The notes below the pieces were generated by a model. That model was not told where the DNA came from and did not search any database. It saw only the letters and a program-made list of their open reading frames with translations. Below are positions 1-64,000 of a stretch of DNA of 64,000 bases, one piece after another. Source of the stretch: a virus; IMG/VR virus record IMGVR_UViG_3300045988_101018, positions 32,001 to 96,000 of that record; one strand, given 5' to 3'. The translations under genes and the position numbers were made by a program. Numbering within the stretch: the first letter of the stretch is position 1; every line of letters starts with the position of its first letter.

Positions 1-3000
1 TTGCAAAAAATCCGGATCTTTTAGATGGGCTTGAAGATACGCAAAAACAGGTTGTTGTTGATTTTGTTAAAAATACAAAAGATATAGATAGTTACACGCC
101 AGAACAATTAACGTCAATTGTTAATTTTGTTAAAAATTCTAGTGATGTTGATAATTACACTCCAGCCGAGAAGCAAGCAATCGCTAAGTATGCTGTTGAT
201 GGCGGAGACGTAAATAACTATCAGCCAGCAGACAGAGCTGCAATTGTTAAATTCCTAACTAACTCTGCTGACCCAGATAGTTACACGCCAGAACAAAAGC
301 AGGCAATTGCAAAATTCTTGAAAGACTCTGGTGAAGTAGATGGGTATCAGCCCGGGCAAAAAGAAGCCATTGCAAGATTTTTAAAAGACAGTTCGCAACC
401 AGATTCTTATCAGCCAAATGATAAAAATGCAACTGCGTCATATGGTGTTGATAGTTCAAAGGTTGATTCTTATACACCTCCGACAAAAACTGGTGTTGTG
501 AATTATGTTGCTAATGTAATTGGTTCGGTGGCTGGCAAGGTAAAAGAGATTGTTGGCGGCGGTGTCGCAAATGGCACTGCCCATGCAAACGGAACGGCGT
601 TTGCGCAAGGTAATTGGGGTACAAAAGAAAATGGCACGGCTCTTATGGGCGAGCTTGGGCAAGAAGTTATTGTAAGAGACGGTCATTTCTTTACGGTTGG
701 CGATAACGGCGCTGAGTTTGTAAAATATAAAAAAGGCGATATAGTCTTTAATCATAAACAATCTGAGGAATTGTTTAAGAATGGTTATGTTACAAGTGGT
801 GGTGGTCGCGGCAAAGCCTTGGTATCTGGCACTGCATTTGGTCGTGGTTCTGGCGGCATTGGACGTGCCAATAAAGGCTCCTCTGTAAAGACAAGCTCAT
901 CTTCCTCTTCTGGTTCAAAGTCTTCTTCCTCATCCTCTTCTAACTCTAACTCAAATTCTAGCGCTAATAAAGAAGCTGAGAAGTTTGAGGAAACTCTTGA
1001 CTGGATTGAGACTGCCTTAGATCGTGTTGAAAGAGCAATTTCAAAACTTGATAAGACCGCCACCAGTACATATAAGAATTGGACTAAGCGCGGTACTGCT
1101 CTCAACGACCAGATTAGTCAAACCAGAAGAGAAATCGACCTACAGAATCAGGCTTATAATCGCTATATTCAGCAAGCGAACTCTGTTGGCCTTGATGCTG
1201 GTTATGCCGCGAAGGTGCGAGACGGTACAATAGACATCGAGAAAATTACAGACGAAGACCTTAATAATAAGATTTCTGAGTATAAGCAGTGGTATGAGAA
1301 AGCGCTAGATTGTTTAGATGCTATTGATGATTTGCGTGAAAGCGAATCCAAACTATATGAGCAGAGATTCGAAAACGTCTCTACTAAGTACGATGGATAT
1401 CTTGGTGTAATTCAACATGAGAAAGACATGCTTGATGAGTTTGTGTCTCAGACCGAGACTGCTGGATATATTACCTCTGGTAAATATTACGATGCAATGT
1501 CTGCCAACGCTAAGAAACAGCAGGAAGAGCTTAAGAAGCAACGTGACGAAATGATTTCTGAGCTTAATAACGCCGTTAATAGTGGCACTATTGAAAAGTA
1601 CGGCGAGTCTTGGTATAACATGGTCAATTCAATTGATGATGTTACTAAGTCCATTGAAGAGTGCAACACTTCACTTCTTGAGTATCAGAAGAATCTTCGT
1701 GAGCTAGATTGGCAAATCTTTGGTTTGGTTCAGGATAAGATTTCTAAGGTTGCCGATGAATCTGAATTCCTGATTAATCTCATGAGCAATAAAAAGCTTT
1801 ATGAGGATAACGGTCAGCTTACCGATGAGGGTATGGCATCTATGGGTCAGTACGGCGTTAAATATAACGTGTATATGGCTCAGGCTGATAAGTATGCTAA
1901 GAAGATTAAAGAACTTCAGGCAGACCTTGCTAAAGACCCATATAATCAGGATATTGCAAATCAGTTACAAGAGTATATCGAAGCTCAGCAGGAAGCCATT
2001 CTTAATGCAGAGGACATGAAGAACTCTATTAAGGACATGGTTTCTGATGGTATTGATAAGGAGCTTGATTCATTACAGAAGCTTATTGATAAGCGCAATG
2101 ATGCTCTTGACGCAGCCAAGGATTTATATGACTATCAGAAAAAGATAAAGGAAAGCACAAAGGATATCGCAAACCTTGAGAAGCAGATGGCTGCATATCA
2201 GGGTGATGTATCTGAAGAGACTAAGGCTAAGATTCAGCAAATCAAGGTAGACCTTGAAGAAGCTAAGTCTGACTTAGAGGAGACGGAATACGAACAGTAC
2301 ATTTCCGACCAACAAAAGATGCTCGATGATTTATATACTGATTACGAAACCATTCTAAATCAACGTCTTGATGATATTGATGCTCTTATGGCTGATATGA
2401 TTTCTGAGATTAATAACAATGCTTCTACTATTGGAGCCACGATAGAATCTCAGGCTGATAAGGTTGGCTATACTTTGTCTGAGTCTATGAATACAATTTG
2501 GCTTTCTGGTAATGGCAGTATATCAAATGTAATCACAACGTATGGTACGAAATTTGATACGGCTTTGACAACTACCAATACCGCTCTTGGATATATCAAT
2601 ACCAATATCCAGAATATGATTGCACAGCTGAATAAGATTGCTGGTACAAAGATAAAGGCGGCTGGTGCTTCTGCTGCAACGGAGAAGCCAACGCCAAAGC
2701 CCTCTTCTACTCCTACTCAGCAGCAGCAGCAACAACAGCAGAAAAAACAAATAACTGTTGGTGGCACGATTAACGCTGGCGGTGCTAGGATTTACGCAGA
2801 CTCTTATGGCAATGGTGGCGGCAGACAGACATTTGGCAGCGACCCAATCTATACCGTTTTACAGGAACGCAATGGTTATATCTTAACTCGTTGGCACAAG
2901 CTTTCAAGTGGATATACTGGTTGGTTTAAGAAATCTGATGTTAGCGCATACGCACTTGGCGCTAAGAATATCAGAAACAATGAGATGGCTTGGACTCAGG

Positions 3001-3365
3001 AAGACGGTTCTGAGATGATTATGCGCCCATCTGACGGAGCTATCTTGACTCCTCTTGCTAAGAATGATAGCGTGCTTACATCTGCTGCAAGCTCTAATAT
3101 CTGGAATATGGCAAACAATCCATCTGACTTTATCAAAGACAATCTTAATTTTGATAAGATTGATACTGGTGCTAATGTTGGAAACAAGACAACATACACT
3201 CAGAATCTTGACAAGGTTGTATTCAATCTGCCTAATGTCAAGAATTATGACGAACTGCTTAAGTCTATGCAGCATGATAAGAATTTTGAGCGTCTTATTA
3301 TGGCTATGACAATTGACCCCCTTGCAGGTAAGAGCAGCTTAGCAAAGGGCAAGGCGATTCGTTAA
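1..3365 (+). CDS. tail tape-measure protein (5' partial; frame open from nt 3 to TAA at 3363-3365)
   Basis: Over 1100 codons with no stop from the window start. Seven 21-aa tandem repeats (D-x-Y-T/Q-P-x-x-K-x-A-I-A-K-F-L-K-D-S). Gly-rich, Ser-rich, poly-Q and long coiled-coil segments. Followed by Dit/Tal-like genes. Confidence 0.6.
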   Translation, partial: AKNPDLLDGLEDTQKQVVVDFVKNTKDIDSYTPEQLTSIVNFVKNSSDVDNYTPAEKQAIAKYAVDGGDVNNYQPADRAAIVKFLTNSADPDSYTPEQKQAIAKFLKDSGEVDGYQPGQKEAIARFLKDSSQPDSYQPNDKNATASYGVDSSKVDSYTPPTKTGVVNYVANVIGSVAGKVKEIVGGGVANGTAHANGTAFAQGNWGTKENGTALMGELGQEVIVRDGHFFTVGDNGAEFVKYKKGDIVFNHKQSEELFKNGYVTSGGGRGKALVSGTAFGRGSGGIGRANKGSSVKTSSSSSSGSKSSSSSSSNSNSNSSANKEAEKFEETLDWIETALDRVERAISKLDKTATSTYKNWTKRGTALNDQISQTRREIDLQNQAYNRYIQQANSVGLDAGYAAKVRDGTIDIEKITDEDLNNKISEYKQWYEKALDCLDAIDDLRESESKLYEQRFENVSTKYDGYLGVIQHEKDMLDEFVSQTETAGYITSGKYYDAMSANAKKQQEELKKQRDEMISELNNAVNSGTIEKYGESWYNMVNSIDDVTKSIEECNTSLLEYQKNLRELDWQIFGLVQDKISKVADESEFLINLMSNKKLYEDNGQLTDEGMASMGQYGVKYNVYMAQADKYAKKIKELQADLAKDPYNQDIANQLQEYIEAQQEAILNAEDMKNSIKDMVSDGIDKELDSLQKLIDKRNDALDAAKDLYDYQKKIKESTKDIANLEKQMAAYQGDVSEETKAKIQQIKVDLEEAKSDLEETEYEQYISDQQKMLDDLYTDYETILNQRLDDIDALMADMISEINNNASTIGATIESQADKVGYTLSESMNTIWLSGNGSISNVITTYGTKFDTALTTTNTALGYINTNIQNMIAQLNKIAGTKIKAAGASAATEKPTPKPSSTPTQQQQQQQQKKQITVGGTINAGGARIYADSYGNGGGRQTFGSDPIYTVLQERNGYILTRWHKLSSGYTGWFKKSDVSAYALGAKNIRNNEMAWTQEDGSEMIMRPSDGAILTPLAKNDSVLTSAASSNIWNMANNPSDFIKDNLNFDKIDTGANVGNKTTYTQNLDKVVFNLPNVKNYDELLKSMQHDKNFERLIMAMTIDPLAGKSSLAKGKAIR
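75..515 (+). repeat. 63-bp tandem repeat (7 copies) inside the tape-measure gene
   Basis: The motif gat-agt-tac-acg-cca and close variants recur at 78, 141, 204, 267, 330, 393 and 456, exactly 63 nt apart. Confidence 0.7.
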
Positions 3366-3407
3366 TCCCCGAAGGCTACGGGTCGGCTTAGCCGAAGAAT
3401 ATAGCCT

Positions 3408-3446
3408 ACTTGTTGAGTGGGGAGTGATTTATATTCACTCCCCTTC
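3408..3446 (+). terminator. putative rho-independent terminator after the tape-measure gene
   Basis: Stem gtggggagtga / tcactcccc with a 7-nt loop, then ttctctttgttt. Confidence 0.45.
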
Positions 3447-3471
3447 TCTTTGTTTGAAACGAGGTAGAAGT

Positions 3472-3774
3472 ATGAATACTGGAAAAAGAAATAGAAAATC
3501 GAATATTAAAAGTAGAATTATTGAGAGACAGACAAATGAAATTGAATCTCTCAAGAAAAGAATCTCCGAGCTTGAAATAGATTGCAATGAGAAGGATGAA
3601 TTAATTAACTCTGTAGATTCTCTTCGCATTGAAATGGAACAAATCGTTGAAGACCTTAAGAATAAAGGCGAGGTATATGACAGGCTTGTCGGAGAATTAA
3701 CTGAAATGAAGAAGATTATGAATGAAGAGGTCTTTAAGGGTAGATGGAATATCATTCGTTTTCTTTTAAAATAA
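3472..3774 (+). CDS. hypothetical coiled-coil protein
   Basis: ATG preceded by aggtag. Charged heptad-like sequence. The longer track ORF 3424..3774 has no RBS. Confidence 0.35.
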   Translation: MNTGKRNRKSNIKSRIIERQTNEIESLKKRISELEIDCNEKDELINSVDSLRIEMEQIVEDLKNKGEVYDRLVGELTEMKKIMNEEVFKGRWNIIRFLLK

Positions 3775-3798
3775 ATATAACTTCGAGCGATTGGAGGT

Positions 3799-4602
3799 GT
3801 GTCGGTGAAAGCATATGACTTTGAATACGATGGTGTCAAGCTGAGCGATCTTGGGTTTATTATTTGCAAGTTTGATTCAAGCGATGTCGATACAATAGAT
3901 AATGGTTCACAGATAACTTTTAATACTGTGCCGACCTTGAACGGAATGAAGCACGAATTAACGAGTTCTACATATGAAGATTGCCTTAATACGACTTTTC
4001 AGATATGTAAGAACAAGTGCGATTCCAATCAAACCGATACAGTTTCATTCGATGAGATGCGCAACATCATGTCTTGGTTGAACAGAAAAGGCTTCCATAA
4101 ATTTAGATTACTTGACGATGAATATTCGGGTGTCTATTTTGAAGCTTCATTCAATGTAAGCAGAATTGAAGTTAACGGTATGATTTATGGGTTTGAGCTT
4201 GAGATGTTTACCAATAGACCGTTTGCCATAAGAGAGCCTGTTGTCACTACAATTAAGAATGGTTCAAATAACGGTATAAATGTTATCTACAATGAATCTG
4301 ATGAAGAAGGTTGCATTTATCCCGATATGGAAATCACCATAGAAAAAGACGGTGATTTTATAATGAAGAATTCTTTTAATAATAGAGTGATGAGAATTGC
4401 AAATTGTAAAACAGGAGAAGTTATCAAAGTGTCATATCCAGTGATTAGCTCTTCTTTGGATTCTCATAAGATACAGAACGATTTCAACTGGTCTTTCTTC
4501 AGATTGGAGAATACATTTAGAGACAAAAAGAATAAAATAACGTTGTCTCTACCGTGTGTCGTTAGGATAGCTTATTCGCCTATAGTTAAGGTTACTATAT
4601 AA
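3799..4602 (+). CDS. distal tail protein (Dit-like), called by position
   Basis: 267 aa immediately after the tape measure and before the large Tal-like gene. GGAGG lies upstream of GTG. Confidence 0.4.
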   Translation: MSVKAYDFEYDGVKLSDLGFIICKFDSSDVDTIDNGSQITFNTVPTLNGMKHELTSSTYEDCLNTTFQICKNKCDSNQTDTVSFDEMRNIMSWLNRKGFHKFRLLDDEYSGVYFEASFNVSRIEVNGMIYGFELEMFTNRPFAIREPVVTTIKNGSNNGINVIYNESDEEGCIYPDMEITIEKDGDFIMKNSFNNRVMRIANCKTGEVIKVSYPVISSSLDSHKIQNDFNWSFFRLENTFRDKKNKITLSLPCVVRIAYSPIVKVTI

Positions 4603-4607
4603 TTGGG

Positions 4608-7600
4608 GTGGTTTATATGGCTATAAAGATTGACTTTGATGCTGCTCATAATCCACAACCACCAACGATTATATTGGCAAAAAAGAATGGCGATAAACTT
4701 GGTCGAATAGATTCTGTTGAGATAGAATCAACTGATTCGATGAATGACGCTGCTGAGATATCGTTCAAAGTATATAAAACAGTAGATGAAAATAAGAATA
4801 ATCTGTGGGATGAGATTATCAATTTTAGGCTTATATATTGTTTAGAGTGGAATCAATGGTTTGAGATTACAGTTGAGACAGATGAAGATACAAAAACAGT
4901 CAAAACTGTGACTGGTACTAATCTTGGATGTGCCGAGCTGTCTCAAATCATGCTGTATGATATTGAAATTAACACTGAAGACGATATCGCAAGAGAAGAT
5001 TATGATAAAGACCATCCGACTATTTTCTATAATCCAGATAGACCAAGCTCCTCTCTTTTACATAGGCTGATGGAAAAGGCTCCGCACTATACAATAGGGC
5101 ATGTTGATTCTACAATTGCAAAGATTCAAAGAACGTTTTCTTTTGATGATAAATCTATATATGATGCTTTCCAAGATGTTGCAGAAGAAATTAAATGCCT
5201 GTTTGTGTTTGATGTTAATGCAGATAAGTATGGTAATTTAAATAGATCCGTTTCTGTTTACGACCTTGAATCAAATTGTCATGAATGTGGGTACAGAGGT
5301 GAGTATACAGATATATGTCCTAAGTGCGGTAGCGCCGATATTGATGAAGGATATGGCGAAGATACGACTATATTTGTAACGTCTGATGAGATTGCTGATA
5401 GCATTAACATGTCATTTGATACCGACTCTATCAAGAATTGTTTCAAGCTTGAGGGCGGAGACGATTTGATGACAGCCACTATTAGAAACTGCAATCCTAA
5501 TGGCAGTGATTATATCTGGTATATTTCTGACGATACTAAATATGACATGTCAAATGAGCTTGTTAGGGCTATTGATTCTTACAATAAACTATATAAAGAA
5601 TATCAGAGTGATTATGTTTATTTAAGCAATCAAGAAGATATCGTTAATAGATATAATTCTCTTGTAAGCAAATATAGCTCTAAAAGCATATATATAAAAT
5701 CATCTGCTGATGAAAGGCTGTTCAGTTCAAAAAACGAACATCTTGCAATTAAAAAAGAAGTCGGATACAACAACGACATCCAAGAGATTGAGTTGCCAGT
5801 AAAGGGCTATCCTGCTTTGATGAATGCTTATTACAATACAATTGATTTAGGACTGTATCTCACAAGCGGGTTGATGCCGACTGTTGAGATGAGCGATACC
5901 AATGCCGAGAAGGAAGCGGCAAAACTTACGGCTGCAAATCTCTCTCCTGTTGCAGTTGAAAAGATAGATAACATATCTGTCGCTACTGCCGATAGCGTTG
6001 TTTTGTCTATGGCAAAGGTAGTTGTTGATTCTACTAGGTATAGGGTCAAAGTACATGATGGCTCTACTCTTTCTGGTTCAAAGCCAGATCCAACAAGAAT
6101 ATGGACTGGTTGTTTTGATGTAATCAATTATTCTGATGAAGAAGATAAGTTTACAAGCAAAGAAATAAGCGTAACGATAAATAGCGACTATGAAACTTTT
6201 ATCAAGCAAAAGATTGACAAAACTCTTGCAAAGGAAGATAGCGAGAACAAATATGGAATTTCTGAATTATTTGATATTGACGGCTCGTTGGATGATTTTA
6301 AAAAGGAATTGCAAAAGTATTGTCTAAATAGACTCATTTCTTTCCATGATGCTTGCCAGAGCTGTATAGATATCCTTGTAGAGCAAGGTGTAAATGAAGG
6401 CTCTTCGTGGTCTAAAGAGTTATATGATAAGCTTTACACTCCATATATCGACAGAATGAATGCCATTGAAAAAGAGATGAAGACACGTCAAGATGAGATT
6501 TATCTAATATCTGGTAGACGTGATGACGATGGAGAATTAAAAGAATATGGTTTGCAGAATTATATTATCAAGGAAAAGGATAAGACGCAAGACATCCTTA
6601 ACTTCCAGCAGTATTTAACGAATTATAATGCTGGCGGCGCTAATCTGTGGCTTGAATTCTGCTCGTTCCGCAGAGAAGACAAATACTCTAATGAAAATTA
6701 TATTTCAGACGGTCTTAACAATGCCGAGTTGTTTGAGAAGGCAAACGAATTTATCAGCGTTGCCAACGATGAAATATATAAGTCTTCTGAATTGCAGACT
6801 ACAATCAGTGCAGACCTAAAGAATCTTTTGCTCATCGATAAATTTGCACCAATTGTTGATGATTTTGCTATTGGCAATTGGATTAGAGTTATGATTGATG
6901 ATAAGTTATACAAGCTTAGATTGATTGAATATACCGTAGATTATGATGACTTAGACAATATCTCGGTTGAATTCTCTGATGCGGTGCGTGTTAAAAGCAC
7001 CGTGAAGAGTATTAAGGGCGTAATAGATCAAGCTTCTTCAATGGCTACATCTTATAGCTATGTGCAAAGACAGGCTAAACAGGGTGAAAAAGGAACTACT
7101 GTTGTAAATAACTGGATTGACAATGGTCTTGATGTGACTCACACAAAGATTGTCGGCGGTTCTGATAATCAGACACAATCATGGGACAATCATGGTATGC
7201 TGTTTAGAAAGTTTGATGAAGTGTCAAATAACTATGAGCCTACGCAGATGAAGATTATCAATTCAACGATTGCTATTACCGATGATAATTGGAATACGAC
7301 AAAAACGGCTATAGGCAAATACTATTATACCGATCCCGACACTGGCGATACAGTGAGCGCCTATGGTATCAATGGCGAAACAATTATCGGTAAGTTGTTC
7401 TTAGGTAAGAATATTGAACTTCAGAATGATGCTGGAACATTGATATTCAATGAAAATGGACTAGAGGTAAGTCACGGTAAAAACAAGGTGTCTATCAGCC
7501 CCAGTAACAAAGAAGTCATCAATATTACCAGCGACAAAGATTCTGTATTTAACGTTAATGACGAAGGCAGGCTCTACATCAGCGGCGATATTATGGCTCG

Positions 7601-7979
7601 AAGCTTAGAGCTTGATACTGGTGTTAAGATTGACTCTGGCGTTATCGTCAACTTGGCAAAGGTTGCCACGTCTGGTAGCTATACTGCTTTGATTGGCGAT
7701 AAGTCTAAAAGCGGTCAAGTGCTGTCTCTTGATGAGAATGATAAAGTAGTTGCAAAACAATTGAGTTGCAATGATTTGTCTGACTTGGCATCTGTTGCTA
7801 AGTCTGGAAGCTATAATGATTTAAAAGATAAGCCATCGTTAAAGTCGGTTGCTACTTCTGGAAAGTATACTGATTTGACTGGTAGTAGTTCTGAAGCTGG
7901 TAAATTATTATATGTTGATGCAGACGGTTCTGTGACTACGATTACAATAGATAAGCTGAAAGAGCTTTTGGGTATATAA
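4608..7979 (+). CDS. tail-associated / minor structural protein (Tal-like) with C-terminal tail-fibre repeats
   Basis: 1123 aa after the Dit-like gene. The C-terminus has repeated SGSY-x-DL-x-DKP motifs (AKVATSGSYTAL, VAKSGSYNDLKDKPSL, VATSGKYTDLTG) typical of the phage tail-fibre repeat. An internal C-x-x-C...C-P-K-C zinc-ribbon-like segment is present. Confidence 0.55.
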   Translation: MVYMAIKIDFDAAHNPQPPTIILAKKNGDKLGRIDSVEIESTDSMNDAAEISFKVYKTVDENKNNLWDEIINFRLIYCLEWNQWFEITVETDEDTKTVKTVTGTNLGCAELSQIMLYDIEINTEDDIAREDYDKDHPTIFYNPDRPSSSLLHRLMEKAPHYTIGHVDSTIAKIQRTFSFDDKSIYDAFQDVAEEIKCLFVFDVNADKYGNLNRSVSVYDLESNCHECGYRGEYTDICPKCGSADIDEGYGEDTTIFVTSDEIADSINMSFDTDSIKNCFKLEGGDDLMTATIRNCNPNGSDYIWYISDDTKYDMSNELVRAIDSYNKLYKEYQSDYVYLSNQEDIVNRYNSLVSKYSSKSIYIKSSADERLFSSKNEHLAIKKEVGYNNDIQEIELPVKGYPALMNAYYNTIDLGLYLTSGLMPTVEMSDTNAEKEAAKLTAANLSPVAVEKIDNISVATADSVVLSMAKVVVDSTRYRVKVHDGSTLSGSKPDPTRIWTGCFDVINYSDEEDKFTSKEISVTINSDYETFIKQKIDKTLAKEDSENKYGISELFDIDGSLDDFKKELQKYCLNRLISFHDACQSCIDILVEQGVNEGSSWSKELYDKLYTPYIDRMNAIEKEMKTRQDEIYLISGRRDDDGELKEYGLQNYIIKEKDKTQDILNFQQYLTNYNAGGANLWLEFCSFRREDKYSNENYISDGLNNAELFEKANEFISVANDEIYKSSELQTTISADLKNLLLIDKFAPIVDDFAIGNWIRVMIDDKLYKLRLIEYTVDYDDLDNISVEFSDAVRVKSTVKSIKGVIDQASSMATSYSYVQRQAKQGEKGTTVVNNWIDNGLDVTHTKIVGGSDNQTQSWDNHGMLFRKFDEVSNNYEPTQMKIINSTIAITDDNWNTTKTAIGKYYYTDPDTGDTVSAYGINGETIIGKLFLGKNIELQNDAGTLIFNENGLEVSHGKNKVSISPSNKEVINITSDKDSVFNVNDEGRLYISGDIMARSLELDTGVKIDSGVIVNLAKVATSGSYTALIGDKSKSGQVLSLDENDKVVAKQLSCNDLSDLASVAKSGSYNDLKDKPSLKSVATSGKYTDLTGSSSEAGKLLYVDADGSVTTITIDKLKELLGI

Positions 7980-7996
7980 GAATTTGTGGTGATGTT

Positions 7997-8689
7997 GTGA
8001 ATAGGCGTATTAATAAATTAATTGTTATTTTTATCGTTACTGTTTTAGCATCATTTATGATTATGTTTGTTTCTTGTAATAGCGTGAAACAGAATACCGT
8101 TATAGAACATGATGTTGAAACACCGATATTATACGATAGGCCAGCGAAGTATGTTTTTGATGAAAAGCAGGATTTGCAAATGCCTGAACTTCCTACTGGG
8201 TGTGAAGCAACCGCCCTTGGAACACTGTTGCGAATGAACGGCGTAAATGTAACGAAGTTCGATGTCGCCGATGCTATGCCTAAAAGTGACGGAAGCGATT
8301 TCGTATATAGCTTTTGGGGAAATCCATATAGCGCCACAGACGGGTGGGCTTGCATGGCACCGTGTTCTGTGATAACTGCAAATAAATTTTTAAAAGATAC
8401 CAATAAGGTTGCAGTTGAATACACTGGTACAAACTTAACTGACTTAAAGTTCCCGTCTGCTGTATGGGTAACTATGTATTTAAATGACCCGCAGCCGTCA
8501 AACTATGAGTCAAATGGATATAGATTGTTTAGAAATCCACATTGTGTTGTTGTTACCAGAATAGAATTAGATAGCGTATATGTCATAGACCCTCTTGTTG
8601 GCGAGGTTGCGTATCCATTTGAAAGGTTTAATGATGTATATAAAAGGCTTGGATGTCAGGCAGTGTGTATAGAAATAGCAAAGAAATAA
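7997..8689 (+). CDS. putative lipoprotein with a papain/C39-like cysteine peptidase motif
   Basis: The N-terminus is hydrophobic with a lipobox-like FVSC. Motif PTGCEATALGTLLRMNG resembles the catalytic-Cys region of C39-like peptidases. Confidence 0.4.
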   Translation: MNRRINKLIVIFIVTVLASFMIMFVSCNSVKQNTVIEHDVETPILYDRPAKYVFDEKQDLQMPELPTGCEATALGTLLRMNGVNVTKFDVADAMPKSDGSDFVYSFWGNPYSATDGWACMAPCSVITANKFLKDTNKVAVEYTGTNLTDLKFPSAVWVTMYLNDPQPSNYESNGYRLFRNPHCVVVTRIELDSVYVIDPLVGEVAYPFERFNDVYKRLGCQAVCIEIAKK

Positions 8690-8710
8690 TTTGATTGGCG
8701 GTGATTATCT

Positions 8711-9112
8711 ATGAATTATATATCTGATAGAGATTATAACGCTCAGATGAAAGCTATTAAAAGAATGAATCAGAGCAAAGAACGAGAAATAAAGCTGCGC
8801 GAAGAAAGAGAAAAGTACAGTTTTAAGTTTAAGATGCCGTCAACTAGCAAGATTGTTTTATTTGTATCTTTGGTAATATGTTTGCAGATTATATTCTTCT
8901 GTGAACGACTTATGGTTGAACTTAAAGATACGAGCGCATTGTATGTGTTGTTGGGTATTCCAGCGGCAATGGCTCCAATAATTTGGGCTTATTTTAGTAA
9001 GGCCAAGGCCGAGAACACAAAAAATGGCATAGTTTATGAAACCGCTATGCGCAATCAGGCTGGTTCAGAAGATGAATCATGCGATGACGTACCAAATGAT
9101 CCGTCATTTTAA
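8711..9112 (+). CDS. small membrane protein (2 TM), holin-like
   Basis: Two hydrophobic helices (IVLFVSLVICLQIIFF and LLGIPAAMAPIIWAYF). Sits directly upstream of the holin/endolysin pair. Confidence 0.35.
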   Translation: MNYISDRDYNAQMKAIKRMNQSKEREIKLREEREKYSFKFKMPSTSKIVLFVSLVICLQIIFFCERLMVELKDTSALYVLLGIPAAMAPIIWAYFSKAKAENTKNGIVYETAMRNQAGSEDESCDDVPNDPSF

Positions 9113-9123
9113 GGAGTGATTTT

Positions 9124-9537
9124 ATGAACGTTGATTTCAATGCTTTATATGCTATTCAGAATTTTCTTCAGTTAGTCAATGATAATTGGACTGTAATTAT
9201 TGTTATCGTGGCACTTCTTATTTCTATCGGCAAGAAGGCAAAAGAATTTTTCAGCAAGTCAGATGACGAAAAGATTGCAATTGCCAAAAAGCAGGTTCAG
9301 GAGACTATGTTGAAACTGATTACTGATGCCGAGATTGATTGGCAGGATTATAAGAAAGCTGGTTCTGTCAAACGCGCTCAGGTAATCGAGGAGATTTTCG
9401 AGAAGTACCCAGTTTTATCAAAGGTTACAGACCAAGAAGCGTTAATTGCTTGGATTGACGAAACAATTGATGACGCTCTCAAGACGATGAGAGAGGTATT
9501 CACTGAAAACAAAACTGTTGAAAGTGAGGTCAAGTAA
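9124..9537 (+). CDS. putative holin (single N-terminal TM, charged C-terminal tail)
   Basis: TM segment WTVIIVIVALLISIG, then a highly charged tail. Immediately precedes the endolysin. Confidence 0.4.
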   Translation: MNVDFNALYAIQNFLQLVNDNWTVIIVIVALLISIGKKAKEFFSKSDDEKIAIAKKQVQETMLKLITDAEIDWQDYKKAGSVKRAQVIEEIFEKYPVLSKVTDQEALIAWIDETIDDALKTMREVFTENKTVESEVK

Positions 9538-9538
9538 T

Positions 9539-10456
9539 ATGAGTATTTCTAATTGTGGACACGATGAACGCAATAGATATAGCGGTGGTCAGGATGGCGA
9601 CCAGTCTAAGACAGAGTGGTATATTCGTCCTTGGTGGAATGATAGCTGGAATGTAGTGCTTAGACATCCAGACGCAAAGACTCGTGCGCTTATTGCAGAT
9701 ATGGCTATCAAAGCAGCTCAGAATAACTTAGTTGGCTATGACCAAAATGAGCGCCTTACATTTTGGAATCATCTAAAGGCATCCAATTACGATCCAGCTC
9801 AGATTACAATTAAATGTGAAGCAGATTGCTCTAGTGGCGTTGCCGCTATTGTCAAGGGTGCTGGTTATCGTCTCGGTAATACCGCTATGCAGAATGTAAA
9901 TGTGAGTATTACTACTTGGAATGAGAAGAACGCCCTTAAGGCTGCTGGCTTCCAAGTGCTTACGGATTCTAAGTATTTAACAAGCGATGCCTATCTGCTT
10001 GCTGGCGATATTCTACTTAACGAGAGTCGGCATACAGCAATCAATGTAACCAATGGAAGTAAGTCTGGTGGCTCTTCTACTGCTGTCGCCCCCTCTACAT
10101 CTGCTTCATCTGGCAAGCTGTCTGTTGATGGATATTGGGGTGTTGCGACAACAAAGGCACTTCAGAAGAGACTTGGAACCACTGCCGATGGTATCGTGAG
10201 CGGTCAGGACGCTAACAACATGGCTTCTGTAAATCGCGGAGGTCTTGAACGTGCTTCATGGAAGACTGGCAAAGGCGGCTCTCGGATGGTCAGAGCGCTA
10301 CAGAGAAAGATTGGCGTATCTGCCGATGGTTATTTCGGTAAGAATACATGTAAGGCTTTACAGCGTTATCTTGGAACCACTCAGGATGGCATTGTAAGCG
10401 CACCGTCTTCTATGGTTAAAACATTGCAGCGCAAGTTGAATGCTGGCTCGTTTTAA
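9539..10456 (+). CDS. endolysin: N-terminal Cys-containing amidase-like domain plus three C-terminal peptidoglycan-binding repeats
   Basis: ATG with a GAGG RBS. The N-terminus carries D-C-S-S-G. Three ~45-aa repeats follow (DGYWGVATTKALQKRLGTTADGIVSGQ, MVRALQRKIGVSADGYFGKNTCKALQRYLGTTQDGIVSA, MVKTLQRKL) that resemble PG_binding-type repeats. Confidence 0.6.
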   Translation: MSISNCGHDERNRYSGGQDGDQSKTEWYIRPWWNDSWNVVLRHPDAKTRALIADMAIKAAQNNLVGYDQNERLTFWNHLKASNYDPAQITIKCEADCSSGVAAIVKGAGYRLGNTAMQNVNVSITTWNEKNALKAAGFQVLTDSKYLTSDAYLLAGDILLNESRHTAINVTNGSKSGGSSTAVAPSTSASSGKLSVDGYWGVATTKALQKRLGTTADGIVSGQDANNMASVNRGGLERASWKTGKGGSRMVRALQRKIGVSADGYFGKNTCKALQRYLGTTQDGIVSAPSSMVKTLQRKLNAGSF

Positions 10457-10466
10457 ATAATATATA

Positions 10467-10502
10467 TATAAATACAGGGAGGACTTCAACCACTCCTCCC
10501 TT
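10467..10502 (+). terminator. rho-independent terminator after the endolysin
   Basis: gggagga...tcctccc stem followed by ttatctttttt. Confidence 0.5.
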
Positions 10503-10557
10503 ATCTTTTTTAATATACTAGAACGCCAACATCGAATGAAAGGCAGCGTAAATGTAA

Positions 10558-11166
10558 ATGCTTAATTATATAGAATATCTTAATGTACCATCTCAAATAG
10601 CGATTGCCTTGATTGCCGTGTTGTTTGTTCTTCAGATTATTGGTGAATTTTTAAACTTCAAAGGCAAGGCAGTCCCAGAGATTATGAGTGTAAGAAAGTA
10701 TTTCGCAAGAAAGAAATCCGAGCGCAAAGTAATTAGAGAATTACCAGACACGATACAAGATTTAAAAAATATAGTTAACAATATTGATAAGCATTATAAT
10801 GCAGATAATATCTCTATGAGAGATAAATGGATTGATAGTGTTAACAATAAACTTATTATGGAAGATAAACTTGTACGTGACTTAGATAAAAAACTCGATG
10901 AAGCGAATAAAGATATAGTGTCTATTCTTGTCGATAATAAAAGAGATACTATTATAGATTTTGCATCAAGGGTTTCGAACTCTAGTGTCCTTGTCACAAA
11001 AGAACAGTTTAATAGAGTCTTTAAACTGTATAAAGAATATGAAGACCTTATCAGTAAGAATGGTCTGACTAATGGAGAAGTAGATATTGCATACCGCATT
11101 ATCGTTGAATCATATGAAGAGCACTTATCTAATCATACGTTCATTGAAGATACTCGCGGTTGGTAA
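10558..11166 (+). CDS. hypothetical membrane-anchored coiled-coil protein
   Basis: N-terminal TM (IAIALIAVLFVLQIIG) followed by a charged helical region. Confidence 0.35.
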   Translation: MLNYIEYLNVPSQIAIALIAVLFVLQIIGEFLNFKGKAVPEIMSVRKYFARKKSERKVIRELPDTIQDLKNIVNNIDKHYNADNISMRDKWIDSVNNKLIMEDKLVRDLDKKLDEANKDIVSILVDNKRDTIIDFASRVSNSSVLVTKEQFNRVFKLYKEYEDLISKNGLTNGEVDIAYRIIVESYEEHLSNHTFIEDTRGW

Positions 11167-11205
11167 CAAATATACAATGAATGTTTTATGAAATGAGGTG
11201 TCTTT

Positions 11206-11904
11206 ATGGCTTATGTGATTTTAGTAAATGAAGACAATACTTTGACTGCAAGCAAAAAGGAACGTATTATGCAAAGGTCAAAGTTGTTTAATAACCTATG
11301 GTTTCTTGCTGAGCCGACATACAACGGGTACGATATGAGTACCTGTACTGTTGTTATGGAATATATTTTACCCATTAGCAAGAAGTATCATAGCGATATT
11401 CTTGAGCTGTCAGAAGAGGGGTATCAGGAGTATCTGAAATATGTCGTTCCAATTGACAGCAAGCTAACTGCCGAGACTGGCGAGGTTGAGCTACAGCTTA
11501 CTTTTATCTATAGTGATTTAGACGAAAATGGTGAAAGTATTCAGCGTGTTCGCAAGACTTCTACTGCAAAGGTAAATATCGTCCCCATTAGTGCGTGGAG
11601 TGATATTATCCCAGATGCCGCTCTTGGTGCGCTTGACCAGAGAATCATTAAGATGGATGCTCAAATCAAAGAACTCCTCGACCTTGGTGATGCATATGAT
11701 GCGGCTAAGGCAGATAACATTGCATATGATGCAGATAAGCAGACGCTACAGCTTCTAGCTGGTGAAAACAAGATTGGCGATGAAGTTTCCCTTAACGTTG
11801 ATGGCGGTGCCGATGGCACTACTGCCGTTGACTTCTCAGACCTTGAGGTTGGAGCAGGCGTTGCAAAGCTGTTAGCGGATAGCCGCAAGGTTGTCAGTTT
11901 CTAA
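11206..11904 (+). CDS. hypothetical protein, possibly structural
   Basis: 232-aa ORF with an aggtg RBS-like sequence. Acidic C-terminal half. Confidence 0.35.
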   Translation: MAYVILVNEDNTLTASKKERIMQRSKLFNNLWFLAEPTYNGYDMSTCTVVMEYILPISKKYHSDILELSEEGYQEYLKYVVPIDSKLTAETGEVELQLTFIYSDLDENGESIQRVRKTSTAKVNIVPISAWSDIIPDAALGALDQRIIKMDAQIKELLDLGDAYDAAKADNIAYDADKQTLQLLAGENKIGDEVSLNVDGGADGTTAVDFSDLEVGAGVAKLLADSRKVVSF

Positions 11905-11940
11905 ATACACTTATATTTATTGAATAATATGAGGGTGATT

Positions 11941-11984
11941 TGTCATCCTCTTTTTTATTATTGTTTGAAAGGAGGATGACAATG
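11941..11984 (+). promoter_or_regulatory. hairpin that sequesters the RBS of the giant gene
   Basis: tgtcatcctc (11941-11950) pairs perfectly with gaggatgaca (11972-11981). The second arm overlaps the GGAGG RBS and abuts the ATG at 11982. Confidence 0.3.
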
Positions 11985-14900
11985 GGTTTATCTTTTAAAG
12001 ACTCGTTAAATAAAGTTAAAGAAAACAATAATGCGAGAATGATAAATAATAACATTTCTCCTATGTCTCTTGATGATGATGTGTCAGCATATGATGACAT
12101 CTCTCTTACATCTCTTGATGATGAATCCGCTGTCGCTGCGGCTTCTGATTCACTAGAAGGTTGGACTCGCAGCAGTAATTACCTATATTACGAAGAGTAT
12201 TCAGATGATAACATTTCAAATGTTGACGATTTGAAGAACGTCTTAATCGACAAGAAGCAAATTAACCTTACACAAGAATCGAATTCTCAGTATATCCCAT
12301 TTAAGATGCCGCGTAGATATGATGGCTTTGACCTTCTCAATACGACCATCATTATTCATTATGTTAATAAAGACGGATATGAAGACCGCAGCAACGTTGT
12401 AAACGTATATTATAATGAAGAGTATATTAAATTTGGTTGGCTTGTCAATAAGAATGCAACAGCCGTTGAAGGCACTCTTGAGTTTGAGATTATTGCGTCT
12501 GGCGTAAACTCAAAGGGCGATGAGTATGTATGGAAGACAAAGCCGAATAATCAGCTAAGCGTTCTTAAGTCTCTTGCTGGCAATGGAGCTATTGAGCCTG
12601 ATAATACATGGATTACAAGCTTTATGACTCAGGTGAATGAGAAGGTTGCGGAAGCCCAGCGTTATGCGCAGGAAGCGAAGACAACTGTTGACGGTATTTC
12701 TGATTACGCCGATAAAGCTGAAGCGTCTGCCAACAAAGCTCAGCAGGTTGTTGATACGGCAAAGACTCAGCTTGAGGGTACAGTCGGCGATGCTGTAAAC
12801 AACAAGGTCGATGCCGCTTTGTCATCTTATTATACCAAGAAGCAGGTTGACGATATCGTTCACAATATTGATATTTCAGACCAGCTTGAAGAAGTGAAGC
12901 AGCAGATTGCCAATCTTGATGGCCTTGCTAAATTCAATGTCACATATGACGGCAGTGAAATGACATTCTATAATGGTGAAGCCGTGATGAAGAAAATTGC
13001 AATCACGAGTAACCCAACCGAGGAATGGACTAATAACTATACTGCTTCTATTGAAGGCAAGATTAATACTGCTAAGTCTGAAATTCAAAGTAGTGCAGAC
13101 GAGAAGTTCGCTACAAAAGCCAGTCTGAATTCTGCAAATGCAAATATCTCAGCTGTTATATCTACCGCGAATGCAAACAAGGAAAATGTGACCAAGCTTG
13201 GTGATAAGGTTGCTAAGTTTGAGGAAACTGTTAACGGTCTTGATACCTCACCTCGTTTGACATATGATGCCACATATGATGAAGAGCAGACTTATACTCT
13301 TTGGGAAATCCAAAATGAGGGTAAAGAGAACGAGAAGAAAGAGCCGAAAGCTCAGTTCAAGATTCAAGGCGGTGGCGGTGGCGGTGGCACCAGCAGTATC
13401 TTGAAGATTACATATATCACCACGACTCCCGTTGTGGCGACACTAGATGATAAGATTATCATTAAATATAATTTTTCAAGAACAGACTCCTCTGGTGACG
13501 TTGGTGGCGATGGTGCTGCAACGTGGAAGGTTGACGGCTCTATTGTTGCTACGAATACCGCTGCATCTGGTGAGAATTCTTTTGATATCACCGACCATAT
13601 TACGGTAGGCACGCACAAGGTTAACCTTAGTATCGTTGACGATGCTGGCAGTCTTGTGACTAAGACTTGGACTGTTCAGAGGGTCGATGTAAGACTTGAA
13701 TCTTCCTTTAATGATACCTTTACCTATCCTATTGGAAAAGTATCTTTCGATTATACTCCATATGGTGCCATTCAAAAGAGAGTACATTTTGTTTTAGACG
13801 GCAAAGAAATCGGAACTGTGGATACCACTGTGTCTGGTGTTCCTTTGGCATATGAACTTCCCGCTCAGACACATGGCGCTCATTTACTCGAAGTGTATAT
13901 GACGGCAGAAATTAACGGTAAGGCAGTTGAATCTAATCATATTATCAAAGATATTATTTGGTATGATTCAGCAAGTGATAAGCCTGTAATTGGATGTGTT
14001 AAGCAGAAGTTTACAGCCAAGCAGTACGATACGGCAAACATTGTGTATACCGTATACGACCCATCCACTGAAGCCCCACAGGTTACGCTTGCTGTTGATG
14101 GAAAGACCGTCTCAACGCTGACAATTGATAGTAATACTCAGACGTGGCAGTTTAAGCCTTCTGATGTTGGCACACATACGCTTACAATTACTTGTCGTGA
14201 TACTGTTAAGACTTTAACGGTAACTGTTGAAAAACTTGATATTGATGTTGAGCCTGTTACTGCTGGTCTTGCATTTGATTTCAATCCCGTTGGTAAGTCT
14301 AATAACGATACCGATAGATTGTGGTCTGATGGCGATGTTGCCATGACCGTATCTGATAATTTCGACTGGGTTAACGGTGGATATCAGATTGATGATAATG
14401 GCGATCAATACTTTGGCGTTAAGGCTGGAACTACGGCAACTATTTCCTATAATCTTTTTGCAGATGATGCCAAGAAGAATGGTAAGGAATTTAAATTGAT
14501 TTTCAAGACAACAAATGTTGCGAAGAGCAATGCTACATTCTTGACTTGTCAGTCTGGTACTACGTCTAATGTCGGCCTTCAGATGAATGTACATGAAGCA
14601 TACATTAAATCAAGTGCGAAGTCTTTGTATATCCCGTATAGCGAGGAAGATGTTATCGAGTGGGAGTTCAATATCAATAAGGATACCGACATTCCCATTG
14701 TCATGTCTTATGAAGATGGTACGCCGTGCCGTCCTATGAGCTATACAGGCGATTATTCATTTACTCAGGACTCTCCCGTACCGATTACCATTGGCTCTCC
14801 TGATTGCGATGTTTTGATTTATCGTATGAAGGCATATAATACAAGCCTTACAAGCTCGGCAATTTTGTCTAATTTTATTGCGGATGCACGTACTGCAACC

Positions 14901-17900
14901 GAGATGATTGCTCGCTATACACGTAACCAGATTTATGATGAGAACAAGCTTTTGACTCCTGAGTCTGTTGCCAATGCTTGTCCTAATATGCGTGTTATCA
15001 AGATTGAAGCTCCGCATTTCACCAATAACAAGAAGGACTTTGTAGCCAATACATCTTTCGAATGCATCTATAAGAATGGTGACGCAGTTCTTGACAACTG
15101 GAAGTTTGAGAATTGCTATCATTCTGGACAAGGCACTACATCAAATGAGTATGGTGCAGCTGGTCGTAACATCGACCTTATTGCTGGTTTTGATGGCAAG
15201 CATCAGGTGAGTAGCAAGATTGAGCTAGACCCAAATTATATTACAAAGCTTACGCTTGGCGATGGTAGTGTTGTTACTGACGGCTCTGGCAAGATTGCCC
15301 TTACTAGAACCTCTGTGCCTAATAACTGGTTCAACGTCAAAGTCAATATCGCAAGCTCCGAGATGGTGAACAACGCATATCTTCAGAAGAGATATAATGA
15401 TTATATCCCATATGCTACTCCTGCAACTCGTAGAGATTCTAAGATTAAGAACGACATGGAGTTCGTTAACTGCGTTGTGTTCATTAAGGAAAGCGACACA
15501 GATTTAACTACACACAGGGAATTCCAAGATACCTCATGGCATTTCTACGCCTTGGGCAACATCGGTGACTCTAAGAAGACAGATGTTACAAGAGCGTATG
15601 ACCCAGACGATATGAAAGAATTCGCTGTTGAGATTAGCGATAATACATTGCCTAATTCCATCTTCCAAACTGGCGTTGCCAATCCTGATGGTTCTATGAA
15701 ATATCCTATCACAAAAGCTGAATGGGTTGCTGGCAATACAGCATATGACGCTTTGTATAATGATTGGGATGGTTCGTTTGAGTTTAGGTACGATTGTTGC
15801 GGAGACTCAAAAGACGGCGAAGCTATTTCAAGCAGCGAGGAAAAGACTAAAATCAGAACGAAGAATAAACAGATTTGGCGAGACTTCTATGAGTTCGTAA
15901 TTACATCTACAGATGAGGAATTCAAGAACAATCTCAAGAATTGGTTTATTGTTGATTCTGCTACATACTTCTATCTATTCACGCTTAGATATACGATGAT
16001 AGACAACAGAAGTAAGAATACCTTCTGGCATTGGGCTAAGCATTATATTACAACGGCAGAAGCGGCAACGCTTGGCGATAAAGCTGCTTATTATACTGTT
16101 GACGATGAAGCCGCTGACATCAATAACGGATATCGTTTTGATCTCTGGGACTATGATAATGATAGCGCTTTGGGCATCAACAACAGCGGTGAGCTTACCA
16201 TGACTTATGGTAAGGAAGATACCGATTATCGCACAGATGGAGATAAGTCTTCTGGCTATATCTTCAATGCTGCTGAGTCCGTATTCTTCTGTCGTGTTCG
16301 TGACCTAATGGGTTCTGAGCTTCAGAAGATGTACGTAAGCCGTGAAAGTAAAAACTGTTGGAGCGCTTCTTCGCTTATCAATCAGTTCGATGAGAAACAG
16401 AATGAATGGTGCGAAGAGCTTTGGCGCGTTGACTATGTGCGTAAATACGAACGTCCTTATAAGGATGGCAACACTCGCTTCCTTGAGCAGATGATGAATG
16501 GCAAGAAGAAGTATCAGCGTAGACAGTTCGAGCGTGACCAAGAGATGTATATGGCAACTAAGTTCATTGGCAATACCGCTACATCTGACCAAATTATGTT
16601 TAGATGTAACACTCCAAAGGATGCCGTTGTCGCACCTAACTATACTCTTCATCTCACTCCATTTGCAGACATGTATCTGTCTGTAATGTTCGGCAATTCC
16701 TCTCCTACTCAGGTAAGGGCAAAAGCTGGCAAACAGTATGATATCACATGCCCATATGATACGATGGACGATACGGCTGTGCTTATCTATGGCGCATCTA
16801 GGATTCAGTCTGTCGGCGATGTGTCTGCTTGCTATATTCATGACAATGACTTCTCTAAGGCTGAAAAGCTAAAGGAGCTTATTATCGGTAACGCAACAGA
16901 AGGTTATTCTAACACCTTCTTGACGAACCTCGTTATCGGCAACAACAAGCTTCTTGAGAAACTTGATATCAGAAACACCCCAAACCTTGTAAGCAGCTTG
17001 GACTTCTCAAAGTGTATGAACCTTGAGGAGCTTTACGCTTCTGGCTCTGGTCTGAAAGGTGTTTTGTTTGCAAGCGGTGGCAGTATCAGGTTGGCTCAGT
17101 TACCTGACACCCTTACATCTATCAACATGAAGAATCTAATGTACCTAACCAATCTTTCTATTGCTGGGTACGATTCAATCTCTACGCTTATCATAGAGAA
17201 TTGTAATACGATAGATGTTAAAGATTTGCTTAATAAAGCTAAGAACGTCAACAGGGTTCGAATTACTGGTATCGATTGGAGTCTCGAAGACACGTCTCTT
17301 CTTGATAGAATCTACAAGATGTCTGGTATCGATAAGAACGGATACAATGTCGATAAGGCTGTGTTGGCTGGCACGGTACACGTTCCTATTGTAAAGCAGC
17401 AGCAGTTGTATGATTATCAGGAAGCATGGCCTGATTTAGAGATTATATTCAATACGATGGTTGAGCAGTTTATTGTCAAGTTCGTAAACTATGATGATGC
17501 TGTTCTTGATACGCAGTATGTCGATAAGGGCGGCAATGCCGTTGACCCGATAACGAGAGTAGACAATCCTATCGACACGCCCACCAAGCCAAGCTCCGTA
17601 AGCACAGACTTTACGTTTGAAGCATGGGATTTGCCGTTGACTGGCATCTTTAGTGATAGAACAATAAAGGCAACGTATAGCGAAACAACGAGACGCTATA
17701 CTATTAAGTATGTTTCCCGTGGTGTAACGCTTCAGGAGTCTACTGGCTTGTATGGTGAGAATGTTGAATACACTGGTGCAATTCCCACTTACACCCTTGA
17801 GGAAAACGCATATAAATATTATATGTTTGATAGGTGGGATAAGAGCGGTTTTATTGACGGAGATAAGACCGTAAATGCAATATTCGATACGTTTACATAT

Positions 17901-19127
17901 ACTCCAACTGCCCTTGCTGGCAAAGAGCTAAAGGATATGCGACCTGTTGAGGTTTATGCCATTACAAAACTAGGTCTTGATAATTCTGGTGCCAACATTC
18001 AGGCTGGTGACGCATATTCGTTTAATATGGGATATGATATTGATTATGATGATATCACATCGAAAACAGTTATCTCTGAGAAAACCGTTTTTGCTGGCAA
18101 GAATTATGTTGATACAGGAATCAAGCTTTTTGATACCGACAAAGATTTCGTATTGGCAATTGATTATAAATTCTTAAGCGGCACATCTGAAAAAAGCGTC
18201 CTTGCCCAATGTTTCCAGTCAAATGGTTCAAACGGATTTAAGTTGTGGTCTAATAGCGGAATCAAGATGAGCTGGGGTACGTCTTCGACTAGTGCTGGTT
18301 CTGTTGGCAGCCGTGACATGGTTGTACTTAGACACAAAAAAGGTGACAATAATATCTATGTATATTATTCTAACCTTAATGGCGGCGAACCCGATATTAT
18401 AAAGCTTGAAAGAACAAAGTCAACAATCATAGATAGCACTCTTGTATTCGGCTGTTCTAAGGCTGACGATGGCGCATATGAGAACTATGCTGTCGGCAAC
18501 GTGTATTGGAGCAAGATTTGGTACGAAGACCTTGGCGATGCAGTCTGCAAGAAGCTCGCTGGTTGGACGCATGAGAACATAGCGCTTGAGGTATGTAGTT
18601 TTAAAAAATACTATCTCAGCAATGAGCCGTCTAAGCGTTGTACGTTCAGCTTGCTTGCAAAGCACCTTCTTGACAGAAAGCGCGTATTTAATGAGAACGG
18701 AAGCAACGCTGGCGGTTGGACTAGCTCTGACCTGAATAGTTTCTTGAATACAAGATTCTATGAAGCATTGCCTGTAAAGATTAAACTTCTCATTAAGCAG
18801 GTCACGGTTAACTCTTCTATCGGCAATGGATCAAAAGAGCTTAGCGCATCTCAATGCTACGTCTCCATTCCTGCCGCTATCGAGCTTAGTAATTCATATG
18901 AAGTCAGCGGAGAGCCATTTGTTAACGAGGGTGAAATCATTTCTTATATGACATCTAATGATGCTAGGAAGCGTGCAGCTGTCGATGGCGATTACACGCC
19001 TTACTGGACTCGCTCACAGAACGTTTCGTATACAAATTATATCTATACGGTAAACGAGCAGGGCGATCTATATGGATTCAATACAGCTGGAACACAAAAC
19101 GGCGTATTGATTGAGATTTCTTTCTAA
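11982..19127 (+). CDS. giant (2382-aa) multi-domain tail fibre / host-adhesion protein
   Basis: ATG after gaaaggagg. The track ORF from 11940 has no RBS. Contains a Gly run, an LRR-like segment (17000-17300, L-x-x-L-x-L pattern) and a LamG/jelly-roll-like segment near the C-terminus (KLWSNSGIKMSWGT...VYYSNLNGGEP...VFGCSKADDG). Confidence 0.6.
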   Translation: MGLSFKDSLNKVKENNNARMINNNISPMSLDDDVSAYDDISLTSLDDESAVAAASDSLEGWTRSSNYLYYEEYSDDNISNVDDLKNVLIDKKQINLTQESNSQYIPFKMPRRYDGFDLLNTTIIIHYVNKDGYEDRSNVVNVYYNEEYIKFGWLVNKNATAVEGTLEFEIIASGVNSKGDEYVWKTKPNNQLSVLKSLAGNGAIEPDNTWITSFMTQVNEKVAEAQRYAQEAKTTVDGISDYADKAEASANKAQQVVDTAKTQLEGTVGDAVNNKVDAALSSYYTKKQVDDIVHNIDISDQLEEVKQQIANLDGLAKFNVTYDGSEMTFYNGEAVMKKIAITSNPTEEWTNNYTASIEGKINTAKSEIQSSADEKFATKASLNSANANISAVISTANANKENVTKLGDKVAKFEETVNGLDTSPRLTYDATYDEEQTYTLWEIQNEGKENEKKEPKAQFKIQGGGGGGGTSSILKITYITTTPVVATLDDKIIIKYNFSRTDSSGDVGGDGAATWKVDGSIVATNTAASGENSFDITDHITVGTHKVNLSIVDDAGSLVTKTWTVQRVDVRLESSFNDTFTYPIGKVSFDYTPYGAIQKRVHFVLDGKEIGTVDTTVSGVPLAYELPAQTHGAHLLEVYMTAEINGKAVESNHIIKDIIWYDSASDKPVIGCVKQKFTAKQYDTANIVYTVYDPSTEAPQVTLAVDGKTVSTLTIDSNTQTWQFKPSDVGTHTLTITCRDTVKTLTVTVEKLDIDVEPVTAGLAFDFNPVGKSNNDTDRLWSDGDVAMTVSDNFDWVNGGYQIDDNGDQYFGVKAGTTATISYNLFADDAKKNGKEFKLIFKTTNVAKSNATFLTCQSGTTSNVGLQMNVHEAYIKSSAKSLYIPYSEEDVIEWEFNINKDTDIPIVMSYEDGTPCRPMSYTGDYSFTQDSPVPITIGSPDCDVLIYRMKAYNTSLTSSAILSNFIADARTATEMIARYTRNQIYDENKLLTPESVANACPNMRVIKIEAPHFTNNKKDFVANTSFECIYKNGDAVLDNWKFENCYHSGQGTTSNEYGAAGRNIDLIAGFDGKHQVSSKIELDPNYITKLTLGDGSVVTDGSGKIALTRTSVPNNWFNVKVNIASSEMVNNAYLQKRYNDYIPYATPATRRDSKIKNDMEFVNCVVFIKESDTDLTTHREFQDTSWHFYALGNIGDSKKTDVTRAYDPDDMKEFAVEISDNTLPNSIFQTGVANPDGSMKYPITKAEWVAGNTAYDALYNDWDGSFEFRYDCCGDSKDGEAISSSEEKTKIRTKNKQIWRDFYEFVITSTDEEFKNNLKNWFIVDSATYFYLFTLRYTMIDNRSKNTFWHWAKHYITTAEAATLGDKAAYYTVDDEAADINNGYRFDLWDYDNDSALGINNSGELTMTYGKEDTDYRTDGDKSSGYIFNAAESVFFCRVRDLMGSELQKMYVSRESKNCWSASSLINQFDEKQNEWCEELWRVDYVRKYERPYKDGNTRFLEQMMNGKKKYQRRQFERDQEMYMATKFIGNTATSDQIMFRCNTPKDAVVAPNYTLHLTPFADMYLSVMFGNSSPTQVRAKAGKQYDITCPYDTMDDTAVLIYGASRIQSVGDVSACYIHDNDFSKAEKLKELIIGNATEGYSNTFLTNLVIGNNKLLEKLDIRNTPNLVSSLDFSKCMNLEELYASGSGLKGVLFASGGSIRLAQLPDTLTSINMKNLMYLTNLSIAGYDSISTLIIENCNTIDVKDLLNKAKNVNRVRITGIDWSLEDTSLLDRIYKMSGIDKNGYNVDKAVLAGTVHVPIVKQQQLYDYQEAWPDLEIIFNTMVEQFIVKFVNYDDAVLDTQYVDKGGNAVDPITRVDNPIDTPTKPSSVSTDFTFEAWDLPLTGIFSDRTIKATYSETTRRYTIKYVSRGVTLQESTGLYGENVEYTGAIPTYTLEENAYKYYMFDRWDKSGFIDGDKTVNAIFDTFTYTPTALAGKELKDMRPVEVYAITKLGLDNSGANIQAGDAYSFNMGYDIDYDDITSKTVISEKTVFAGKNYVDTGIKLFDTDKDFVLAIDYKFLSGTSEKSVLAQCFQSNGSNGFKLWSNSGIKMSWGTSSTSAGSVGSRDMVVLRHKKGDNNIYVYYSNLNGGEPDIIKLERTKSTIIDSTLVFGCSKADDGAYENYAVGNVYWSKIWYEDLGDAVCKKLAGWTHENIALEVCSFKKYYLSNEPSKRCTFSLLAKHLLDRKRVFNENGSNAGGWTSSDLNSFLNTRFYEALPVKIKLLIKQVTVNSSIGNGSKELSASQCYVSIPAAIELSNSYEVSGEPFVNEGEIISYMTSNDARKRAAVDGDYTPYWTRSQNVSYTNYIYTVNEQGDLYGFNTAGTQNGVLIEISF

Positions 19128-19138
19128 TTATATTGCAA

Positions 19139-19169
19139 GGGTGTCACTGAAATATGTGACACCCTTTTT
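19139..19169 (+). terminator. rho-independent terminator after the giant gene
   Basis: gggtgtcac - tgaaatat - gtgacaccc followed by ttttt. Confidence 0.7.
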
Positions 19170-19183
19170 AATGAGGTGAGCGC

Positions 19184-19498
19184 ATGTTCTACAAGGTCGT
19201 AAAAGACGGCAAAGTTGTTGATGTGCTTGACAGACTCATATACCTAAAGTATCAGGAGAAGTATGACCGTATGATATTCTGCGATGAAGAGGAAGCGCAG
19301 GCTATCTATTCTTCTGATGGCAAACATATTTGGCATGAAGAATCGTTATATCGAATTCCAGTTGACGGATATGATACCGTTCAATTGGAAGAGGTTGACG
19401 AATACGAATATGAACAGCTAAAGGTTCTTAATATGAAAACCCCAGAGGAAATTATTGACGCATATACAGCTATGCTATTAAGCGATGGGGTGATTTAA
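19184..19498 (+). CDS. hypothetical protein
   Basis: 104-aa ORF after the terminator. The RBS-like gaggtgag lies upstream. Confidence 0.4.
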   Translation: MFYKVVKDGKVVDVLDRLIYLKYQEKYDRMIFCDEEEAQAIYSSDGKHIWHEESLYRIPVDGYDTVQLEEVDEYEYEQLKVLNMKTPEEIIDAYTAMLLSDGVI

Positions 19499-19627
19499 AT
19501 GAATCAGTTTGTAGAGTCTTTAAAGCGCCTATATGACAACCACACCATTAAAGAGACAAAGGTTGTTTCTTTATACAATAACAATAAAATAACGAAAGAC
19601 GAAATGATATATATCTTGGGAAAATAG
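19499..19627 (+). CDS. small hypothetical ORF (42 aa)
   Basis: The ATG overlaps the upstream stop (TAAATG). Weak evidence. Confidence 0.2.
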   Translation: MNQFVESLKRLYDNHTIKETKVVSLYNNNKITKDEMIYILGK

Positions 19628-19711
19628 ATATATACCACCCTTCTTTTTGAAAAAATAGTCGATATGGCTGTTTTAATATGTAACTGCTAACACAATAAAA
19701 GGAGGTACTGT

Positions 19712-20071
19712 ATGGCGATTAAATCAAAGAACGCATTCGGTAGCAAGGCAAACATTGAGACTGCTAAAACCAATGGGATGATTGACGAGTATGATATTCT
19801 TTATCTTGACGATGGCGAAATCGCTTGGCTAGACAAGAGCAAGAATACTGTTATCAACACTCCTCGCACTCAGGAAGATATTGTTGTCTCGTCTGTCGAT
19901 AGCTTTGATGAGACTGATGGCAACAAGATTGTCGCTGGCAAGACGCTAGAGGAAGCTATCAAGATTGTCGCAAATTCCGTTTTGCCGAAAGTCCAAGAGA
20001 AAACCCTACAGTCTGCAAAGGATTATGCCGATACCGTTGCTGGCGGGAGTGTTGACGTAGTAGAGTTTTAA
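19712..20071 (+). CDS. hypothetical small structural protein
   Basis: Strong RBS aaaggaggt upstream. 119 aa. Confidence 0.45.
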   Translation: MAIKSKNAFGSKANIETAKTNGMIDEYDILYLDDGEIAWLDKSKNTVINTPRTQEDIVVSSVDSFDETDGNKIVAGKTLEEAIKIVANSVLPKVQEKTLQSAKDYADTVAGGSVDVVEF

Positions 20072-20095
20072 CCCTGATTTTGGAGGTAATAAAAT

Positions 20096-20587
20096 ATGGC
20101 AGATACGGCGAATAAAGCCCCAATGTCAGTCGTTGTGACTACCTCCGAAAGACTGTCTAGTTTGTTGATTCAGAATGGTCAGCTTGTATTTGTAAAAGAC
20201 AAGCGTAGAATTGCGTTTGACTGGAATGACAAAAGAACATTCTATAATCAAATCACGGAGTTGGAAACAGATTACGAGAGGATGTCAACTTCCTCCCCGT
20301 CTGATGGATACTATTTTGTTATCGAAACTGCTATTCTTTGGCGATACGATAACGGCTGGACTCAGATAACAACTAAGCCAGATGATATAGTATTCATAGG
20401 TGCTGAACTGCCAGAATTGGGGCAAGCCAAAGAAAAAACACTATATGTTGACAAAACAAAAAAAGAAATATCTGTTTATGATAAGGCCGCGAATTCATAT
20501 GTCGTGGTGGCGAACAAAACAGATGGTTCTGGTGGCGGGTCTATCGATACCGTCACAAATGATGATATTGATTCTCTTTTTAAATAG
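20096..20587 (+). CDS. hypothetical structural protein
   Basis: RBS ggaggt upstream. 163 aa. Confidence 0.45.
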   Translation: MADTANKAPMSVVVTTSERLSSLLIQNGQLVFVKDKRRIAFDWNDKRTFYNQITELETDYERMSTSSPSDGYYFVIETAILWRYDNGWTQITTKPDDIVFIGAELPELGQAKEKTLYVDKTKKEISVYDKAANSYVVVANKTDGSGGGSIDTVTNDDIDSLFK

Positions 20588-20598
20588 GAGGAAAATTT

Positions 20599-21972
20599 AT
20601 GGCTGAAAAGAAGTATATTGATCTAACTGGTCTTACTCATTATGACGAGAAGATTAAGGCTGTAATTGATTCTAAGGATGCCGCCGCCCTTAAGTCGGCT
20701 AAGGACTACGCAGATAGTCTTGCTGGAAATTATGATGCCGCTGGCACTGCCGAGACTAAGGTTCAGGAGCTTGCCAATGGTCAGGTGAAGACCAATACCG
20801 CTGCTATCTCTAAGCTCAATGGCGATGCTAAGACCGAGGGTTCTGTCGCTAAGGCTGTTGCCGATGCTCAGGCTGGTCTTGAGACTAAGATTTCTGCTGC
20901 TGATGCTAAGGCCGCTGCTGCTCAGACTGCTGCCGATAACCTTAAGACCTATGTTGGCACTATCCCCGAAGGTGCAACTTCCACTGATGTTGTGTCTTAC
21001 GTAAACGAGAAGACCGCAGGTATTGCAACCGATGCTTCTCTTTCCGCTCTTACAAAGCGTGTAGGCACCGCCGAGGGTAAGATTACTGCTGCCGAGGGCA
21101 ACATCACCAACCTTTCTGGTCGCGCTGATGCCGTTGAGGGCAAGGTTACTACGCTTATCGGCGAGGATACTGGTAAGTCTGCTCGTACAATTGCCAACGA
21201 GGAGCTTACTAAGCAGCTCATTCCTGAAAATGCTAAGGATAGTCTTAACACGCTTCAGGAAATTGCTGCTTGGATTCAGAATCACCCAGACGATGCTTCT
21301 GCAATGAATGCAGTTATCTCTGCTCTTAAGACTAAGGTTGGCGATATTCCCGAGGGTGCCACCGCTACTACTATTGTAGCCTATATCAAGGAGCTTGTTG
21401 ACGCTGAAAAGACTCGCGCTACTGGTGTCGAGGGCGGTCTTGATACGAGGGTTAAGGCTGTCGAAGCCAAACTTGGCGATGGCGATGGTTCTGTCGCAAA
21501 GCAGATTGAAGCCGCCGTTAAGGTCGAGACTGACGCTCGTGTTGCCGCAGACGGCGCTCTCGATGGTAAGATTACCACCGCTCAGGGTGCTGCTGATAAG
21601 GCTCAGGGCGATGTAGATGCGCTTAAGGATGTTGTGGCTTCTAAGGCTGCTGCTTCTGATGTTACCGCTCTAACTACTCGTGTGACTGCTGCCGAGAAGG
21701 ATATCGATGACCTTCAGGCTGCTATCGCGGCTGACGGCAAAGTTACCGCCGCAATCGCCGATGCTAAGAAGGCTGGTACTGACGCTCAGGCAACTGCTGA
21801 TAAGAACAAGACTGACATTGCCACTCTTACCACGACTGTTGGTGGTCATACTACTACCCTAAGTTCTCAGGGCGATCGCATCTCTGCCCTTGAGACTAAG
21901 GTTGGCGATGGTTTTGTAGCCATTACAAATGAAGAGATTGACAATCTTTTTGCAGCCAAGCCAGCTGTATAA
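20599..21972 (+). CDS. Ala-rich coiled-coil fibre-like protein
   Basis: 457 aa, about 25% Ala, with repeated TKVGDIPEGAT / TRVTAAE heptad-like units. RBS taggagg upstream. Overlapping minus-strand ORFs are GC-skew artefacts. Confidence 0.5.
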   Translation: MAEKKYIDLTGLTHYDEKIKAVIDSKDAAALKSAKDYADSLAGNYDAAGTAETKVQELANGQVKTNTAAISKLNGDAKTEGSVAKAVADAQAGLETKISAADAKAAAAQTAADNLKTYVGTIPEGATSTDVVSYVNEKTAGIATDASLSALTKRVGTAEGKITAAEGNITNLSGRADAVEGKVTTLIGEDTGKSARTIANEELTKQLIPENAKDSLNTLQEIAAWIQNHPDDASAMNAVISALKTKVGDIPEGATATTIVAYIKELVDAEKTRATGVEGGLDTRVKAVEAKLGDGDGSVAKQIEAAVKVETDARVAADGALDGKITTAQGAADKAQGDVDALKDVVASKAAASDVTALTTRVTAAEKDIDDLQAAIAADGKVTAAIADAKKAGTDAQATADKNKTDIATLTTTVGGHTTTLSSQGDRISALETKVGDGFVAITNEEIDNLFAAKPAV

Positions 21973-22054
21973 TATAACGACAATAGAATAAGAGTTTTAA
22001 GCGGGGAGGAAGAGGTGTATACACCTCTTCCCCACCCTTCTACCCTGCCGTTTA

Positions 22055-22100
22055 CCCTACAATTGTCAGAATAATAACAATTGTAGGGTAATTATTTTTT
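22055..22100 (+). terminator. rho-independent terminator (second of two hairpins after the coiled-coil gene)
   Basis: ccctacaattgt - loop - acaattgtaggg followed by taattatttttt. It is preceded by a 14-bp GC-rich palindrome at 22004-22034. Confidence 0.55.
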
Positions 22101-22196
22101 ATAAAAATTATTTCTCAACGTCTCTGTTTTTTATTAATAGATATCTAATGGAAAATAAAGACGTTGAGAAATCAACATATTGAAAGGAGTGGTCGC

Positions 22197-23279
22197 ATGG
22201 CAGAAACAAAGTTTCTTGACAGCATCGGCTTAACTTATCTACTTGAGAAGATAAACGCGAAGTTTTCAAAGATAGGTCATAAACATACCAAGGCGGACAT
22301 TACTGACTTCGCACATGACCACGATGGGAGATATTATACCGAAACCGAAATCGACACAAAGGTTTCCGCGCTAAACTCTGCGATTTCTGGTAAGGCCAAT
22401 TCTTCTCATAAACACGCTGCTGCTGATATTACGTCTGTGAATGCTTCTGCCATTACAGGTAGAATTGCTGCTGCTAATTTACCTAGTTACGTAGATGATG
22501 TGCTTGAGTATGCTGGAACATCTAAATTCCCTTCAACTGGTGAAGCTGGTAAGATTTATACTGATACAACGACAAACAAGATTTACCGCTGGGGCGGATC
22601 GTCTTATGTAGTTATTTCAGACACTATTGCCTTGGGTGAAACCAACTCTACCGCCTACCGTGGCGATAGAGGTAAAACTGCTTATAATCATTCGCAGATT
22701 ACAAGCGGAAACCCACATAAGGTAACTAAGTCCGATGTTGGTCTTGGCAGTGTTGACAATACTTCTGACGCAAATAAAAGTGTTAAGTACGCCAAAAGTG
22801 CAACGGCTAACAACCCGATAAAAACAACAGGTACGGGCGCTGCATATGCGGCAATTGTTGATGGCATTACGGCTCTTACTATTGGTGTTAAATTTACTAT
22901 GGTGCCACATGTTACTAGTACCACTAGGGCACCAACTCTTAATGTGAACAGTCTTGGTGCTAAAAGCATTAGAATGAGACTAACAAGCTCTACTACGGCT
23001 ACAATTCAGCTTACAAGTGCTAGTTTCTTAACCGCCAATAAGCCCGTAAATGTTATGTATGACGGGACTTATTGGGTAATTGATGACTTTGCACAGCCTG
23101 ACGTAAACAGTCTATATGGCACTGTGCCGATAGAAAAGGTTCAAGCTCATATTGCAAACACTACAATTCACATCACTGCCGCTGAGCGTGCTAAGTGGAA
23201 TGCCAAAGCAGATATTACCATTGGCACTGCTGAACCAACTTCAAGTACGTCTGGAATTTTTTATATTCAGACAAATTAA
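22197..23279 (+). CDS. tail fibre protein with H-x-H His-box motifs (paralogue of 32524..33345)
   Basis: ATG after aaaggag. Motifs GHKHTKADITDFAHDHDG and SSHKHAAADITS. About 110 aa (VMVPHVTSTTRAPTLNVNSLGAKSIR...YDGTYWVIDD...LYGTVP) are shared with 32524..33345. Confidence 0.5.
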   Translation: MAETKFLDSIGLTYLLEKINAKFSKIGHKHTKADITDFAHDHDGRYYTETEIDTKVSALNSAISGKANSSHKHAAADITSVNASAITGRIAAANLPSYVDDVLEYAGTSKFPSTGEAGKIYTDTTTNKIYRWGGSSYVVISDTIALGETNSTAYRGDRGKTAYNHSQITSGNPHKVTKSDVGLGSVDNTSDANKSVKYAKSATANNPIKTTGTGAAYAAIVDGITALTIGVKFTMVPHVTSTTRAPTLNVNSLGAKSIRMRLTSSTTATIQLTSASFLTANKPVNVMYDGTYWVIDDFAQPDVNSLYGTVPIEKVQAHIANTTIHITAAERAKWNAKADITIGTAEPTSSTSGIFYIQTN

Positions 23280-23344
23280 TAGACGTTATTCTGCTATAAT
23301 ATAGCAAAGTAAAAGTTCTTTTATTTAAGAGGAGGTGTAGAATT

Positions 23345-23773
23345 ATGAAGATGTATTTAGGAGATGTACCAGTCAAGGCATTATATACGCATACCGATAC
23401 TGATGAGGGCGACATTACTGCGCCAGATATGCAATCTGGCATGATTGCTTTTGCCAAAGGTGTAAAATTGACTGGCACTGGAAAGGCGTTTGCCTTTGTT
23501 TCTTATGGACAAATGTCAACAAATAAAGCTTGGCCTGTTCCATCTATTATCAATATTATTGAAGTGTCTTCATTGACGTATCCTGTAAAAACGAATATAG
23601 CACTAAGTTCTATGAAAAACACAAATTTTTCTACAATCCAAAAAATTGGGGCTGTTACTATTAACGGAACAGCGTATGACATCACAGCGCAAGTTTCCAA
23701 TAATATGCTAACAGTAGGATGTTCTAAGGATATAGGTCTTGAAGTATTCTGCGGAAGGGATGAACACGTATGA
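23345..23773 (+). CDS. hypothetical protein
   Basis: RBS aagaggaggt upstream. 142 aa. Confidence 0.45.
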   Translation: MKMYLGDVPVKALYTHTDTDEGDITAPDMQSGMIAFAKGVKLTGTGKAFAFVSYGQMSTNKAWPVPSIINIIEVSSLTYPVKTNIALSSMKNTNFSTIQKIGAVTINGTAYDITAQVSNNMLTVGCSKDIGLEVFCGRDEHV

Positions 23774-23979
23774 GTGTAAAAAGACTACAGTATAATTATG
23801 CACAGATTGAACTTGACACTGGTTTGTGCGTTGGTTGCATGACTTGTTCTTATGAGATTACTATGGAAGGCTTTATTGCCGTTCCTAGTGCAAGTAATGA
23901 TTATGTTGGTAAGTATTATCATGATGGATCTTGGTACGAGGATGCAGAATTCACTATTCCTTGGACTTTTGAAGGTTAA
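23770..23979 (+). CDS. hypothetical small Cys-containing protein
   Basis: ATGA overlap with the upstream gene. Motif C-V-G-C-M-T-C. Confidence 0.35.
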   Translation: MSVKRLQYNYAQIELDTGLCVGCMTCSYEITMEGFIAVPSASNDYVGKYYHDGSWYEDAEFTIPWTFEG

Positions 23980-24005
23980 TTAAAAACTAAATACATAACC
24001 TTATT

Positions 24006-24046
24006 AGGGGTGTGAGTATTTCGCTTACGCCCCTTTTTATTTTTTA
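24006..24046 (+). terminator. rho-independent terminator
   Basis: ggggtgtgag...cttacgcccc imperfect stem followed by tttttatttttt. Confidence 0.5.
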
Positions 24047-24078
24047 TTATATAAAAATAAAAATTTGGAGGTGATTAT

Positions 24079-24177
24079 ATGGCATTACCATACGTAAGCG
24101 TGTCAGCAAGCAGCTCTGGCAATAGATATATCACTGTGACTGGTAGGATGAACTGGTTCTTCAGCAGAATAAAATGA
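24079..24177 (+). CDS. small ORF (32 aa) with a strong RBS
   Basis: ggaggtgattat then ATG. Too short to assess. Confidence 0.2.
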   Translation: MALPYVSVSASSSGNRYITVTGRMNWFFSRIK

Positions 24178-24256
24178 TAATTTTAAATAACAATTGAATA
24201 ATACGTGTACTGGGCATAGTGGGTTATTTATATTCTCCATGCCTTTGTTATCGAAC

Positions 24257-24270
24257 AAAAAAAAAAAAAA
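24257..24270. repeat. homopolymeric A14 tract upstream of the Listeria-Bacteroides repeat gene
   Basis: Fourteen consecutive A at 24257-24270, directly followed by TGA and then the TTG start at 24289. ORF 24194..24382 reads through the tract in a different frame. Confidence 0.8.
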
Positions 24271-24288
24271 TGAAAGGCGGTTGGTAAA

Positions 24289-25248
24289 TTGGCGAGTAAT
24301 AGCAATACTAAAAATAGCGGCAAGGGCGGCGTTACAACTGCGGTCAGCGCATGGTATGATAGCGAAACTGGGAATACAGTAAGACTTTGCATAAGTACGA
24401 GCGTTAAGGGAAGCTCTAATGGCCCGTGGGGCTATGGCGTAGTCGGGCAGTCTGGCTACGAAGGGAATGGAGCAAACTGGAAAGAGGTCGGTCGCGGAGT
24501 TTTTAACTATGCCAACACTGTCGTTAATGGTACAGCATATTTTACAGTCGGAAAAACCCATAGCGGATGGACTGCGAGCTGTTGGGCAAAGTCGTGGGGC
24601 GAAGCGGCTGGTGGATATGGCGCATACATTGCCAGCGATGATGTTCGCTGTAACGTATGGATCCCAGCAACGTCTAGATACACTCTTTCCTATAATGCCA
24701 ACGGTGGCTCGGGCGCTCCTTCGAGCCAAACAAAATGGCATGGCGAAACATTAACGCTCTCCTCTGCTAAGCCAACAAGAGACGGATATGAATTTGCTGG
24801 TTGGGGTACGTCTGCCACTGATACTGGCGTTAAATATGCTGCTGGCGGACAATATACAGGAAATGCAAGCATCACACTGTATGCTATCTGGACTAACGCT
24901 GCAAAGATGACTCTTGCATATAATGCCAACGGTGGCTCGGGCGCTCCTTCGAGCCAAACACATTTGATAAATACAACCTCTAAAATATCTGGTGCTAAGC
25001 CCACTAGAGACAAGTATGTGTTTTTAGGGTGGTCTACGAGCAGTTCTGCCACAAGTGCAACATATATCGCAGACGGGCAGTACACAAACAACAATTTTAC
25101 CAATGGCGCAACCGTCACGTTGTACGCTGTGTGGCTGAAGAAGAGTCCGAGTATATATATAAATTCATCAGAACATAGTTTCAAATCGGTTTGGGTAAAT
25201 GTGCCTTCTGGCAAGAGCCTTAAATCAATCTGGTTCAAGACTGGTTAG
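24289..25248 (+). CDS. Listeria-Bacteroides (Flg_new-type) repeat-containing surface-binding protein
   Basis: Two copies of Y-N-A-N-G-G-S-G-A-P-S-S-Q-T...A-K-P-T-R-D-G-Y-x-F-x-G-W-x-T-S...Y...T-L-Y-A-(I/V)-W, matching the Flg_new/List-Bact repeat consensus. Confidence 0.55.
   Translation: MASNSNTKNSGKGGVTTAVSAWYDSETGNTVRLCISTSVKGSSNGPWGYGVVGQSGYEGNGANWKEVGRGVFNYANTVVNGTAYFTVGKTHSGWTASCWAKSWGEAAGGYGAYIASDDVRCNVWIPATSRYTLSYNANGGSGAPSSQTKWHGETLTLSSAKPTRDGYEFAGWGTSATDTGVKYAAGGQYTGNASITLYAIWTNAAKMTLAYNANGGSGAPSSQTHLINTTSKISGAKPTRDKYVFLGWSTSSSATSATYIADGQYTNNNFTNGATVTLYAVWLKKSPSIYINSSEHSFKSVWVNVPSGKSLKSIWFKTG
24691..24960 (+). repeat. two identical 42-bp direct repeats (24691-24732 and 24919-24960) encoding the Flg_new repeat core
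   Basis: tataatgccaacggtggctcgggcgctccttcgagccaaaca occurs twice verbatim. Confidence 0.7.
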
Positions 25249-25267
25249 TTGATGGGAGGTAATTGAG

Positions 25268-25627
25268 TTGGCTGACGAAGTTGAATTAAGTGAAGTTGAT
25301 TACAAGCTTAAATATACAGGCGAGGAAGTCGATAGTCTCCTTGCGTTTATAAAAGATTTTAAAAATATCTACAACAAGATGAAGCGCGTTCAGGCTGGAT
25401 GTGAAGCTATCTCTACGACTACGGCTGGTGCAGATGTGATTAAGGTTATAGATTTCAGTGTTGCCTTTAACGGTGTGCCGAATGTTATGCTCATACCTAC
25501 TTTTCTAAATGATAAAACGGCTAAGGCAAAAGTTCTTAATATCACGTCTTCTAATTTCAAGGTTCAGGTAGTAGGAAATGATAACGATGCCACAACCAAC
25601 TTGTATTGGATAGCTACTGAACAGTAA
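25268..25627 (+). CDS. hypothetical protein
   Basis: TTG start after gggagg. 119 aa. Confidence 0.4.
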   Translation: MADEVELSEVDYKLKYTGEEVDSLLAFIKDFKNIYNKMKRVQAGCEAISTTTAGADVIKVIDFSVAFNGVPNVMLIPTFLNDKTAKAKVLNITSSNFKVQVVGNDNDATTNLYWIATEQ

Positions 25628-25674
25628 ATCTTGTTTGATTATATATCAAAGTTTGAATGAAAGGAAGTAAAAAT

Positions 25675-26118
25675 ATGAGTTGGGTTAATCTTAATGATGT
25701 TTATGTAAATCAGACTGGCGGAACTATTGCTGGCGATCTATCTGTAAACGGCGCTTTGACGGTAAATGATGGCAAGGGAACGAACACCACATACAATGTT
25801 GCCAATGAAATTACAACGTTGCGGGATTCCGTATCCCAATGTAAACCGCAATATAAAATTTATGCTGGGTCGAGGGTAATAAACATCACACAATCTTGGG
25901 GTACGCTATTTACAAAAGACGAATTTATATCCTCTTTTGGACGCGAATTTAATAATTCAAGAGACAGCATATCAGTTATGAATGGAGATGCGAAAGCCAA
26001 CAATATTACCGTTTTTGGTGTTTCGTATTATCCACAAGACGGCAAGTTGCTTGTTGCATTATCGGCGAACGGCGGCGGTGCTTTTAGGATCAATTATATC
26101 GTAGTTCTTGCTGAGTAG
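25675..26118 (+). CDS. shufflon expression locus: 56-aa constant N-terminus, then site-encoded D-S-V-S-Q, then the currently fused C-terminal cassette (cassette 0)
   Basis: ATG after aaaggaag. An in-frame copy of the 13-bp site in reverse orientation (gggattccgtatcccaa, 25823-25839) encodes D-S-V-S-Q. This is the only copy preceded by an RBS, a start codon and an N-terminal domain. The N-terminus carries a GGTIAGDLSVNGALTV beta-strand-like motif. Confidence 0.6.
   Translation: MSWVNLNDVYVNQTGGTIAGDLSVNGALTVNDGKGTNTTYNVANEITTLRDSVSQCKPQYKIYAGSRVINITQSWGTLFTKDEFISSFGREFNNSRDSISVMNGDAKANNITVFGVSYYPQDGKLLVALSANGGGAFRINYIVVLAE
25823..25839 (-). repeat. recombination site R0 (reverse orientation) inside the expressed gene
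   Basis: Its reverse complement, ttgggatacggaatccc, matches the core of R1-R8. Confidence 0.75.
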
Positions 26119-26152
26119 ACGTTATTGGCATACGCATATAAGAAATCATGCG

Positions 26153-26488
26153 CTAGTTGATATACCATGAACAAATACCCCTGTTAATAGCACCAGATAT
26201 CGAAGCAGCAACTTGAAACCCAATTGCTCCGTTTGGATGGACATAGCCATATGCGCATACGTTGAGTATGTAGCCATTGGCATTTGTCACACATGATGGC
26301 GAATAAATTGTATGGTCTGGTCGAAGATTTTCTGGAATGACATGTTCTATTCCCCAATACTCATTTGTTGATTGAGAAACAGTCCATACGAGTATACACG
26401 TGTATCCAACACGCCGAATATGAACGTATGAGGAACTACCCGGCGCTCCGTATAGCACAAGCGTATCGTCTTGGGATACGGAATGCTA
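26153..26488 (-). other. silent C-terminal cassette A (starts at the R1 forward arm with H-S-V-S-Q, ~105 codons)
   Basis: The minus-strand frame opens at the TAG inside R1 and reads CAT-TCC-GTA-TCC-CAA before the unique sequence. No RBS or ATG. Converges on the expressed gene, 35 bp apart. Confidence 0.6.
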
Positions 26489-26508
26489 AGTATGGGTTTC
26501 CGTATCCC
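26471..26508. repeat. site R1, a palindromic double site (forward arm 26471-26488 ttgggatacggaatgcta; reverse arm 26498-26508 ttccgtatccc)
   Basis: Seen directly. Cassettes diverge from the two arms. Confidence 0.75.
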
Positions 26509-26843
26509 TGACAAAAGACACATGCAAAGGAGCCAACGGCTGGGTTGTACAAACTGGCGCAATTACACGTACAGAAAATTGTGTAACCATGTGGGTAGAT
26601 GTTGTTGCTGGAAATAGCGCGAATAAGAATGTAAATACAACGTTTGCGACAATGCCGTCTGCTTTCGCGCCTAGCACATATAATATTGAACTTCCAGTAT
26701 TAGGGTTCACTACAACGTCTTATCCAATTAGCTTTTGGATAATAATCACTACAAGTGGAGAAATCAAAATTAAGCAATATGTACTACCGTCTAACACAGT
26801 TCTAGGCCAAATTAAATGTTGTTGTACGTATTTAAAAATTTAA
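26498..26843 (+). other. silent cassette B (plus strand, starts at the R1 reverse arm with V-S-V-S-L)
   Basis: The frame opens after the TAA inside R1 (gctaag) and reads GTT-TCC-GTA-TCC-CTG. It contains track ORF 26589..26843 and ends with TAA immediately before R1b. Confidence 0.55.
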
Positions 26844-26860
26844 TAGCATTCCGTATCTCA
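26844..26860 (-). repeat. site R1b (reverse orientation, 1 mismatch: tagcattccgtatctca)
   Basis: Seen directly. Confidence 0.7.
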
Positions 26861-27221
26861 GATTAAATTATTGTGGAGCGGGTCTGTGTACGGCGGCGGT
26901 TCATTTGTCGTACCAGAGCTAAAAGAATATACATTTGTAGAAGTGGTTACTTCAAATGCTGATGAAAATCATTGGGGCGTATTATGTTTTAATGACATGA
27001 ATGCATTAAAATCTACCGATGATGCATATGGCATGTGGGTATACGCAGATATACACGCTGGCTTGGATTACATAGTATCAATAAAATCAAAATTGGAAAT
27101 ACAGAAAGACTTAAAGACTGTGAAATTCACAGCTGGATATGCATTTAACGTAATGAAAGAAAACACCGTTATTACTTCAACGCAAAAACTTCGTATCGTT
27201 GCTGTGTATGGCGTTAGATAG
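26844..27221 (+). other. silent cassette B' (plus strand, starts at R1b with H-S-V-S-Q-I-K-L-L-W-S-G)
   Basis: TAG-CAT-TCC-GTA-TCT-CAG then an open frame that includes track ORF 26871..27221. Confidence 0.6.
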
Positions 27222-27227
27222 GCTGTA

Positions 27228-27581
27228 TTATAGATACAACATTCCAGATATCTTACGCACTCCATATGCATACATGCCGTTATAGTATGATGCATTTAAA
27301 GTCAGTTTTCCATCTGGGTCAAGCTCAACAAATACTGAAAATTGCGCAGAAAAATCTGCAACTCCTACAAAATATACATTTGTTTTTGGTCTATATTTTG
27401 ATGGCAATGATATGGACACTGACTTATATCCATTTCCACTTGCAGACATAAAGCCAGAAACCCTGTCACATATAACCTTTATCGCGTTTTGACTTGGAAT
27501 ATACACGACATTTATATCAAATGTTGCACCAACAAGGTCAACGCTATAGTCGCCAATTTTCTCTTGGGATACGGAATGCTA
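27228..27581 (-). other. silent cassette C (minus strand from R2, H-S-V-S-Q-E-K-I-G-D)
   Basis: Extends track ORF 27228..27506 up to R2. Converges on B', 6 bp apart. Confidence 0.6.
27564..27581 (+). repeat. site R2 (ttgggatacggaatgcta)
   Basis: Seen directly. Its last 3 nt (cta, read as TAG on the minus strand) form the stop codon of cassette D0. Confidence 0.75.
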
Positions 27582-27905
27582 TTTTAACTTTCCTATAACA
27601 GTTTCCTGTACGTACATTCCTACATTAGACATAGATGTTGCAGATGAAAGATAGCATCTAACGTCTGTTACATTCTTAATTTCGACATAATGTCCAATCC
27701 ATAATCCATTTCCAGTGACGGGATTAACATCTGCATATAAGATAGAGTCGTATATATCAGGGGCGTTAAACGCATAAGAACAAAAGTACAATGAACCAAA
27801 TAGAGCTGTTGCAGAAATGGTTTTATGAACTTTTCTTGTTGACAGAGCATAGCCTATTCCAAAATTAAAAATAGTCCAATCTCCATTTTGGGATACGGAA
27901 TACTA
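27579..27905 (-). other. silent cassette D0 (minus strand from R3, Y-S-V-S-Q-N-G-D-W)
   Basis: Extends track ORF 27579..27791. The stop codon lies inside R2. Confidence 0.6.
27888..27905 (+). repeat. site R3 (ttgggatacggaatacta)
   Basis: Seen directly. Confidence 0.75.
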
Positions 27906-27910
27906 GGTTA

Positions 27911-28161
27911 TTAAACTTCAATATAATAAACGATAACATTTATTTTTCTATTTGAATATTTCCCTGCGCTGCCGTCCCATGCCATAAGACGAACTGTTCT
28001 ACCCTGTTGTGCGTCAGTTCCCGTATGAAACGCATATCTCGCATCGTACATCCCACCAATTCCTATTGGAATCTGCCTTGCGTTAAGTCCCGTTTCGAAA
28101 TATCCATTAGGGTCTGTAGTTGTATCTATTTGTTTTGTTTTTATAATATGGGATACGGAAT
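27911..28161 (-). other. silent cassette D (minus strand from the R4 forward arm, N-S-V-S-H-I-I-K-T-K)
   Basis: Open frame of about 83 codons ending with TAA at 27911-27913. Not in the ORF track because it has no M. Confidence 0.5.
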
Positions 28162-28187
28162 TCCCATGTTTAGTATTCCGTATCCCA
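28149..28187. repeat. site R4, a palindromic double site (tgggatacggaat - tcccatgtttagt - attccgtatccca)
   Basis: Seen directly. Nearly identical to R6. Confidence 0.75.
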
Positions 28188-28527
28188 AATCAGTAATAGA
28201 GTATTGCTTTGGAGTGGAACGGCTGGCAAAGGTGTGAAAATTACGATTGACAGCGACTATTCATTTAAAGAATTCAAATCATTTTATTGCCTTACAAGTA
28301 TCGATAAAACAATCGGATTGCCGCTTGTAAGAAACTCTGGAATACAACAAGACCAGCATTTACACGGCATTACTGGATGGGATGATGGTAATACAACATA
28401 TACGCTTGTTGGGCTAATTAGAATAAATACAGAGACAACTGCGACCATTACGTCTATATCAAAACACGATATAAGTGGCAATGGTGGAATTGCTGGCAGC
28501 TTACTTAAACTATGGGGATGTTACTAA
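28175..28527 (+). other. silent cassette E (plus strand from the R4 reverse arm, S-V-S-Q-I-S-N-R-V-L-L-W-S-G)
   Basis: Extends track ORF 28204..28527. Shares the LLWSG motif with B'. Confidence 0.6.
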
Positions 28528-28530
28528 TCG

Positions 28531-28881
28531 TTACTTCCACATGCCTTTGACGTTATATTCTATAAATGCCACTGTAGTAGTATTGTTATATTTTATATCT
28601 TGGTTTAACACATATACTCCAGTGTCTACTAGCCCAATAGAAGCTCCTGTACCAGATAATACGTAAACGCCCTTTTGTCCAGAGCTATATATTGCAGAAG
28701 CGCCCTTATACAATAAACTAGTTAAAGGAAATGGAAAATCAACAGCGGGTGCAGTAACACTACCAATCCCTTTTATTTCTTTTCCTCCCCAAAATTCTGC
28801 AAGACCGCTATTCCATTTGCGATAAAACCAGATTCCAGATGTTCCCTGTGCGACAATATAGTCGTGGGATACGGAATGCTA
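28531..28881 (-). other. silent cassette F (minus strand from R5, H-S-V-S-H-D-Y-I-V)
   Basis: Extends track ORF 28531..28713 to R5. Converges on E, 3 bp apart. Confidence 0.6.
28865..28881 (+). repeat. site R5 (tgggatacggaatgcta)
   Basis: Seen directly. Its last 3 nt provide the stop codon of cassette G. Confidence 0.75.
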
Positions 28882-29144
28882 TAACGGTATAGCAATCCAA
28901 TTTATAGTACATTGTATGTGTTGATATTCTTGGTGACTATTCCAAACGTCCATAGTAAACCCAGTTGATGTTTTGTTATACACCATTTCCGTAACAGAAG
29001 GCCATCCCCATGTTTCAATTTTTGGAAACTGAAGAGATGTGATAACAACATAATCTGTTTCGATTGGTGTATTAAATTTAACCTGAACAACGTTATCATT
29101 TATGTTTGTTGTCATGGTAACAACACCTCTTTGGGATACGGAAT
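28879..29144 (-). other. silent cassette G (minus strand from the R6 forward arm, Y-S-V-S-Q-R-G-V-V-T)
   Basis: Contains track ORF 28879..29115. The stop codon is the TAG inside R5. Confidence 0.6.
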
Positions 29145-29170
29145 ACCCATGTTTAGTATTCCGTATCCCA
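29131..29170. repeat. site R6, a palindromic double site (ttgggatacggaat - acccatgtttagt - attccgtatccca)
   Basis: Seen directly. Confidence 0.75.
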
Positions 29171-29501
29171 GAGCGAATGGAAAGTCCTCAAGGGCAACAT
29201 CGGCTCCAACCATCTGGCGTACAAAATCTGCAATGGCATCTGCTATCTGAGCATCGATTGCGGCGGAGACTGGAGCATCAAGGCCAACGCGAAGTCCACT
29301 GTTGACATCATTACCATGCCAGACGAAGCATTGCCATCCACGTGGATTGTTTCAGCTGCTTGTTACCCAAAGGGCGGCAATTCAGACTTCGTTTGCGGTG
29401 TGACATTAAACAGGAAGACTAAGAAGCTATCCGTATGCAACTACTCGAACACGGCAACCAACTACTATTCCGTCACTTTCTGCTATCCAGTCAAAAATTA
29501 G
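29158..29501 (+). other. silent cassette H (plus strand from the R6 reverse arm, S-V-S-Q-S-E-W-K-V)
   Basis: Extends track ORF 29316..29501. Confidence 0.55.
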
Positions 29502-29504
29502 CAG

Positions 29505-29795
29505 TTATATGACATTCTTTTTGTATAGAATTACGAATGTAATTTTAAAATCATGCCATGTGCCTTTGTTTGTTACCTCGTTATTTTGAATGCTTGCATA
29601 TGCAGTGTCGTTATCGCGCAGACCAAATTGCGTGATAATACATGAACCTGTGTGGTTTGACTTCACCGTGGTAAGGCATACAGGCGTATAGCCATCGTAT
29701 TTCACGCTGGTGTCAAAGTCGGCAACCGCGCCATACCTTAATGATTTGGCGGCAGACGTGAAGCTCTTTGTCGTGTACTGGGATACGGAATGCTA
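29505..29795 (-). other. silent cassette I (minus strand from R7, H-S-V-S-Q-Y-T-T-K)
   Basis: Extends track ORF 29505..29705. Converges on H, 3 bp apart. Confidence 0.6.
29779..29795 (+). repeat. site R7 (tgggatacggaatgcta)
   Basis: Seen directly. Confidence 0.75.
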
Positions 29796-29797
29796 TG

Positions 29798-30102
29798 TTA
29801 AAAAATAACAAAGGTTGCCCTTACGCTTCTGTTGCCAGACTGTAAATATAAATATCCATTTTGATAATAGGCAGTTGCGTGTAGGCTTATGTCAGAAACA
29901 TAATAGCAATCTACACAATCGTCAGGCCGTGTATTATTTTTAATAAAATGAGATATGGGAAACACTGTAGAACATAGCGGTCTATTATTGTAAACGCATA
30001 TTAAACAACCCATTTTTGTTGTGGGTAAATTGACTTTAAATGATTCGTATGAAGTAGAACCGCTTGTTTTTGCCACCTCTACAGGAGCTTGGGATACGGA
30101 AT
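29798..30102 (-). other. silent cassette J (minus strand from R8, D-S-V-S-Q-A-P-V-E)
   Basis: Extends track ORF 29798..30076. The frame is closed by TAA at 30128-30130, so it is not fused to the recombinase. Confidence 0.55.
30089..30102 (+). repeat. site R8 (ttgggatacggaatcccc), the closest match to R0 and the outermost inverted partner
   Basis: Seen directly. Lies 6 bp from the recombinase stop codon. Confidence 0.75.
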
Positions 30103-30108
30103 CCCCAG

Positions 30109-31005
30109 TTAGCTTATAGCCCTTATTTTAGACTTTCTAGCTTTGTCGAATATCAGCTTCTCAACAGCCGCCTGAGCTTCTTGGCAGATTGTTTTACGAG
30201 GAACGATATAGTGATTATATGCTGTGCTAATCTCTGTATGACCAAGCATCATGGCAACGGTTTCGATGCCAACTCCTGCTTCAATTGCAAGTGTAGCCCA
30301 TGTATGACGCATGTTAGTCATAGATACATATGGTACACCCATCTTCTTACACTGTGACTTGATAGCACGAGCTGCTTTATCGGGAGATACATCACCGATA
30401 AGAAGCCCATGTCCTTTAATCTGCTTTAGGCGCTGACGTGCAAACTTAGGTAGATAGCAAGACCTAGTAGACTTTTCTGTCTTAGTTTTTACTGTGATGA
30501 TTTGACCGTTCACATATTGGCGCGACTTGCTAATACGCACCTCGCCAGTCTTAAGATTGATATCAGACCATTCGAGAGCGCAAGCTTCGCCACGGCGCAA
30601 ACCAAGAGTTACAGCACAGATAGTTACGGCTTCAGCCCAATGACCCCACATGCCGCGAAGCATCTCTGATACCTCTTGTGCGTCTAAAACATCTGGGCGA
30701 TAAGGCTTGGGGTGGTTTACTTCTATGTATGCGGTTGGATCGATAATATGTAGGCGCTTCTTGCGAATCCACCAACGGATGATTTGGCGAATACATTTAA
30801 ACGCTTTCTCTCCTGCGCCAGCTTTTTCAAATGAGTCTACCCACTCCTGCAAATCATCAGGGCAGATATCTTCAATCTCACATTCGCCCCATCGCGGAAG
30901 TACATGAAGACGCATTGATGAGTCGTATCCAGCTATGGTGGATGCCGCCATCTTCTGTGTTTTCTCGGGTAGATAATGCTGTTCATAGATGTCGATAAGT
31001 TTCAT
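30109..31005 (-). CDS. tyrosine site-specific recombinase (298 aa), candidate shufflon invertase
   Basis: R (LGLRRGEA), H-x-x-R (MRHTWATLA), LGHT and the Y of STAYNHY in canonical order. Sits directly beside the site array. Confidence 0.75.
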   Translation of the reverse strand: MKLIDIYEQHYLPEKTQKMAASTIAGYDSSMRLHVLPRWGECEIEDICPDDLQEWVDSFEKAGAGEKAFKCIRQIIRWWIRKKRLHIIDPTAYIEVNHPKPYRPDVLDAQEVSEMLRGMWGHWAEAVTICAVTLGLRRGEACALEWSDINLKTGEVRISKSRQYVNGQIITVKTKTEKSTRSCYLPKFARQRLKQIKGHGLLIGDVSPDKAARAIKSQCKKMGVPYVSMTNMRHTWATLAIEAGVGIETVAMMLGHTEISTAYNHYIVPRKTICQEAQAAVEKLIFDKARKSKIRAIS

Positions 31006-31021
31006 TTTTTAAATCCTTTCA

Positions 31022-31082
31022 TTGAAAAAATCCCACGCAATTTAACTCGAAATGAGTATATAACTTGCGTGGGATTTTTTCA
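31022..31082. promoter_or_regulatory. perfect 19-bp inverted repeat (ttgaaaaaatcccacgcaa ... ttgcgtgggattttttcaa, 23-nt loop) in the divergent promoter region
   Basis: Seen directly. Lies between the recombinase start (31005) and the divergent plus-strand gene (31200). Confidence 0.5.
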
Positions 31083-31199
31083 ATGGTGCATATAAATTTA
31101 TTTATATATAAATTAAAAGTTCTACAATTTTGAATATTAGAAAACACATTTTATGTTACAATATTAACCATATTTATAAACTCTAATGACCAAGGAGGT

Positions 31200-32036
31200 A
31201 TGTCTATGTACGAAGTGCCTTGTTTAAATCTTAACGGAGACACAATTAATAGATTCTATCAATGGGACATAGACCAGAAGATAGTTATCGACCTTAATGG
31301 ATGCGATGAGAGATATCTTCAGAATCCACCTGAAGTACATTTCTCTAATTCAAGTAGGAAAGAAGCGTTGGTTGTTCGCTCTACTGTAAAATATAGTGGT
31401 GATGATGTAGCTGTTCAAGATGACAGTGTGGCAACAATGCACGCAGGAGATATCATTATTGCCGATATTCCTAATATTCTATTGCAGGAGCCTTATCCTC
31501 TACTTGTCTATGTATATTTAACTGACGCAGATGATTCGTCTTCTCAGAAAACAATTCTATATAGTGAGATCCCTGTTCGTAAACGTGCAAAGCCAAGCGA
31601 TTATCTCTACGTTGAGAATATTACTCGCATTACTGCCGAGATGATTAAAAAAGAAATTGAATCTAGCACCGAGACGGCTAGAACAAATGCCATTAACGAG
31701 ATTAATAACGTTAAAACAGAGTCTATAGCTACTGTTACAGATACAAGAGATGCTGCTGTAAATACCATAACACAGACTAAGACAAACGCCGTTAGCACTG
31801 TTGATGAAGCCAAAGAAGGCTTTATCACCACTGGCAACGCCCTTGTTAATACCGCCACTGAGATTAAGAATAATACTCAGAAGACATATGATAATGCCGT
31901 TTCTGTTGCAAATAAGACTCAGCAGACTATTGAGACAAACATAAACACGCTCATCACAAAGAACGGCGTGTATCTTAAGACTGTTAACGATGGAAGCGGC
32001 AATGCAAATCTTGCCATTCTCGTAAACCAATCATAA
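31200..32036 (+). CDS. hypothetical structural protein (fibre-module associated)
   Basis: RBS aaggaggt upstream. The C-terminal motif VNDGSGNANLAI is shared with the next ORF. Confidence 0.45.
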   Translation: MSMYEVPCLNLNGDTINRFYQWDIDQKIVIDLNGCDERYLQNPPEVHFSNSSRKEALVVRSTVKYSGDDVAVQDDSVATMHAGDIIIADIPNILLQEPYPLLVYVYLTDADDSSSQKTILYSEIPVRKRAKPSDYLYVENITRITAEMIKKEIESSTETARTNAINEINNVKTESIATVTDTRDAAVNTITQTKTNAVSTVDEAKEGFITTGNALVNTATEIKNNTQKTYDNAVSVANKTQQTIETNINTLITKNGVYLKTVNDGSGNANLAILVNQS

Positions 32037-32051
32037 AGGAGGTGCGATGAT

Positions 32052-32519
32052 ATGTCAACTGCCTATCATGTTGAAACTATCGAGCGCATCACCGAGCAGA
32101 TGTTGACAGAGGAAGTAATCAGCGATGTAAACAAGATAATGTGGGACGCAGACACACAGGTTAAAAAGATTAAAACTGATGCTGTTAATGAGATTGAAAA
32201 AATTACTCCCGAAGCTGTCAATACAATCAACAAAATTGAACAAGATGCTTTAAAGTATATTGCCAGTGAAAAGCGGGATATGATTTTCACTTTGGGTGAG
32301 AATGATGCCGATGGTAATCCAGCAGTAAGGGGCAAACTGCGCAAAATTGATACTGATACTACTGCGATATATAATAAGCTTCTTGATGTCGCTCCCAATA
32401 CAGAAGCAAAGATACAGCAAAATATAAGAATTATGATTGTTAATGATGGTTATGCTATTGAGCTTGTAAACGATGGCAGTGGAAACATTGCCGTTAATTT
32501 AGCAAGGAGGTCTGTATAA
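32052..32519 (+). CDS. hypothetical protein (shares the C-terminal VNDGSGN motif)
   Basis: RBS aaggaggtg upstream. 155 aa. Confidence 0.45.
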   Translation: MSTAYHVETIERITEQMLTEEVISDVNKIMWDADTQVKKIKTDAVNEIEKITPEAVNTINKIEQDALKYIASEKRDMIFTLGENDADGNPAVRGKLRKIDTDTTAIYNKLLDVAPNTEAKIQQNIRIMIVNDGYAIELVNDGSGNIAVNLARRSV

Positions 32520-32523
32520 AAAT

Positions 32524-33345
32524 ATGGATGGAAATAAGATAATGAAATCCCTTGGCGGTCTTGAGGTGTATGACGAAGCTTGCAGACAGCGCGTTGTAGG
32601 TATTACAAGTGCTGGCACTGGTGCTGCATATACTGCTGCCGTTAAGGCAATTGAAGTTCTTTCTGTTGGTGCTAACTTTGTTATGGTGCCACATGTTACT
32701 AGCACTACTACTGCGCCAACATTAAATGTCAATGGTCTTGGCGCGAAGAATATTAGGATACGTATTTCTAGCTCTCCTAAATCTACTATTCAGCTGCCAA
32801 GTGAAGATTTCCTTACAAACGGCAAGCCAGTAAGACTTATATATGACGGTCAATATTGGATTGTAGATGATATGGTTCAGCCTAATGCCAATGGCCTATA
32901 CGGTACTGTTCCTGTGGCTTCTGGTGGCACTGGTGGCACAACTGTTGAAGAAGCCAGAAACAACTTGGGTCTTGGAAATACAAGCGGTGCTCTGCCTATT
33001 GCTAATGGCGGTACTGGATGTACAACACTTGCAGATGCTAAGAAGCTATTTAGCGTAGCAGATGATACTGGTGTCATTCCAGTATCGAGTGGCGGCACTG
33101 GTGCCAAGACCGCTGCTGATGCTAGAACGAATCTCGGTATTACTCTTGCCAATATCGGAGCCGCTGCAAGTTCTCATAAGCATGATGCTTCAGATATTAC
33201 AAGCGGCGCTCTTGCTATCGAGCATGGTGGTACTGGTGCAACAAATGCGAAAGCTGCCTTGAATAATCTCGGTATCAGATGGGGTAAAGATAAAGCCGAG
33301 GATTCTGGTACACCGAATACCATCTATATTCAGTTGCTTGATTAG
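32524..33345 (+). CDS. tail fibre protein (paralogue of 22197..23279)
   Basis: VMVPHVTSTTTAPTLNVNGLGAKNIRIRISS...YDGQYWIVDD...LYGTVP. The C-terminus carries G-G-T-G repeats. Confidence 0.5.
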   Translation: MDGNKIMKSLGGLEVYDEACRQRVVGITSAGTGAAYTAAVKAIEVLSVGANFVMVPHVTSTTTAPTLNVNGLGAKNIRIRISSSPKSTIQLPSEDFLTNGKPVRLIYDGQYWIVDDMVQPNANGLYGTVPVASGGTGGTTVEEARNNLGLGNTSGALPIANGGTGCTTLADAKKLFSVADDTGVIPVSSGGTGAKTAADARTNLGITLANIGAAASSHKHDASDITSGALAIEHGGTGATNAKAALNNLGIRWGKDKAEDSGTPNTIYIQLLD

Positions 33346-33357
33346 GTGGTGATGTAG

Positions 33358-34191
33358 ATGGCTGTTGACAAATATGGTGGCGAAGATACGCACTCTTATA
33401 GCTGGGGTACTGGCACAAGCCAAGCATATGTATGGGCTGAAGTGACAAATAAAGACGATGATACATCTTATGTACATGTAAAAGGATGTGTTTCATCTAA
33501 AGGCAATTATAGAATTAGTCAATATGGTGTTCATGTTCAATCTGGACAAAATGGGTCTAATCAATGGACTGACACAACCGCCGTATTTGACTATAATAAT
33601 TGGGTCGGCAATATTGATAGCACATGGGAAGTAGCCCGTGGAAAAAACGATAAAAGCGTAAATTGTTGGACTAAGTATTGGGGAGAAAAGGTAGGCGGCA
33701 TAGGCGCTGGTTCTTGGGCTGGCAGTGTATCTGTAGATGTTACAGTTCCAAAACGTCCATATCATGAGCATGGAACCCCAACTTTAACAACTATAAAGAC
33801 AACCGCACACTATGGCGAAACCATAACATTGTCTTTTGCCAAAAGTGAAACACAGGGCAACGCAAACTTTAAGCGCTTTGAATTATATCAAGGAACTACT
33901 AAGCTATATAGTGGTACTGATACAAGCTATACAGTTACACCTTCTGATGTCACTGGTGTAGTAGGTGGTACTGCAACATATACTCTTAAAGAAGTGCATG
34001 AGTGGTATGATGAATACCCGTCTAAAGAAACCTCAATATCTATTAAGGTACAGTCTGGTGTTGTCACTATATATGATGAGAATAGGGTAAAGCACGTTGG
34101 TCTTGTCACAATGTATGATGAGCAGCGTGTCAAACACTATGTATTGATTACTGCATATGACGAAAACGGCAAGGCTCATAATGTGGTATAA
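33358..34191 (+). CDS. hypothetical protein with three C-terminal Y-D-E-x-R-V-K-H repeats
   Basis: VVTIYDENRVKHVGLVTMYDEQRVKHYVLITAYDENGKAHNVV. Confidence 0.45.
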   Translation: MAVDKYGGEDTHSYSWGTGTSQAYVWAEVTNKDDDTSYVHVKGCVSSKGNYRISQYGVHVQSGQNGSNQWTDTTAVFDYNNWVGNIDSTWEVARGKNDKSVNCWTKYWGEKVGGIGAGSWAGSVSVDVTVPKRPYHEHGTPTLTTIKTTAHYGETITLSFAKSETQGNANFKRFELYQGTTKLYSGTDTSYTVTPSDVTGVVGGTATYTLKEVHEWYDEYPSKETSISIKVQSGVVTIYDENRVKHVGLVTMYDEQRVKHYVLITAYDENGKAHNVV

Positions 34192-34232
34192 TATAGGTAA
34201 CATAAGTTAGGCTGCGTTCTAATGAGAACATT

Positions 34233-35045
34233 ATGTCTGAAACATCAGAACAATCTTTTATTGGCACAATGTCAACCAATGAGATTTGGAGGGGCAATGA
34301 TACAAGTCGGTGTCTAACTGACGATCTAAATGCTATGGACACAATTCATGAATCTTTGCCAAACACTTATGCTGCTAAGAATCATACGCACTCTGGATAT
34401 GCTGCTAAAAACCACACTCACAGTTATCTGCCTTTAAGCGGTGGCACACTCACAGGAAATGTCACAACAAGCAAAGACATTAATATGGGTGTAGAAGCTG
34501 CTATACAAGGCAAGACATCAGACGGAACTTTGAAGAATGTATTCGTCCCCGTGTCTGCTGCTGGCAATACGGCAATTGGATATGACAACTATCAAAAGTC
34601 TGACGGAACAACTAATCTATACGGAAACTCTGTTCGTATTTGGAGTAAAACTGGCGGTCTTACTGGTTCTAATTATGGTGAAAATAAGGTTCTGTGGAGC
34701 GGTGCCTTATACGTAAAAGAGGATACTACTATTGCCCTTTCTGGCAATGTGTCTGCGCAACCTCATGGCATTTCTCTAATATTCAGTGCATATGACGTTG
34801 ACAATGCATCTCCTGTTAATTCTAGCTGGAACTCTTTCTTTGTTCCTAAATATGCTGTAGCAAATGATAACGGCGGTGGGTTCTCATTCATACTTGAGCG
34901 TGCTGGAAAGTTCTACAAGAAGTATCTTTATATTAATAATAATGAGATAAAAGGTAATGCTGTAAATAACAACTCAGCCCTTTCTCTTCATGGTCAAACA
35001 GTTGACAACAGAAACATGGTTCTTCGTTACGTAATCGGTGTTTAA
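34233..35045 (+). CDS. tail fibre protein (N-H-T-H-S His-box repeats, L-S-G-G-T-L-T-G-N)
   Basis: YAAKNHTHSGYAAKNHTHSYLPLSGGTLTGNV resembles His-box and beta-helix motifs of phage fibres. Confidence 0.5.
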   Translation: MSETSEQSFIGTMSTNEIWRGNDTSRCLTDDLNAMDTIHESLPNTYAAKNHTHSGYAAKNHTHSYLPLSGGTLTGNVTTSKDINMGVEAAIQGKTSDGTLKNVFVPVSAAGNTAIGYDNYQKSDGTTNLYGNSVRIWSKTGGLTGSNYGENKVLWSGALYVKEDTTIALSGNVSAQPHGISLIFSAYDVDNASPVNSSWNSFFVPKYAVANDNGGGFSFILERAGKFYKKYLYINNNEIKGNAVNNNSALSLHGQTVDNRNMVLRYVIGV

Positions 35046-35051
35046 ATAATT

Positions 35052-35088
35052 CAGGGAAACAGATTAATTTCTGTTTCCCTTTTTTTTA
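35052..35088 (+). terminator. rho-independent terminator
   Basis: agggaaacag - attaattt - ctgtttccct followed by T8. Confidence 0.7.
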
Positions 35089-35220
35089 CGATTTTTGGTT
35101 GCCTTCTTTTTCAATAATGTATTTTAAATCACTGCAAATAGATTGTATTTCCTTTTGAACACTTTCTAATCTAGATAATATTTTATTTACTGAATCTCGC
35201 TGTAATGTCATTGAATCCAT
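35086..35220 (-). CDS. small ORF (44 aa), possible excisionase/regulator; weak
   Basis: ATG to TAA with no obvious RBS. Lies between the integrase and the fibre operon. Confidence 0.15.
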   Translation of the reverse strand: MDSMTLQRDSVNKILSRLESVQKEIQSICSDLKYIIEKEGNQKS

Positions 35221-35557
35221 CTCCTTTTAGATATTAATTATAGTATATAAAAAAGAGGTTCAATTAAGAACCTCAGTGAGTGTAAGGTGTTGTATATTTG
35301 AGCCTAGTTGCGTAGACTTAGCCGAAGGAAATGGACGATAGTGTTTAAGCAAATCCATAAGCAAATATGACTCAAATACATACAACATTAATATAAGGTA
35401 TTGCTTAATTTAAGCAAATATAGGAAATCCCAAACCCTTTGTCTATCAAGGAGTCATAATTACTTACTCGTTGTTATCTCCTAGAACTCCAAATGCAAAG
35501 CCCTTATATATATTACTTTATTTATATGGCGTTTGCAAGCCTGTTTAGAAATTTTAC

Positions 35558-35650
35558 GCAAACGATACGCAACTGCTTTAAAACGTAAAAAATAAATTTG
35601 CTTAAATTTCTACGCAAATTGAATCTCTACGCAAATACGCAAATAATGAA
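35558..35650. repeat. five direct copies of (T)ACGCAA(A/C), candidate integrase arm-type binding sites / attP arm
   Basis: ttttacgcaaacgatacgcaactg ... tctacgcaaattgaatctctacgcaaatacgcaaataatg, just downstream of the integrase stop. Confidence 0.45.
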
Positions 35651-35668
35651 TATAAAAAAAGACTCCCA

Positions 35669-36865
35669 TTATAATAGGAAGTCTTCTGCTTTTGCCACTT
35701 CTTCATTCAGTTTTGTCTCTAACAAGTGGGTATATTTCAAAGTGGTAGCATAACTAGTATGCCCCATGATTCTTTGTATAAACACTGGATCTAATTTCTT
35801 TTCAAAACACCTAGTAGCAAACGTATGTCTAAACGCATGTGGATAGATGTGTTCCATTTTTTCTGGCGCTCTGCCTTCTATTGCCGCATTATATTCTTCT
35901 TTTTCGTTGATGTTCTTCAATACCTTTTCAATGTTATGGGACAATGCATATCTTGTTACTGGCGAGCCAAGTGTTGTCGTAAAAACTAAATCGCCTAACT
36001 CTGGTCGCAATCTCCATCTACTTCCAAGCTTTGCTTTGTATTGGTCTTGTTTTACCTTCCAATCTTTAAATAGTTCTCCTACATTCCCGAAGAACGGAAT
36101 AGTTCTGTAGCTATTGCTCGTCTTTGGCGTTGTGAGATATTCCATTTTCTTGCCGTCAACATAGCCAATGCTCAGGCTTCTTTGTATCCTGATTGTTTTG
36201 TTTTGCCAGTTTATATCCTGCCATTGAAGGCCGCTGAATTCACCGATTCTCATGCCAGTAAGTAATAAGATTTGGTAAGCTTCATTGTAATACTCATGTT
36301 CTATTTCATCTAAAAACATTTTCATTTCACGAGAACTCAAAACCCTACGTTCTTGAACAGCTTCATTCTCGTCTTTTATTGCTATATTAATACACGGGTT
36401 AGACTTAATGATTTGATTCATAACCGCTATATCCAAACACTCTCTGAGTACGCCAAGTGCTTCTCTCAGCGTTCTTGCTTTGAATTTACTAAGCAATTCG
36501 TTTGTTGTGTCTTGCATATTCATATGAGATATATTCTCTATCTTTTTATCCCCTATTGCAGCAATGTATGTGTTAGATACTTTTCTATGATATGCCTTTT
36601 TAGACACTTCCGACTTCAATGCTGGCTTTTTGTATTTTTCAAACCACTCTTCAAACCATTCAGACAGTGTAAGGTTTGGTCTAATATTCTTTTCGTCTCT
36701 TAGAATCTTAATTTTTTCTTCTTCAAAACGTTTCTTTAATGTTGGTAGATGCATATCGTATAAGCAAATTTTTGTACCATTAATCATTGCACGCGCTTCA
36801 AAACGTTTATCTTTTCGTTGACTGTATCCGCGCCCCAAGTCTTTGCCTTTAAGGTCTTTCCCCAT
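35669..36865 (-). CDS. int: phage-type tyrosine integrase
   Basis: 398 aa. R (LLTGMRIGEF), HAFRHTFAT, IMGHTSYATTLKYTHL. A repeat-rich non-coding region lies alongside. Confidence 0.8.
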   Translation of the reverse strand: MGKDLKGKDLGRGYSQRKDKRFEARAMINGTKICLYDMHLPTLKKRFEEEKIKILRDEKNIRPNLTLSEWFEEWFEKYKKPALKSEVSKKAYHRKVSNTYIAAIGDKKIENISHMNMQDTTNELLSKFKARTLREALGVLRECLDIAVMNQIIKSNPCINIAIKDENEAVQERRVLSSREMKMFLDEIEHEYYNEAYQILLLTGMRIGEFSGLQWQDINWQNKTIRIQRSLSIGYVDGKKMEYLTTPKTSNSYRTIPFFGNVGELFKDWKVKQDQYKAKLGSRWRLRPELGDLVFTTTLGSPVTRYALSHNIEKVLKNINEKEEYNAAIEGRAPEKMEHIYPHAFRHTFATRCFEKKLDPVFIQRIMGHTSYATTLKYTHLLETKLNEEVAKAEDFLL

Positions 36866-36959
36866 GATGTTAACACACCTTTATAATATATTTTTACAAC
36901 AATATTGTATCTTTGTTTTACGTAAATTACAAAAGATAAGTTCTATAAAGAATATTTGC

Positions 36960-36986
36960 ACAAAAATGGGGCTTGTTATAGCCCCA
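36960..36986 (-). terminator. rho-independent terminator (minus strand) upstream of int
   Basis: ggggct-tgttat-agcccc hairpin, with aaaaat on the plus side giving a T-run on the minus strand. Confidence 0.45.
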
Positions 36987-37049
36987 CTGCATATATATTT
37001 AGTTGTTATTTTGCCGCGGGTAATCCAACGGTATGTTGACCACATCTAT

Positions 37050-37439
37050 CTAATTGTTCTTTGCCTGCGTAGTAAATGTATTAGAAACAATAATAAAACC
37101 ACTTAGCTCTTTATACTTATTAAGATACCAACGAGACTTTTCCATGTTCTCTTCGATATCACCTTTATATGGCGCTCTATACCTGTATTTCCAGCAGTTT
37201 AGAAGACAAAAATTCATAACTGCTTCTTTTCCAAAGACAAGAATCATCTCATCAATACATTCCATTCCATGCTCATAATGAGGAGGTTCGTTTACCATAT
37301 CAACATCATCCTCATCATTAACAGGCTTGTCATACATACTGTTTACAAACTCAGCAACCTCCTTAAGCTCCTCCTCATTACCATGAACAATAAGAGAGTT
37401 GTTGCCGCTCTTGCTCTCGTTATAACTAATTACCGCCAT
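37050..37439 (-). CDS. hypothetical protein (E-P-P-H-Y motif, DUF3310-like?)
   Basis: 129-aa ORF. Function not recognisable. Confidence 0.35.
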   Translation of the reverse strand: MAVISYNESKSGNNSLIVHGNEEELKEVAEFVNSMYDKPVNDEDDVDMVNEPPHYEHGMECIDEMILVFGKEAVMNFCLLNCWKYRYRAPYKGDIEENMEKSRWYLNKYKELSGFIIVSNTFTTQAKNN

Positions 37440-37440
37440 G

Positions 37441-38172
37441 CTACTCCTCCTCGCCTGTAATCAATTCTGAATATGGAAGTGTTTTGATCCAGTCGCACAA
37501 CGTATGCCACTCATTAAGCTTATGGTTCTTGCGAGACTTATACATGTTCGCAAGAACCTCATAATTCAGCATGACAGTGCGCTTCTGATTATACGAGCTA
37601 GGTAGAAGCTGAATCATTTGCCACCAATATTTTTTATCTTTCGTCTCAAGATAGGCGCTTCGATATTTGTTCAAGCCTTCAATGGTTAATTCGAGAAGAT
37701 CTTTTGGCCAGATGGTAGTAGCATATTTAAAATATGTGTAGTGTTCATCATCCGCATAGGGCTCGGCGACAAGCCTATCATTATCCGAGTCTTGGTCTGG
37801 ATTCTCAGCCAAATGCTCATGACTAAAATCATCAATAGTAAACTCTTTAGCCTGAATCTTATGCATTGTGCTGCAAGAGTTTGCGACTGTGCCAACCTTG
37901 TAAGTATCGAATTCCTTCCACCAGTATAGCGGAGCTGTGATATCGCAATACACAGTAATCATACGAAGATACTTACGATGGTCTGTGCCAGCATTGCGAA
38001 GGCGCTTCATAAGATTCAAATCGTTATTGCCGACTTCAAATACGCCCTTATATGAATCTCCACCATAATACTTATATTCGCTGTCGCTCTTAGCCCAAGA
38101 GTTCATTGGGTTGCGCATACCACGAATAGCGGGTTCCAATCCACATATCTCGGTCTTTTCAATTTTCAGCAT
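37441..38172 (-). CDS. ThyX-like (flavin-dependent thymidylate synthase fold) protein, divergent and lacking the R-H-R signature
   Basis: Length and spacing of hydrophobic and Pro positions (ITVYCDITAPLYWWKEFDTYKVGTV versus ThyX [24 protein letters not shown]) parallel ThyX, but R-H-R is replaced by T-Y-K. Nucleotide-metabolism neighbourhood. Confidence 0.35.
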   Translation of the reverse strand: MLKIEKTEICGLEPAIRGMRNPMNSWAKSDSEYKYYGGDSYKGVFEVGNNDLNLMKRLRNAGTDHRKYLRMITVYCDITAPLYWWKEFDTYKVGTVANSCSTMHKIQAKEFTIDDFSHEHLAENPDQDSDNDRLVAEPYADDEHYTYFKYATTIWPKDLLELTIEGLNKYRSAYLETKDKKYWWQMIQLLPSSYNQKRTVMLNYEVLANMYKSRKNHKLNEWHTLCDWIKTLPYSELITGEEE

Positions 38173-38252
38173 ATATCCTCCTAGAACTTTATATGAAGTG
38201 CCAAAAGACTAATATCTTTATATGTCTTTTGGCACTATTATAACATATGTAT

Positions 38253-38939
38253 TTATTTGTTTAGATAAGAATCAATGGCAATCTCTAAGAACTTTAGGTA
38301 GTCTTCCCAAAGACCACGCTTATAGATATAGCCCTTGACATCGCGTGTAAGACACAAAGACTTCATATCTTGCCTGTAGTCAAACAACTTGCGCTTACCC
38401 TTCGGCCTTAGTTTCTTCGCTAGAACTTCATTGAGAAATCTATCATTAAACTTCTTAATGACGATATAGTTGTCTAGCTTTGAAACTAGACTTTTATAAC
38501 GAGCAAGCTCATTTTCGGGTATATCTACCTGCGCTTTTGGTAGGTTCTTTGACGAGAATGGGCTAGTTTTCGCACCACTAGTCTTAGGCTTCATTAAAGA
38601 AGCAACTTGATCCATATCAGAAGCGTTAAACTTAAATACTACCTCTCCATCTGATTCATCACAGTCAAAAACATTTACGCCATTTTTCTTGAGGGCTTTA
38701 ACTACGTTATGACCACGTTGAACAGATGGAATATAAGCAATAAGCTTAGACCTACCATAATGCCAAATTCTTGAATTGTAATAGCATGGAATATACACAT
38801 TATCCTCGTCAATCTTACCATTACAATCACGACAGAAATCATTTGTTGCATTATTGATAACAGGTAAAATACGATATACAGATTTATAATGATTAACTAA
38901 ATAACCACTCATTAAACCACCCCCCCTACAGATAATCAC
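38253..38939 (-). CDS. hypothetical protein (start uncertain; probably Met at ~38912)
   Basis: ORF only. Basic C-terminal half. Confidence 0.4.
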   Translation of the reverse strand: MIICRGGGLMSGYLVNHYKSVYRILPVINNATNDFCRDCNGKIDEDNVYIPCYYNSRIWHYGRSKLIAYIPSVQRGHNVVKALKKNGVNVFDCDESDGEVVFKFNASDMDQVASLMKPKTSGAKTSPFSSKNLPKAQVDIPENELARYKSLVSKLDNYIVIKKFNDRFLNEVLAKKLRPKGKRKLFDYRQDMKSLCLTRDVKGYIYKRGLWEDYLKFLEIAIDSYLNK

Positions 38940-39468
38940 CGATAGACCATCCGCTTAATACACCGTTGCCAATAAGATACATCATAAACATATCCACAGA
39001 TTCTTTAACCTCAATAGCAGGTGCAAACTTTGGATTACGCTCAAGCATACTCTGATAATCATATGGCTGAAGAAACTCTTCGTCCAATACGTCAATTTTT
39101 AAATCTTCTGGCTTATCTTTTGGAATTGTGACATTGAATGTTATTGTCGGATATTTATGTACATGCTTGCATAGATACCATGATGAAGCACCTAAATCAT
39201 AAAACCCGAGTCTATTCATTTCATCATCGGAGAGAATATGCGCTTTTACATTTGCATTCAATCCATTTTTATTAATAGGTACTTTGCGAAACATACAACG
39301 CGCCTTTCCAATTGGGCGAAAGCATTCACATGCGTTTAAGTCTTTATCAATATCATCATACTTGACTTCACAAGGAATCGCCCAGTCATTCCAACCAAGA
39401 TAGTGCTTGCATACATCACATGTATACTTACTTTGCATCTGTTGACCCCAGACCACCATTGCGCACAT
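38926..39468 (-). CDS. hypothetical Cys-rich protein
   Basis: ORF only. C-D-V-C ... C-E-C near the N-terminus. Confidence 0.4.
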   Translation of the reverse strand: MCAMVVWGQQMQSKYTCDVCKHYLGWNDWAIPCEVKYDDIDKDLNACECFRPIGKARCMFRKVPINKNGLNANVKAHILSDDEMNRLGFYDLGASSWYLCKHVHKYPTITFNVTIPKDKPEDLKIDVLDEEFLQPYDYQSMLERNPKFAPAIEVKESVDMFMMYLIGNGVLSGWSIGDYL

Positions 39469-39994
39469 CGCTGGTGTTATCGTCTAGGGTAATACCAAAT
39501 GGAAGGAAAACGCCCTGACAGAAAGCATCTCCCTTGTTAATACGAATCTCCTTGGCTAGACAACTGTTATTTGTCAACTTTACAAAAATATTGCCTTCAT
39601 TATCAGAGTCAAAGTAATCGCCATCAATAATAGATACAGTGTTTGCCATTGACAAACCGTATTTGAAACCAAGTCCACTACGCGGGAATCCCATCAGAAC
39701 CCAGCCATCATACATCTCACAGCGAATACCAGTCGGAATCTTAATGGAGTCGTTAGGCTCAAGAACAAAGCTCATTGGAGAAAAGAAATCATAACCTGCA
39801 CTCTGAGCTGTGGCACGCTTAGGGAGCTTGATACCATTATAGATATTGCGAAGATGCTTCTCAAGCTTATCGTTATCAGTCTCGTCCTTTAGGGCATCGA
39901 AGGTATCAAGCCAATCATCGTGGAACTGATTGTAGGATACCTTAGAGAACTCAGCCATACGCTTCATATAAATCACCTTTCTTTGTTGTCGCAT
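39428..39994 (-). CDS. dut: dUTP diphosphatase (trimeric dUTPase)
   Basis: Motifs AGYDF, PRSGLG, IIDGDYFDSDNEG and a C-terminal GVFLPFG. Confidence 0.7.
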   Translation of the reverse strand: MRQQRKVIYMKRMAEFSKVSYNQFHDDWLDTFDALKDETDNDKLEKHLRNIYNGIKLPKRATAQSAGYDFFSPMSFVLEPNDSIKIPTGIRCEMYDGWVLMGFPRSGLGFKYGLSMANTVSIIDGDYFDSDNEGNIFVKLTNNSCLAKEIRINKGDAFCQGVFLPFGITLDDNTSDVRNGGLGSTDAK

Positions 39995-40000
39995 ATAACG

Positions 40001-40570
40001 TTAATTATTATACAGTACAATCTTATTTGTTGCTAGAGTTTTTTGAACATTTATTACACGCTGATTTGAACTTCCACACCACTTTAAAGATATGTCATTA
40101 AGCTCATCAACATATTTACCATCGACAACAACATCGCACATAGAAACAATGTTCTTTCGAGCTGTCTTAACTTTAACAGTCTTAAAAAAGTCTAATGGGT
40201 TTAAATCATTTAACATAGCTGGCTTAAAGATTTGTTCCCATGTAAATCCAGTATACAGCCAGATTTTCTTGTCTGGAAACTTGGCTTTAATGTCTTTGAT
40301 GAGAGAAAGAACATCGTATACATTTTCAGGCTCAAGCGGCTCTCCACCAAGGATGGTTACTCTGGCAACAAACGACTGCGCAACAAGCTTAAGAAACTCT
40401 TCTTTAGTCTGCTTAGTCCATTCTTTGCCACCAGTAAATCCCCATGTCTCACTGTTAAAACAGTTTTTACAATGGGCGCGGCACCCTTGTACAAAAAGAG
40501 AAACGCCGATGCCGCTGCCATTTGAAATATCCATCTTGCGAATTAATGCATACCTAATTTTAATCACCAT
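40001..40570 (-). CDS. nrdG: anaerobic ribonucleotide reductase activating protein (radical SAM)
   Basis: C-R-A-H-C-K-N-C (CxxxCxxC) close to the N-terminus, about 189 aa, next to nrdD. Confidence 0.8.
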   Translation of the reverse strand: MVIKIRYALIRKMDISNGSGIGVSLFVQGCRAHCKNCFNSETWGFTGGKEWTKQTKEEFLKLVAQSFVARVTILGGEPLEPENVYDVLSLIKDIKAKFPDKKIWLYTGFTWEQIFKPAMLNDLNPLDFFKTVKVKTARKNIVSMCDVVVDGKYVDELNDISLKWCGSSNQRVINVQKTLATNKIVLYNN

Positions 40571-40723
40571 CTTCCGCTGGCATATCGTCTACATGAAGGA
40601 CACGCTCTTTAATCTCTTGAGTGCGTCCAGCATTCCAGAAGTTACTTCCAATGTCCTTACTACCCTCGGTTTCCCGATATTTATTAGGGGAGTAGACTAT
40701 ACAATCTAATCATTACCAATACG

Positions 40724-41128
40724 TTAAAGCCCACTTATGAAACGACCAGTTTCTTCATCTCGTTTTAAATTACCAAGCGATACTGCATAGCCAACATTTT
40801 CTTTTGTGGTACACCACTCTAGATTCTCTGCCCTATTGTCATCTCTTTGGCAATTTTTATGATTAACCACATTTTTATTATCTGGATTCGGAATAAAGTA
40901 TTTCGCAACTAACCTATGAACATATAAGTCTTTGCGTTTCCCAGTTGACATCTGCCTACAACATATTCTCATATATCCATTTTTTGTTGGCCTTGGATTT
41001 ATTTCGTATAATTCTGTGGTTTTGTCGTTCCTTCTTCTATTTCCCTTACCTAAATTACAATATACCTTTCCGTCATCAGAAATAAAGTATCCATCAAAAT
41101 CTTCTATTGGCTTCATCATGCGCATCAC
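40724..41128 (-). CDS. HNH homing-type endonuclease
   Basis: VHRLVAKYFIPNPDNKNVVNHKNCQRDDNRAENLEWCTTKEN (HNH_3-like H...N...N). Inserted between nrdD and nrdG. Confidence 0.65.
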   Translation of the reverse strand: MMRMMKPIEDFDGYFISDDGKVYCNLGKGNRRRNDKTTELYEINPRPTKNGYMRICCRQMSTGKRKDLYVHRLVAKYFIPNPDNKNVVNHKNCQRDDNRAENLEWCTTKENVGYAVSLGNLKRDEETGRFISGL

Positions 41129-41335
41129 CTCATTAGAGGTAATGATTAGTCGGTATTATAGTCGTTGAAGGTTTCTCCTATTTAGGAGACTTCCCTGCGT
41201 TTGATTACCCAATTCTTAACGATGTTACCATACCAAGTCCGTTACTACTCGCCGCAATTATATTACTATAATTGTTTGGTTGTTAAGACTCTAAGGGCTT
41301 CCCCGCAATTTAACCGATTTAACGTGGACTACATT

Positions 41336-43525
41336 TTACTTCAATCCACATGTTCTGCGTGCCACGCTCATTTTATCATGGTCGCGGTTGCCACAGTTGG
41401 GGCATTCCCAAACAAGCTCGCCAGTATCCTTATCCTCTACAATAAGGATCTCCTTGTCCCAACCGCACACCATACAATAATCGCTCTTTGTATTCAGCTC
41501 AGCATACATAATATTGTCATAGATAAACTGAATAATCTGAATCACTGCATCGATATTGTTTGTTAGATTTGGCACCTCAACATAGCTAATGGCACCGCCC
41601 TGAGAAAGCTTCTGGAACTTAGACTCGATAGCAAGCTTGCTAAACGCATCGATGTGTTCAGTAACATTAACATGATAAGAGTTGGTAATATAATCCTTAT
41701 CAGTGATACCCTCGATTACACCAAAGCGCTTCTTTAAACACTTTGCAAATTTGTATGTGGTAGATTCAATTGGGCTACCGTATGGACTGTAATCAATGTT
41801 CTCTGCTTCCTTCCATTGATTGCACTTATCGGTAAGAGCCTGCATTACCTCAAGTCCAAACTTCTCACCAATATCACCATCTGTATGGCTATGACCAGTC
41901 ATATACTTTACACACTCATAAAGCCCAGCGTATCCAAGTGAAATTGTTGAATATCCATTGTAAAGAAGCTTGTCAATCTTTTCACCCTTGTCCAAGCGAG
42001 CAAAAGCGCCATGCTGCCAAAGGATAGGTGCTACATCAGATGGAGTACCCATGAGCCTATTATGACGTGCCTGTAGCGCCTTGTGACAAAGTTCAGTGCG
42101 CTCATCAAAAAGCTTCCAGAACTTATCAAAGTCGCCGCCAGACGATAGTGCAACATCAGGAAGGTTGATTGTCACAACACCTTGATTTAGGCGACCATAA
42201 TACTTCGGCTTGCCATCATAGTTCTTAGCCTTTGCAATGTTATCATATCCATTACCACTACGGTCTGGGGTAAGGAACGAGCGGCACCCCATACAAGGAT
42301 AACAATCCCCATTTCCAACCTCTTCGCCCTTAGATAGCTTATATTCCTTCATCTTCTTTTCAGAAATATAATCAGGCACCATACGCTTTGCGGTACACTT
42401 GGCAGCAAGCTTAGTGAGATAGAAATACTTATCGCCCTCATGGATATTATCATCCTCAAGGACATAAAGCAGCTTCGGGAATGCAGGCGTTACCCATACG
42501 CCCTTCTCATTCTTAACGCCCTGAATGCGCTGATTAAGAACCTCTTCAATAACTAGAGCAAGGTCGTTCTTAGTTTGCTCATCTTTTGCTTCGTTAAGAT
42601 ACATGTTCACAGAAAGGAATGGAGCCTGTCCATTGGTTGTCATAAGTGTTACAACTTGATACTGAATAGTCTGAACGCCGCGCTTAATCTCGTCCTTCAC
42701 CATAGACTCGACAATATCATTGTAATTGGCAATCTCGTCATCTGTCTTAGGCTCATGTCCGACAAACTCAACATATGTATCCATCGCCTGCTTCTTAATC
42801 TTCTGTCGACTCACGTCAACAAAAGGAGCAAGATGTGTAAGGCTAATTGTCTGTCCACCATACTGACTTGATGCAACCTGAGCAATAATCTGAGTGGCGA
42901 TATTGCAAGCGGTGGCAAAGCTATGCGGCTTCTCAATCATAACATTAGAGATAACAGTGCCATTCTGAAGCATGTCTTCTAGGTTAATTAGGCAGCAATT
43001 ACTGAGAGCATTCTGCCCAAAATAATCAATGTCATGAAAATGAATGATGCCAGCTTCATGAGCTTCAACAACATCCTCTGGTAGCAAAAAGCGCTTGGAG
43101 ATATCTTCACTTACAACGCCAGCCATATAATCTCGTTGAGTGGTGACAAGACTGGCATTCTTATTTGAGTTTTCGTTATTCCAATAATCGCTGTCTCCGC
43201 TTAGCAGCTCCATAATTGTTTCATCTGTTGTATTGACCTCACGAATAATCTTACGCTTATAACGGTACTCAACGTAATGAGAAGCCACATCTTTGCGCGA
43301 GGTTGACATAAGCTTGTTCACAACCATGTCTTGAATATCCTCAACGGACATTTTCTCTTTCTTGATATTTGCGATTTCATTTGAAATCTTATTTGCAATT
43401 TTATTTGCGTCCTCGGTAACATCGCCATCGACTTCAATAAATGCTTTCTTAATAGCGTTTGAAATCTTGTTCTTGTCAAAAGCGTCTTCTCGTCCATTTC
43501 TCTTAATAACAAACATCATACGCAT
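41336..43525 (-). CDS. nrdD: anaerobic ribonucleoside-triphosphate reductase
   Basis: N-terminal ATP-cone (VIKRNGREDAFDKNKISNAI). C-terminal Zn ribbon C-M-V-C...C-P-N-C and a glycyl-radical motif ARRTCGL at the extreme C-terminus. Confidence 0.8.
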   Translation of the reverse strand: MRMMFVIKRNGREDAFDKNKISNAIKKAFIEVDGDVTEDANKIANKISNEIANIKKEKMSVEDIQDMVVNKLMSTSRKDVASHYVEYRYKRKIIREVNTTDETIMELLSGDSDYWNNENSNKNASLVTTQRDYMAGVVSEDISKRFLLPEDVVEAHEAGIIHFHDIDYFGQNALSNCCLINLEDMLQNGTVISNVMIEKPHSFATACNIATQIIAQVASSQYGGQTISLTHLAPFVDVSRQKIKKQAMDTYVEFVGHEPKTDDEIANYNDIVESMVKDEIKRGVQTIQYQVVTLMTTNGQAPFLSVNMYLNEAKDEQTKNDLALVIEEVLNQRIQGVKNEKGVWVTPAFPKLLYVLEDDNIHEGDKYFYLTKLAAKCTAKRMVPDYISEKKMKEYKLSKGEEVGNGDCYPCMGCRSFLTPDRSGNGYDNIAKAKNYDGKPKYYGRLNQGVVTINLPDVALSSGGDFDKFWKLFDERTELCHKALQARHNRLMGTPSDVAPILWQHGAFARLDKGEKIDKLLYNGYSTISLGYAGLYECVKYMTGHSHTDGDIGEKFGLEVMQALTDKCNQWKEAENIDYSPYGSPIESTTYKFAKCLKKRFGVIEGITDKDYITNSYHVNVTEHIDAFSKLAIESKFQKLSQGGAISYVEVPNLTNNIDAVIQIIQFIYDNIMYAELNTKSDYCMVCGWDKEILIVEDKDTGELVWECPNCGNRDHDKMSVARRTCGLK

Positions 43526-43610
43526 TACCTCCTAATTAAAGCATATAACTTTATTTGATACAATTAAATATTATACAGCATTTAGCCACTAATATACATA
43601 AGAATATAAA

Positions 43611-44315
43611 TTAATATTCAAAAATATTTCTGTTGTATACCTTGATAGTTTTAATGGGACTGTCCCAATCTTTTAAACAGTAAGACATGTCACCGTGGAA
43701 CTTAATATCCTCATTCAGCGCATCTGAATCAACGATAAATTCACTCATACATCCATTGTGCTTTGTGATGATATTATCTGAATCGGTATCTACATCAGCC
43801 TTTTGATCTCCCAAAATACACGGGATAACAGTACCATTTTCAAGTATAATATCAAAATACTGACCAACATCAGATGTAAAATATGTACCGATAGCCACGA
43901 TATATCTGCTATCAGCCATCCTAATACCGTATTCGCCAGTCTCAGCATAATGCTGTTGTAGCCTGTACTGTTTAGAATCGGTATTAGTTATCGTTCTATA
44001 ATCCATAAAAGATTTAAATCCACTATTCTTAGGAGCATCATAAGTCTCGTAGCTTACATATTTTGCAGTTAAATCAGCGTATTCATCATCAGACTCTTCT
44101 GCTTTCTCTTTGTCTTTAATAATTACAACACTTGTATCATCGCTATCCTTGCCATCATTGTCACTATGAACTGGTTGAAATACGAAGTACAAAATACTAA
44201 ATAAAAGAACCGCAAATATACTCAACATACCAATAGACACTAGAATATCTTTATTCTTCAATCCAATCACCTCTTTGCATATAACATTAGGAGTTTGCAG
44301 TATGTATAATACCAC
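43611..44315 (-). CDS. hypothetical membrane-anchored protein
   Basis: N-terminal TM (ILVSIGMLSIFAVLLFSILYFVF). Confidence 0.4.
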   Translation of the reverse strand: MVLYILQTPNVICKEVIGLKNKDILVSIGMLSIFAVLLFSILYFVFQPVHSDNDGKDSDDTSVVIIKDKEKAEESDDEYADLTAKYVSYETYDAPKNSGFKSFMDYRTITNTDSKQYRLQQHYAETGEYGIRMADSRYIVAIGTYFTSDVGQYFDIILENGTVIPCILGDQKADVDTDSDNIITKHNGCMSEFIVDSDALNEDIKFHGDMSYCLKDWDSPIKTIKVYNRNIFEY

Positions 44316-44330
44316 AAACTCCTATTAATA

Positions 44331-46607
44331 TTATGCAGATTTTGTGTCACATAGACGCAACATTTTCTGCATAAACGTTCGCCTTGACAAGTTGGCCTTC
44401 TTTTTAACTGCAATATTAACAGCATCTACGGAGCCTAAATGATAACAACGAGACGTTGTACGTGTTAAAGCTACATATACCAAGTTGCTGTTGAGCATGA
44501 AGATATCGCTCTTAGAAGTACATACGATTACATTCTTAATGCCAGAACCCTGTGACTTGTGTATTGTCGAAGCATAACCGAGTCCAACCGTTGTCATAAC
44601 TTCTTTCCCGTATTTAACAATGGTGCCATCGAAATCAAGAACAACATACGAGGGACATGCGTATAAAATCTTTGCAGTCTCTCCATTTGCAATAAATGCA
44701 GTCTCATATTCTTCACCATCGACACTCTCTTTGCCGTTCTCGTCACATATTACGGCTTTATAGTTGTTTTGTTTTTGCATAACTATGTCATCGTCATAAT
44801 ATAATACATCTCCGACCTTCATGCAGCGCTTAGATCCGAAATTTTTATTAACTTCTTTTTGAACCATATTATTAAGCGTATTTACACCACATTCACCTAC
44901 ATTTTTTGCGGTAATGATTTGAATATCTTCAATGCGCTCGCCGCTGTTTAACAACTTCTTGTATAATGCAACTGCGTTTTTTGGTATATCTTCTTTCGCA
45001 AGGTCAATAAACATATAGTCCTTATTTGCACCAAACCATGTTGCCTTATTCTTCATATCTTTATTAAGATATTGTTTGCAGAATCGTACATCTGTCGCAA
45101 CAGTTGATACACCTCCTTCACCGTAACGAAATACTTTGGTCAATGTCGTTGTTGGGATAACTTTGCTCTGCATGAAATCATGAAACAAATTGCCGCAACC
45201 GACAGAAGGTAGCTGTGCGCTATCTCCAATGAGCAACAATTTCGTACATCCAAAATCTATTGCATCGATAAGATGCGTAAACAAATTAACACTCACCATA
45301 GAGCACTCGTCTACTACGATAACATCATAATCAAGCTTATTATTTTTATTATAAGTCCAGCCGCTTCGTGGATTATACCCACACATCCTATGAATTGTAG
45401 AAGCTTTTCGTCTTGTGAATTCCGAAAGCACCTTTGAAGCTTTCCCCGTAGGTGCGCAGAGCGCATATCTTTTCCCCCCATCATCTAACATGTTGATAAC
45501 GGCCTGCATAGATGATGACTTGCCTGTTCCTGCCGCACCATTAAGAATGCTAATGTTATATTTACATAAATTCTCTACAGTGTGCATCTGTTCGTCAGAA
45601 AGCTCAAATTCTCCAATTCTGCGATATCTATCTGTATCAAAATCCCAAACGTTGTTGTCGTTATAAACATTATTTGCAATCGTTTCGGCAATGTACAATT
45701 CCTTATTGTATGTTGATGCAATGGCTGCATTCATTGTAAATTTATCATAATAAATATTGCTATTTTGAATCGCTTCGACAAAATGATTTGCACAAGCTGG
45801 AACCATTGAGCAGCACTGTTCTCGAAGATCGGCAAGGTTCATCCTTGTATTACCTTCATCTTCATTCTCTTTAAGTAAATATACAATACAAGCTAAGCAT
45901 CTATCTTTGCTAGTTTTCACATCATGCCCAAAATCAACAGCGCCTTCTTTTTGTAGATTAAGAATAATAGAGTCAGCTGTTTTAAAACCTACACCGCTAA
46001 TCATAGTAAGCATAGCATACGGTTCTTCTCTAAGGCGTTCTCTCAAAACATTTATATCGCAATAAGTATTATAGATTTTTTTAACCATACTAAGTGAAAT
46101 AGTGCCTTTAAATTCATCTACAATATCGACAAGCTTAAAATTTTCGATAATCTTATTCTTGATTTTCTCAAACGTCTTATCGCCTATGCCTTTAAGCTTA
46201 CTAATGTCCACCACATCGTCTTTGCCCTGCATTACAAGGTCAAGAATGTTAGGATAGTTTGCGTAAAGAGTTTCAGCCTGATTATGAGTAAGCACCTCTT
46301 CTAGAAACGCCTTTGTGCCAGTAGCGCTAGTTGGCATGTCTCTATGAACATTAATTGCGCGATAGCTAACGCTATACTTAGTTTGTTCCTCTGTAGCAAC
46401 AATATCATATTCAAGATTTATAGTAAGGTCAGATAAATCTCCAATGAGGGAAACGTTATTGAATTTATTGTGTTTGATGTTTGGATACTTTTCTTTGTCC
46501 ACATCAAGTGCATAAGTTTTGAAATTAGGAGAAGAGTAGACACATTTAACAACAGTGCCTTTGAACTCTACCTGATTGTTATCCATTGTGTCTACCCTTT
46601 CATACAT
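44331..46607 (-). CDS. RecD/Dda-like SF1 DNA helicase
   Basis: Walker A LNGAAGTGKSSS, Walker B VIVVDECSMV, and motif YASTIHKSQGS. Confidence 0.75.
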   Translation of the reverse strand: MYERVDTMDNNQVEFKGTVVKCVYSSPNFKTYALDVDKEKYPNIKHNKFNNVSLIGDLSDLTINLEYDIVATEEQTKYSVSYRAINVHRDMPTSATGTKAFLEEVLTHNQAETLYANYPNILDLVMQGKDDVVDISKLKGIGDKTFEKIKNKIIENFKLVDIVDEFKGTISLSMVKKIYNTYCDINVLRERLREEPYAMLTMISGVGFKTADSIILNLQKEGAVDFGHDVKTSKDRCLACIVYLLKENEDEGNTRMNLADLREQCCSMVPACANHFVEAIQNSNIYYDKFTMNAAIASTYNKELYIAETIANNVYNDNNVWDFDTDRYRRIGEFELSDEQMHTVENLCKYNISILNGAAGTGKSSSMQAVINMLDDGGKRYALCAPTGKASKVLSEFTRRKASTIHRMCGYNPRSGWTYNKNNKLDYDVIVVDECSMVSVNLFTHLIDAIDFGCTKLLLIGDSAQLPSVGCGNLFHDFMQSKVIPTTTLTKVFRYGEGGVSTVATDVRFCKQYLNKDMKNKATWFGANKDYMFIDLAKEDIPKNAVALYKKLLNSGERIEDIQIITAKNVGECGVNTLNNMVQKEVNKNFGSKRCMKVGDVLYYDDDIVMQKQNNYKAVICDENGKESVDGEEYETAFIANGETAKILYACPSYVVLDFDGTIVKYGKEVMTTVGLGYASTIHKSQGSGIKNVIVCTSKSDIFMLNSNLVYVALTRTTSRCYHLGSVDAVNIAVKKKANLSRRTFMQKMLRLCDTKSA

Positions 46608-49600
46608 TCATAATTTTCAAGTACAATCTCGCGCTCATCTGACTTTTGCCATTCACCATTAATCTTCTTGTTCTTGAAGTCATATGTAAATCCTTCAATC
46701 TTCAAGATAGAATACATGCCAAATGGAGTCTCCTTGAACACCTTTGACTGCTTAATTCTACACCCTATCTCTTCGCCGTCACAAATTCTACGCAAAACAA
46801 GATTGGGAGTGCAGGGATTCTTGTATGTCACAAAGCCAGTGACAATATAATAATCGTCTGCCATATTGGAGTTAACATAATTCACATAGCCAAGATAATC
46901 CATCTCCGCTCTTACTTGAGAAACAATATCAAGAGATTTATTCTCAAGTCTATTACAAAGCTCATTGATTAATCCTTGGTTATCGAGCTGTCTCCACTGT
47001 GATTTCGTCTCCTTGCCAGCATACTTTTGCATCAGATAATCAGATACGCCAAGCTCCTCCATCTTCTTTTTGGCAATGATTTTTGAGTTGGCAAACTTAT
47101 CATAGATATCAACAACATCTAACAGATACCTATTCTTACCAAAGTCTGAAAAGAAATTAAGACTGATAAGGATGGTCAGCTGTCTAGAGTTAATAGATGT
47201 CTTATCTTTAATGTCTTTCAGCAGCTCCGTAAACGAATCATACTTGTTCTTAGATAGCTCAAGTAGTTCATCTGCGATTTGACGATTACAATGCTTTACA
47301 CTGGCAATGCCCTTATATACACAGTTCTCCTTCTTATCCATTGTATAATCAGCAGTTGATTTACCAAACTTAATCGGCTTAAGCTCAATACCGTTTCTCT
47401 TCGCATATGCAATGATTTCCAAACACTTGGCATCGTCTTCTGCATAAATGTTTAAAGCTGTTGTAACTGTCTCAAGCTTGTAATAACAACGTAGATAACC
47501 AACAACATAGCCAAGAAAACTATATGGTACAGCGTGATTATGTGAGAATAGATATGAACTTGCATCAATAATTACCTTGATAAAATTCTCAATAAGCCTA
47601 TCTGCTTCTTCCTTCTCTACACCATACTTTTCCTTCATTGTCTTGATAAATCCTTCCTTAATCTTAGGAATAAACTTATCAGTACCAGTCTTCTTAGCAA
47701 AGCCACGGCGAACAATGTCGGCTTCTCCCATTGTGTAACCACAGAAAGAATGCAGGAACTCGATAATCTGTTCCTGATATACCAAATATCCTAGCGTTGG
47801 AGCCAAAAATTTATTTAGTGCTTCATGTCCATTATCACGATATTTACCAATAGAAAGTTCCTCTCGATAACTTGCACCAGCAGGTCTGATTGCGCCGTTT
47901 GCCATTGACATTAGTTCGATATATGAGAAGTCTGGGTTCTTTTCTCTAATCTTCGCAATCGTCTCATCGCTAAACAGCTGCTTAATATAGTCACCTGCAT
48001 ATGAAGACTCAAACTGAAAAATCATAGTACAGTCATCCCTAATCTCATTCCATACTTTCACATCATCAAATGAGATATTATCAGGAGTAATTCTAGGAAT
48101 GCCAGCTAAATCACACGTCTCATTGATAAGACCAACGCAATCAAGACCAAGAACATCAAGTTTAACAAACTGTAAACCATCAAGTTCCTTCATGTTGATT
48201 TGAGAAATCATATTGTCGTTTGATTTAGTACTACAAAGACCAAACCACTCGTCAACAGGATAAGGAGAAACAACCAGACCAGATGGATGATTGCCAATTG
48301 ATACGATTGTACCTTTTACAATATCAACATATTTAAATAGCTCTGGATATTTATCTGTATAGTAGGCATCAATGCAATCCTTCTTTTTATCATCTTGGTA
48401 AACAGCATCGCTAATAGTCTGAGTATCCTCAACGCCCATACCAAGCGCCCTGCCAACATCTTTAATAGCGCCCTTCATGGCAATAGTGTTGAATGTAACA
48501 ATATCGCAGCAATACAAGCCGTCCTTATTGAACATATAATCTCTTACTTTATATCTGTCTTTTTTAGACCAGTCTGTATCAATATCAGCAAGCGACACAC
48601 GCTCTTTATTCATAAAACGTTCAAAGTTAAGGTTATATTTAATTGAATCTACCTCTGTAATACCAAGAAGATACGCAATTACACTGCCACTTACCGATCC
48701 ACGGGAATATCCATACGACACACCATGCTTTTTAAGAGCGGCCTTATAATCCTCGTCAAGTAGCAGAAAGTCAACGGCTCCATTATGCTTATATGTATCT
48801 AGCTCATATTGAATCTTCTTCTTATACTCGTCAAAGTTTGGGTATTTATCAATACCCCTCTTCTTAATGCCATCAACAATTTTCTTCTTTAACGTTCCTT
48901 CAGAATCAGCATATAGCTTAGGGTACTTCTTTGAATAGTCAAGCTCGAACTCTTCAATAGAATCAGCCATGATATTTGTGTTATCAATTGCCTGCATATA
49001 TACGTTCTCTGGTAGTGAATTCTGGATCTTATATGCAGCAACAAGCTCGTCATAGGTCTTGAAAGTTAAATCCCAATCATCTTCATCAGAAAAGAACACG
49101 TTCTTGGCTTTTTGAAGAATCTTTCGCCCCTCAACATGCTCGTCATTAAGGCAGTGTGTATCTGTGCCAGCAATCAGAGGAATGCCAGTCTTCATACTAA
49201 TAGCATATAATGCCTTATTATATGTAATTTGGTCTATACAATTATGATGTTGAATCTCAAGATAGCATCTATCCTTATTAGTAATAAGGAATTTCATAAA
49301 TCTCTTCTTTGTATCATTGCTACCCTTGTTTAACACACCGCCAAGACAAGCGGTTGTAATAATGATATTGTCCGATGTTGCGAACAGCTCTTCAAAAGTA
49401 ATGCGCGGCATATAGTAGAAGTGATAATCGTCTCGATGAAATGACTTAGACACCATCTTATTAAGCTCTTTAACGCCATCATAGTTCTTAGCAATCAGAA
49501 CACAGTGATAATTATCCCTGTGCTTGTCTTCAACATCATTGTCTTCTGTTAGGTATGCTTCTACAGCATGAATGTATTTCATACCAGCAGCTTCAATCGC

Positions 49601-49774
49601 TTGCTTTTTATGAACCCACTCAAAGATGCAGCCATGCTCACTAAATGCCATCGCTTTCATACCAATGGAAGCGGCATAATCAACATACTCTGTATATTTT
49701 GTAACCGAATCCACATTAGTGACCCCATTGCTTAGATCCGAATGGCAATGATACACACAATAGTTATCCTGCAT
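46592..49774 (-). CDS. dnaE: DNA polymerase III alpha subunit (DnaE-type, N-terminal PHP domain)
   Basis: PHP motif YHCHSDLSNG...EHG. Polymerase core motif GYSRGSVSGSVIAYLLGITEVDSIKYNLNFERFMNKERVSLADIDTDW. Ends with TAG. Confidence 0.8.
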   Translation of the reverse strand: MQDNYCVYHCHSDLSNGVTNVDSVTKYTEYVDYAASIGMKAMAFSEHGCIFEWVHKKQAIEAAGMKYIHAVEAYLTEDNDVEDKHRDNYHCVLIAKNYDGVKELNKMVSKSFHRDDYHFYYMPRITFEELFATSDNIIITTACLGGVLNKGSNDTKKRFMKFLITNKDRCYLEIQHHNCIDQITYNKALYAISMKTGIPLIAGTDTHCLNDEHVEGRKILQKAKNVFFSDEDDWDLTFKTYDELVAAYKIQNSLPENVYMQAIDNTNIMADSIEEFELDYSKKYPKLYADSEGTLKKKIVDGIKKRGIDKYPNFDEYKKKIQYELDTYKHNGAVDFLLLDEDYKAALKKHGVSYGYSRGSVSGSVIAYLLGITEVDSIKYNLNFERFMNKERVSLADIDTDWSKKDRYKVRDYMFNKDGLYCCDIVTFNTIAMKGAIKDVGRALGMGVEDTQTISDAVYQDDKKKDCIDAYYTDKYPELFKYVDIVKGTIVSIGNHPSGLVVSPYPVDEWFGLCSTKSNDNMISQINMKELDGLQFVKLDVLGLDCVGLINETCDLAGIPRITPDNISFDDVKVWNEIRDDCTMIFQFESSYAGDYIKQLFSDETIAKIREKNPDFSYIELMSMANGAIRPAGASYREELSIGKYRDNGHEALNKFLAPTLGYLVYQEQIIEFLHSFCGYTMGEADIVRRGFAKKTGTDKFIPKIKEGFIKTMKEKYGVEKEEADRLIENFIKVIIDASSYLFSHNHAVPYSFLGYVVGYLRCYYKLETVTTALNIYAEDDAKCLEIIAYAKRNGIELKPIKFGKSTADYTMDKKENCVYKGIASVKHCNRQIADELLELSKNKYDSFTELLKDIKDKTSINSRQLTILISLNFFSDFGKNRYLLDVVDIYDKFANSKIIAKKKMEELGVSDYLMQKYAGKETKSQWRQLDNQGLINELCNRLENKSLDIVSQVRAEMDYLGYVNYVNSNMADDYYIVTGFVTYKNPCTPNLVLRRICDGEEIGCRIKQSKVFKETPFGMYSILKIEGFTYDFKNKKINGEWQKSDEREIVLENYECMKG

Positions 49775-49790
49775 ATATGCACCCTCTCAA

Positions 49791-49826
49791 TAAAAAATTA
49801 GGGGAAACAAACGTCTCCCCTAAGTA
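49791..49826 (-). terminator. rho-independent terminator (minus strand)
   Basis: ttagggga...tcccctaa hairpin with an A-run on the plus side, giving a T-run on the minus strand. Confidence 0.5.
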
Positions 49827-49868
49827 TAGCATATATTCGCTTTAATTTGCCTGTGTTTTATTAAAATA

Positions 49869-50165
49869 TTATCGGTTTGAAATAAAAAATGCAATTGCAA
49901 ACCCAATAAGCATTATTAATATACCAGCAAAACCAGACAGCAAAATTTTAATAATCGTTATGCCGACAATTGTTGCAGTCAAAGTACCAGCATCAAAGCA
50001 CTGGCAAGCGTAAATAATAGGCTCAACTAGCATTACCCAAATGCTCACATAGAATCCGATGATAATACTAATTGCATATACGATAGCGCCAAGCCAATCA
50101 CGAATCTTATTAAACATATCCATACTATTACTCTTCATCGTCATCAACAGTACAGCGCGGAACAA
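49869..50165 (-). CDS. small integral membrane protein
   Basis: 98 aa, three hydrophobic segments. Confidence 0.4.
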   Translation of the reverse strand: MFRAVLLMTMKSNSMDMFNKIRDWLGAIVYAISIIIGFYVSIWVMLVEPIIYACQCFDAGTLTATIVGITIIKILLSGFAGILIMLIGFAIAFFISNR

Positions 50166-50289
50166 AAACTACATCGTCCATTACGCCGTTCTCATCATGT
50201 AGCACAACGCAATCAAGCTCATCGTTGATTGCAAGATACTCCATATCAACATCAAATTCTACCATATTAACCACCTTAAAACAATAATT

Positions 50290-50601
50290 TTATATATCAG
50301 AACGCTTAATCACATATCGGTTACACTCTTCTACCACCCAATTGGTATCAAGTATAGCTACATTGTCACGATATTTAACCTTGATTTCTGACCCATAATA
50401 AAGAACTGGGAAATAGCTAAGCGGCGTATTCAGCAAAATAGCAAATGATTTATCCATATTGTCATCTTGATATGCCCATACGTTTTCTGGTATACCATCT
50501 CTACACTCGATTAAAACTCTAATGGTTCCATTATCAAGCTCTTCTTTTTTAAGAGACTTCAAGAATTCAGATTTATTGCAAATCATCTTGTTGGCCTTCA
50601 T
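50290..50601 (-). CDS. hypothetical protein
   Basis: ORF only. Confidence 0.35.
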   Translation of the reverse strand: MKANKMICNKSEFLKSLKKEELDNGTIRVLIECRDGIPENVWAYQDDNMDKSFAILLNTPLSYFPVLYYGSEIKVKYRDNVAILDTNWVVEECNRYVIKRSDI

Positions 50602-50902
50602 ACTTTGCCTTTAGTCTGGCAAGCTCTGCAAGCTCCTTATTTCTAAATTCTTCTTTCTCTTTCTTTTGCATTGCCTTCTCAGCTTCATCAAGTTCTTTAA
50701 GGAGTGCGGTATAATCAGTATCATCAAACTCATATTTTTCTAAGCTATACGCATCGCACATATACTCATAGTCGCTTGGCTTTGTTCTCATGTAATATTC
50801 CATACATTTCTCTGTGTCTTCTTCGCTCGTAAAATAGCCAAGACAAAACTCAGTATCGTAATCACGAAAACGAACAAGATAGATAGACATAATCAACCTC
50901 AT
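50573..50902 (-). CDS. hypothetical protein
   Basis: ORF only. Acidic. Confidence 0.35.
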   Translation of the reverse strand: MRLIMSIYLVRFRDYDTEFCLGYFTSEEDTEKCMEYYMRTKPSDYEYMCDAYSLEKYEFDDTDYTALLKELDEAEKAMQKKEKEEFRNKELAELARLKAKYEGQQDDLQ

Positions 50903-51099
50903 CTACTCAAGAACTATTACCATATCGCCATCTCTAATATTAATGTAGCCAATATAATCTATGTATCGCATATCATATTCACCATATGGATGGTCATAGG
51001 TTGCAGCAGATATAGGCACACGCACAACAACATCAAAGTCTGGATATTTCAGCAGCTCTTCTGCAAGCTCTTTTGCTTTCATTGTAGCATATTCTTTCT

Positions 51100-51294
51100 T
51101 TAAAACAGGTTATAGAACAAAGCAGGCAGAGTTCTCTTCCACTCGCCGTTTTTATATTCATACCCATTCATATAAATCTTGTCACCGATAATGCTGATTG
51201 ATGAGCGTTTTGAATTTGAAGGACATTTGGGAAGCGGTCTAGTATCGATATATACTTCACCGCAACACTGAACTATAGTATGCTCTGTATCCAT
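51100..51294 (-). CDS. hypothetical small protein
   Basis: ORF only. Confidence 0.3.
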   Translation of the reverse strand: MDTEHTIVQCCGEVYIDTRPLPKCPSNSKRSSISIIGDKIYMNGYEYKNGEWKRTLPALFYNLF

Positions 51295-51308
51295 TAAACC
51301 AACATCTC

Positions 51309-51593
51309 CTACACTCTAAAGAAACCGAGCCAGCAGCGGCATCGCGTTCCCTCTTTAATAGCACCGCCGTCAATCATCTCTTGGCTTATAGTATATCCCT
51401 CTTCGATACCATCAATAGCCCAAGGATTAGTCTCATACACATAAACCACTTGACAATAGAACCACTCAGAAGGATTTTTCGGCTTTCTAATCTTCTGCGT
51501 CTCTGTGTCTACGATATAGATATCGTTGTTTTTAATATCTTCACCAGCTATGTAATCCTTTATGACCCCACCATGGGTAAGAATTGGCGGCAT
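51309..51593 (-). CDS. hypothetical protein
   Basis: ORF only. Confidence 0.35.
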   Translation of the reverse strand: MPPILTHGGVIKDYIAGEDIKNNDIYIVDTETQKIRKPKNPSEWFYCQVVYVYETNPWAIDGIEEGYTISQEMIDGGAIKEGTRCRCWLGFFRV

Positions 51594-51602
51594 TTTGTCT
51601 CC

Positions 51603-51800
51603 TTAAAATCGCTGTCGCAGGTTTAATACGATTGTTTTTGTCTTATCGTCTGCATACCCATCTACGGGACAGAAATGTAAGGACTCTGGACTACTCAAAT
51701 CATGGCTGCAATTGTCATCAAAATCATAATCCCAAATAAAGCTTGTGATTTCGTAATCTGGATATCCCATCATTAAGTTCATTAAATCTCTGGCAGTCAT
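51603..51800 (-). CDS. hypothetical small protein
   Basis: ORF only. Confidence 0.3.
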   Translation of the reverse strand: MTARDLMNLMMGYPDYEITSFIWDYDFDDNCSHDLSSPESLHFCPVDGYADDKTKTIVLNLRQRF

Positions 51801-52408
51801 TACACTTTCTTTCTAAAGACCCTAAATTTAATTTCGTACTCTCGACCGGCTTTGCCCTTGTTAATGGCTTCGCCCTTAAACTTTAGCACGCCATTATCTT
51901 CACCGACATAGGTTACGCGCTCTTGCATATCGGGGTTTGGATATTGGTGCGTCACCTCGCCGTACTCGCTATTAAGGTCATGTCCTTTCTCATGGAACAC
52001 AAAGTAAGAAGCGTCTTCAACGCTCTTAAAATAAGACGTTTTCAGCTCATCCTTTTTATATTCGCCGATAACATCAACGACATAGACATACTTCTCAAAG
52101 CTCTTGACGGTATCGACCATCTTGTTATCAATATAAAATGCAAGCTCTGTCTCTGGGTCTACGATACCGTTTTTCGTATCGTATTCAGGTGATGATAGCT
52201 CAACGTAGATGTTTGTGTTAGCTTGCGACAGCCACATTCTACCGCCATGACACGAACACATCTCCCACGTAATAGACACTGGCAGGCAACCAGCCTTGAC
52301 TACGACCTTATAGGAGGATGCTTCCATAACAATAAATCCAGCTTCTTCTGCTTTCATTGCTATAGCCAACATGACCTTATCTTTTTTAACTAAATCAAGA
52401 GTAGTCAT
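51800..52408 (-). CDS. hypothetical protein
   Basis: 202-aa ORF. Confidence 0.4.
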   Translation of the reverse strand: MTTLDLVKKDKVMLAIAMKAEEAGFIVMEASSYKVVVKAGCLPVSITWEMCSCHGGRMWLSQANTNIYVELSSPEYDTKNGIVDPETELAFYIDNKMVDTVKSFEKYVYVVDVIGEYKKDELKTSYFKSVEDASYFVFHEKGHDLNSEYGEVTHQYPNPDMQERVTYVGEDNGVLKFKGEAINKGKAGREYEIKFRVFRKKV

Positions 52409-52417
52409 TATAATTCC

Positions 52418-52801
52418 TTAATCCTCGTCTGGAAGATACACGTCAATCGTATATCCAGTACCATAATAACCATTGCCATCCGTACCATATACATCAAGCA
52501 ACTCTGTTGTCATGCCGTCTGCGATAACGAAAATCTTATAGTGTTCATAATAACAATCATCCTCGAACTCTTCAACGAATTCAACGTTTGTAATTGCATT
52601 ATTTACAGATGCAATATGCTCCAAATAATAATTACCAGACTCACAGCCGCCGCACCCGATGTTTGGATTAATCTGAAGCACTACGCCGTTGTCAAGAACA
52701 AGGTTGTCATAATCATCTACTGTGACTTTATGCCCAATCAGCAGCTCTTCAATTTCTTTCTCGTTGCATTCGCAAAGCGTTCTATCTTTATACATTGTCA
52801 C
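52418..52801 (-). CDS. hypothetical Cys-rich protein (N-terminus M-x-K-D-R-T-L-C-E-C-N-E-K shared with 52788..53027)
   Basis: ORF plus a shared N-terminal module. Confidence 0.4.
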   Translation of the reverse strand: MTMYKDRTLCECNEKEIEELLIGHKVTVDDYDNLVLDNGVVLQINPNIGCGGCESGNYYLEHIASVNNAITNVEFVEEFEDDCYYEHYKIFVIADGMTTELLDVYGTDGNGYYGTGYTIDVYLPDED

Positions 52802-53027
52802 TCCTTAAGGCGCTCAAATCCATGCCCAGAATCTTGCCAACCTCAAATGCCGCCATACAGGTTGCGCATTTATATCCTTTACTAAAGCCATCAATCGAGC
52901 TATCACTTAGGCATCTACTACCACATTCTTTTCTATAACGTCCTTTTACCCAGTTTTCAAGATGTTCAATAATGTCAGGATTTTTCTCGTTGTATTCGCA
53001 AAGTGTTCTGTCTTTAGACATATCCAT
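52788..53027 (-). CDS. small Cys-rich protein (paralogue of 53433..53615)
   Basis: Shares PDIIEHLENWV ... C-A-T-C-M-A-A-F-E-V-G-K-I-L-G-M-D with 53433..53615. Confidence 0.4.
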   Translation of the reverse strand: MDMSKDRTLCEYNEKNPDIIEHLENWVKGRYRKECGSRCLSDSSIDGFSKGYKCATCMAAFEVGKILGMDLSALRSDNV

Positions 53028-53050
53028 TCCTTAAAACATATTTTTATTAT

Positions 53051-53413
53051 CTAATCGCAGCTAATAGTTAAATTCCTTTTAGGCAAGGAATAATATGCTT
53101 CAATATCAACATATGGACTACAAGTACAAGCTACGACATTGCTATTAAAATAATTATTTAGAGCCTTTTTAAGAATTCCATCAAGTGTAACCTCATCAAC
53201 AAGAATATTGTCGTATTGTATTTTGCCAGTTACAATATCAGAAATTAAAACTGGCTCTGAAATCTTGCATCCAAGTTTTGTAGCCGTACTTTTTATATTG
53301 TCAATCATTGTTTTATAAGCAACAACAATAGGATAGCCAGTTGCTTCGCTAATATGAATTAATTGGGTTGTTTTACCCATGCCACGGTCTTTAATAATAA
53401 GTTTCATAATCAA
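53051..53413 (-). CDS. small P-loop NTPase
   Basis: Walker A DRGMGKTT and Walker B ILVDEV. Confidence 0.4.
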   Translation of the reverse strand: MIMKLIIKDRGMGKTTQLIHISEATGYPIVVAYKTMIDNIKSTATKLGCKISEPVLISDIVTGKIQYDNILVDEVTLDGILKKALNNYFNSNVVACTCSPYVDIEAYYSLPKRNLTISCD

Positions 53414-53432
53414 TCCTTAAAATGTGTACTTA

Positions 53433-53615
53433 TTACTCGATATCCATACCTAGAATTTTACCAACATCAAATGCCGCAAGGCTTGTACCACACGCAACAC
53501 CATCTACAAAACAATTGTACGAATTGCCCTCTGAACATTCATAAGTCAATTCACAATCGCGTGCGTTATAGTTCTCTTCTACCCAATTCTTAAGCTGCTC
53601 AATAACGTCAGGCAT
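53433..53615 (-). CDS. small Cys-rich protein (paralogue of 52788..53027)
   Basis: MPDVIEQLKNWVEENY ... C-G-T-S-L-A-A-F-D-V-G-K-I-L-G-M-D. Confidence 0.4.
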   Translation of the reverse strand: MPDVIEQLKNWVEENYNARDCELTYECSEGNSYNCFVDGVACGTSLAAFDVGKILGMDIE

Positions 53616-53638
53616 ATTATCTCCTTAGAATAAATGTT

Positions 53639-54052
53639 TTACTCCACAATACGATAAGGTGGAACAATACTACTGATATACGTCATTACATCTTTATTTG
53701 AAGAAAAGCTTTCAAGTTTACTCTTGCTAATAACAGAAGGTTCACGCTCCCAAACAAGCTCTGGTTTATATTTATCATATAAATCCTCTACGTTTAGTAC
53801 AAACGGAAATTGAAGCGGGATTGAATCATATACATCAGTAATGCTTGCTATCGGGTCGTTAATATTAATTAGATCATCGTTAAACTCTCGTTCTTTATAA
53901 AAAACAGCGCTTATGTCTTCATCCAATTCTTCTTCTGTTGGAGTGCCAACAACAAACCAATCATTATCTATGTCTTTGCCTTCAAGCAGAAGAAGCATAT
54001 CACCATATCCATTGATAACAATCATATAGCTTTTCATGTCTGACTTTTTCAT
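53639..54052 (-). CDS. hypothetical protein
   Basis: 137-aa ORF. Confidence 0.35.
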   Translation of the reverse strand: MKKSDMKSYMIVINGYGDMLLLLEGKDIDNDWFVVGTPTEEELDEDISAVFYKEREFNDDLININDPIASITDVYDSIPLQFPFVLNVEDLYDKYKPELVWEREPSVISKSKLESFSSNKDVMTYISSIVPPYRIVE

Positions 54053-54075
54053 ATTTGTTCCTTAAAATAGATATT

Positions 54076-55026
54076 TTACTGCTTCATAAAACTAAGGATC
54101 CATGCAATTACGTCAACAGTCCAACCATTGCCGATCGCCTTGACCCTGTTGCTCCTAACCCAACCTTCTGTATACCCATCAGGCAGCGTTTGAAGGCGCT
54201 CTAGCTCGGTGCAAGTCAAACGTCTAATCGTATTGTCGTAATACACAGATGCATCGCAGGCACAATCAAGAGTAGATGACTTCTGCTTAATCACACGACC
54301 ACGCCGAGTCTTGCTAGTCGGGAATGATAGATTAACGCCATCACCATTATGCGCTACAATATAACCCTTCTTGGTTGCTTGATTGATACGTAGCTCGCCA
54401 TCAACTCGATTAACAATGGCAACAGCATTCTCTGGAAAGTATGAATCGAACATGATTCCCTTATGCTCAACCAATTCAACATCGGGATTGTCTTCAAGAA
54501 TATCAAGCAGCTTAATACCCTTGTCCTTTGGCTTTTCAACATTGGGGATATTAGTCCAATATGTACGCCAACGATTTTGTGCGCTCATAAGTTTACTGTT
54601 AATCTCAATAGGCTCAACGCCAAGCTTATCGGTGATAATATCTTTCCACACATCTTTCATCTTGACATTCTCAAATAGAAACAAGACATCTGGATTCTTT
54701 GTCTTAATGTCATTAAGAATATCAACGAATTCAAAAAATAGTTTACTGCGCTCATCCTTGAAATTAAGCATCATACCAGCACGAGAGAAGCCCTGACAAG
54801 GCGTGCCTGACAAAACCAAGTCGATATGCGGCAAATCCCATTCACGCCACTTAGTAATATCACCAAGACGAATAATACCATCGTGGTTCTTCTTAGAAAT
54901 AGCAATGGCATTCTAGTCAATCTCGCTTGAAAAATACTTATTCACCTTGATGCCAGCGCGGTCAAGAGCGACCTTGCCACACGAAATACCATCACATAGA
55001 TTTAAAACGTTAATACCATTGCTCAC
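54076..55026 (-). pseudogene. DNA (cytosine-5)-methyltransferase interrupted by an in-frame amber codon
   Basis: GTG start after AGGAGG. Motif I-like LNLCDGISCG, then ...FSSEID-TAG-NAIAISKKNHDGIIRLGDITKW..., then motif IV GTPCQGFS, then ENV. The TAG (plus-strand cta at 54913-54915) sits where homologues have K or P (EIDKYA). All motifs share one frame. Confidence 0.6.
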
Positions 55027-55044
55027 TGTATATCCTCCTACAAG

Positions 55045-56253
55045 TTAGGCTAGTTCATCTAACCAAGATAAATCTACTTCATCGGTCTTATTATTGCATA
55101 TATCCTGACTAGTTACAACATCGTTTTTAGAATTATTACCGACATTATCGAATAAATCAATGCCATTCTTCTGTGCTTCTAGCTTATCTAGGTATTCTTT
55201 ATATGGCTTATGTAGATTTGCACTGTATCCCATTAATGTCGAGAAGTAATACGACTGCGCTTTAACATCTTCCTCAGAATCCCAAAACGCGGCATCGCTC
55301 TTAGTCTCTTCGTAATCTTTCTCGCGCATGTTAATATCTTGAATGGTAGACACAATCGTATCAGTCCACTTATCAATTAACTCCTGTGTAAATGGAATAA
55401 ATACATGGCAATCTGTAATCACATACTTATCACGTACATCATCTGGCAATACATCAATGGTGTTTGTATCAATAAGAAGCTTCAGATAATTATCAACTTC
55501 GTCTTCCGAATACCCATCGGCTTTAAGCCACATCTTAACATTTGTCTTGAGACTGTCACCAAGCTTATAGCGCTCTACCTGTCGCTCTTTTACTGCGCCA
55601 TTCTTCTGATGATACTGAACGTTACAATACTTTAAGAAATTAAAGCAAATCTTTACCTTATCAAGTGGAATACCAGCTTGTACTAGTCCTAATCCATAGA
55701 TAGTTAGCTGCCCTGAATGCTCTTCAAGCGTCTTGCCCTTGTACATAGAGCTAGTTTTAAAATCTATGATATTATAGCAACCATTATCATCCTTGAACAA
55801 TGCATCGATATAGCCAACAAATACATTATCACCAACCTGTGCAATTACAGGCTTCTCAATAAGCAGTTTATGCTCATACTTAATATGGTTTTTAAAGAAG
55901 ATTTGTAAATCTTCCTTGTATTTAGCCTTGATACTAGCATCATGCTCTTCATCATTACGGTCAAGCTTAAGGTCTGCAATGTCAATGGCAGTAAGCCAAC
56001 CATCCTCGAACTGACTAATCATATCTTCATATGAAATATCACCCTCATAGAATGCGTCAAGAGTGTCATGTGCGATAGATCCGAGTGGCGCATATCCGCA
56101 GTCTGTTCTATCTTCATTCACGTGCTTGACGTATTTAAGATAATACTCGTACTTAGAAGTCATGTAGGTATTTACACGACTCCATGACCATATACGTGAT
56201 ACGCTGTATTTTTCTTTGATTTTATCAAGTTCTTCTTTTGACAAACGCGCCAT
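55045..56253 (-). CDS. PD-(D/E)XK family nuclease (RecB/Cas4-like exonuclease)
   Basis: GYIDALF ... IIDFKTS ... QLTIYGL matches the D...D-x-K...Q-x-x-x-Y pattern. Confidence 0.5.
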   Translation of the reverse strand: MARLSKEELDKIKEKYSVSRIWSWSRVNTYMTSKYEYYLKYVKHVNEDRTDCGYAPLGSIAHDTLDAFYEGDISYEDMISQFEDGWLTAIDIADLKLDRNDEEHDASIKAKYKEDLQIFFKNHIKYEHKLLIEKPVIAQVGDNVFVGYIDALFKDDNGCYNIIDFKTSSMYKGKTLEEHSGQLTIYGLGLVQAGIPLDKVKICFNFLKYCNVQYHQKNGAVKERQVERYKLGDSLKTNVKMWLKADGYSEDEVDNYLKLLIDTNTIDVLPDDVRDKYVITDCHVFIPFTQELIDKWTDTIVSTIQDINMREKDYEETKSDAAFWDSEEDVKAQSYYFSTLMGYSANLHKPYKEYLDKLEAQKNGIDLFDNVGNNSKNDVVTSQDICNNKTDEVDLSWLDELA

Positions 56254-56474
56254 TAATACAACTCCTTTGTAATGTATTCAAACGGATAGTTATTCTCTAA
56301 ACAAAACTTCTTAGCCTGTTTACGTTTGTTGAAATAGTATTTCTCTTCTGGAATACAGACTTGTGTTTCTTCTGGTGTAATACCTATGCATGTGCCAAAC
56401 TTTTTTGTGCTAAAAGAAATTTCTTTCTTTGTATGTTCTGGAATCGTTACGACATAAAATGTGTCTAGCTCCAT
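56253..56474 (-). CDS. hypothetical small protein
   Basis: ORF only. Confidence 0.3.
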   Translation of the reverse strand: MELDTFYVVTIPEHTKKEISFSTKKFGTCIGITPEETQVCIPEEKYYFNKRKQAKKFCLENNYPFEYITKELY

Positions 56475-56493
56475 ATCGTCTCCCTATACAAAT

Positions 56494-56526
56494 AATGACC
56501 GCCTTATATACGGTCATTATTATATC
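56494..56526. promoter_or_regulatory. perfect 11-bp inverted repeat aataatgaccg-N11-cggtcattatt
   Basis: Seen directly in the AT-rich 228-bp intergenic region. Confidence 0.4.
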
Positions 56527-56701
56527 ACAATATTAAATTGAATTAGACGTTAAAGGTATGTTTTATTCTTTGATAATTCCAATATTTTTTGTTGCTTCCA
56601 ATTGCTATTTGGAATTAACATTTTTATTGGAATTATCAAACTTTTAAAATCACGATTTTAAAGCTTTTTTCGTCAACAAAACCGCAGGTCAGAGCGTTGT
56701 T

Positions 56702-56971
56702 TTAGCGCACTTTCTTGTCAATATCGTACCACGCCGCGATATATCGACCGTCTGGCTCATTATACTGGATAGACTCGCTAAACTTATAAAGATATGCGTT
56801 AATAGGGCTATCCATAGACACATACGCCGCTTCATTCCAGATTACACGGTCAACTAAATCAAGCGCATCCTCGGCGTGCGTGAAATAATATATTCGCTGC
56901 TCCTGCTCATACCAAGGCTTATCCTCATCCTCGACTGTCCACCAATCAAATACAACTTTATATATAGCCAT
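56702..56971 (-). CDS. hypothetical protein
   Basis: 89-aa ORF. Confidence 0.35.
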   Translation of the reverse strand: MAIYKVVFDWWTVEDEDKPWYEQEQRIYYFTHAEDALDLVDRVIWNEAAYVSMDSPINAYLYKFSESIQYNEPDGRYIAAWYDIDKKVR

Positions 56972-57256
56972 ATCAATTCCCTTCTATGAATCCTCTAACA
57001 TCTTCAATGCGTTTGGCATCTCGGCAATGGTGTCTTCAATCACATTGCCAACAACCAAGCCCTTAAGCTTATTATCAACCGAATCCTTAAGTTTAAACTT
57101 AAACTTCTTCATCCAATAATCTTCAATTGCCGCAGTGACTCAATTGTACATAGTCCACTCTGGCTCATCGCAGCCTTCCATGTGGTGAAGACAATAGGTA
57201 TAGAACGTTTCGATATCTCCATCTACGTCAAACCATGTTAAATCCAACGCCATAAT

Positions 57257-57529
57257 CTACACCTCCTTCTTTAACCACTTACGGAACTCGCCTGAACAAT
57301 CATCACATAAGTCAAGTCTATCTTCTATACTATCCCATAGGCAAAACCTATCAAACAATATACATGTATGATGATAAAACCTTTTACCTACATTGTATGG
57401 TACTTCCTTGCCACACCTATCGCAGATTATAGTGCTTTTCTTACTCATCATAACCATCTTCTTCATACCATTTATCCAAAACATCATTATGCTCTTCTGA
57501 CATGAATGAATAAAAGGTACATGAATCAA
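57257..57529 (-). CDS. small zinc-ribbon-like protein (true start probably at M-S-K-K ~57450)
   Basis: C-D-R-C-G-K ... C-D-D-C-S. Confidence 0.35.
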   Translation of the reverse strand: MIHVPFIHSCQKSIMMFWINGMKKMVMMSKKSTIICDRCGKEVPYNVGKRFYHHTCILFDRFCLWDSIEDRLDLCDDCSGEFRKWLKKEV

Positions 57530-57734
57530 GTCCGTCTAGGTCGTTATCAAAACCTATGCTCCACAGCTCATCGACATACGGTTTGCATCTATCGCACTGA
57601 TGAAACGTATACATCTCATTATAACAGACTAGATTCTGAGCTTCGTACTCTTCACCGATTTCAATCTTCTTGCCGCACATATCACACTTATGCGGCTTGC
57701 GAGCCTTCACGCGGTCAATGCTTACAATTTCCAT
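57441..57734 (-). CDS. small zinc-ribbon-like protein
   Basis: C-D-M-C-G-K ... C-D-R-C-K. Confidence 0.35.
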   Translation of the reverse strand: MEIVSIDRVKARKPHKCDMCGKKIEIGEEYEAQNLVCYNEMYTFHQCDRCKPYVDELWSIGFDNDLDGLDSCTFYSFMSEEHNDVLDKWYEEDGYDE

Positions 57735-57750
57735 TATCGCACCGCTCTAT

Positions 57751-57960
57751 TTATTGCATATATTTCTTTCGGAACTCTATGATATCGTGCATTTCTTTGT
57801 GCATTTTTCGAAACATACGCAGCTCATCGTCTCGAAACCCACCGTATGATGAAGCGTCTGAGATATCCATAAATTCATCTACAATGCCCATCATATAATA
57901 TGTCATTTCCATAAACTGCTGAATATCATCTTTAATATAACTACCAGTCATATACAACAT
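57751..57960 (-). CDS. hypothetical small protein
   Basis: ORF only. Confidence 0.3.
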   Translation of the reverse strand: MLYMTGSYIKDDIQQFMEMTYYMMGIVDEFMDISDASSYGGFRDDELRMFRKMHKEMHDIIEFRKKYMQ

Positions 57961-57962
57961 CC

Positions 57963-58280
57963 TTAATATAGTTCAAAAGAAGCACACGCATCGTCTTCGC
58001 CACTAAAATAATCACAGCATTCAATGCAATATCCCATGTCGGTTGCACAGATATCATCTGGAATCTTTGCGAACATCGAACACTGCTTACACTTCTTGTC
58101 GATGTAACCTTCATCGCTATTCCACGGTGCGTAGGAATCTTGTTCCCAAGTGTAGTCTGGATAGTTACTCATACTTATAACCCATTTCATTCCAATGATA
58201 ATAGTCGGCAAGGAAGTCATACAAATCATCAACTGTCTTGATGACATAGTGCTCAACCTCATTGCCATACTCGCCGACAC
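57963..58280 (-). CDS. hypothetical Cys-rich protein
   Basis: C-K-Q-C ... C-I-E-C-C. Confidence 0.3.
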   Translation of the reverse strand: MSASMAMRLSTMSSRQLMICMTSLPTIIIGMKWVISMSNYPDYTWEQDSYAPWNSDEGYIDKKCKQCSMFAKIPDDICATDMGYCIECCDYFSGEDDACASFELY

Positions 58281-58476
58281 TTACAGTATTGTTCACTTCA
58301 CCATATCGAGTCGTATTGATATACCATGCAACCCACTCATATTTATCACCAACAGAATCTACAAGCGTTTGGATTAGCGAGTTTTTAACGTAGCACTTAT
58401 GACCATACTGATGATAGAAGTTCTCAACTTCTTTAATTGAATTCACTGCGGAAACAAAATCTTTTTTCGTAATCAT
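58165..58476 (-). CDS. hypothetical protein
   Basis: ORF only. Overlaps the previous ORF, so one of the two starts is probably wrong. Confidence 0.3.
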   Translation of the reverse strand: MITKKDFVSAVNSIKEVENFYHQYGHKCYVKNSLIQTLVDSVGDKYEWVAWYINTTRYGEVNNTVSVGEYGNEVEHYVIKTVDDLYDFLADYYHWNEMGYKYE

Positions 58477-58694
58477 TTCTGCCCCTTATTGTCTGGATAC
58501 AGCTTAAAAAAGTCTACATGCGACCCAACGTCATAGACTGCCGCACCATCATCGTCTTGCCAAACGCGGGTATAATAAATGTGAAAGTCTCGTTCTCTAC
58601 AGAATTTTTTAATTTCAGAATATGCATCGTCAGCCGTTGCAACATCTGCAATAGTTCGCTCATGTCCTTGACTGTTCTGAAATACGAGCTTCAT
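58473..58694 (-). CDS. hypothetical small protein
   Basis: ORF only. Confidence 0.3.
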   Translation of the reverse strand: MKLVFQNSQGHERTIADVATADDAYSEIKKFCRERDFHIYYTRVWQDDDGAAVYDVGSHVDFFKLYPDNKGQK

Positions 58695-58702
58695 TGTCTA
58701 CC

Positions 58703-59788
58703 TCATTTCTTCTTAAGACCATTTAAATACTTTCGATGCTCTGACTCATCATACTTAACTCGATGCTTGATAAGAAAATTATACACCTTATTTTCTGCAT
58801 CGGCGGGAGCATCCTTGTCCCCGAGTAAATTCCATCGATCCTTCACATATGACACACTTTTGTGAAGATGCAATTGCTCACATATATATCGCACTTCTTC
58901 TATCGGAACGTCATTATCAAGAGCAACAATAATTTCATCAACATTTAACTTTAAGATAATTTGTTTTTGCTTTTCACTTAGCTTCTTTCCTTGAAGCGCA
59001 ACGCAAGTTCCGTCATTGCGCGAATATCTCTTTAATACAGATTTCTCAGACTCACAAATAACTATAACTTTCTTGCGTTCAATCTCTTCTTTGTTTTCCC
59101 AAAGTCCATAAAGATTAAGATTTTTCTTATATGAAGGTGTCAGGAAATATTTACGGATTCCTAGCTCTTCATAATTTTCAACAGTAGTTCTTTGATTAAA
59201 CCCAACTAGCTCACCATCTTCCCAATATCTAATGGGAATAACTACACGATGATATTTATATGAATACGCCAACCCAAACTTCTTAGCAGCCCAAGGCATA
59301 ATGCCTTCTCGCAACCAATCAATATAAAGCAAAGGAACGTAATCATTGATAGCTTCTTCTTTGATAGCCTGTATCTCTGATACGTCTGCTATATTTCTAT
59401 GTCTATTGCGCCTATTACGTTTATTAATAGCATTCTTAAATACAGCAAGCGGGTCTTTCTTTTCTTCTTTTTTATACGGCGTTGATTCAAGTCCAAGAAT
59501 GTTATGAAGATATTTAACAGCATCTACAAATGAACACTTCTTATTGTATTGGACAAGAGAAATAATATCTGACATATCACCAAATTCATTCTCTCTAGTC
59601 CAATTATGTATTAATAAATATTTTGTATTATATACATTAATTGCGCTAGCGTTGTCACCATTGTAATTAGCTGCACTGTAGAAATTTTTAGAGGAGTGAT
59701 ACTTAATTGACTTACAACCAATTTTCTCTAGAACAAATTCAACCTTATTATTATTGAAGATATATTTCTTCAAAGAAGCTGCATCCAT
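58703..59788 (-). CDS. DNA primase (TOPRIM domain)
   Basis: VIVICESEKSV ... IIVALDNDV (E and D-x-D of TOPRIM). Adjacent to the DnaB-like helicase. Confidence 0.55.
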   Translation of the reverse strand: MDAASLKKYIFNNNKVEFVLEKIGCKSIKYHSSKNFYSAANYNGDNASAINVYNTKYLLIHNWTRENEFGDMSDIISLVQYNKKCSFVDAVKYLHNILGLESTPYKKEEKKDPLAVFKNAINKRNRRNRHRNIADVSEIQAIKEEAINDYVPLLYIDWLREGIMPWAAKKFGLAYSYKYHRVVIPIRYWEDGELVGFNQRTTVENYEELGIRKYFLTPSYKKNLNLYGLWENKEEIERKKVIVICESEKSVLKRYSRNDGTCVALQGKKLSEKQKQIILKLNVDEIIVALDNDVPIEEVRYICEQLHLHKSVSYVKDRWNLLGDKDAPADAENKVYNFLIKHRVKYDESEHRKYLNGLKKK

Positions 59789-59862
59789 CTAAATATCACT
59801 CCTTTCACGTTTAGTCACTTATTAAAGTATAGCACTATTTGCATATAACGTTAATAGAAAAA

Positions 59863-61350
59863 TTAATAATCTACTGCTACAGTTGTATATCCAATGTCTT
59901 CATATCTATTGATTGAGAAGTCCGCTTCACTAACAATCTGAATATCGCTTTGACCAAAACGATTCTTACTTAAAAAAGTAATCATATAATGTTCGCCTTT
60001 TTCAAGTTTAAATGGAATGGTCGTAGCACTATTCTCTGTTGGCTTCTTCCAGCAATATAGTTCTTCTTTTTCATCTTTGAACTCAGATGGTAGCGGCCTT
60101 CTAAAGAACATATTAACACTGAATACATCAAGAATGCCCTTTGACACGCCAATATCGGCATTAGTAAGGTATTTACTCTTATTCTTTACAAGCTGATATG
60201 TGATAATCATGCACGTATTGGTATGCTTAATGCGGTCATAAAAATCAACACAGTCAGTCATTAACGATTTCCACGACTCTTGATTACGAGAGTCATAACT
60301 TTCTTTCAGTGTATCAAGAACTATAACGTCAATACCCATCCTTGTATATTTCTTAATAAGCTTGATTACCGTCCTTGCAGTATATTGCTCAAGAGGAATA
60401 ATTGTAATGTTGTGATTGTCTTTCTGACTTTCAAACCATTCAGATGCTTTATAAAGAGCTTCTTTTGTTTCTTTGTCAAAACCACCATCACGAAGAACAC
60501 GCTTCTGAACTGGATGTTTTAATACATTTGTACAATACCAGACAAGCGCTTCTTTTTTAAACTTGTTTTGATCTTCCTCATTGATAATAAATAAAGCCTT
60601 AAGATTATATTTTATCATAGAAGGAAAAACATAATTAATGCTCAAGGTACTCTTACCAACGCCGCTACTGGCACCCATGCCAATGATATTTCCTCCTAGC
60701 ATACCACCAGTTTCCTTGTTAAGAATTGAACAATTTGCAAACGGAATGCCAACATTCATTCCCTCATCAAGCTCATCAACAAGCTCTCGCATACCTTCAA
60801 AGCCATTATATGATTTAACATTGTTGTCAATGTTAGCAAAAATATCATTAAGATATACCGTATATTCAGCATAAATCTCGTCTGCTGACATATCACATAA
60901 TTCGCTAATACGTTTTTTATCACAAGGGAATCCGCACTTAATAAGCTTGATTACAACATTCCACTTTCTAAGATCAGTTACATAACCATCAAAGTTTCCA
61001 GTATCGATATATGCATCAGAATCTTCAATAGTTTGATAGCCGCCATATTCATCGTATTTCTTAGAGAGCTTTGGATGTTTCTCAAGATAAAGAGCCACCG
61101 TAACATCGGTAAGAACGGTCTTCTTTTCGTTGATAATTAGGTCACGAGCAATCTCAAAATATACGCGCCATGCATTATTGTGAAACTCATTAATATCTAG
61201 ATTGCTTTCAATAAGAAAATCTGGTTGCTTATAAATCATTGGCACAATGGATGCTTCTGCACCAAGTTTATATTCTAGAACCTGCTCAGCAGCTTTCTTT
61301 TGTTGTTGCTCAAATGGGCTTAACTTAGTGTTTTTTTCTGCCATGCACAC
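59863..61350 (-). CDS. DnaB-family replicative helicase
   Basis: Walker A GMGASSGVGKST. RecA-like C-terminal domain and an N-terminal helical domain. Confidence 0.7.
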   Translation of the reverse strand: MCMAEKNTKLSPFEQQQKKAAEQVLEYKLGAEASIVPMIYKQPDFLIESNLDINEFHNNAWRVYFEIARDLIINEKKTVLTDVTVALYLEKHPKLSKKYDEYGGYQTIEDSDAYIDTGNFDGYVTDLRKWNVVIKLIKCGFPCDKKRISELCDMSADEIYAEYTVYLNDIFANIDNNVKSYNGFEGMRELVDELDEGMNVGIPFANCSILNKETGGMLGGNIIGMGASSGVGKSTLSINYVFPSMIKYNLKALFIINEEDQNKFKKEALVWYCTNVLKHPVQKRVLRDGGFDKETKEALYKASEWFESQKDNHNITIIPLEQYTARTVIKLIKKYTRMGIDVIVLDTLKESYDSRNQESWKSLMTDCVDFYDRIKHTNTCMIITYQLVKNKSKYLTNADIGVSKGILDVFSVNMFFRRPLPSEFKDEKEELYCWKKPTENSATTIPFKLEKGEHYMITFLSKNRFGQSDIQIVSEADFSINRYEDIGYTTVAVDY

Positions 61351-61360
61351 ACCACCTTTA

Positions 61361-61831
61361 TTACCACAAGTCAGAAAACTTATCTGTCTTTACAGTTTGT
61401 TTCTTAGGTTTATATTGTACATCTTTATATGCTGGTTCAATAGCAGAAGTTTTAATCGCTTCTTCTTTTGCTTTCTCTACATTCTTCATGCGCATATACA
61501 CTGTATTGATATTGTTCTCTACAATTCTCATAATATAGTTAAACTTACCGCATGTATCCTTAAAAGCAATACGCCCAACAGCACGTTGAATATCTGGCAT
61601 ACAATACTTAAATGTATTTAAAATAAGTTTATAAGAGTAATGCGCCTTGTCTTTAATCTTTTTATTTGCAATAGTCTTACCGTCAGCAAGACCTTTTAGT
61701 CTTAATACGATATAAGGCTCTAACGATTGGTTCTTATCGTAGCCCATTACTTTTGAACGCACATACTCATAAAGCTCGTCCCAATCTGCAAGCTCTTGCT
61801 CTGTCATTTTTTTCTTAGATGTCTTAGCCAC
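61361..61831 (-). CDS. hypothetical protein
   Basis: 156-aa ORF. Confidence 0.35.
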   Translation of the reverse strand: MAKTSKKKMTEQELADWDELYEYVRSKVMGYDKNQSLEPYIVLRLKGLADGKTIANKKIKDKAHYSYKLILNTFKYCMPDIQRAVGRIAFKDTCGKFNYIMRIVENNINTVYMRMKNVEKAKEEAIKTSAIEPAYKDVQYKPKKQTVKTDKFSDLW

Positions 61832-61895
61832 GGCGGAACCTCCTTATACAAAACTGCCCACGACTGTTATGTCATGGGCAGAACATTCAAGTCAA

Positions 61896-62492
61896 TTAAT
61901 TATCTAGCAAATTCAAGTCGATATACTTGTCTTTCCAATAAACAAAGTCTTTCCACTTTACATGCGGAATATTTTCGCCAGACCAGTTTGCAAAGCTCTG
62001 CCACTCTTTATTGCTCTTGTTGTAAGTTAAACCGATACAAAAACCGAATGTACCAACTCGAATATTTGGGAAAATCTTTGCAATCTCATCAGTTTCCTGA
62101 AAGCTGTTCAGCTTGCCGCAAATAGGACAATAACTTACATAAGTATCAGTCCATTTGCCAGCCACCTTATCATACGACTGAATAATTAAATTCTTATATT
62201 CATGTTTATGATTAGACTTCTTAGGCTTTTGCTTCTTCGTCTTCTTTAATGGCTCATTGGAAGCATCGTCTGAAATATACTCATACTTGTTTTTCAGGAA
62301 CTCTTGTTTAAGGTCGGAAGACATATAGGCTCCTTTCGCTGAAGTAACATTCCATGAAGATATGCTAGGAAAGAATAATGCCGTTCTTAGCCTTATTAAT
62401 CTTACGGCGTAGCTTGCGCATAATGCCAACATTCTCGGAGTTCTTACCCTTGCGGTTGAGTAGCATCTGATAACGCTGCTCCATGACCTCAA
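61896..62492 (-). CDS. hypothetical protein (start probably the internal Met at ~62328)
   Basis: ORF only. C-P-I-C-G-K. Confidence 0.35.
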   Translation of the reverse strand: MRSWSSVIRCYSTARVRTPRMLALCASYAVRLIRLRTALFFPSISSWNVTSAKGAYMSSDLKQEFLKNKYEYISDDASNEPLKKTKKQKPKKSNHKHEYKNLIIQSYDKVAGKWTDTYVSYCPICGKLNSFQETDEIAKIFPNIRVGTFGFCIGLTYNKSNKEWQSFANWSGENIPHVKWKDFVYWKDKYIDLNLLDN

Positions 62493-62586
62493 TAGACTGT
62501 GCCATAATCAAACCTTTCTTTAGTACGTACAACCATGCTACATTTTTCTATATTTTGTAGCACGGTTGTACATTATATCAGAATTA

Positions 62587-63741
62587 CTAAGAAATTAGAG
62601 CGAGAATCTTGTTTGCGTCCTCGATATTGTCAATAGACTTGGGGTTGTCATACCCAAGATTCTTGACGGCTGCAAGAACTGGCTTAATCTTTGCAATGTC
62701 AGACTTGTTCTCAGTAAAGAAATCAACAATCTGAGCAACTACATCATCCACAGCAGCCTGAGACTTAGCCTGCTCTTCCTGCTCGGCAACGCGCTTCTCA
62801 AGCTCCTTCTCCTGCTTAGCCTGCTTCTTCTTAGCTGTATCAAGTGACACGCCAGACTTAGACTGCTCAGACTTGATTGCGTCTGTAAGCGCCTGAATAA
62901 ATGCATCTGCATTCATATCAATCTCTGGAATGATATTAGCAAAACGAGAACCAGAATCAACAGCGTAGTTATCGTCACGGAACTTAATCTTGCGCGACTC
63001 TGACGCGACCTTGTTTACAGTCTCGTCCTTCTTTGTCACAGCGTTCTTGCGCCCAGTCTTCTCCTTGATAACATCACGGTCAATGTATGCTAGACCAAGG
63101 AAGTGTAGATTCTTCTTAAGCGCGTTAAAATAATTCTGCTGCTGATCTGAAGTAAGAATCTGATAAGACTCACCAGAGACTACATCAGAAATCTCTTTCG
63201 TCTTAACATGCCCGATGATAATAGAAGCAACTCCAACATTACGAAGTCGAGCCATCATATCAAACATAATCTCAATGGCCTTTTTCTCACCGCGACCATA
63301 GCCAGACCACGCCTGATTAATGCTCTTTACACACTTCTCGGCATGTCCGCTATTGCGGCACTCCTTGTTCCACATATCGATTGACTTCTGTTCCGCAATG
63401 TCAATCAGGTGGTCATATGTATCGAAAATTACCGCCTTAAGATTGGGATACTCGCTAGTCTTATTCTCGATAATATCCTCACAAACATCAGCTAGACCAG
63501 CGCTGTTTGTAAGCTCATCATAATCCATATCCCACTCAGGACAGTTAATATAGTTAATTCCCTGAATGGCATCGGCTCCTCGCTCAGTGCCACATTCTAG
63601 GAACAGATAGCCGTCATCGCCTGCAAGCTTCTCACAAACCTCTTTCATAAGGGTAGTCTTACCAACTTTAGACTCGCCAAGAAGACAAATGTTATATGCA
63701 AGAGGGTCTAAACGCACATTATTTTTTTTACCAAACGCCAT
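62587..63741 (-). CDS. RecA-fold ATPase (Sak4/AAA_24-like) with a C-terminal coiled-coil extension
   Basis: Walker A LLGESKVGKTT, Walker B AVIFDTYD, and a Lys/Glu-rich C-terminal ~90 aa. Confidence 0.5.
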   Translation of the reverse strand: MAFGKKNNVRLDPLAYNICLLGESKVGKTTLMKEVCEKLAGDDGYLFLECGTERGADAIQGINYINCPEWDMDYDELTNSAGLADVCEDIIENKTSEYPNLKAVIFDTYDHLIDIAEQKSIDMWNKECRNSGHAEKCVKSINQAWSGYGRGEKKAIEIMFDMMARLRNVGVASIIIGHVKTKEISDVVSGESYQILTSDQQQNYFNALKKNLHFLGLAYIDRDVIKEKTGRKNAVTKKDETVNKVASESRKIKFRDDNYAVDSGSRFANIIPEIDMNADAFIQALTDAIKSEQSKSGVSLDTAKKKQAKQEKELEKRVAEQEEQAKSQAAVDDVVAQIVDFFTENKSDIAKIKPVLAAVKNLGYDNPKSIDNIEDANKILALIS

Positions 63742-63835
63742 ATGTATTCACCTTTCTAAGATGTTAATTGAGAATGAGCGGGAGAGTTCAAACTTATCTC
63801 TCCCGCATATAACCTTAATAGTATATATTGTTTAC

Positions 63836-64000
63836 AGGGAATCAAGCCAAGACATGTCCGAGTCATCTGAAGACTTCTCATCAGTATCAAATGGCGCATC
63901 CTCATCGCTACCAGTGTTAATTACAAGCTCATCCTCTTCATACTTATCATCAAAGATTTGGACAACAGGAGTCTTGTCATCGCCAACAAGCTTAATCACT
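63836..64000 (-). CDS. 3' end of a gene running off the window, with an acidic SSB-like C-terminal tail
   Basis: ...DEDAPFDTDEKSSDDSDMSWLDSL then TAA. The frame is open to the window end. Confidence 0.3.

Follow-up and report, generated by a model that had tools for sequence, protein, structure and literature searches.

Palindromic double sites in a large gut phage as head-to-head pairs of ordinary sites in a probable Rin-type tail-protein shufflon

Are the palindromic double sites of a phage cassette array specialized elements, or are they what results when two ordinary recombination sites stand back to back? The question is raised by a 64-kb stretch of viral DNA (IMGVR_UViG_3300045988_101018:32001-96000; hereafter, the window), in which a short repeat recurs at the starts of alternative gene ends and in three places, R1, R4 and R6, faces an inverted copy of itself. 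A sequence-only reading had likened the mixture of double and single asymmetric sites to the site logic that biases Rci of R64 toward inversion and had taken the likeness of R4 and R6 as a sign of recent duplication or of repeated recombination products.

The 12-bp core of the repeat, GGGATACGGAAT, is found 13 times in the window at no more than one mismatch, and every copy lies within 25826-30102 (4.3 kb); in shuffled-sequence controls, the mean count was 0.18 and the maximum was 1. Each of the 13 cores opens one cassette in a common frame (xSVSQ...) that stays open for 83-124 amino acids (aa), and together the cassettes cover this region nearly gap-free. The expressed tail-protein gene (25675-26118, plus strand; alternative upstream ATG at 25657) consists of a constant N-terminal part of about 50 aa (25675-25825, MSWVNLNDVYVNQTGGTIAGDLSV...TLR) and the active cassette c13 (25825-26118, plus strand, 97 aa), which are fused at the site. 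The core of this expression site (25826-25837, plus strand) reads ATTCCGTATCCC, and its non-cassette flank ends CGGG.

The remaining cassettes are silent. Cassette c19 (26153-26485, minus strand, 110 aa) runs leftward from the forward arm of R1 and c04 (26496-26843, plus strand, 115 aa) rightward from its reverse arm. Next come c09 (26847-27221, plus strand, 124 aa; core 26848-26859, the variant ATTCCGTATCTC) and c08 (27228-27578, minus strand, 116 aa; core 27566-27577), a convergent pair that is kept as a unit in three other loci (L002, L007 and L009), and then c18 (27579-27902, minus strand, 107 aa; core 27890-27901), whose stop codon is an in-frame TAG in the non-cassette arm of the next site. 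At R4, c12 (27911-28162, minus strand, 83 aa) runs leftward from the forward arm and c01 (28174-28527, plus strand, 117 aa) rightward; c01, whose family occupies the expression site in L007, L060 and L061, converges with c03 (28531-28878, minus strand, 115 aa; core 28866-28877). Similarly, c07 (28879-29145, minus strand, 88 aa) runs leftward from the forward arm of R6 and c34 (29157-29501, plus strand, 114 aa) rightward, to converge with c33 (29505-29792, minus strand, 95 aa; core 29780-29791). The last cassette, c06 (29798-30103, minus strand, 101 aa; core 30091-30102), forms the recombinase-proximal fixed end of the shufflon and is flanked on its non-cassette side by the 3' end of the recombinase gene. 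The 13 cassettes are mutually 13-25% identical, none is duplicated, and Pfam and PHROGs scans of all 13 gave no significant match. An AlphaFold2 model of the expressed 147-aa protein, run on the single sequence without an alignment, had a pLDDT of 35 and was unusable. The gene directly upstream of the expressed gene encodes an H-type lectin domain in the context of a tail-fibre module, and the small tail protein is probably a receptor-binding protein. A tRNA scan of the window found none.

Only 6 nt separate the last core from the end of a gene for a tyrosine recombinase (30109-31005, minus strand, 298 aa), which is presumably the enzyme that acts on the 13 sites. The protein is about XerD-sized, with a PF00589 domain (E 2e-16) and an N-terminal SAM-like core-binding domain, and it has neither a lambda-type arm-binding domain nor an Rci-type C-terminal extension. 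It is the only recombinase at the locus; no serine recombinase of the resolvase/invertase family was found there. A search with the protein returned 340 protein clusters at E <= 1e-20, the top cluster comprising 849 member sequences. The protein of the window is 71% identical to the recombinase of an Enteroscipio (Eggerthellaceae) contig that carries four TTCCGTATCCC sites and 34% identical, over 95% of its length, to the one beside an array of the same Rin-like architecture in Bifidobacterium phage PMBT6.

[quoted passage not shown] 2018, PMC6109161) and the clade-1 prophages of Eggerthella lenta (PMC8778435). The rix repeats are TTCCCTAACCC in Bifidobacterium (PMC6109161) and ttccgtat in E. 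lenta (PMC8778435); TTCCGTATCCC matches the former at 9 of 11 positions and contains the latter exactly. In both Rin and the window, a phage tyrosine recombinase without an arm-binding domain adjoins short variable C-terminal cassettes (Rv) of a tail protein with a constant N terminus (Rc), every cassette begins at a short asymmetric repeat, silent sites have an in-frame stop just beyond them, and related genomes are rearranged with end points at the repeats. In Rin, the tail protein is receptor-binding, and the cassettes are receptor-binding domains of the TP901-1-like head or H-type lectin kind. The two differ in cassette number (13 here versus the approximately 5 described for Rin), in the length of the constant part (about 50 versus 168 aa) and in the carrier (a 39%-GC phage of the 130-kb class versus a high-GC actinobacterial prophage of about 40 kb), and the convergent two-cassette segments and three back-to-back pairs seen here go without mention in the portions of PMC6109161 and PMC8778435 consulted. 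Judged from sequence, 25675-31005 is very probably a Rin-type shufflon encoded by the phage, in which the double sites are head-to-head pairs of ordinary sites.

If so, the recombinase would act on pairs of short asymmetric sites in opposite orientation, invert the DNA between them and thereby be able to place any of the 13 C-terminal cassettes (83-124 aa) behind the constant N terminus of about 50 aa. Comparison of related loci is consistent with such activity, although the comparison is between assembled contigs and metagenome assemblers can mis-order shufflons. In a set of about 60 related loci from gut phages and metagenomes, at least 14 different cassette families are found fused to the constant flank. 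The same core accompanies recombinases that are 72-100% identical in 19 viral loci, whose arrays hold 4-13 sites in varying order and orientation; 69 cassette families were found in 18 loci. Reassortment of flanks and cassettes at the cores is observed directly: of the 152 ends of BLAST blocks shared by the window and its relatives, 86 lie in a core or no more than 5 nt from one. The convergent pairs c03/c01, c08/c09 and c19/c13 are kept as units in either orientation. No GenBank phage matched 24000-32000 in a search for near-identical sequence.

The three palindromes are real as the sequence-only reading had them, each a head-to-head pair of cores with open cassettes leading away to the left and to the right. 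R1 (26473-26508) has cores at 26473-26484 (for the minus-strand cassette) and 26497-26508 (for the plus-strand cassette) around the 12-nt spacer GCTAAGTATGGG, and its reverse core, TTTCCGTATCCC, is a perfect inverted copy but for one mismatch. R4 (28150-28186) has cores at 28150-28161 and 28175-28186 and the 13-nt spacer TCCCATGTTTAGT, which is ACTAAACATGGGA on the other strand; R6 (29133-29169) has cores at 29133-29144 and 29158-29169 and the 13-nt spacer ACCCATGTTTAGT. The near-identity of the latter two is also borne out, as 38 of 39 positions agree between 28149-28187 and 29132-29170 and the sole change is the first spacer base, T versus A. This likeness ends at the outer core edges, beyond which the flanks are unrelated. 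Palindromes of this kind could in principle act as DNA or RNA hairpins or cruciforms, such as terminators or regulatory stem-loops, and the predicted DNA hairpins do reach -12 to -16 kcal/mol with z-scores of -5 to -8. However, such a hairpin follows automatically from any two inverted 12-bp sites at a distance of 13 nt, the double sites mark the 5' end of each flanking cassette and lack a T-run, a terminator scan was empty at the double sites, and the same 12-mer recurs in the window as seven single sites. We regard a hairpin function in place of recombination as extremely unlikely.

Every site here serves one cassette, whose start lies inside it. A double site would then be the leftward start of one cassette and the rightward start of another set back to back, that is, two complete head-to-head sites, and its spacer of 12-13 nt would be the two abutting non-cassette arms and nothing more. 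Consistent with this, the two arms of a double site are each joined to different cassettes in different genomes; c07, for example, sits on the opposite (TAG-type) arm in L005, L006 and L048. The spacer of R4 is the commonest allele and recurs unchanged, in both orientations and with different cassette pairs, in 10 other locus entries (among them contigs fetched more than once). The spacer family RCTARRYATGGGW is present in about 40 locus entries (fewer independent contigs, as some were fetched twice), in both orientations and with many different cassettes on each arm. The spacer of R1 also occurs in L005, beside other cassettes, and approximates the reverse complement of the R4/R6 spacer. The last resemblance would be expected because a double site, as a segment of zero cassettes, should travel with larger inversions and be flipped by them. 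Neither the recombinase-proximal flank (AGCTAACTGGGG) nor the end of the constant flank is similar enough to the spacer for a derivation from it to be claimed. Isolated palindromes without arrays, which matched the pattern at L036, L037, L041 and L053, were excluded as unrelated.

Could the double site nevertheless be a single specialized unit, such as a four-protomer platform, a synapsis organizer or a directionality element, that favors inversion? The 13-nt spacer family is well conserved in the low-GC clade, each spacer consistently joins one GGG-type arm to one TAG-type arm, and R64 has analogous pairs; the arm pairing and the conservation could hint at a role beyond juxtaposition. Against this, spacers in other clades (56-66% GC, recombinases 36-55% identical) measure 10, 11, 12 or 25 nt, and in L002 and L007 the cores of the double site overlap (a spacer of -2), and a length that varies from -2 through 10-13 to 25 nt between clades gives no sign of a special function. 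Cassettes are also shuffled in many arrays that share the core and have a related recombinase but lack any double site: such arrays are present in L012, L014, L015, L016, L018, PMBT6 and ctl617, and shuffled cassettes are seen between L012 and L015 and between L016 and L018. The cassettes on the two arms exchange independently of each other, and descent explains the conservation within one clade, given that a spacer stays intact when recombination takes place at the cores. A specialized unit is improbable on this evidence, and neither a distinct class of site nor a link to inversion bias is upheld. A variant of the idea, in which GGG-type arms are "strong" complete sites required for internal inversions, was rejected: no supporting evidence was found for it, and it is unnecessary because inversions between the expression site and any inverted site reach every cassette.

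The pairs in R64 are better read as a second instance of the same geometry. The sequence of R64 (NC_005014; locus L027 in our set) contains seven sfx sites, including two back-to-back pairs (28721/28744 and 29222/29245); the 8-nt spacers of these pairs, TGGCCTAC and GTAGGCCA, are mutual reverse complements. The R64-like layout of a multiple-inversion system is thereby supported. In R64 as in the window, tyrosine-recombinase multiple inversion is associated with asymmetric sites at the 5' ends of alternative C-terminal cassettes, convergent two-cassette segments are parted by short-spacer back-to-back site pairs, the spacers occur in both orientations, and the pairs are one fewer than the convergent segments (2 and 3 in R64; 3 and 4 here). 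The recombinase itself does not resemble Rci: the two share 21% identity across 134 aa, all within the catalytic domain, which is generic tyrosine-recombinase similarity, and Rci has 384 aa with an additional C-terminal domain that the 298-aa enzyme lacks (PMC11852207). The targets also differ, being a pilus adhesin (pilV) in R64 and a phage tail protein here. An sfx site comprises a 7-bp core, GTGCCAA, and a conserved 12-bp right arm, and the sites in the window are unrelated to it in sequence. As in R64, the double sites are explained by ordinary shufflon geometry, as unavoidable junctions between divergent cassettes.

Inversion of tail-fibre C-terminal parts with a change of host range, as would occur here, is familiar from Gin of Mu, Cin of P1 and Min of p15B, the last of which is likewise a multi-segment shufflon. 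Gin, Cin and Min are serine recombinases that use an enhancer and Fis, whereas the enzyme here is a tyrosine recombinase (PF00589). Another gut phage, the BV01-like phage of Phocaeicola, has a recombinase-flanked multi-cassette shufflon at the distal end of its tail-fibre gene with all configurations seen in reads, but its repeat (TGGGAGAACT), its three cassettes and its Bacteroidota host are all unlike those here (PMC13596623).

Across loci, the site has the consensus T-R-G-N-A-TTCCGTATCCC-A, short and asymmetric, in which T-R-G-N-A is a partly conserved non-cassette arm. Core position -2 is invariant in 34 of 48 flank groups but in only 10 of 47 cassette groups, whereas position +11 is invariant in 46 of 47 cassette groups and in 19 of 48 flank groups. 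As position -2 tracks the non-cassette flank and +11 the cassette, exchange would take place inside ATTCCGTATCCC, and we infer that the strands are exchanged in its cassette-proximal part, at roughly GTATCCC. A 5-7-5 dyad, TRGNA-TTCCGTA-TCCCA, with the overlap in TTCCGTA, was also considered and agrees with the sequence logo. However, the CCA variant at core position 10 stays on the constant flank through four different cassettes and has also spread to one silent site, which a cassette-proximal overlap fits better. An exchange region at that end of the core, as the polymorphism data suggest, would mirror sfx. The site may be mirror-asymmetric to sfx: its conserved arm, RGNATTCC, would lie on the side away from the cassette and its overlap near GTATCCC. 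In that case, the partners in a double site may share or abut their strong arms, which would make simultaneous occupancy impossible.

Ordinary geometry also sets the number of double sites. Recombination at the cores cannot split a double site, and inversion neither makes nor removes one, so that an array of k+1 convergent two-cassette segments must hold k double sites (4 and 3 in the window). In 200,000 random inversions of the window's sign pattern, there were always 3 double sites and 4 convergent junctions. Because inversion keeps the number constant, three double sites in one array need some other event, and the window is the sole locus seen with three, or indeed with more than one. The order of the segments and the three double sites could be chimeric, the product of assembling a population in which inversion states or strains were mixed. 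Shufflons are known to be hard to assemble (PMC5430464), the window is an outlier with its 3 double sites, and the double-site pattern scan matched it to no viral contig. On the other hand, no cassette occurs twice in the window, typical k-mers of a final assembly and typical reads are longer than the 12-bp cores and even than the 39-bp double sites, the array of L005 also has 13 sites, and double sites occur in dozens of locus entries from several independent assemblies; a chimera is unlikely.

A recent duplication of R4/R6 in this genome, by unequal site-specific exchange between two phage genomes that differ in inversion state or by capture of an excised circle, would copy a zero-cassette segment and so supply the event that inversion cannot. 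It would suit the 38/39 identity, the solitary status of the window and the fast turnover of cassettes between phages with 95-99% identical recombinases. The duplicated stretch, however, stops at 39 bp, the 13 cassettes are all different, no donor/recipient pair was identified, and the R4 allele is the commonest elsewhere, which makes descent from two donors equally possible. Recent duplication is therefore a possible but doubtful account, one that is compatible with the head-to-head reading rather than opposed to it. The sequence-only proposal survives in part: the R4/R6 identity is mainly inherited, given that the same spacer allele is the commonest elsewhere and stands beside other cassettes, whereas unequal exchange at sites may still account for this genome's extra copies. 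The extra near-identical spacers probably arose by unequal or inter-genome exchange at the sites. More broadly, and tentatively, the sites may double as points of exchange between co-infecting phages, where blocks of cassettes are swapped, duplicated and captured much as in integrons. In R64, site asymmetry suppresses recombination between direct sites, which leaves inversion only; among the relatives of the window, gain and loss do occur on an evolutionary time scale, as cassette number ranges from 4 to 13. Integron-like exchange would explain why cassette sets differ largely between phages whose recombinases are 95-99% identical, why there are three copies of a spacer that inversion cannot multiply, and why 39%-GC Firmicutes-type 130-kb phages and 60-68%-GC Coriobacteriia prophages have one and the same core together with recombinases that are 72% identical.

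Rin-type tail-protein shufflons appear to reach a much greater size (13 cassettes) and a wider spread than the few published cases suggest. Beside actinobacterial prophages, they are carried by a large low-GC gut phage that probably infects Firmicutes, a 39%-GC phage of the 130-kb class whose replisome is like those of large Clostridioides and Bacillus siphoviruses. The comparative data yield a site consensus and bounds on the exchange region, and the counting rule, by which double sites equal convergent segments minus one regardless of inversion, offers a check on shufflon assemblies and a means to detect non-inversion events. Arrays of this kind imply that abundant gut phages switch their host range rapidly.

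The 64-kb window holds 13 copies of the 12-mer GGGATACGGAAT (at most one mismatch), all within 25826–30102, whereas dinucleotide-preserving shuffles gave a mean of 0.18 and a maximum of 1. Eight of these cores are forward (26473, 27566, 27890, 28150, 28866, 29133, 29780, and 30091), and five are reverse (25826, 26497, 26848, 28175, and 29158). Forward and reverse cores are paired head to head at three places: R1 (26473–26484 and 26497–26508, with a 12-nt spacer and TTTCCGTATCCC as the second core), R4 (28150–28161 and 28175–28186, 13-nt spacer), and R6 (29133–29144 and 29158–29169, 13-nt spacer). R4 and R6 are identical at 38 of 39 positions, and the likeness stops where the cores end on the outer side because the cassettes beside them are exchangeable. 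The sequence-only reading had described all three as palindromic double sites, and that description was right in every detail checked.

With the core oriented as ATTCCGTATCCC, each of the 13 sites leads into an open reading frame of 83–124 aa that begins xSVSQ/H, always in one common frame. The 13 cassettes tile 25825–30103 almost without gaps and are only 13%–25% identical to one another. The expressed gene consists of a start codon and an N terminus of approximately 50 aa (25675–25825) fused to a cassette at 25825–26118. A tyrosine recombinase gene (30109–31005, minus strand; 298 aa, PF00589 plus a SAM-like core-binding domain) ends with its stop codon 6 nt from the last core. Directly upstream of its start codon (31005, minus strand) is a 25-nt inverted repeat (31020–31085; 96% complementary, arms 16 nt apart), and the best sigma-70-like match of the region, TTGAAA-17-TATACT (31083–31055, minus strand), falls within it; this repeat may be the promoter/operator of the recombinase. 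The neighbors of the shufflon are tail and tail-fiber genes, with several paralogous fiber genes flanking it on both sides; tail-fiber-like ORFs at 22164–23279 and 32524–33345 have a conserved block in common (...GAAYxAxV...VMVPHVTSTTxAPTLNVNxLGAKxIR...). Inside ORF 24289–25248, a 51-nt direct repeat (24682–24732 and 24910–24960; 96% identical, 228 nt apart) represents two Listeria-Bacteroides repeat (Flg_new) domains.

The anatomy of sites, frames, and cassettes can be read directly from the DNA, and the adjacent recombinase is presumably the enzyme responsible. We propose that it would bind the sites and bring the expression site, or another one, into synapsis with a site of opposite orientation; strand exchange within the 11-bp TTCCGTATCCC would then invert all DNA in between and join a new cassette to the 50 constant codons. 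Cassettes oriented like the expression site would require one prior inversion before use, and the arms of a double site would take part singly, like any other site. The array may be biased against deletion, and the variable protein probably has a receptor-binding role.

The place of the double sites in this scheme follows from the geometry of the array. If a segment is defined as the DNA from one core to the next and each site is assigned to the cassette that starts inside it, then segments bounded by direct sites contain one cassette, those bounded by convergent sites contain two cassettes tail to tail, and those bounded by divergent sites contain none; a double site is such a zero-cassette segment. 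Read from the recombinase side, with arrowheads giving the direction of each cassette family, the order is c06>, c33>, c34<, R6, c07>, c03>, c01<, R4, c12>, c18>, c08>, c09<, c04<, R1, c19>, c13< (expressed), which gives five one-cassette, four convergent, and three zero-cassette segments. Core recombination cuts no segment, and inversion alters only the direction of the direct segments, so the number of double sites is invariant under inversion. If the array ends are the fixed recombinase-side and constant-side sites, the double sites must number one fewer than the convergent segments. In 200,000 random inversions simulated on the window pattern, 792 sign patterns arose, and every one retained three double sites and four convergent junctions.

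Each double-site spacer (12–13 nt) consists of two non-cassette arms placed end to end, one TAG type and one GGG type after the bases before TTCC: ...TAG(C/T)A|TTCC and ...GGG(N)A|TTCC. The R1 spacer, GCTAAGTATGGG, is similar to the R4/R6 spacer (ACTAAACATGGGA/T) read on the opposite strand, a reversed likeness that arises because larger inversions flip the spacer passively.

Comparison with related loci suggests that nothing further distinguishes the double sites. The exact R4 spacer was found in 10 other locus entries, some of them re-fetches of one contig, in both orientations and with many cassette pairs; the spacer alleles ACTAAGCATGGGA and GCTAGGCATGGGA and the R1 allele follow the same pattern, both arms being used independently. 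In the window, cassette c07 sits on the GGG arm of R6, but it occupies the TAG arm in three related loci (L005, L006, and L048). These combinations show that the two arms are independent of each other. Spacing is unconstrained across the family: contigs of 56%–66% GC with the same core, and recombinases only 36%–55% identical, have spacers of 10, 11, 12, and 25 nt, and in two loci (L002, 12903–12924; L007, 11142–11163), the cores overlap in a perfect 22-bp palindrome, GGGATACGGAATTCCGTATCCC, with the arm GGAATTCC common to both sites. Between these two loci, cassettes have been exchanged on both sides of the overlapping-core double site. Double sites are absent from L012, L014, L015, L016, L018, Bifidobacterium phage PMBT6, and Siphoviridae sp. 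ctl617, which are nonetheless shuffled relative to their relatives. The hairpins predicted at double sites (−12 to −16 kcal/mol) arise automatically from two inverted sites, and a terminator scan picked up no terminators at these positions, which are cassette 5′ ends without T-runs. In the shufflon, double sites thus mark ordinary junctions, and a separate function for them is without support.

A scan of IMG/VR for the recombinase returned 19 loci (72%–100% identity), many on contigs of approximately 130 kb; in all 19, the same core recurs 4–13 times per array, downstream of the recombinase. Approximately 40 further loci, predominantly from human gut samples, came from pattern scans of metagenome and viral contigs. 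The recombinase family comprises 340 clusters at E ≤ 1e-20, with 849 member sequences in the top cluster. Cassettes across loci fall into 69 families (60% identity threshold), and one non-cassette flank occurs with differing cassettes and one cassette with differing flanks; the constant flank of the expression site, ATTACAACGTTGCGGGA, is fused to at least 14 families. Convergent pairs, among them c03/c01, c08/c09, and c19/c13, move as units in either orientation. When the window shufflon was compared with related loci by BLAST, 86 of 152 block ends lay in a core or no more than 5 nt away. These comparisons show reassortment at the cores.

Some related arrays have unusual structures. At 11300–12300 of L019 (also in L011), the constant N terminus is present in two complete tandem copies, each with a different cassette, and the decayed sites AAGATACGGAAT and GTGATACGGAAT adjoin the copies in L019; this is apparently a frozen shufflon, now two fixed paralogous genes. 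L013 has three sites within 80 nt (2143–2219), and a 28-nt piece there combines 25 nt from the start of cassette c16 with the TGCGGG that ends the constant flank; a core and cassette c10 follow. The c16/TGCGGG fusion is an illegitimate, non-site junction within the shufflon.

Markers on either side of the core locate the exchange more closely. Position −2 is invariant in 34 of 48 flank groups versus 10 of 47 cassette groups and so goes with the non-cassette flank, whereas position +11 is invariant in 46 of 47 cassette groups versus 19 of 48 flank groups and goes with the cassette; exchange therefore falls inside ATTCCGTATCCC. Position −1 (A or T) remains with the flank (L016 versus L018; R1 versus L005). 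The position-10 variant CCA (core TTCCGTATCCA) accompanies the constant flank in L007, L009, L044, and L059, each time with a different cassette, and also occurs at one silent site of L009 (12157), as expected inside a heteroduplex overlap because both inversion junctions convert together. From these flank and cassette markers, we place the overlap, with moderate confidence only, in the cassette-proximal part of the core, approximately GTATCCC; at the same confidence, the better-conserved arm would then lie away from the cassette and read R-G-N-A-TTCC. An alternative to the GTATCCC overlap is a 5-7-5 dyad, TRGNA / TTCCGTA / TCCCA, which is likewise compatible with the site logo (276 distinct sites).

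The non-cassette arm also differs between silent and expression sites. An in-frame TAG stands directly outside 8 of the 13 window sites, 5–3 nt before TTCC (e.g., 27579–27581 and 28879–28881), and two window cassettes (27579–27902 and 28879–29145) actually terminate at this codon. Position −4 is A in 58% of the 276 distinct sites and C or T in none; at the expression site it is G, giving TGG or CGG. Across the family, the expression site has (T/C/G)GGGA before the core, and most silent sites have an in-frame TAG there.

The number of double sites sets the window apart, with three versus at most one per array among its relatives. The R4 spacer is the commonest allele of the data set, and the R6 allele, with its single change at position −2 of the GGG arm, is private to the window. 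Neither inversion nor deletion between direct sites adds double sites; therefore, some other event is needed to account for three copies. A segment would be multiplied by unequal site-specific exchange between two genomes that differ in inversion state or by re-integration of an excised circle, and both routes would be in keeping with the mosaic cassettes of phages whose recombinases are nearly identical; no donor was identified. Chimeric assembly is a formal alternative source of the three double sites, but no cassette occurs twice in the window, and L005 has 13 sites too.

The sequence-only interpretation, which had also likened the mixture of single and double sites to the asymmetric-site logic that biases Rci of R64 toward inversion, is partly supported overall. 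R64 (NC_005014; positions in locus L027) has seven sfx cores between rci and pilV, at 28211 (+), 28721 (−) with 28744 (+), 29222 (−) with 29245 (+), 29574 (+), and 30133 (−). These form two back-to-back pairs; of the remaining segments, three are convergent and one has a single cassette. The pair spacers, TGGCCTAC and GTAGGCCA, are exact reverse complements. Because R64 itself has back-to-back pairs, the analogy is apt for architecture, convergent segments included, but it does not extend to family membership. The window recombinase shares just 21% identity with Rci, across 134 aa of the catalytic domain, and is missing the Rci C-terminal domain (described in PMC11852207), and the sfx sequences are unrelated to the window sites.

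Among described families, the Rin shufflon is the nearest. Mavrich et al. (2018; PMC6109161) described, in Bifidobacterium prophages, a rin tyrosine recombinase adjacent to a constant part (Rc) and Rv cassettes, with TTCCCTAACCC as the rix site, and a Rin shufflon with the repeat ttccgtat was reported for Eggerthella lenta prophages (PMC8778435). The window core TTCCGTATCCC includes the E. lenta repeat and matches Bifidobacterium rix at 9 of 11 positions. The same layout occurs in Bifidobacterium phage PMBT6 and Siphoviridae sp. ctl617, with core TTCCGTAACCC and recombinases 34%–38% identical to that of the window. Collinsella, Enteroscipio, and Aphodovivens contigs (60%–68% GC) encode recombinases 58%–72% identical to it, and contigs that reach past the recombinase gene (L020, L021, and L023) have the same core or a close variant.

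Elsewhere, the window has genes for NrdD, a DnaB-like helicase, and a DNA polymerase III alpha sharing 50% identity with its counterpart in the 132-kb Clostridioides phage pCD1602_4; the replisome genes are akin to those of large Clostridioides and Bacillus siphoviruses. A second tyrosine recombinase (35669–36865, minus strand; phrog_1 integrase), at 398 aa, is longer than the shufflon enzyme and distinct from it; by analogy with published Rin prophages, it is probably the true integrase of the phage. GC content is 39% for the window and 45% for the shufflon recombinase gene. The carrier is a phage of approximately 130 kb and 39% GC with a probable Firmicutes host. The system belongs to the known Rin type, is unusually large for it, and has an unexpected carrier, and the shufflon module appears to be common to phages of very different hosts.

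Follow-up and report, generated by a model that had tools for sequence, protein, structure and literature searches.

A putative Rin-type shufflon with 13 tail-fibre tip cassettes in a large human-gut phage

The Rin shufflon was described in prophages of Bifidobacterium breve and Bifidobacterium longum (Mavrich et al. 2018, PMC6109161). There, the armless tyrosine invertase rin is found together with 11 bp rix sites, TTCCCTAACCC, and a receptor-binding protein (RBP) that has a constant N-terminal part of 168 amino acids (aa) and around 5 dissimilar C-terminal cassettes of 95-100 aa. These prophages also carry a separate lambda-type integrase, and inversions at rix were seen in sequencing reads. 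A Rin system has likewise been reported for Eggerthella lenta clade-1 prophages (PMC8778435, 2022).

Here we describe a similar locus in a viral sequence. The window, meaning the whole stretch of 64,000 nucleotides that was analysed, matches an ENA contig from the human gut (125,707 bp) at 100% identity. As in the published Rin shufflons, an armless recombinase flanks dissimilar RBP cassettes, with a constant N-terminal gene on the opposite side. The short asymmetric sites are almost alike, and there is a separate canonical integrase elsewhere in the genome. The differences are in size and layout. The window phage measures around 126 kb at 39% GC, whereas the published ones are 36-40-kb Actinobacterial siphophages of 60% GC. 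It has 13 cassettes versus around 5, a constant part of 51 aa versus 168 aa, and its array contains three head-to-head double sites.

The R64/IncI1 shufflon (Rci, sfx, pilV) is also comparable. It too uses a tyrosine recombinase for multiple inversions among short asymmetric sites, this provides alternative adhesin C-termini, and the recombinase gene lies beside the array and outside it. Its target, however, is the tip adhesin of a conjugative pilus on a plasmid, and not a phage fibre.

In Gin of Mu, Cin of P1 and Min of p15B, inversion similarly swaps tail-fibre C-termini, which leads to a change of host range. Min is a multiple-inversion system (as summarised in PMC6109161). These are serine recombinases that need an enhancer and Fis, unlike the enzyme in the window. 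This has no Resolvase domain and only tyrosine-recombinase domains, so a serine invertase (Gin/Cin/Hin/Min) was rejected.

The reading we prefer, and consider highly probable, is that a Rin shufflon inverts DNA among 13 sites in the window, thus swapping the C-termini of a tail-fibre tip, and that a second enzyme of 398 aa takes care of integration.

The array and the tip gene

The array, its sites and its outer boundary are located as follows.

25826..30102, no strand: shufflon array of 4.3 kb, with 13 sites (core ATTCCGTATCCCA) and 13 C-terminal cassettes end to end
Starts and strands of the TGGGATACGGAAT sites: 25826 minus, 26472 plus, 26497 minus (2 mismatches), 26848 minus (1 mismatch), 27565 plus, 27889 plus, 28149 plus, 28175 minus, 28865 plus, 29132 plus, 29158 minus, 29779 plus, 30090 plus
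30090..30102, plus strand: crossover site nearest to rin, with 6 bp between it and the rin stop; the invertible region has its fixed outer boundary here

At up to 2 mismatches, TGGGATACGGAAT has 13 copies within 25826..30102, against an expectation of around 1.1 for all 64 kb of the window. None of 100 shuffles reached the 14 matches that the window has in total. An extra site-like match at 63522 (2 mismatches) is at chance level, and was rejected as a part of the system.

Reading frames were determined with every site oriented as ATTCCGTATCCCA before translation. All 13 sites then run into an open frame of 83-124 aa, in one fixed frame (xAT TCC GTA TCC CAx). Together they take up the array, and neighbouring frames are only a few bases apart. 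Given that each site leads into a fixed-frame ORF, the array holds 13 alternative C-termini for the 147-aa tip protein.

25675..26118, plus strand: expressed tail-fibre tip gene, 147 aa, probable start ATG 25675 behind RBS AAAGGAAG
25675..25825, plus strand: constant N-terminus of the tip gene, 51 aa
25825..25839, plus strand: site-encoded DSVSQ; site 25826-25838 lies inside the tip gene, with cassette C1 after it
26153..26484, minus strand: C2, silent, 110 aa including site-encoded residues; 97% homologue expressed elsewhere (P0331)
26497..26843, plus strand: C3, silent, 115 aa; degenerate site TTTCCGTATCCCT; 96% homologue expressed elsewhere (P0353)
26848..27221, plus strand: C4, silent, 124 aa; site ATTCCGTATCTCA (1 mismatch); 92% homologue expressed elsewhere (P0309)
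27228..27577, minus strand: C5, silent, 116 aa; 96% homologue expressed elsewhere (P0336)
27579..27901, minus strand: C6, silent, 107 aa; 79% homologue expressed elsewhere (P0346)
27911..28161, minus strand: C7, silent, 83 aa; 90% homologue expressed elsewhere (P0352)
28175..28527, plus strand: C8, silent, 117 aa; 95% homologue expressed elsewhere (P0311)
28531..28877, minus strand: C9, silent, 115 aa; 98% homologue expressed elsewhere (P0344)
28879..29144, minus strand: C10, silent, 88 aa; no expressed homologue among the best 120 of 412 proteins
29158..29501, plus strand: C11, silent, 114 aa; no expressed homologue among the best 120 of 412 proteins
29505..29791, minus strand: C12, silent, 95 aa; 97% homologue expressed elsewhere (P0324)
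29798..30102, minus strand: C13, silent, 101 aa, directly downstream of rin; 89% homologue expressed elsewhere (P0319)

The gene call on the source contig agrees with the 25675 start. None of the 12 silent cassettes has a start codon of its own. Relative to the expression site, 8 of them are inverted and 4 (C3, C4, C8, C11) are direct. The TAG found before most silent cassettes is the stop codon of the neighbouring cassette, and is part of the extended site. Pairwise BLASTP among the 13 C-termini found no similarity.

The AlphaFold model of the 147-aa protein has a pLDDT of 80, and of over 90 for residues 60-146. Here the site-encoded residues close a predicted helix, which is directly followed by a beta-sandwich head. 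Among the predicted viral structures of BFVD, the model best matches an entry with the annotation L-shaped tail fibre protein (E 2.4e-6, TMq 0.55). A fold search of the PDB delivered nothing significant (best E 0.04). The moderate structural match suggests that the variable tip protein is a receptor-binding protein. PHROG tail-fibre matches are also found on the neighbouring genes at 32524..33345 and 34233..35045.

The window core, TTCCGTATCCC, has 9 of 11 bases in common with the published rix. In the low-GC clade, a logo built from 116 distinct sites is conserved from -5 to +12, as T-R-G-N-A TTCCGTA TCCC-A-A. The left-flank bases T (78/116), G (116/116) and A (113/116) mirror the right arm TCCCA, of which the reverse complement is TGGGA. 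This gives the site the look of an imperfect dyad with an asymmetric centre of 7 bp, which is the standard layout of a tyrosine-recombinase core site. The functional site would be around 17 bp, T-R-G-N-A / TTCCGTA / T-C-C-C-A, with the 7 bp as its asymmetric overlap.

The arms are unequal: TAGCA in silent sites, and GGGA-type at the expression site and the head-to-head sites. The sfx sites of R64 have a 7-bp spacer, one conserved arm and one non-conserved arm. The unequal arms in the window, and the uneven conservation in the logo, recall that asymmetry.

Two tyrosine recombinases

The enzymes and the DNA next to their genes are located as follows.

30109..31005, minus strand: rin, a 298-aa armless tyrosine recombinase (core-binding and catalytic domains)
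31022..31083, minus strand: conserved 19-bp inverted repeat TTGAAAAAATCCCACGCAA / TTGCGTGGGATTTTTTCAA, upstream of the rin RBS
35669..36865, minus strand: tyrosine integrase, 398 aa, separate from rin, with an N-terminal extension
35300..35650, no strand: attP-like intergenic region of around 350 bp with two short-repeat families, adjoining the gene of the 398-aa integrase

The original prediction had called two tyrosine recombinases, with the smaller gene embedded in the fibre module and its stop 6 bp from a site. All of this stands. Both proteins match recombinase domains, the TAA stop codon at 30109-30111 leaves a gap of 6 bp to the nearest site at 30090-30102, and around rin are the PHROG tail-fibre matches and the fibre-like model of the variable protein. 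The two recombinases are 33% identical over a 70-aa stretch only, and PADLOC defence models matched neither of them.

On the 298-aa protein, Pfam finds Phage_integrase (2.2e-16, residues 109-268) and a SAM-like N-terminal domain (residues 9-58). Its AF2 model has a pLDDT of 90.7. The best PDB matches to this model are arm-less Tn1549 Int (82-397) and lambda Int (75-356), both over the full length, followed by Brujita Int and XerA. Since it aligns over its full length with arm-less constructs, Rin is a core-binding plus catalytic enzyme that lacks an arm-binding domain.

It had also been claimed that all canonical catalytic residues are present, which is true in part. The catalytic candidates R137, K175, R233, H256 and Y266 are invariant in the Rin alignments, of which the relatives include PMBT6 and ctl617. 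The His of H-x-x-R, however, is Thr230: in alignments to XerD, XerA and Rci, T230-N-M-R233 occupies that slot. Alignment A2 has Thr at residue 230 in 35/35 sequences; PMBT6 and ctl617, the most distant two, have Arg. The Thr is probably tolerated, because it is held across the family. Y263 is not conserved, which makes Y266 the probable nucleophile.

The inverted repeat upstream of rin overlaps a promoter-like TTGAAA-17-TATACT, and is a candidate operator or bidirectional terminator controlling rin. Rfam, searched over the whole window at the gathering threshold, gave no match, so the repeat is not a known RNA family. It shares TGGGAT with the crossover site, which could be a sign that Rin regulates its own gene.

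The top GenBank phage matches of Rin are Bifidobacterium phage PMBT6 (34.5%, 9e-50) and Siphoviridae sp. ctl617 (38%), in both of which the homologue is located within a tail-fibre module. Immediately after both genes there are GGGTTACGGAA(A/T)GCTA repeats in both orientations, essentially the TGGGATACGGAATGCTA of the window. Rin is also 71-72% identical to recombinases on Collinsella and Enteroscipio contigs that are likewise flanked by rix-like repeats. Relatives down to 35% identity, including Coriobacteriia prophages, adjoin a similar array with a nearly identical site. Membership of the Rin/rix family rests on the PMBT6 and ctl617 homology and on the similarity of the sites. On these grounds, the sequence supports a Rin-type shufflon invertase of the known family: one more member, and not a new class.

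Following the original prediction, the protein was also compared with the Rci, Xer and integron-integrase families. It belongs to none of these, and has Rin/rix relatives instead. Its identity to IncI-plasmid Rci is 21%, and is limited to 134 aa of the catalytic core; the hhalign probability of 90% likewise applies to that core. Rci (384 aa) differs further in having the canonical H-D-L-R, and a C-terminal extension of around 100 aa that the 298-aa Rin is without. Integron integrase (IntI) was rejected on scores of 32.9 versus 265 and 18 versus 435 (TIGR02249 / NF011946), from a match that covers residues 206-264 only. A FimB/FimE-type invertase was similarly rejected, as NF007370 and NF007371 gave no match to the 298-aa protein at E<=0.01.

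Xer deserves more attention. In sequence searches, the best Rin matches among curated families and solved structures are Xer proteins, with XerA, XerD and XerC leading in both NCBIfam and the PDB. The layout is also the same, with core-binding and catalytic domains, around 300 aa and no arm domain. Rin might therefore be an Xer-like resolvase of phage-plasmid multimers that is next to the array by accident. Relatives of the integrase neighbourhood have a ParM-like ALP_N gene, and chromosome-sized contigs yielded no low-GC relative, which together may point to life as an episome. The scores, however, are 3-6-fold under the NCBIfam cut-offs for XerA (68.9 versus 220), XerD (59.7 versus 329.6) and XerC (47.6 versus 335), with XerS at 18.2 versus 267. 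There is no dif-like 28-bp palindromic site; instead there are 13 sites in coding frame at cassette boundaries, which is another context and another substrate. Homologues are moreover found, with the same arrays, in integrated 36-40 kb Actinobacterial prophages. We regard a resolvase as extremely improbable.

At its N-terminus the 398-aa integrase is extended by 65 aa, a stretch that resembles the Tn916 Int arm-binding domain only weakly and below the threshold (E 0.033). It was predicted to lie beside a TACGCAA region, and does: just 3' of its gene there are five direct copies in 88 bp (35555-35642) and, at 35308, a copy in inverted orientation. The motif has 11 copies over all 64 kb of the window versus 9.6 expected, so the signal is the local cluster. 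The second family in 35300..35650, TAAGCAAAT, has three direct copies and one inverted. Both repeats are presumed to be arm-type sites of the 398-aa integrase, which makes the region attP-like, and its status as attP stays presumed. A tRNA that could mark attP was not found.

Linkage and shuffling among relatives

The site TTCCNTA(A/T)CC(C/T) is present just past the Rin stop in every checked homologue whose contig extends there, or around 35 loci. The distance from stop to site is 3-30 bp where measured, and up to around 36 bp in L028. These loci come from viromes, metagenomes and genomes, with Rin identities of 35-100% and a GC content of 38-68%. The arrays of the relatives have 2-13 sites, and at the far end of each there is an oppositely oriented site in the constant part of the fibre gene. 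In all relatives the rin-proximal site is oriented as rin, and the outermost sites are mutually inverted.

Enzyme and site also change in parallel. At the centre of the site, the clade of the window has G, L014 and L017 (84-85% identity) share an A with the Collinsella and Aphodovivens loci, L045 has T, and B. breve has C. The arrays of L014, L017 and L028 use site variants with another centre base (TTCCATATCCC). That all four bases occur at the centre fits an overlap that is matched between partners, and not read by the protein.

These data bear on whether the 298-aa enzyme might simply be an integrase, possibly a second one, for some nearby att site, with the fibre repeats recombined otherwise or not at all. 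It does belong to the phage-integrase superfamily (PHROG 1 'integrase' matches it at 1.5e-45), the PMBT6 and ctl617 homologues are annotated 'integrase' in their database records, and armless integrases exist, with Brujita Int among the structural matches. Such an enzyme does not account well for a site 6 bp from the stop, in an arrangement conserved over 35-100% identity and 38-68% GC, nor for a site that co-varies with the enzyme. The window already has the 398-aa integrase next to an attP-like region. In the Collinsella prophage L043, moreover, the homologue is located between lysis and fibre genes, beside a 3-site array, and not at the prophage end that faces host DNA through an att site. 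We give this alternative hardly any chance.

Comparisons between related arrays support shuffling. By BLAST, the ends of homology blocks between related arrays are the sites. The blocks are permuted and inverted, and rin and the N-terminal flanks are collinear. For example, flipped-window 14516-15180 corresponds to L010 12139-11475, inverted, at 97.3%. L032 and L036 match the window at 100% in the upstream gene, the constant part and C13. Their constant part, however, continues at the site into a cassette that the window does not have. C13 has the opposite orientation (100% nucleotide identity), after which C2/C1 follow as an inverted unit.

The best 120 of 412 homologues of the 147-aa protein include N-termini 98-100% identical to that of the window which continue, at DSVSQ/H, into homologues of C2-C9, C12 and C13, or 10 of the 12 silent cassettes. 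The best-match identity of these alternative C-termini to the window cassettes is 79-98%. In the same set there are 24 further fusions, to C-termini absent from the window.

Some contigs (L034, L025, L019, L035, L012 and L045) end within 1-32 bp of a site. This is to be expected if alternative junctions coexist in a sample, given k-mers (31-141) longer than the repeat. As a sign of coexisting junctions, such breaks are circumstantial.

Conversely, the identical array arrangement is found in three other assemblies (L031, L033 and the source contig), which means that switching may be infrequent. In addition, the arrangements compared come from diverged strains, at 74-100% nucleotide identity, so some of the differences could stem from homologous recombination or cassette exchange, and not from Rin inversion.

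The array could even be a fossil, with the Rin of the window phage inactive, for instance through the change from His to Thr, and with the diversity left by old events and homologous exchange. Three independent assemblies that share the window arrangement, two degenerate sites and the absent canonical His would all agree with this. Rin is nevertheless under strong purifying selection, with a pN/pS of 0.02-0.11 versus 10 relatives, so the gene is kept by selection. Thr230 is fixed in 35/35 A2 members, and therefore is no recent lesion. The site core is invariant across 116 distinct contexts while the cassettes diverge to 74-98%. Flanks and C13 that are 100% identical go together with different arrangements and different expressed cassettes, and contigs break at the sites. 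A dead array is in our view very unlikely.

Proposed mechanism and meaning

In the preferred reading, that of a working Rin shufflon, Rin would be the catalyst of array inversion, with its activity in the window phage deduced from sequence comparison. With Rin dimers bound to two inverted sites, strands would be exchanged at the edges of the overlap, and the DNA in between would be inverted. Cleavage would take place at the edges of the 7-bp overlap, with Y266 as the nucleophile. The 12 silent cassettes are promoterless and start-less, and each is preceded by a site. When the expression site recombines with an oppositely oriented site, this would place a new head of 78-119 aa in frame with the constant 51-aa N-terminus. 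The 8 inverted silent cassettes would be within reach of one such inversion. Recombination of other inverted pairs would reorder the array, through which the direct cassettes C3, C4, C8 and C11 would become reachable as well. Because rin is outside the outermost site, it never flips.

There is a caveat. Many of the sites are direct, and a simple tyrosine recombinase is expected to delete the DNA between direct sites. How such deletion would be avoided is a question that was also raised for the Bifidobacterium Rin system.

The supported view on integration is that it is the job of the separate 398-aa integrase. L024, of which the Rin is 99% identical, has a serine recombinase of 466 aa in the integrase slot, flanked there by the DUF3310 gene and the fibre genes. 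This shows that the integration module can be exchanged, whereas rin stays with the array. Site linkage, co-drift, block shuffling, the fusions, the armless enzyme and this swap all support the division of labour that was originally predicted, with one enzyme for the array and another for integration.

The phage encodes a DnaE-type polymerase, RecD2, DnaB and NrdD. Its DnaE is closest to that of the Clostridioides phage-plasmid pCD1602_4 (50%), and then to those of large Bacillus phages. The host is probably Bacillota-type. The lysis and surface domains of the phage are Gram-positive-type. Megablast of 24000-36900 against GenBank phages gave no match.

Homologues are plentiful, with 390 for Rin at E<=1e-10 and 412 for the variable tip protein, and Rin proteins are 72% identical across a divide of 39% versus 63% GC. 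A wider reading is tentative, and somewhat doubtful. It is that Rin/rix could be a widespread mobile cassette for fibre diversification, crossing between high-GC Actinobacterial siphophages and large low-GC gut phages, with a 17-bp site of which the centre is free, autoregulation through the rin repeat and, to our knowledge, the largest tyrosine-recombinase shufflon described, at 13 cassettes.

The locus extends the Rin shufflon beyond the two published Actinobacterial host groups, to large low-GC human-gut phages in many metagenomes. Since contigs break at these arrays, they are also relevant for assembly quality. The compact Rin with its site of around 17 bp is a candidate for a programmable multi-state inversion tool, and the system lends itself to studies of how inversion comes to be favoured over deletion by an armless tyrosine recombinase.

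For the phage itself, the biological role would be a switch of receptor or host specificity. A 13-way tip switch could let one phage genotype cover many host surface variants, and such switching matters for host-range prediction in gut viromes.

The inverted repeat ahead of rin

A conserved repeat lies upstream of rin, the gene for the 298-aa shufflon invertase.

31022-31083, perfect 19-bp inverted repeat, TTGAAAAAATCCCACGCAA ... TTGCGTGGGATTTTTTCAA, 19 nt before the start codon (ATG) of rin; also at 2031-2084 of L002, a related locus on another contig

As RNA, this repeat folds at -36.7 kcal/mol (z = -8.6). Neither the arms nor the loop motif TATATACT varies in nine relatives, even where the remaining rin upstream region is unalignable. 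A comparable repeat, AAAATCCCAC..GTGGGATTTT, also precedes rin in the Siphoviridae phage ctl617, whose enzyme is 38% identical. In three related loci (L011, L012 and L021) the repeat carries mismatches without compensation, which argues against selection purely on RNA structure.

A promoter-like TTGAAA-17-TATACT overlaps the repeat. TGGGAT, the first six nucleotides of the crossover site, is also present within the arm. The repeat could be an operator, possibly for autoregulation by Rin, or it could be a bidirectional terminator.

Unusual crossover sites

Within the array, three pairs of sites are arranged head to head, with a spacing of 12-13 bp, and two cassettes are preceded by degenerate sites.

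26472-26509, head-to-head site pair
28149-28187, head-to-head site pair
29132-29170, head-to-head site pair
26497-26509, degenerate site ahead of cassette C3, TTTCCGTATCCCT
26848-26860, degenerate site ahead of cassette C4, ATTCCGTATCTCA

The second and third pairs are near-identical palindromic units of 39 bp, TGGGATACGGAAT-ACTAAACATGGGA-ATTCCGTATCCCA. Inversions starting from a simple array with all sites in one orientation, such as that of the related locus L017, can not produce head-to-head pairs. In most relatives there is a single pair of this kind, compared to the three in the window.

The tandem cassettes C3 and C4 may be harder to mobilise in the window strain. Other strains express homologues of both cassettes, with a canonical site in front.

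A strikingly large share of the public contigs of this phage group stop inside the array or at its edge, often a few bases from a site (L003, L006, L012, L019, L023, L025, L026, L032, L034, L035, L041 and L045). It seems that metagenome assembly breaks systematically at the shufflon.

Fibre genes around the shufflon

Parts of the fibre module occur in duplicate, once on each side of the shufflon (22164-25627 versus 31200-35045). Gene g371 (22164..23279) is 62% identical to g273 (32524..33345) over 105 aa, g319 (24289..25248, with Flg_new repeats) is 35% identical to g277 (33358..34191), and g278 is 31% identical to g155. The phage may have two fibre sets, with only one of them variable.

The related locus L021 has only three sites, and it carries the constant N-terminal segment of the tip gene twice (at 11650 and 12236, 87-88% identity). 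A single small array may serve two expression sites in this locus.

Signs of module exchange between phages

Rin of the window phage (39% GC) is 71-73% identical to that of Coriobacteriia-associated contigs (Collinsella, Enteroscipio; L018-L020, L025-L027) with 60-64% GC, and outside this module the genomes are unrelated. The GC content of rin itself, 45%, exceeds the window mean of 39%. This combination suggests that the rin/array module moved horizontally across very different phages.

The related locus L024 has a Rin 99% identical to that of the window. The position taken by the tyrosine integrase in the window (35669-36865) is occupied there, at 4483-5883, by a serine recombinase of 466 aa with a Resolvase domain. 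Between these phages, which are otherwise syntenic, one integration module has replaced another.

In L039/L040 an actin-like ParM-type gene (ALP_N, 11788-12885) adjoins an 85%-identical integrase. Contigs with close integrase homologues are all at most 179 kb, and none is chromosome-sized. This phage group may persist as phage-plasmids. Such a lifestyle would leave open the role of the 398-aa 'integrase'.
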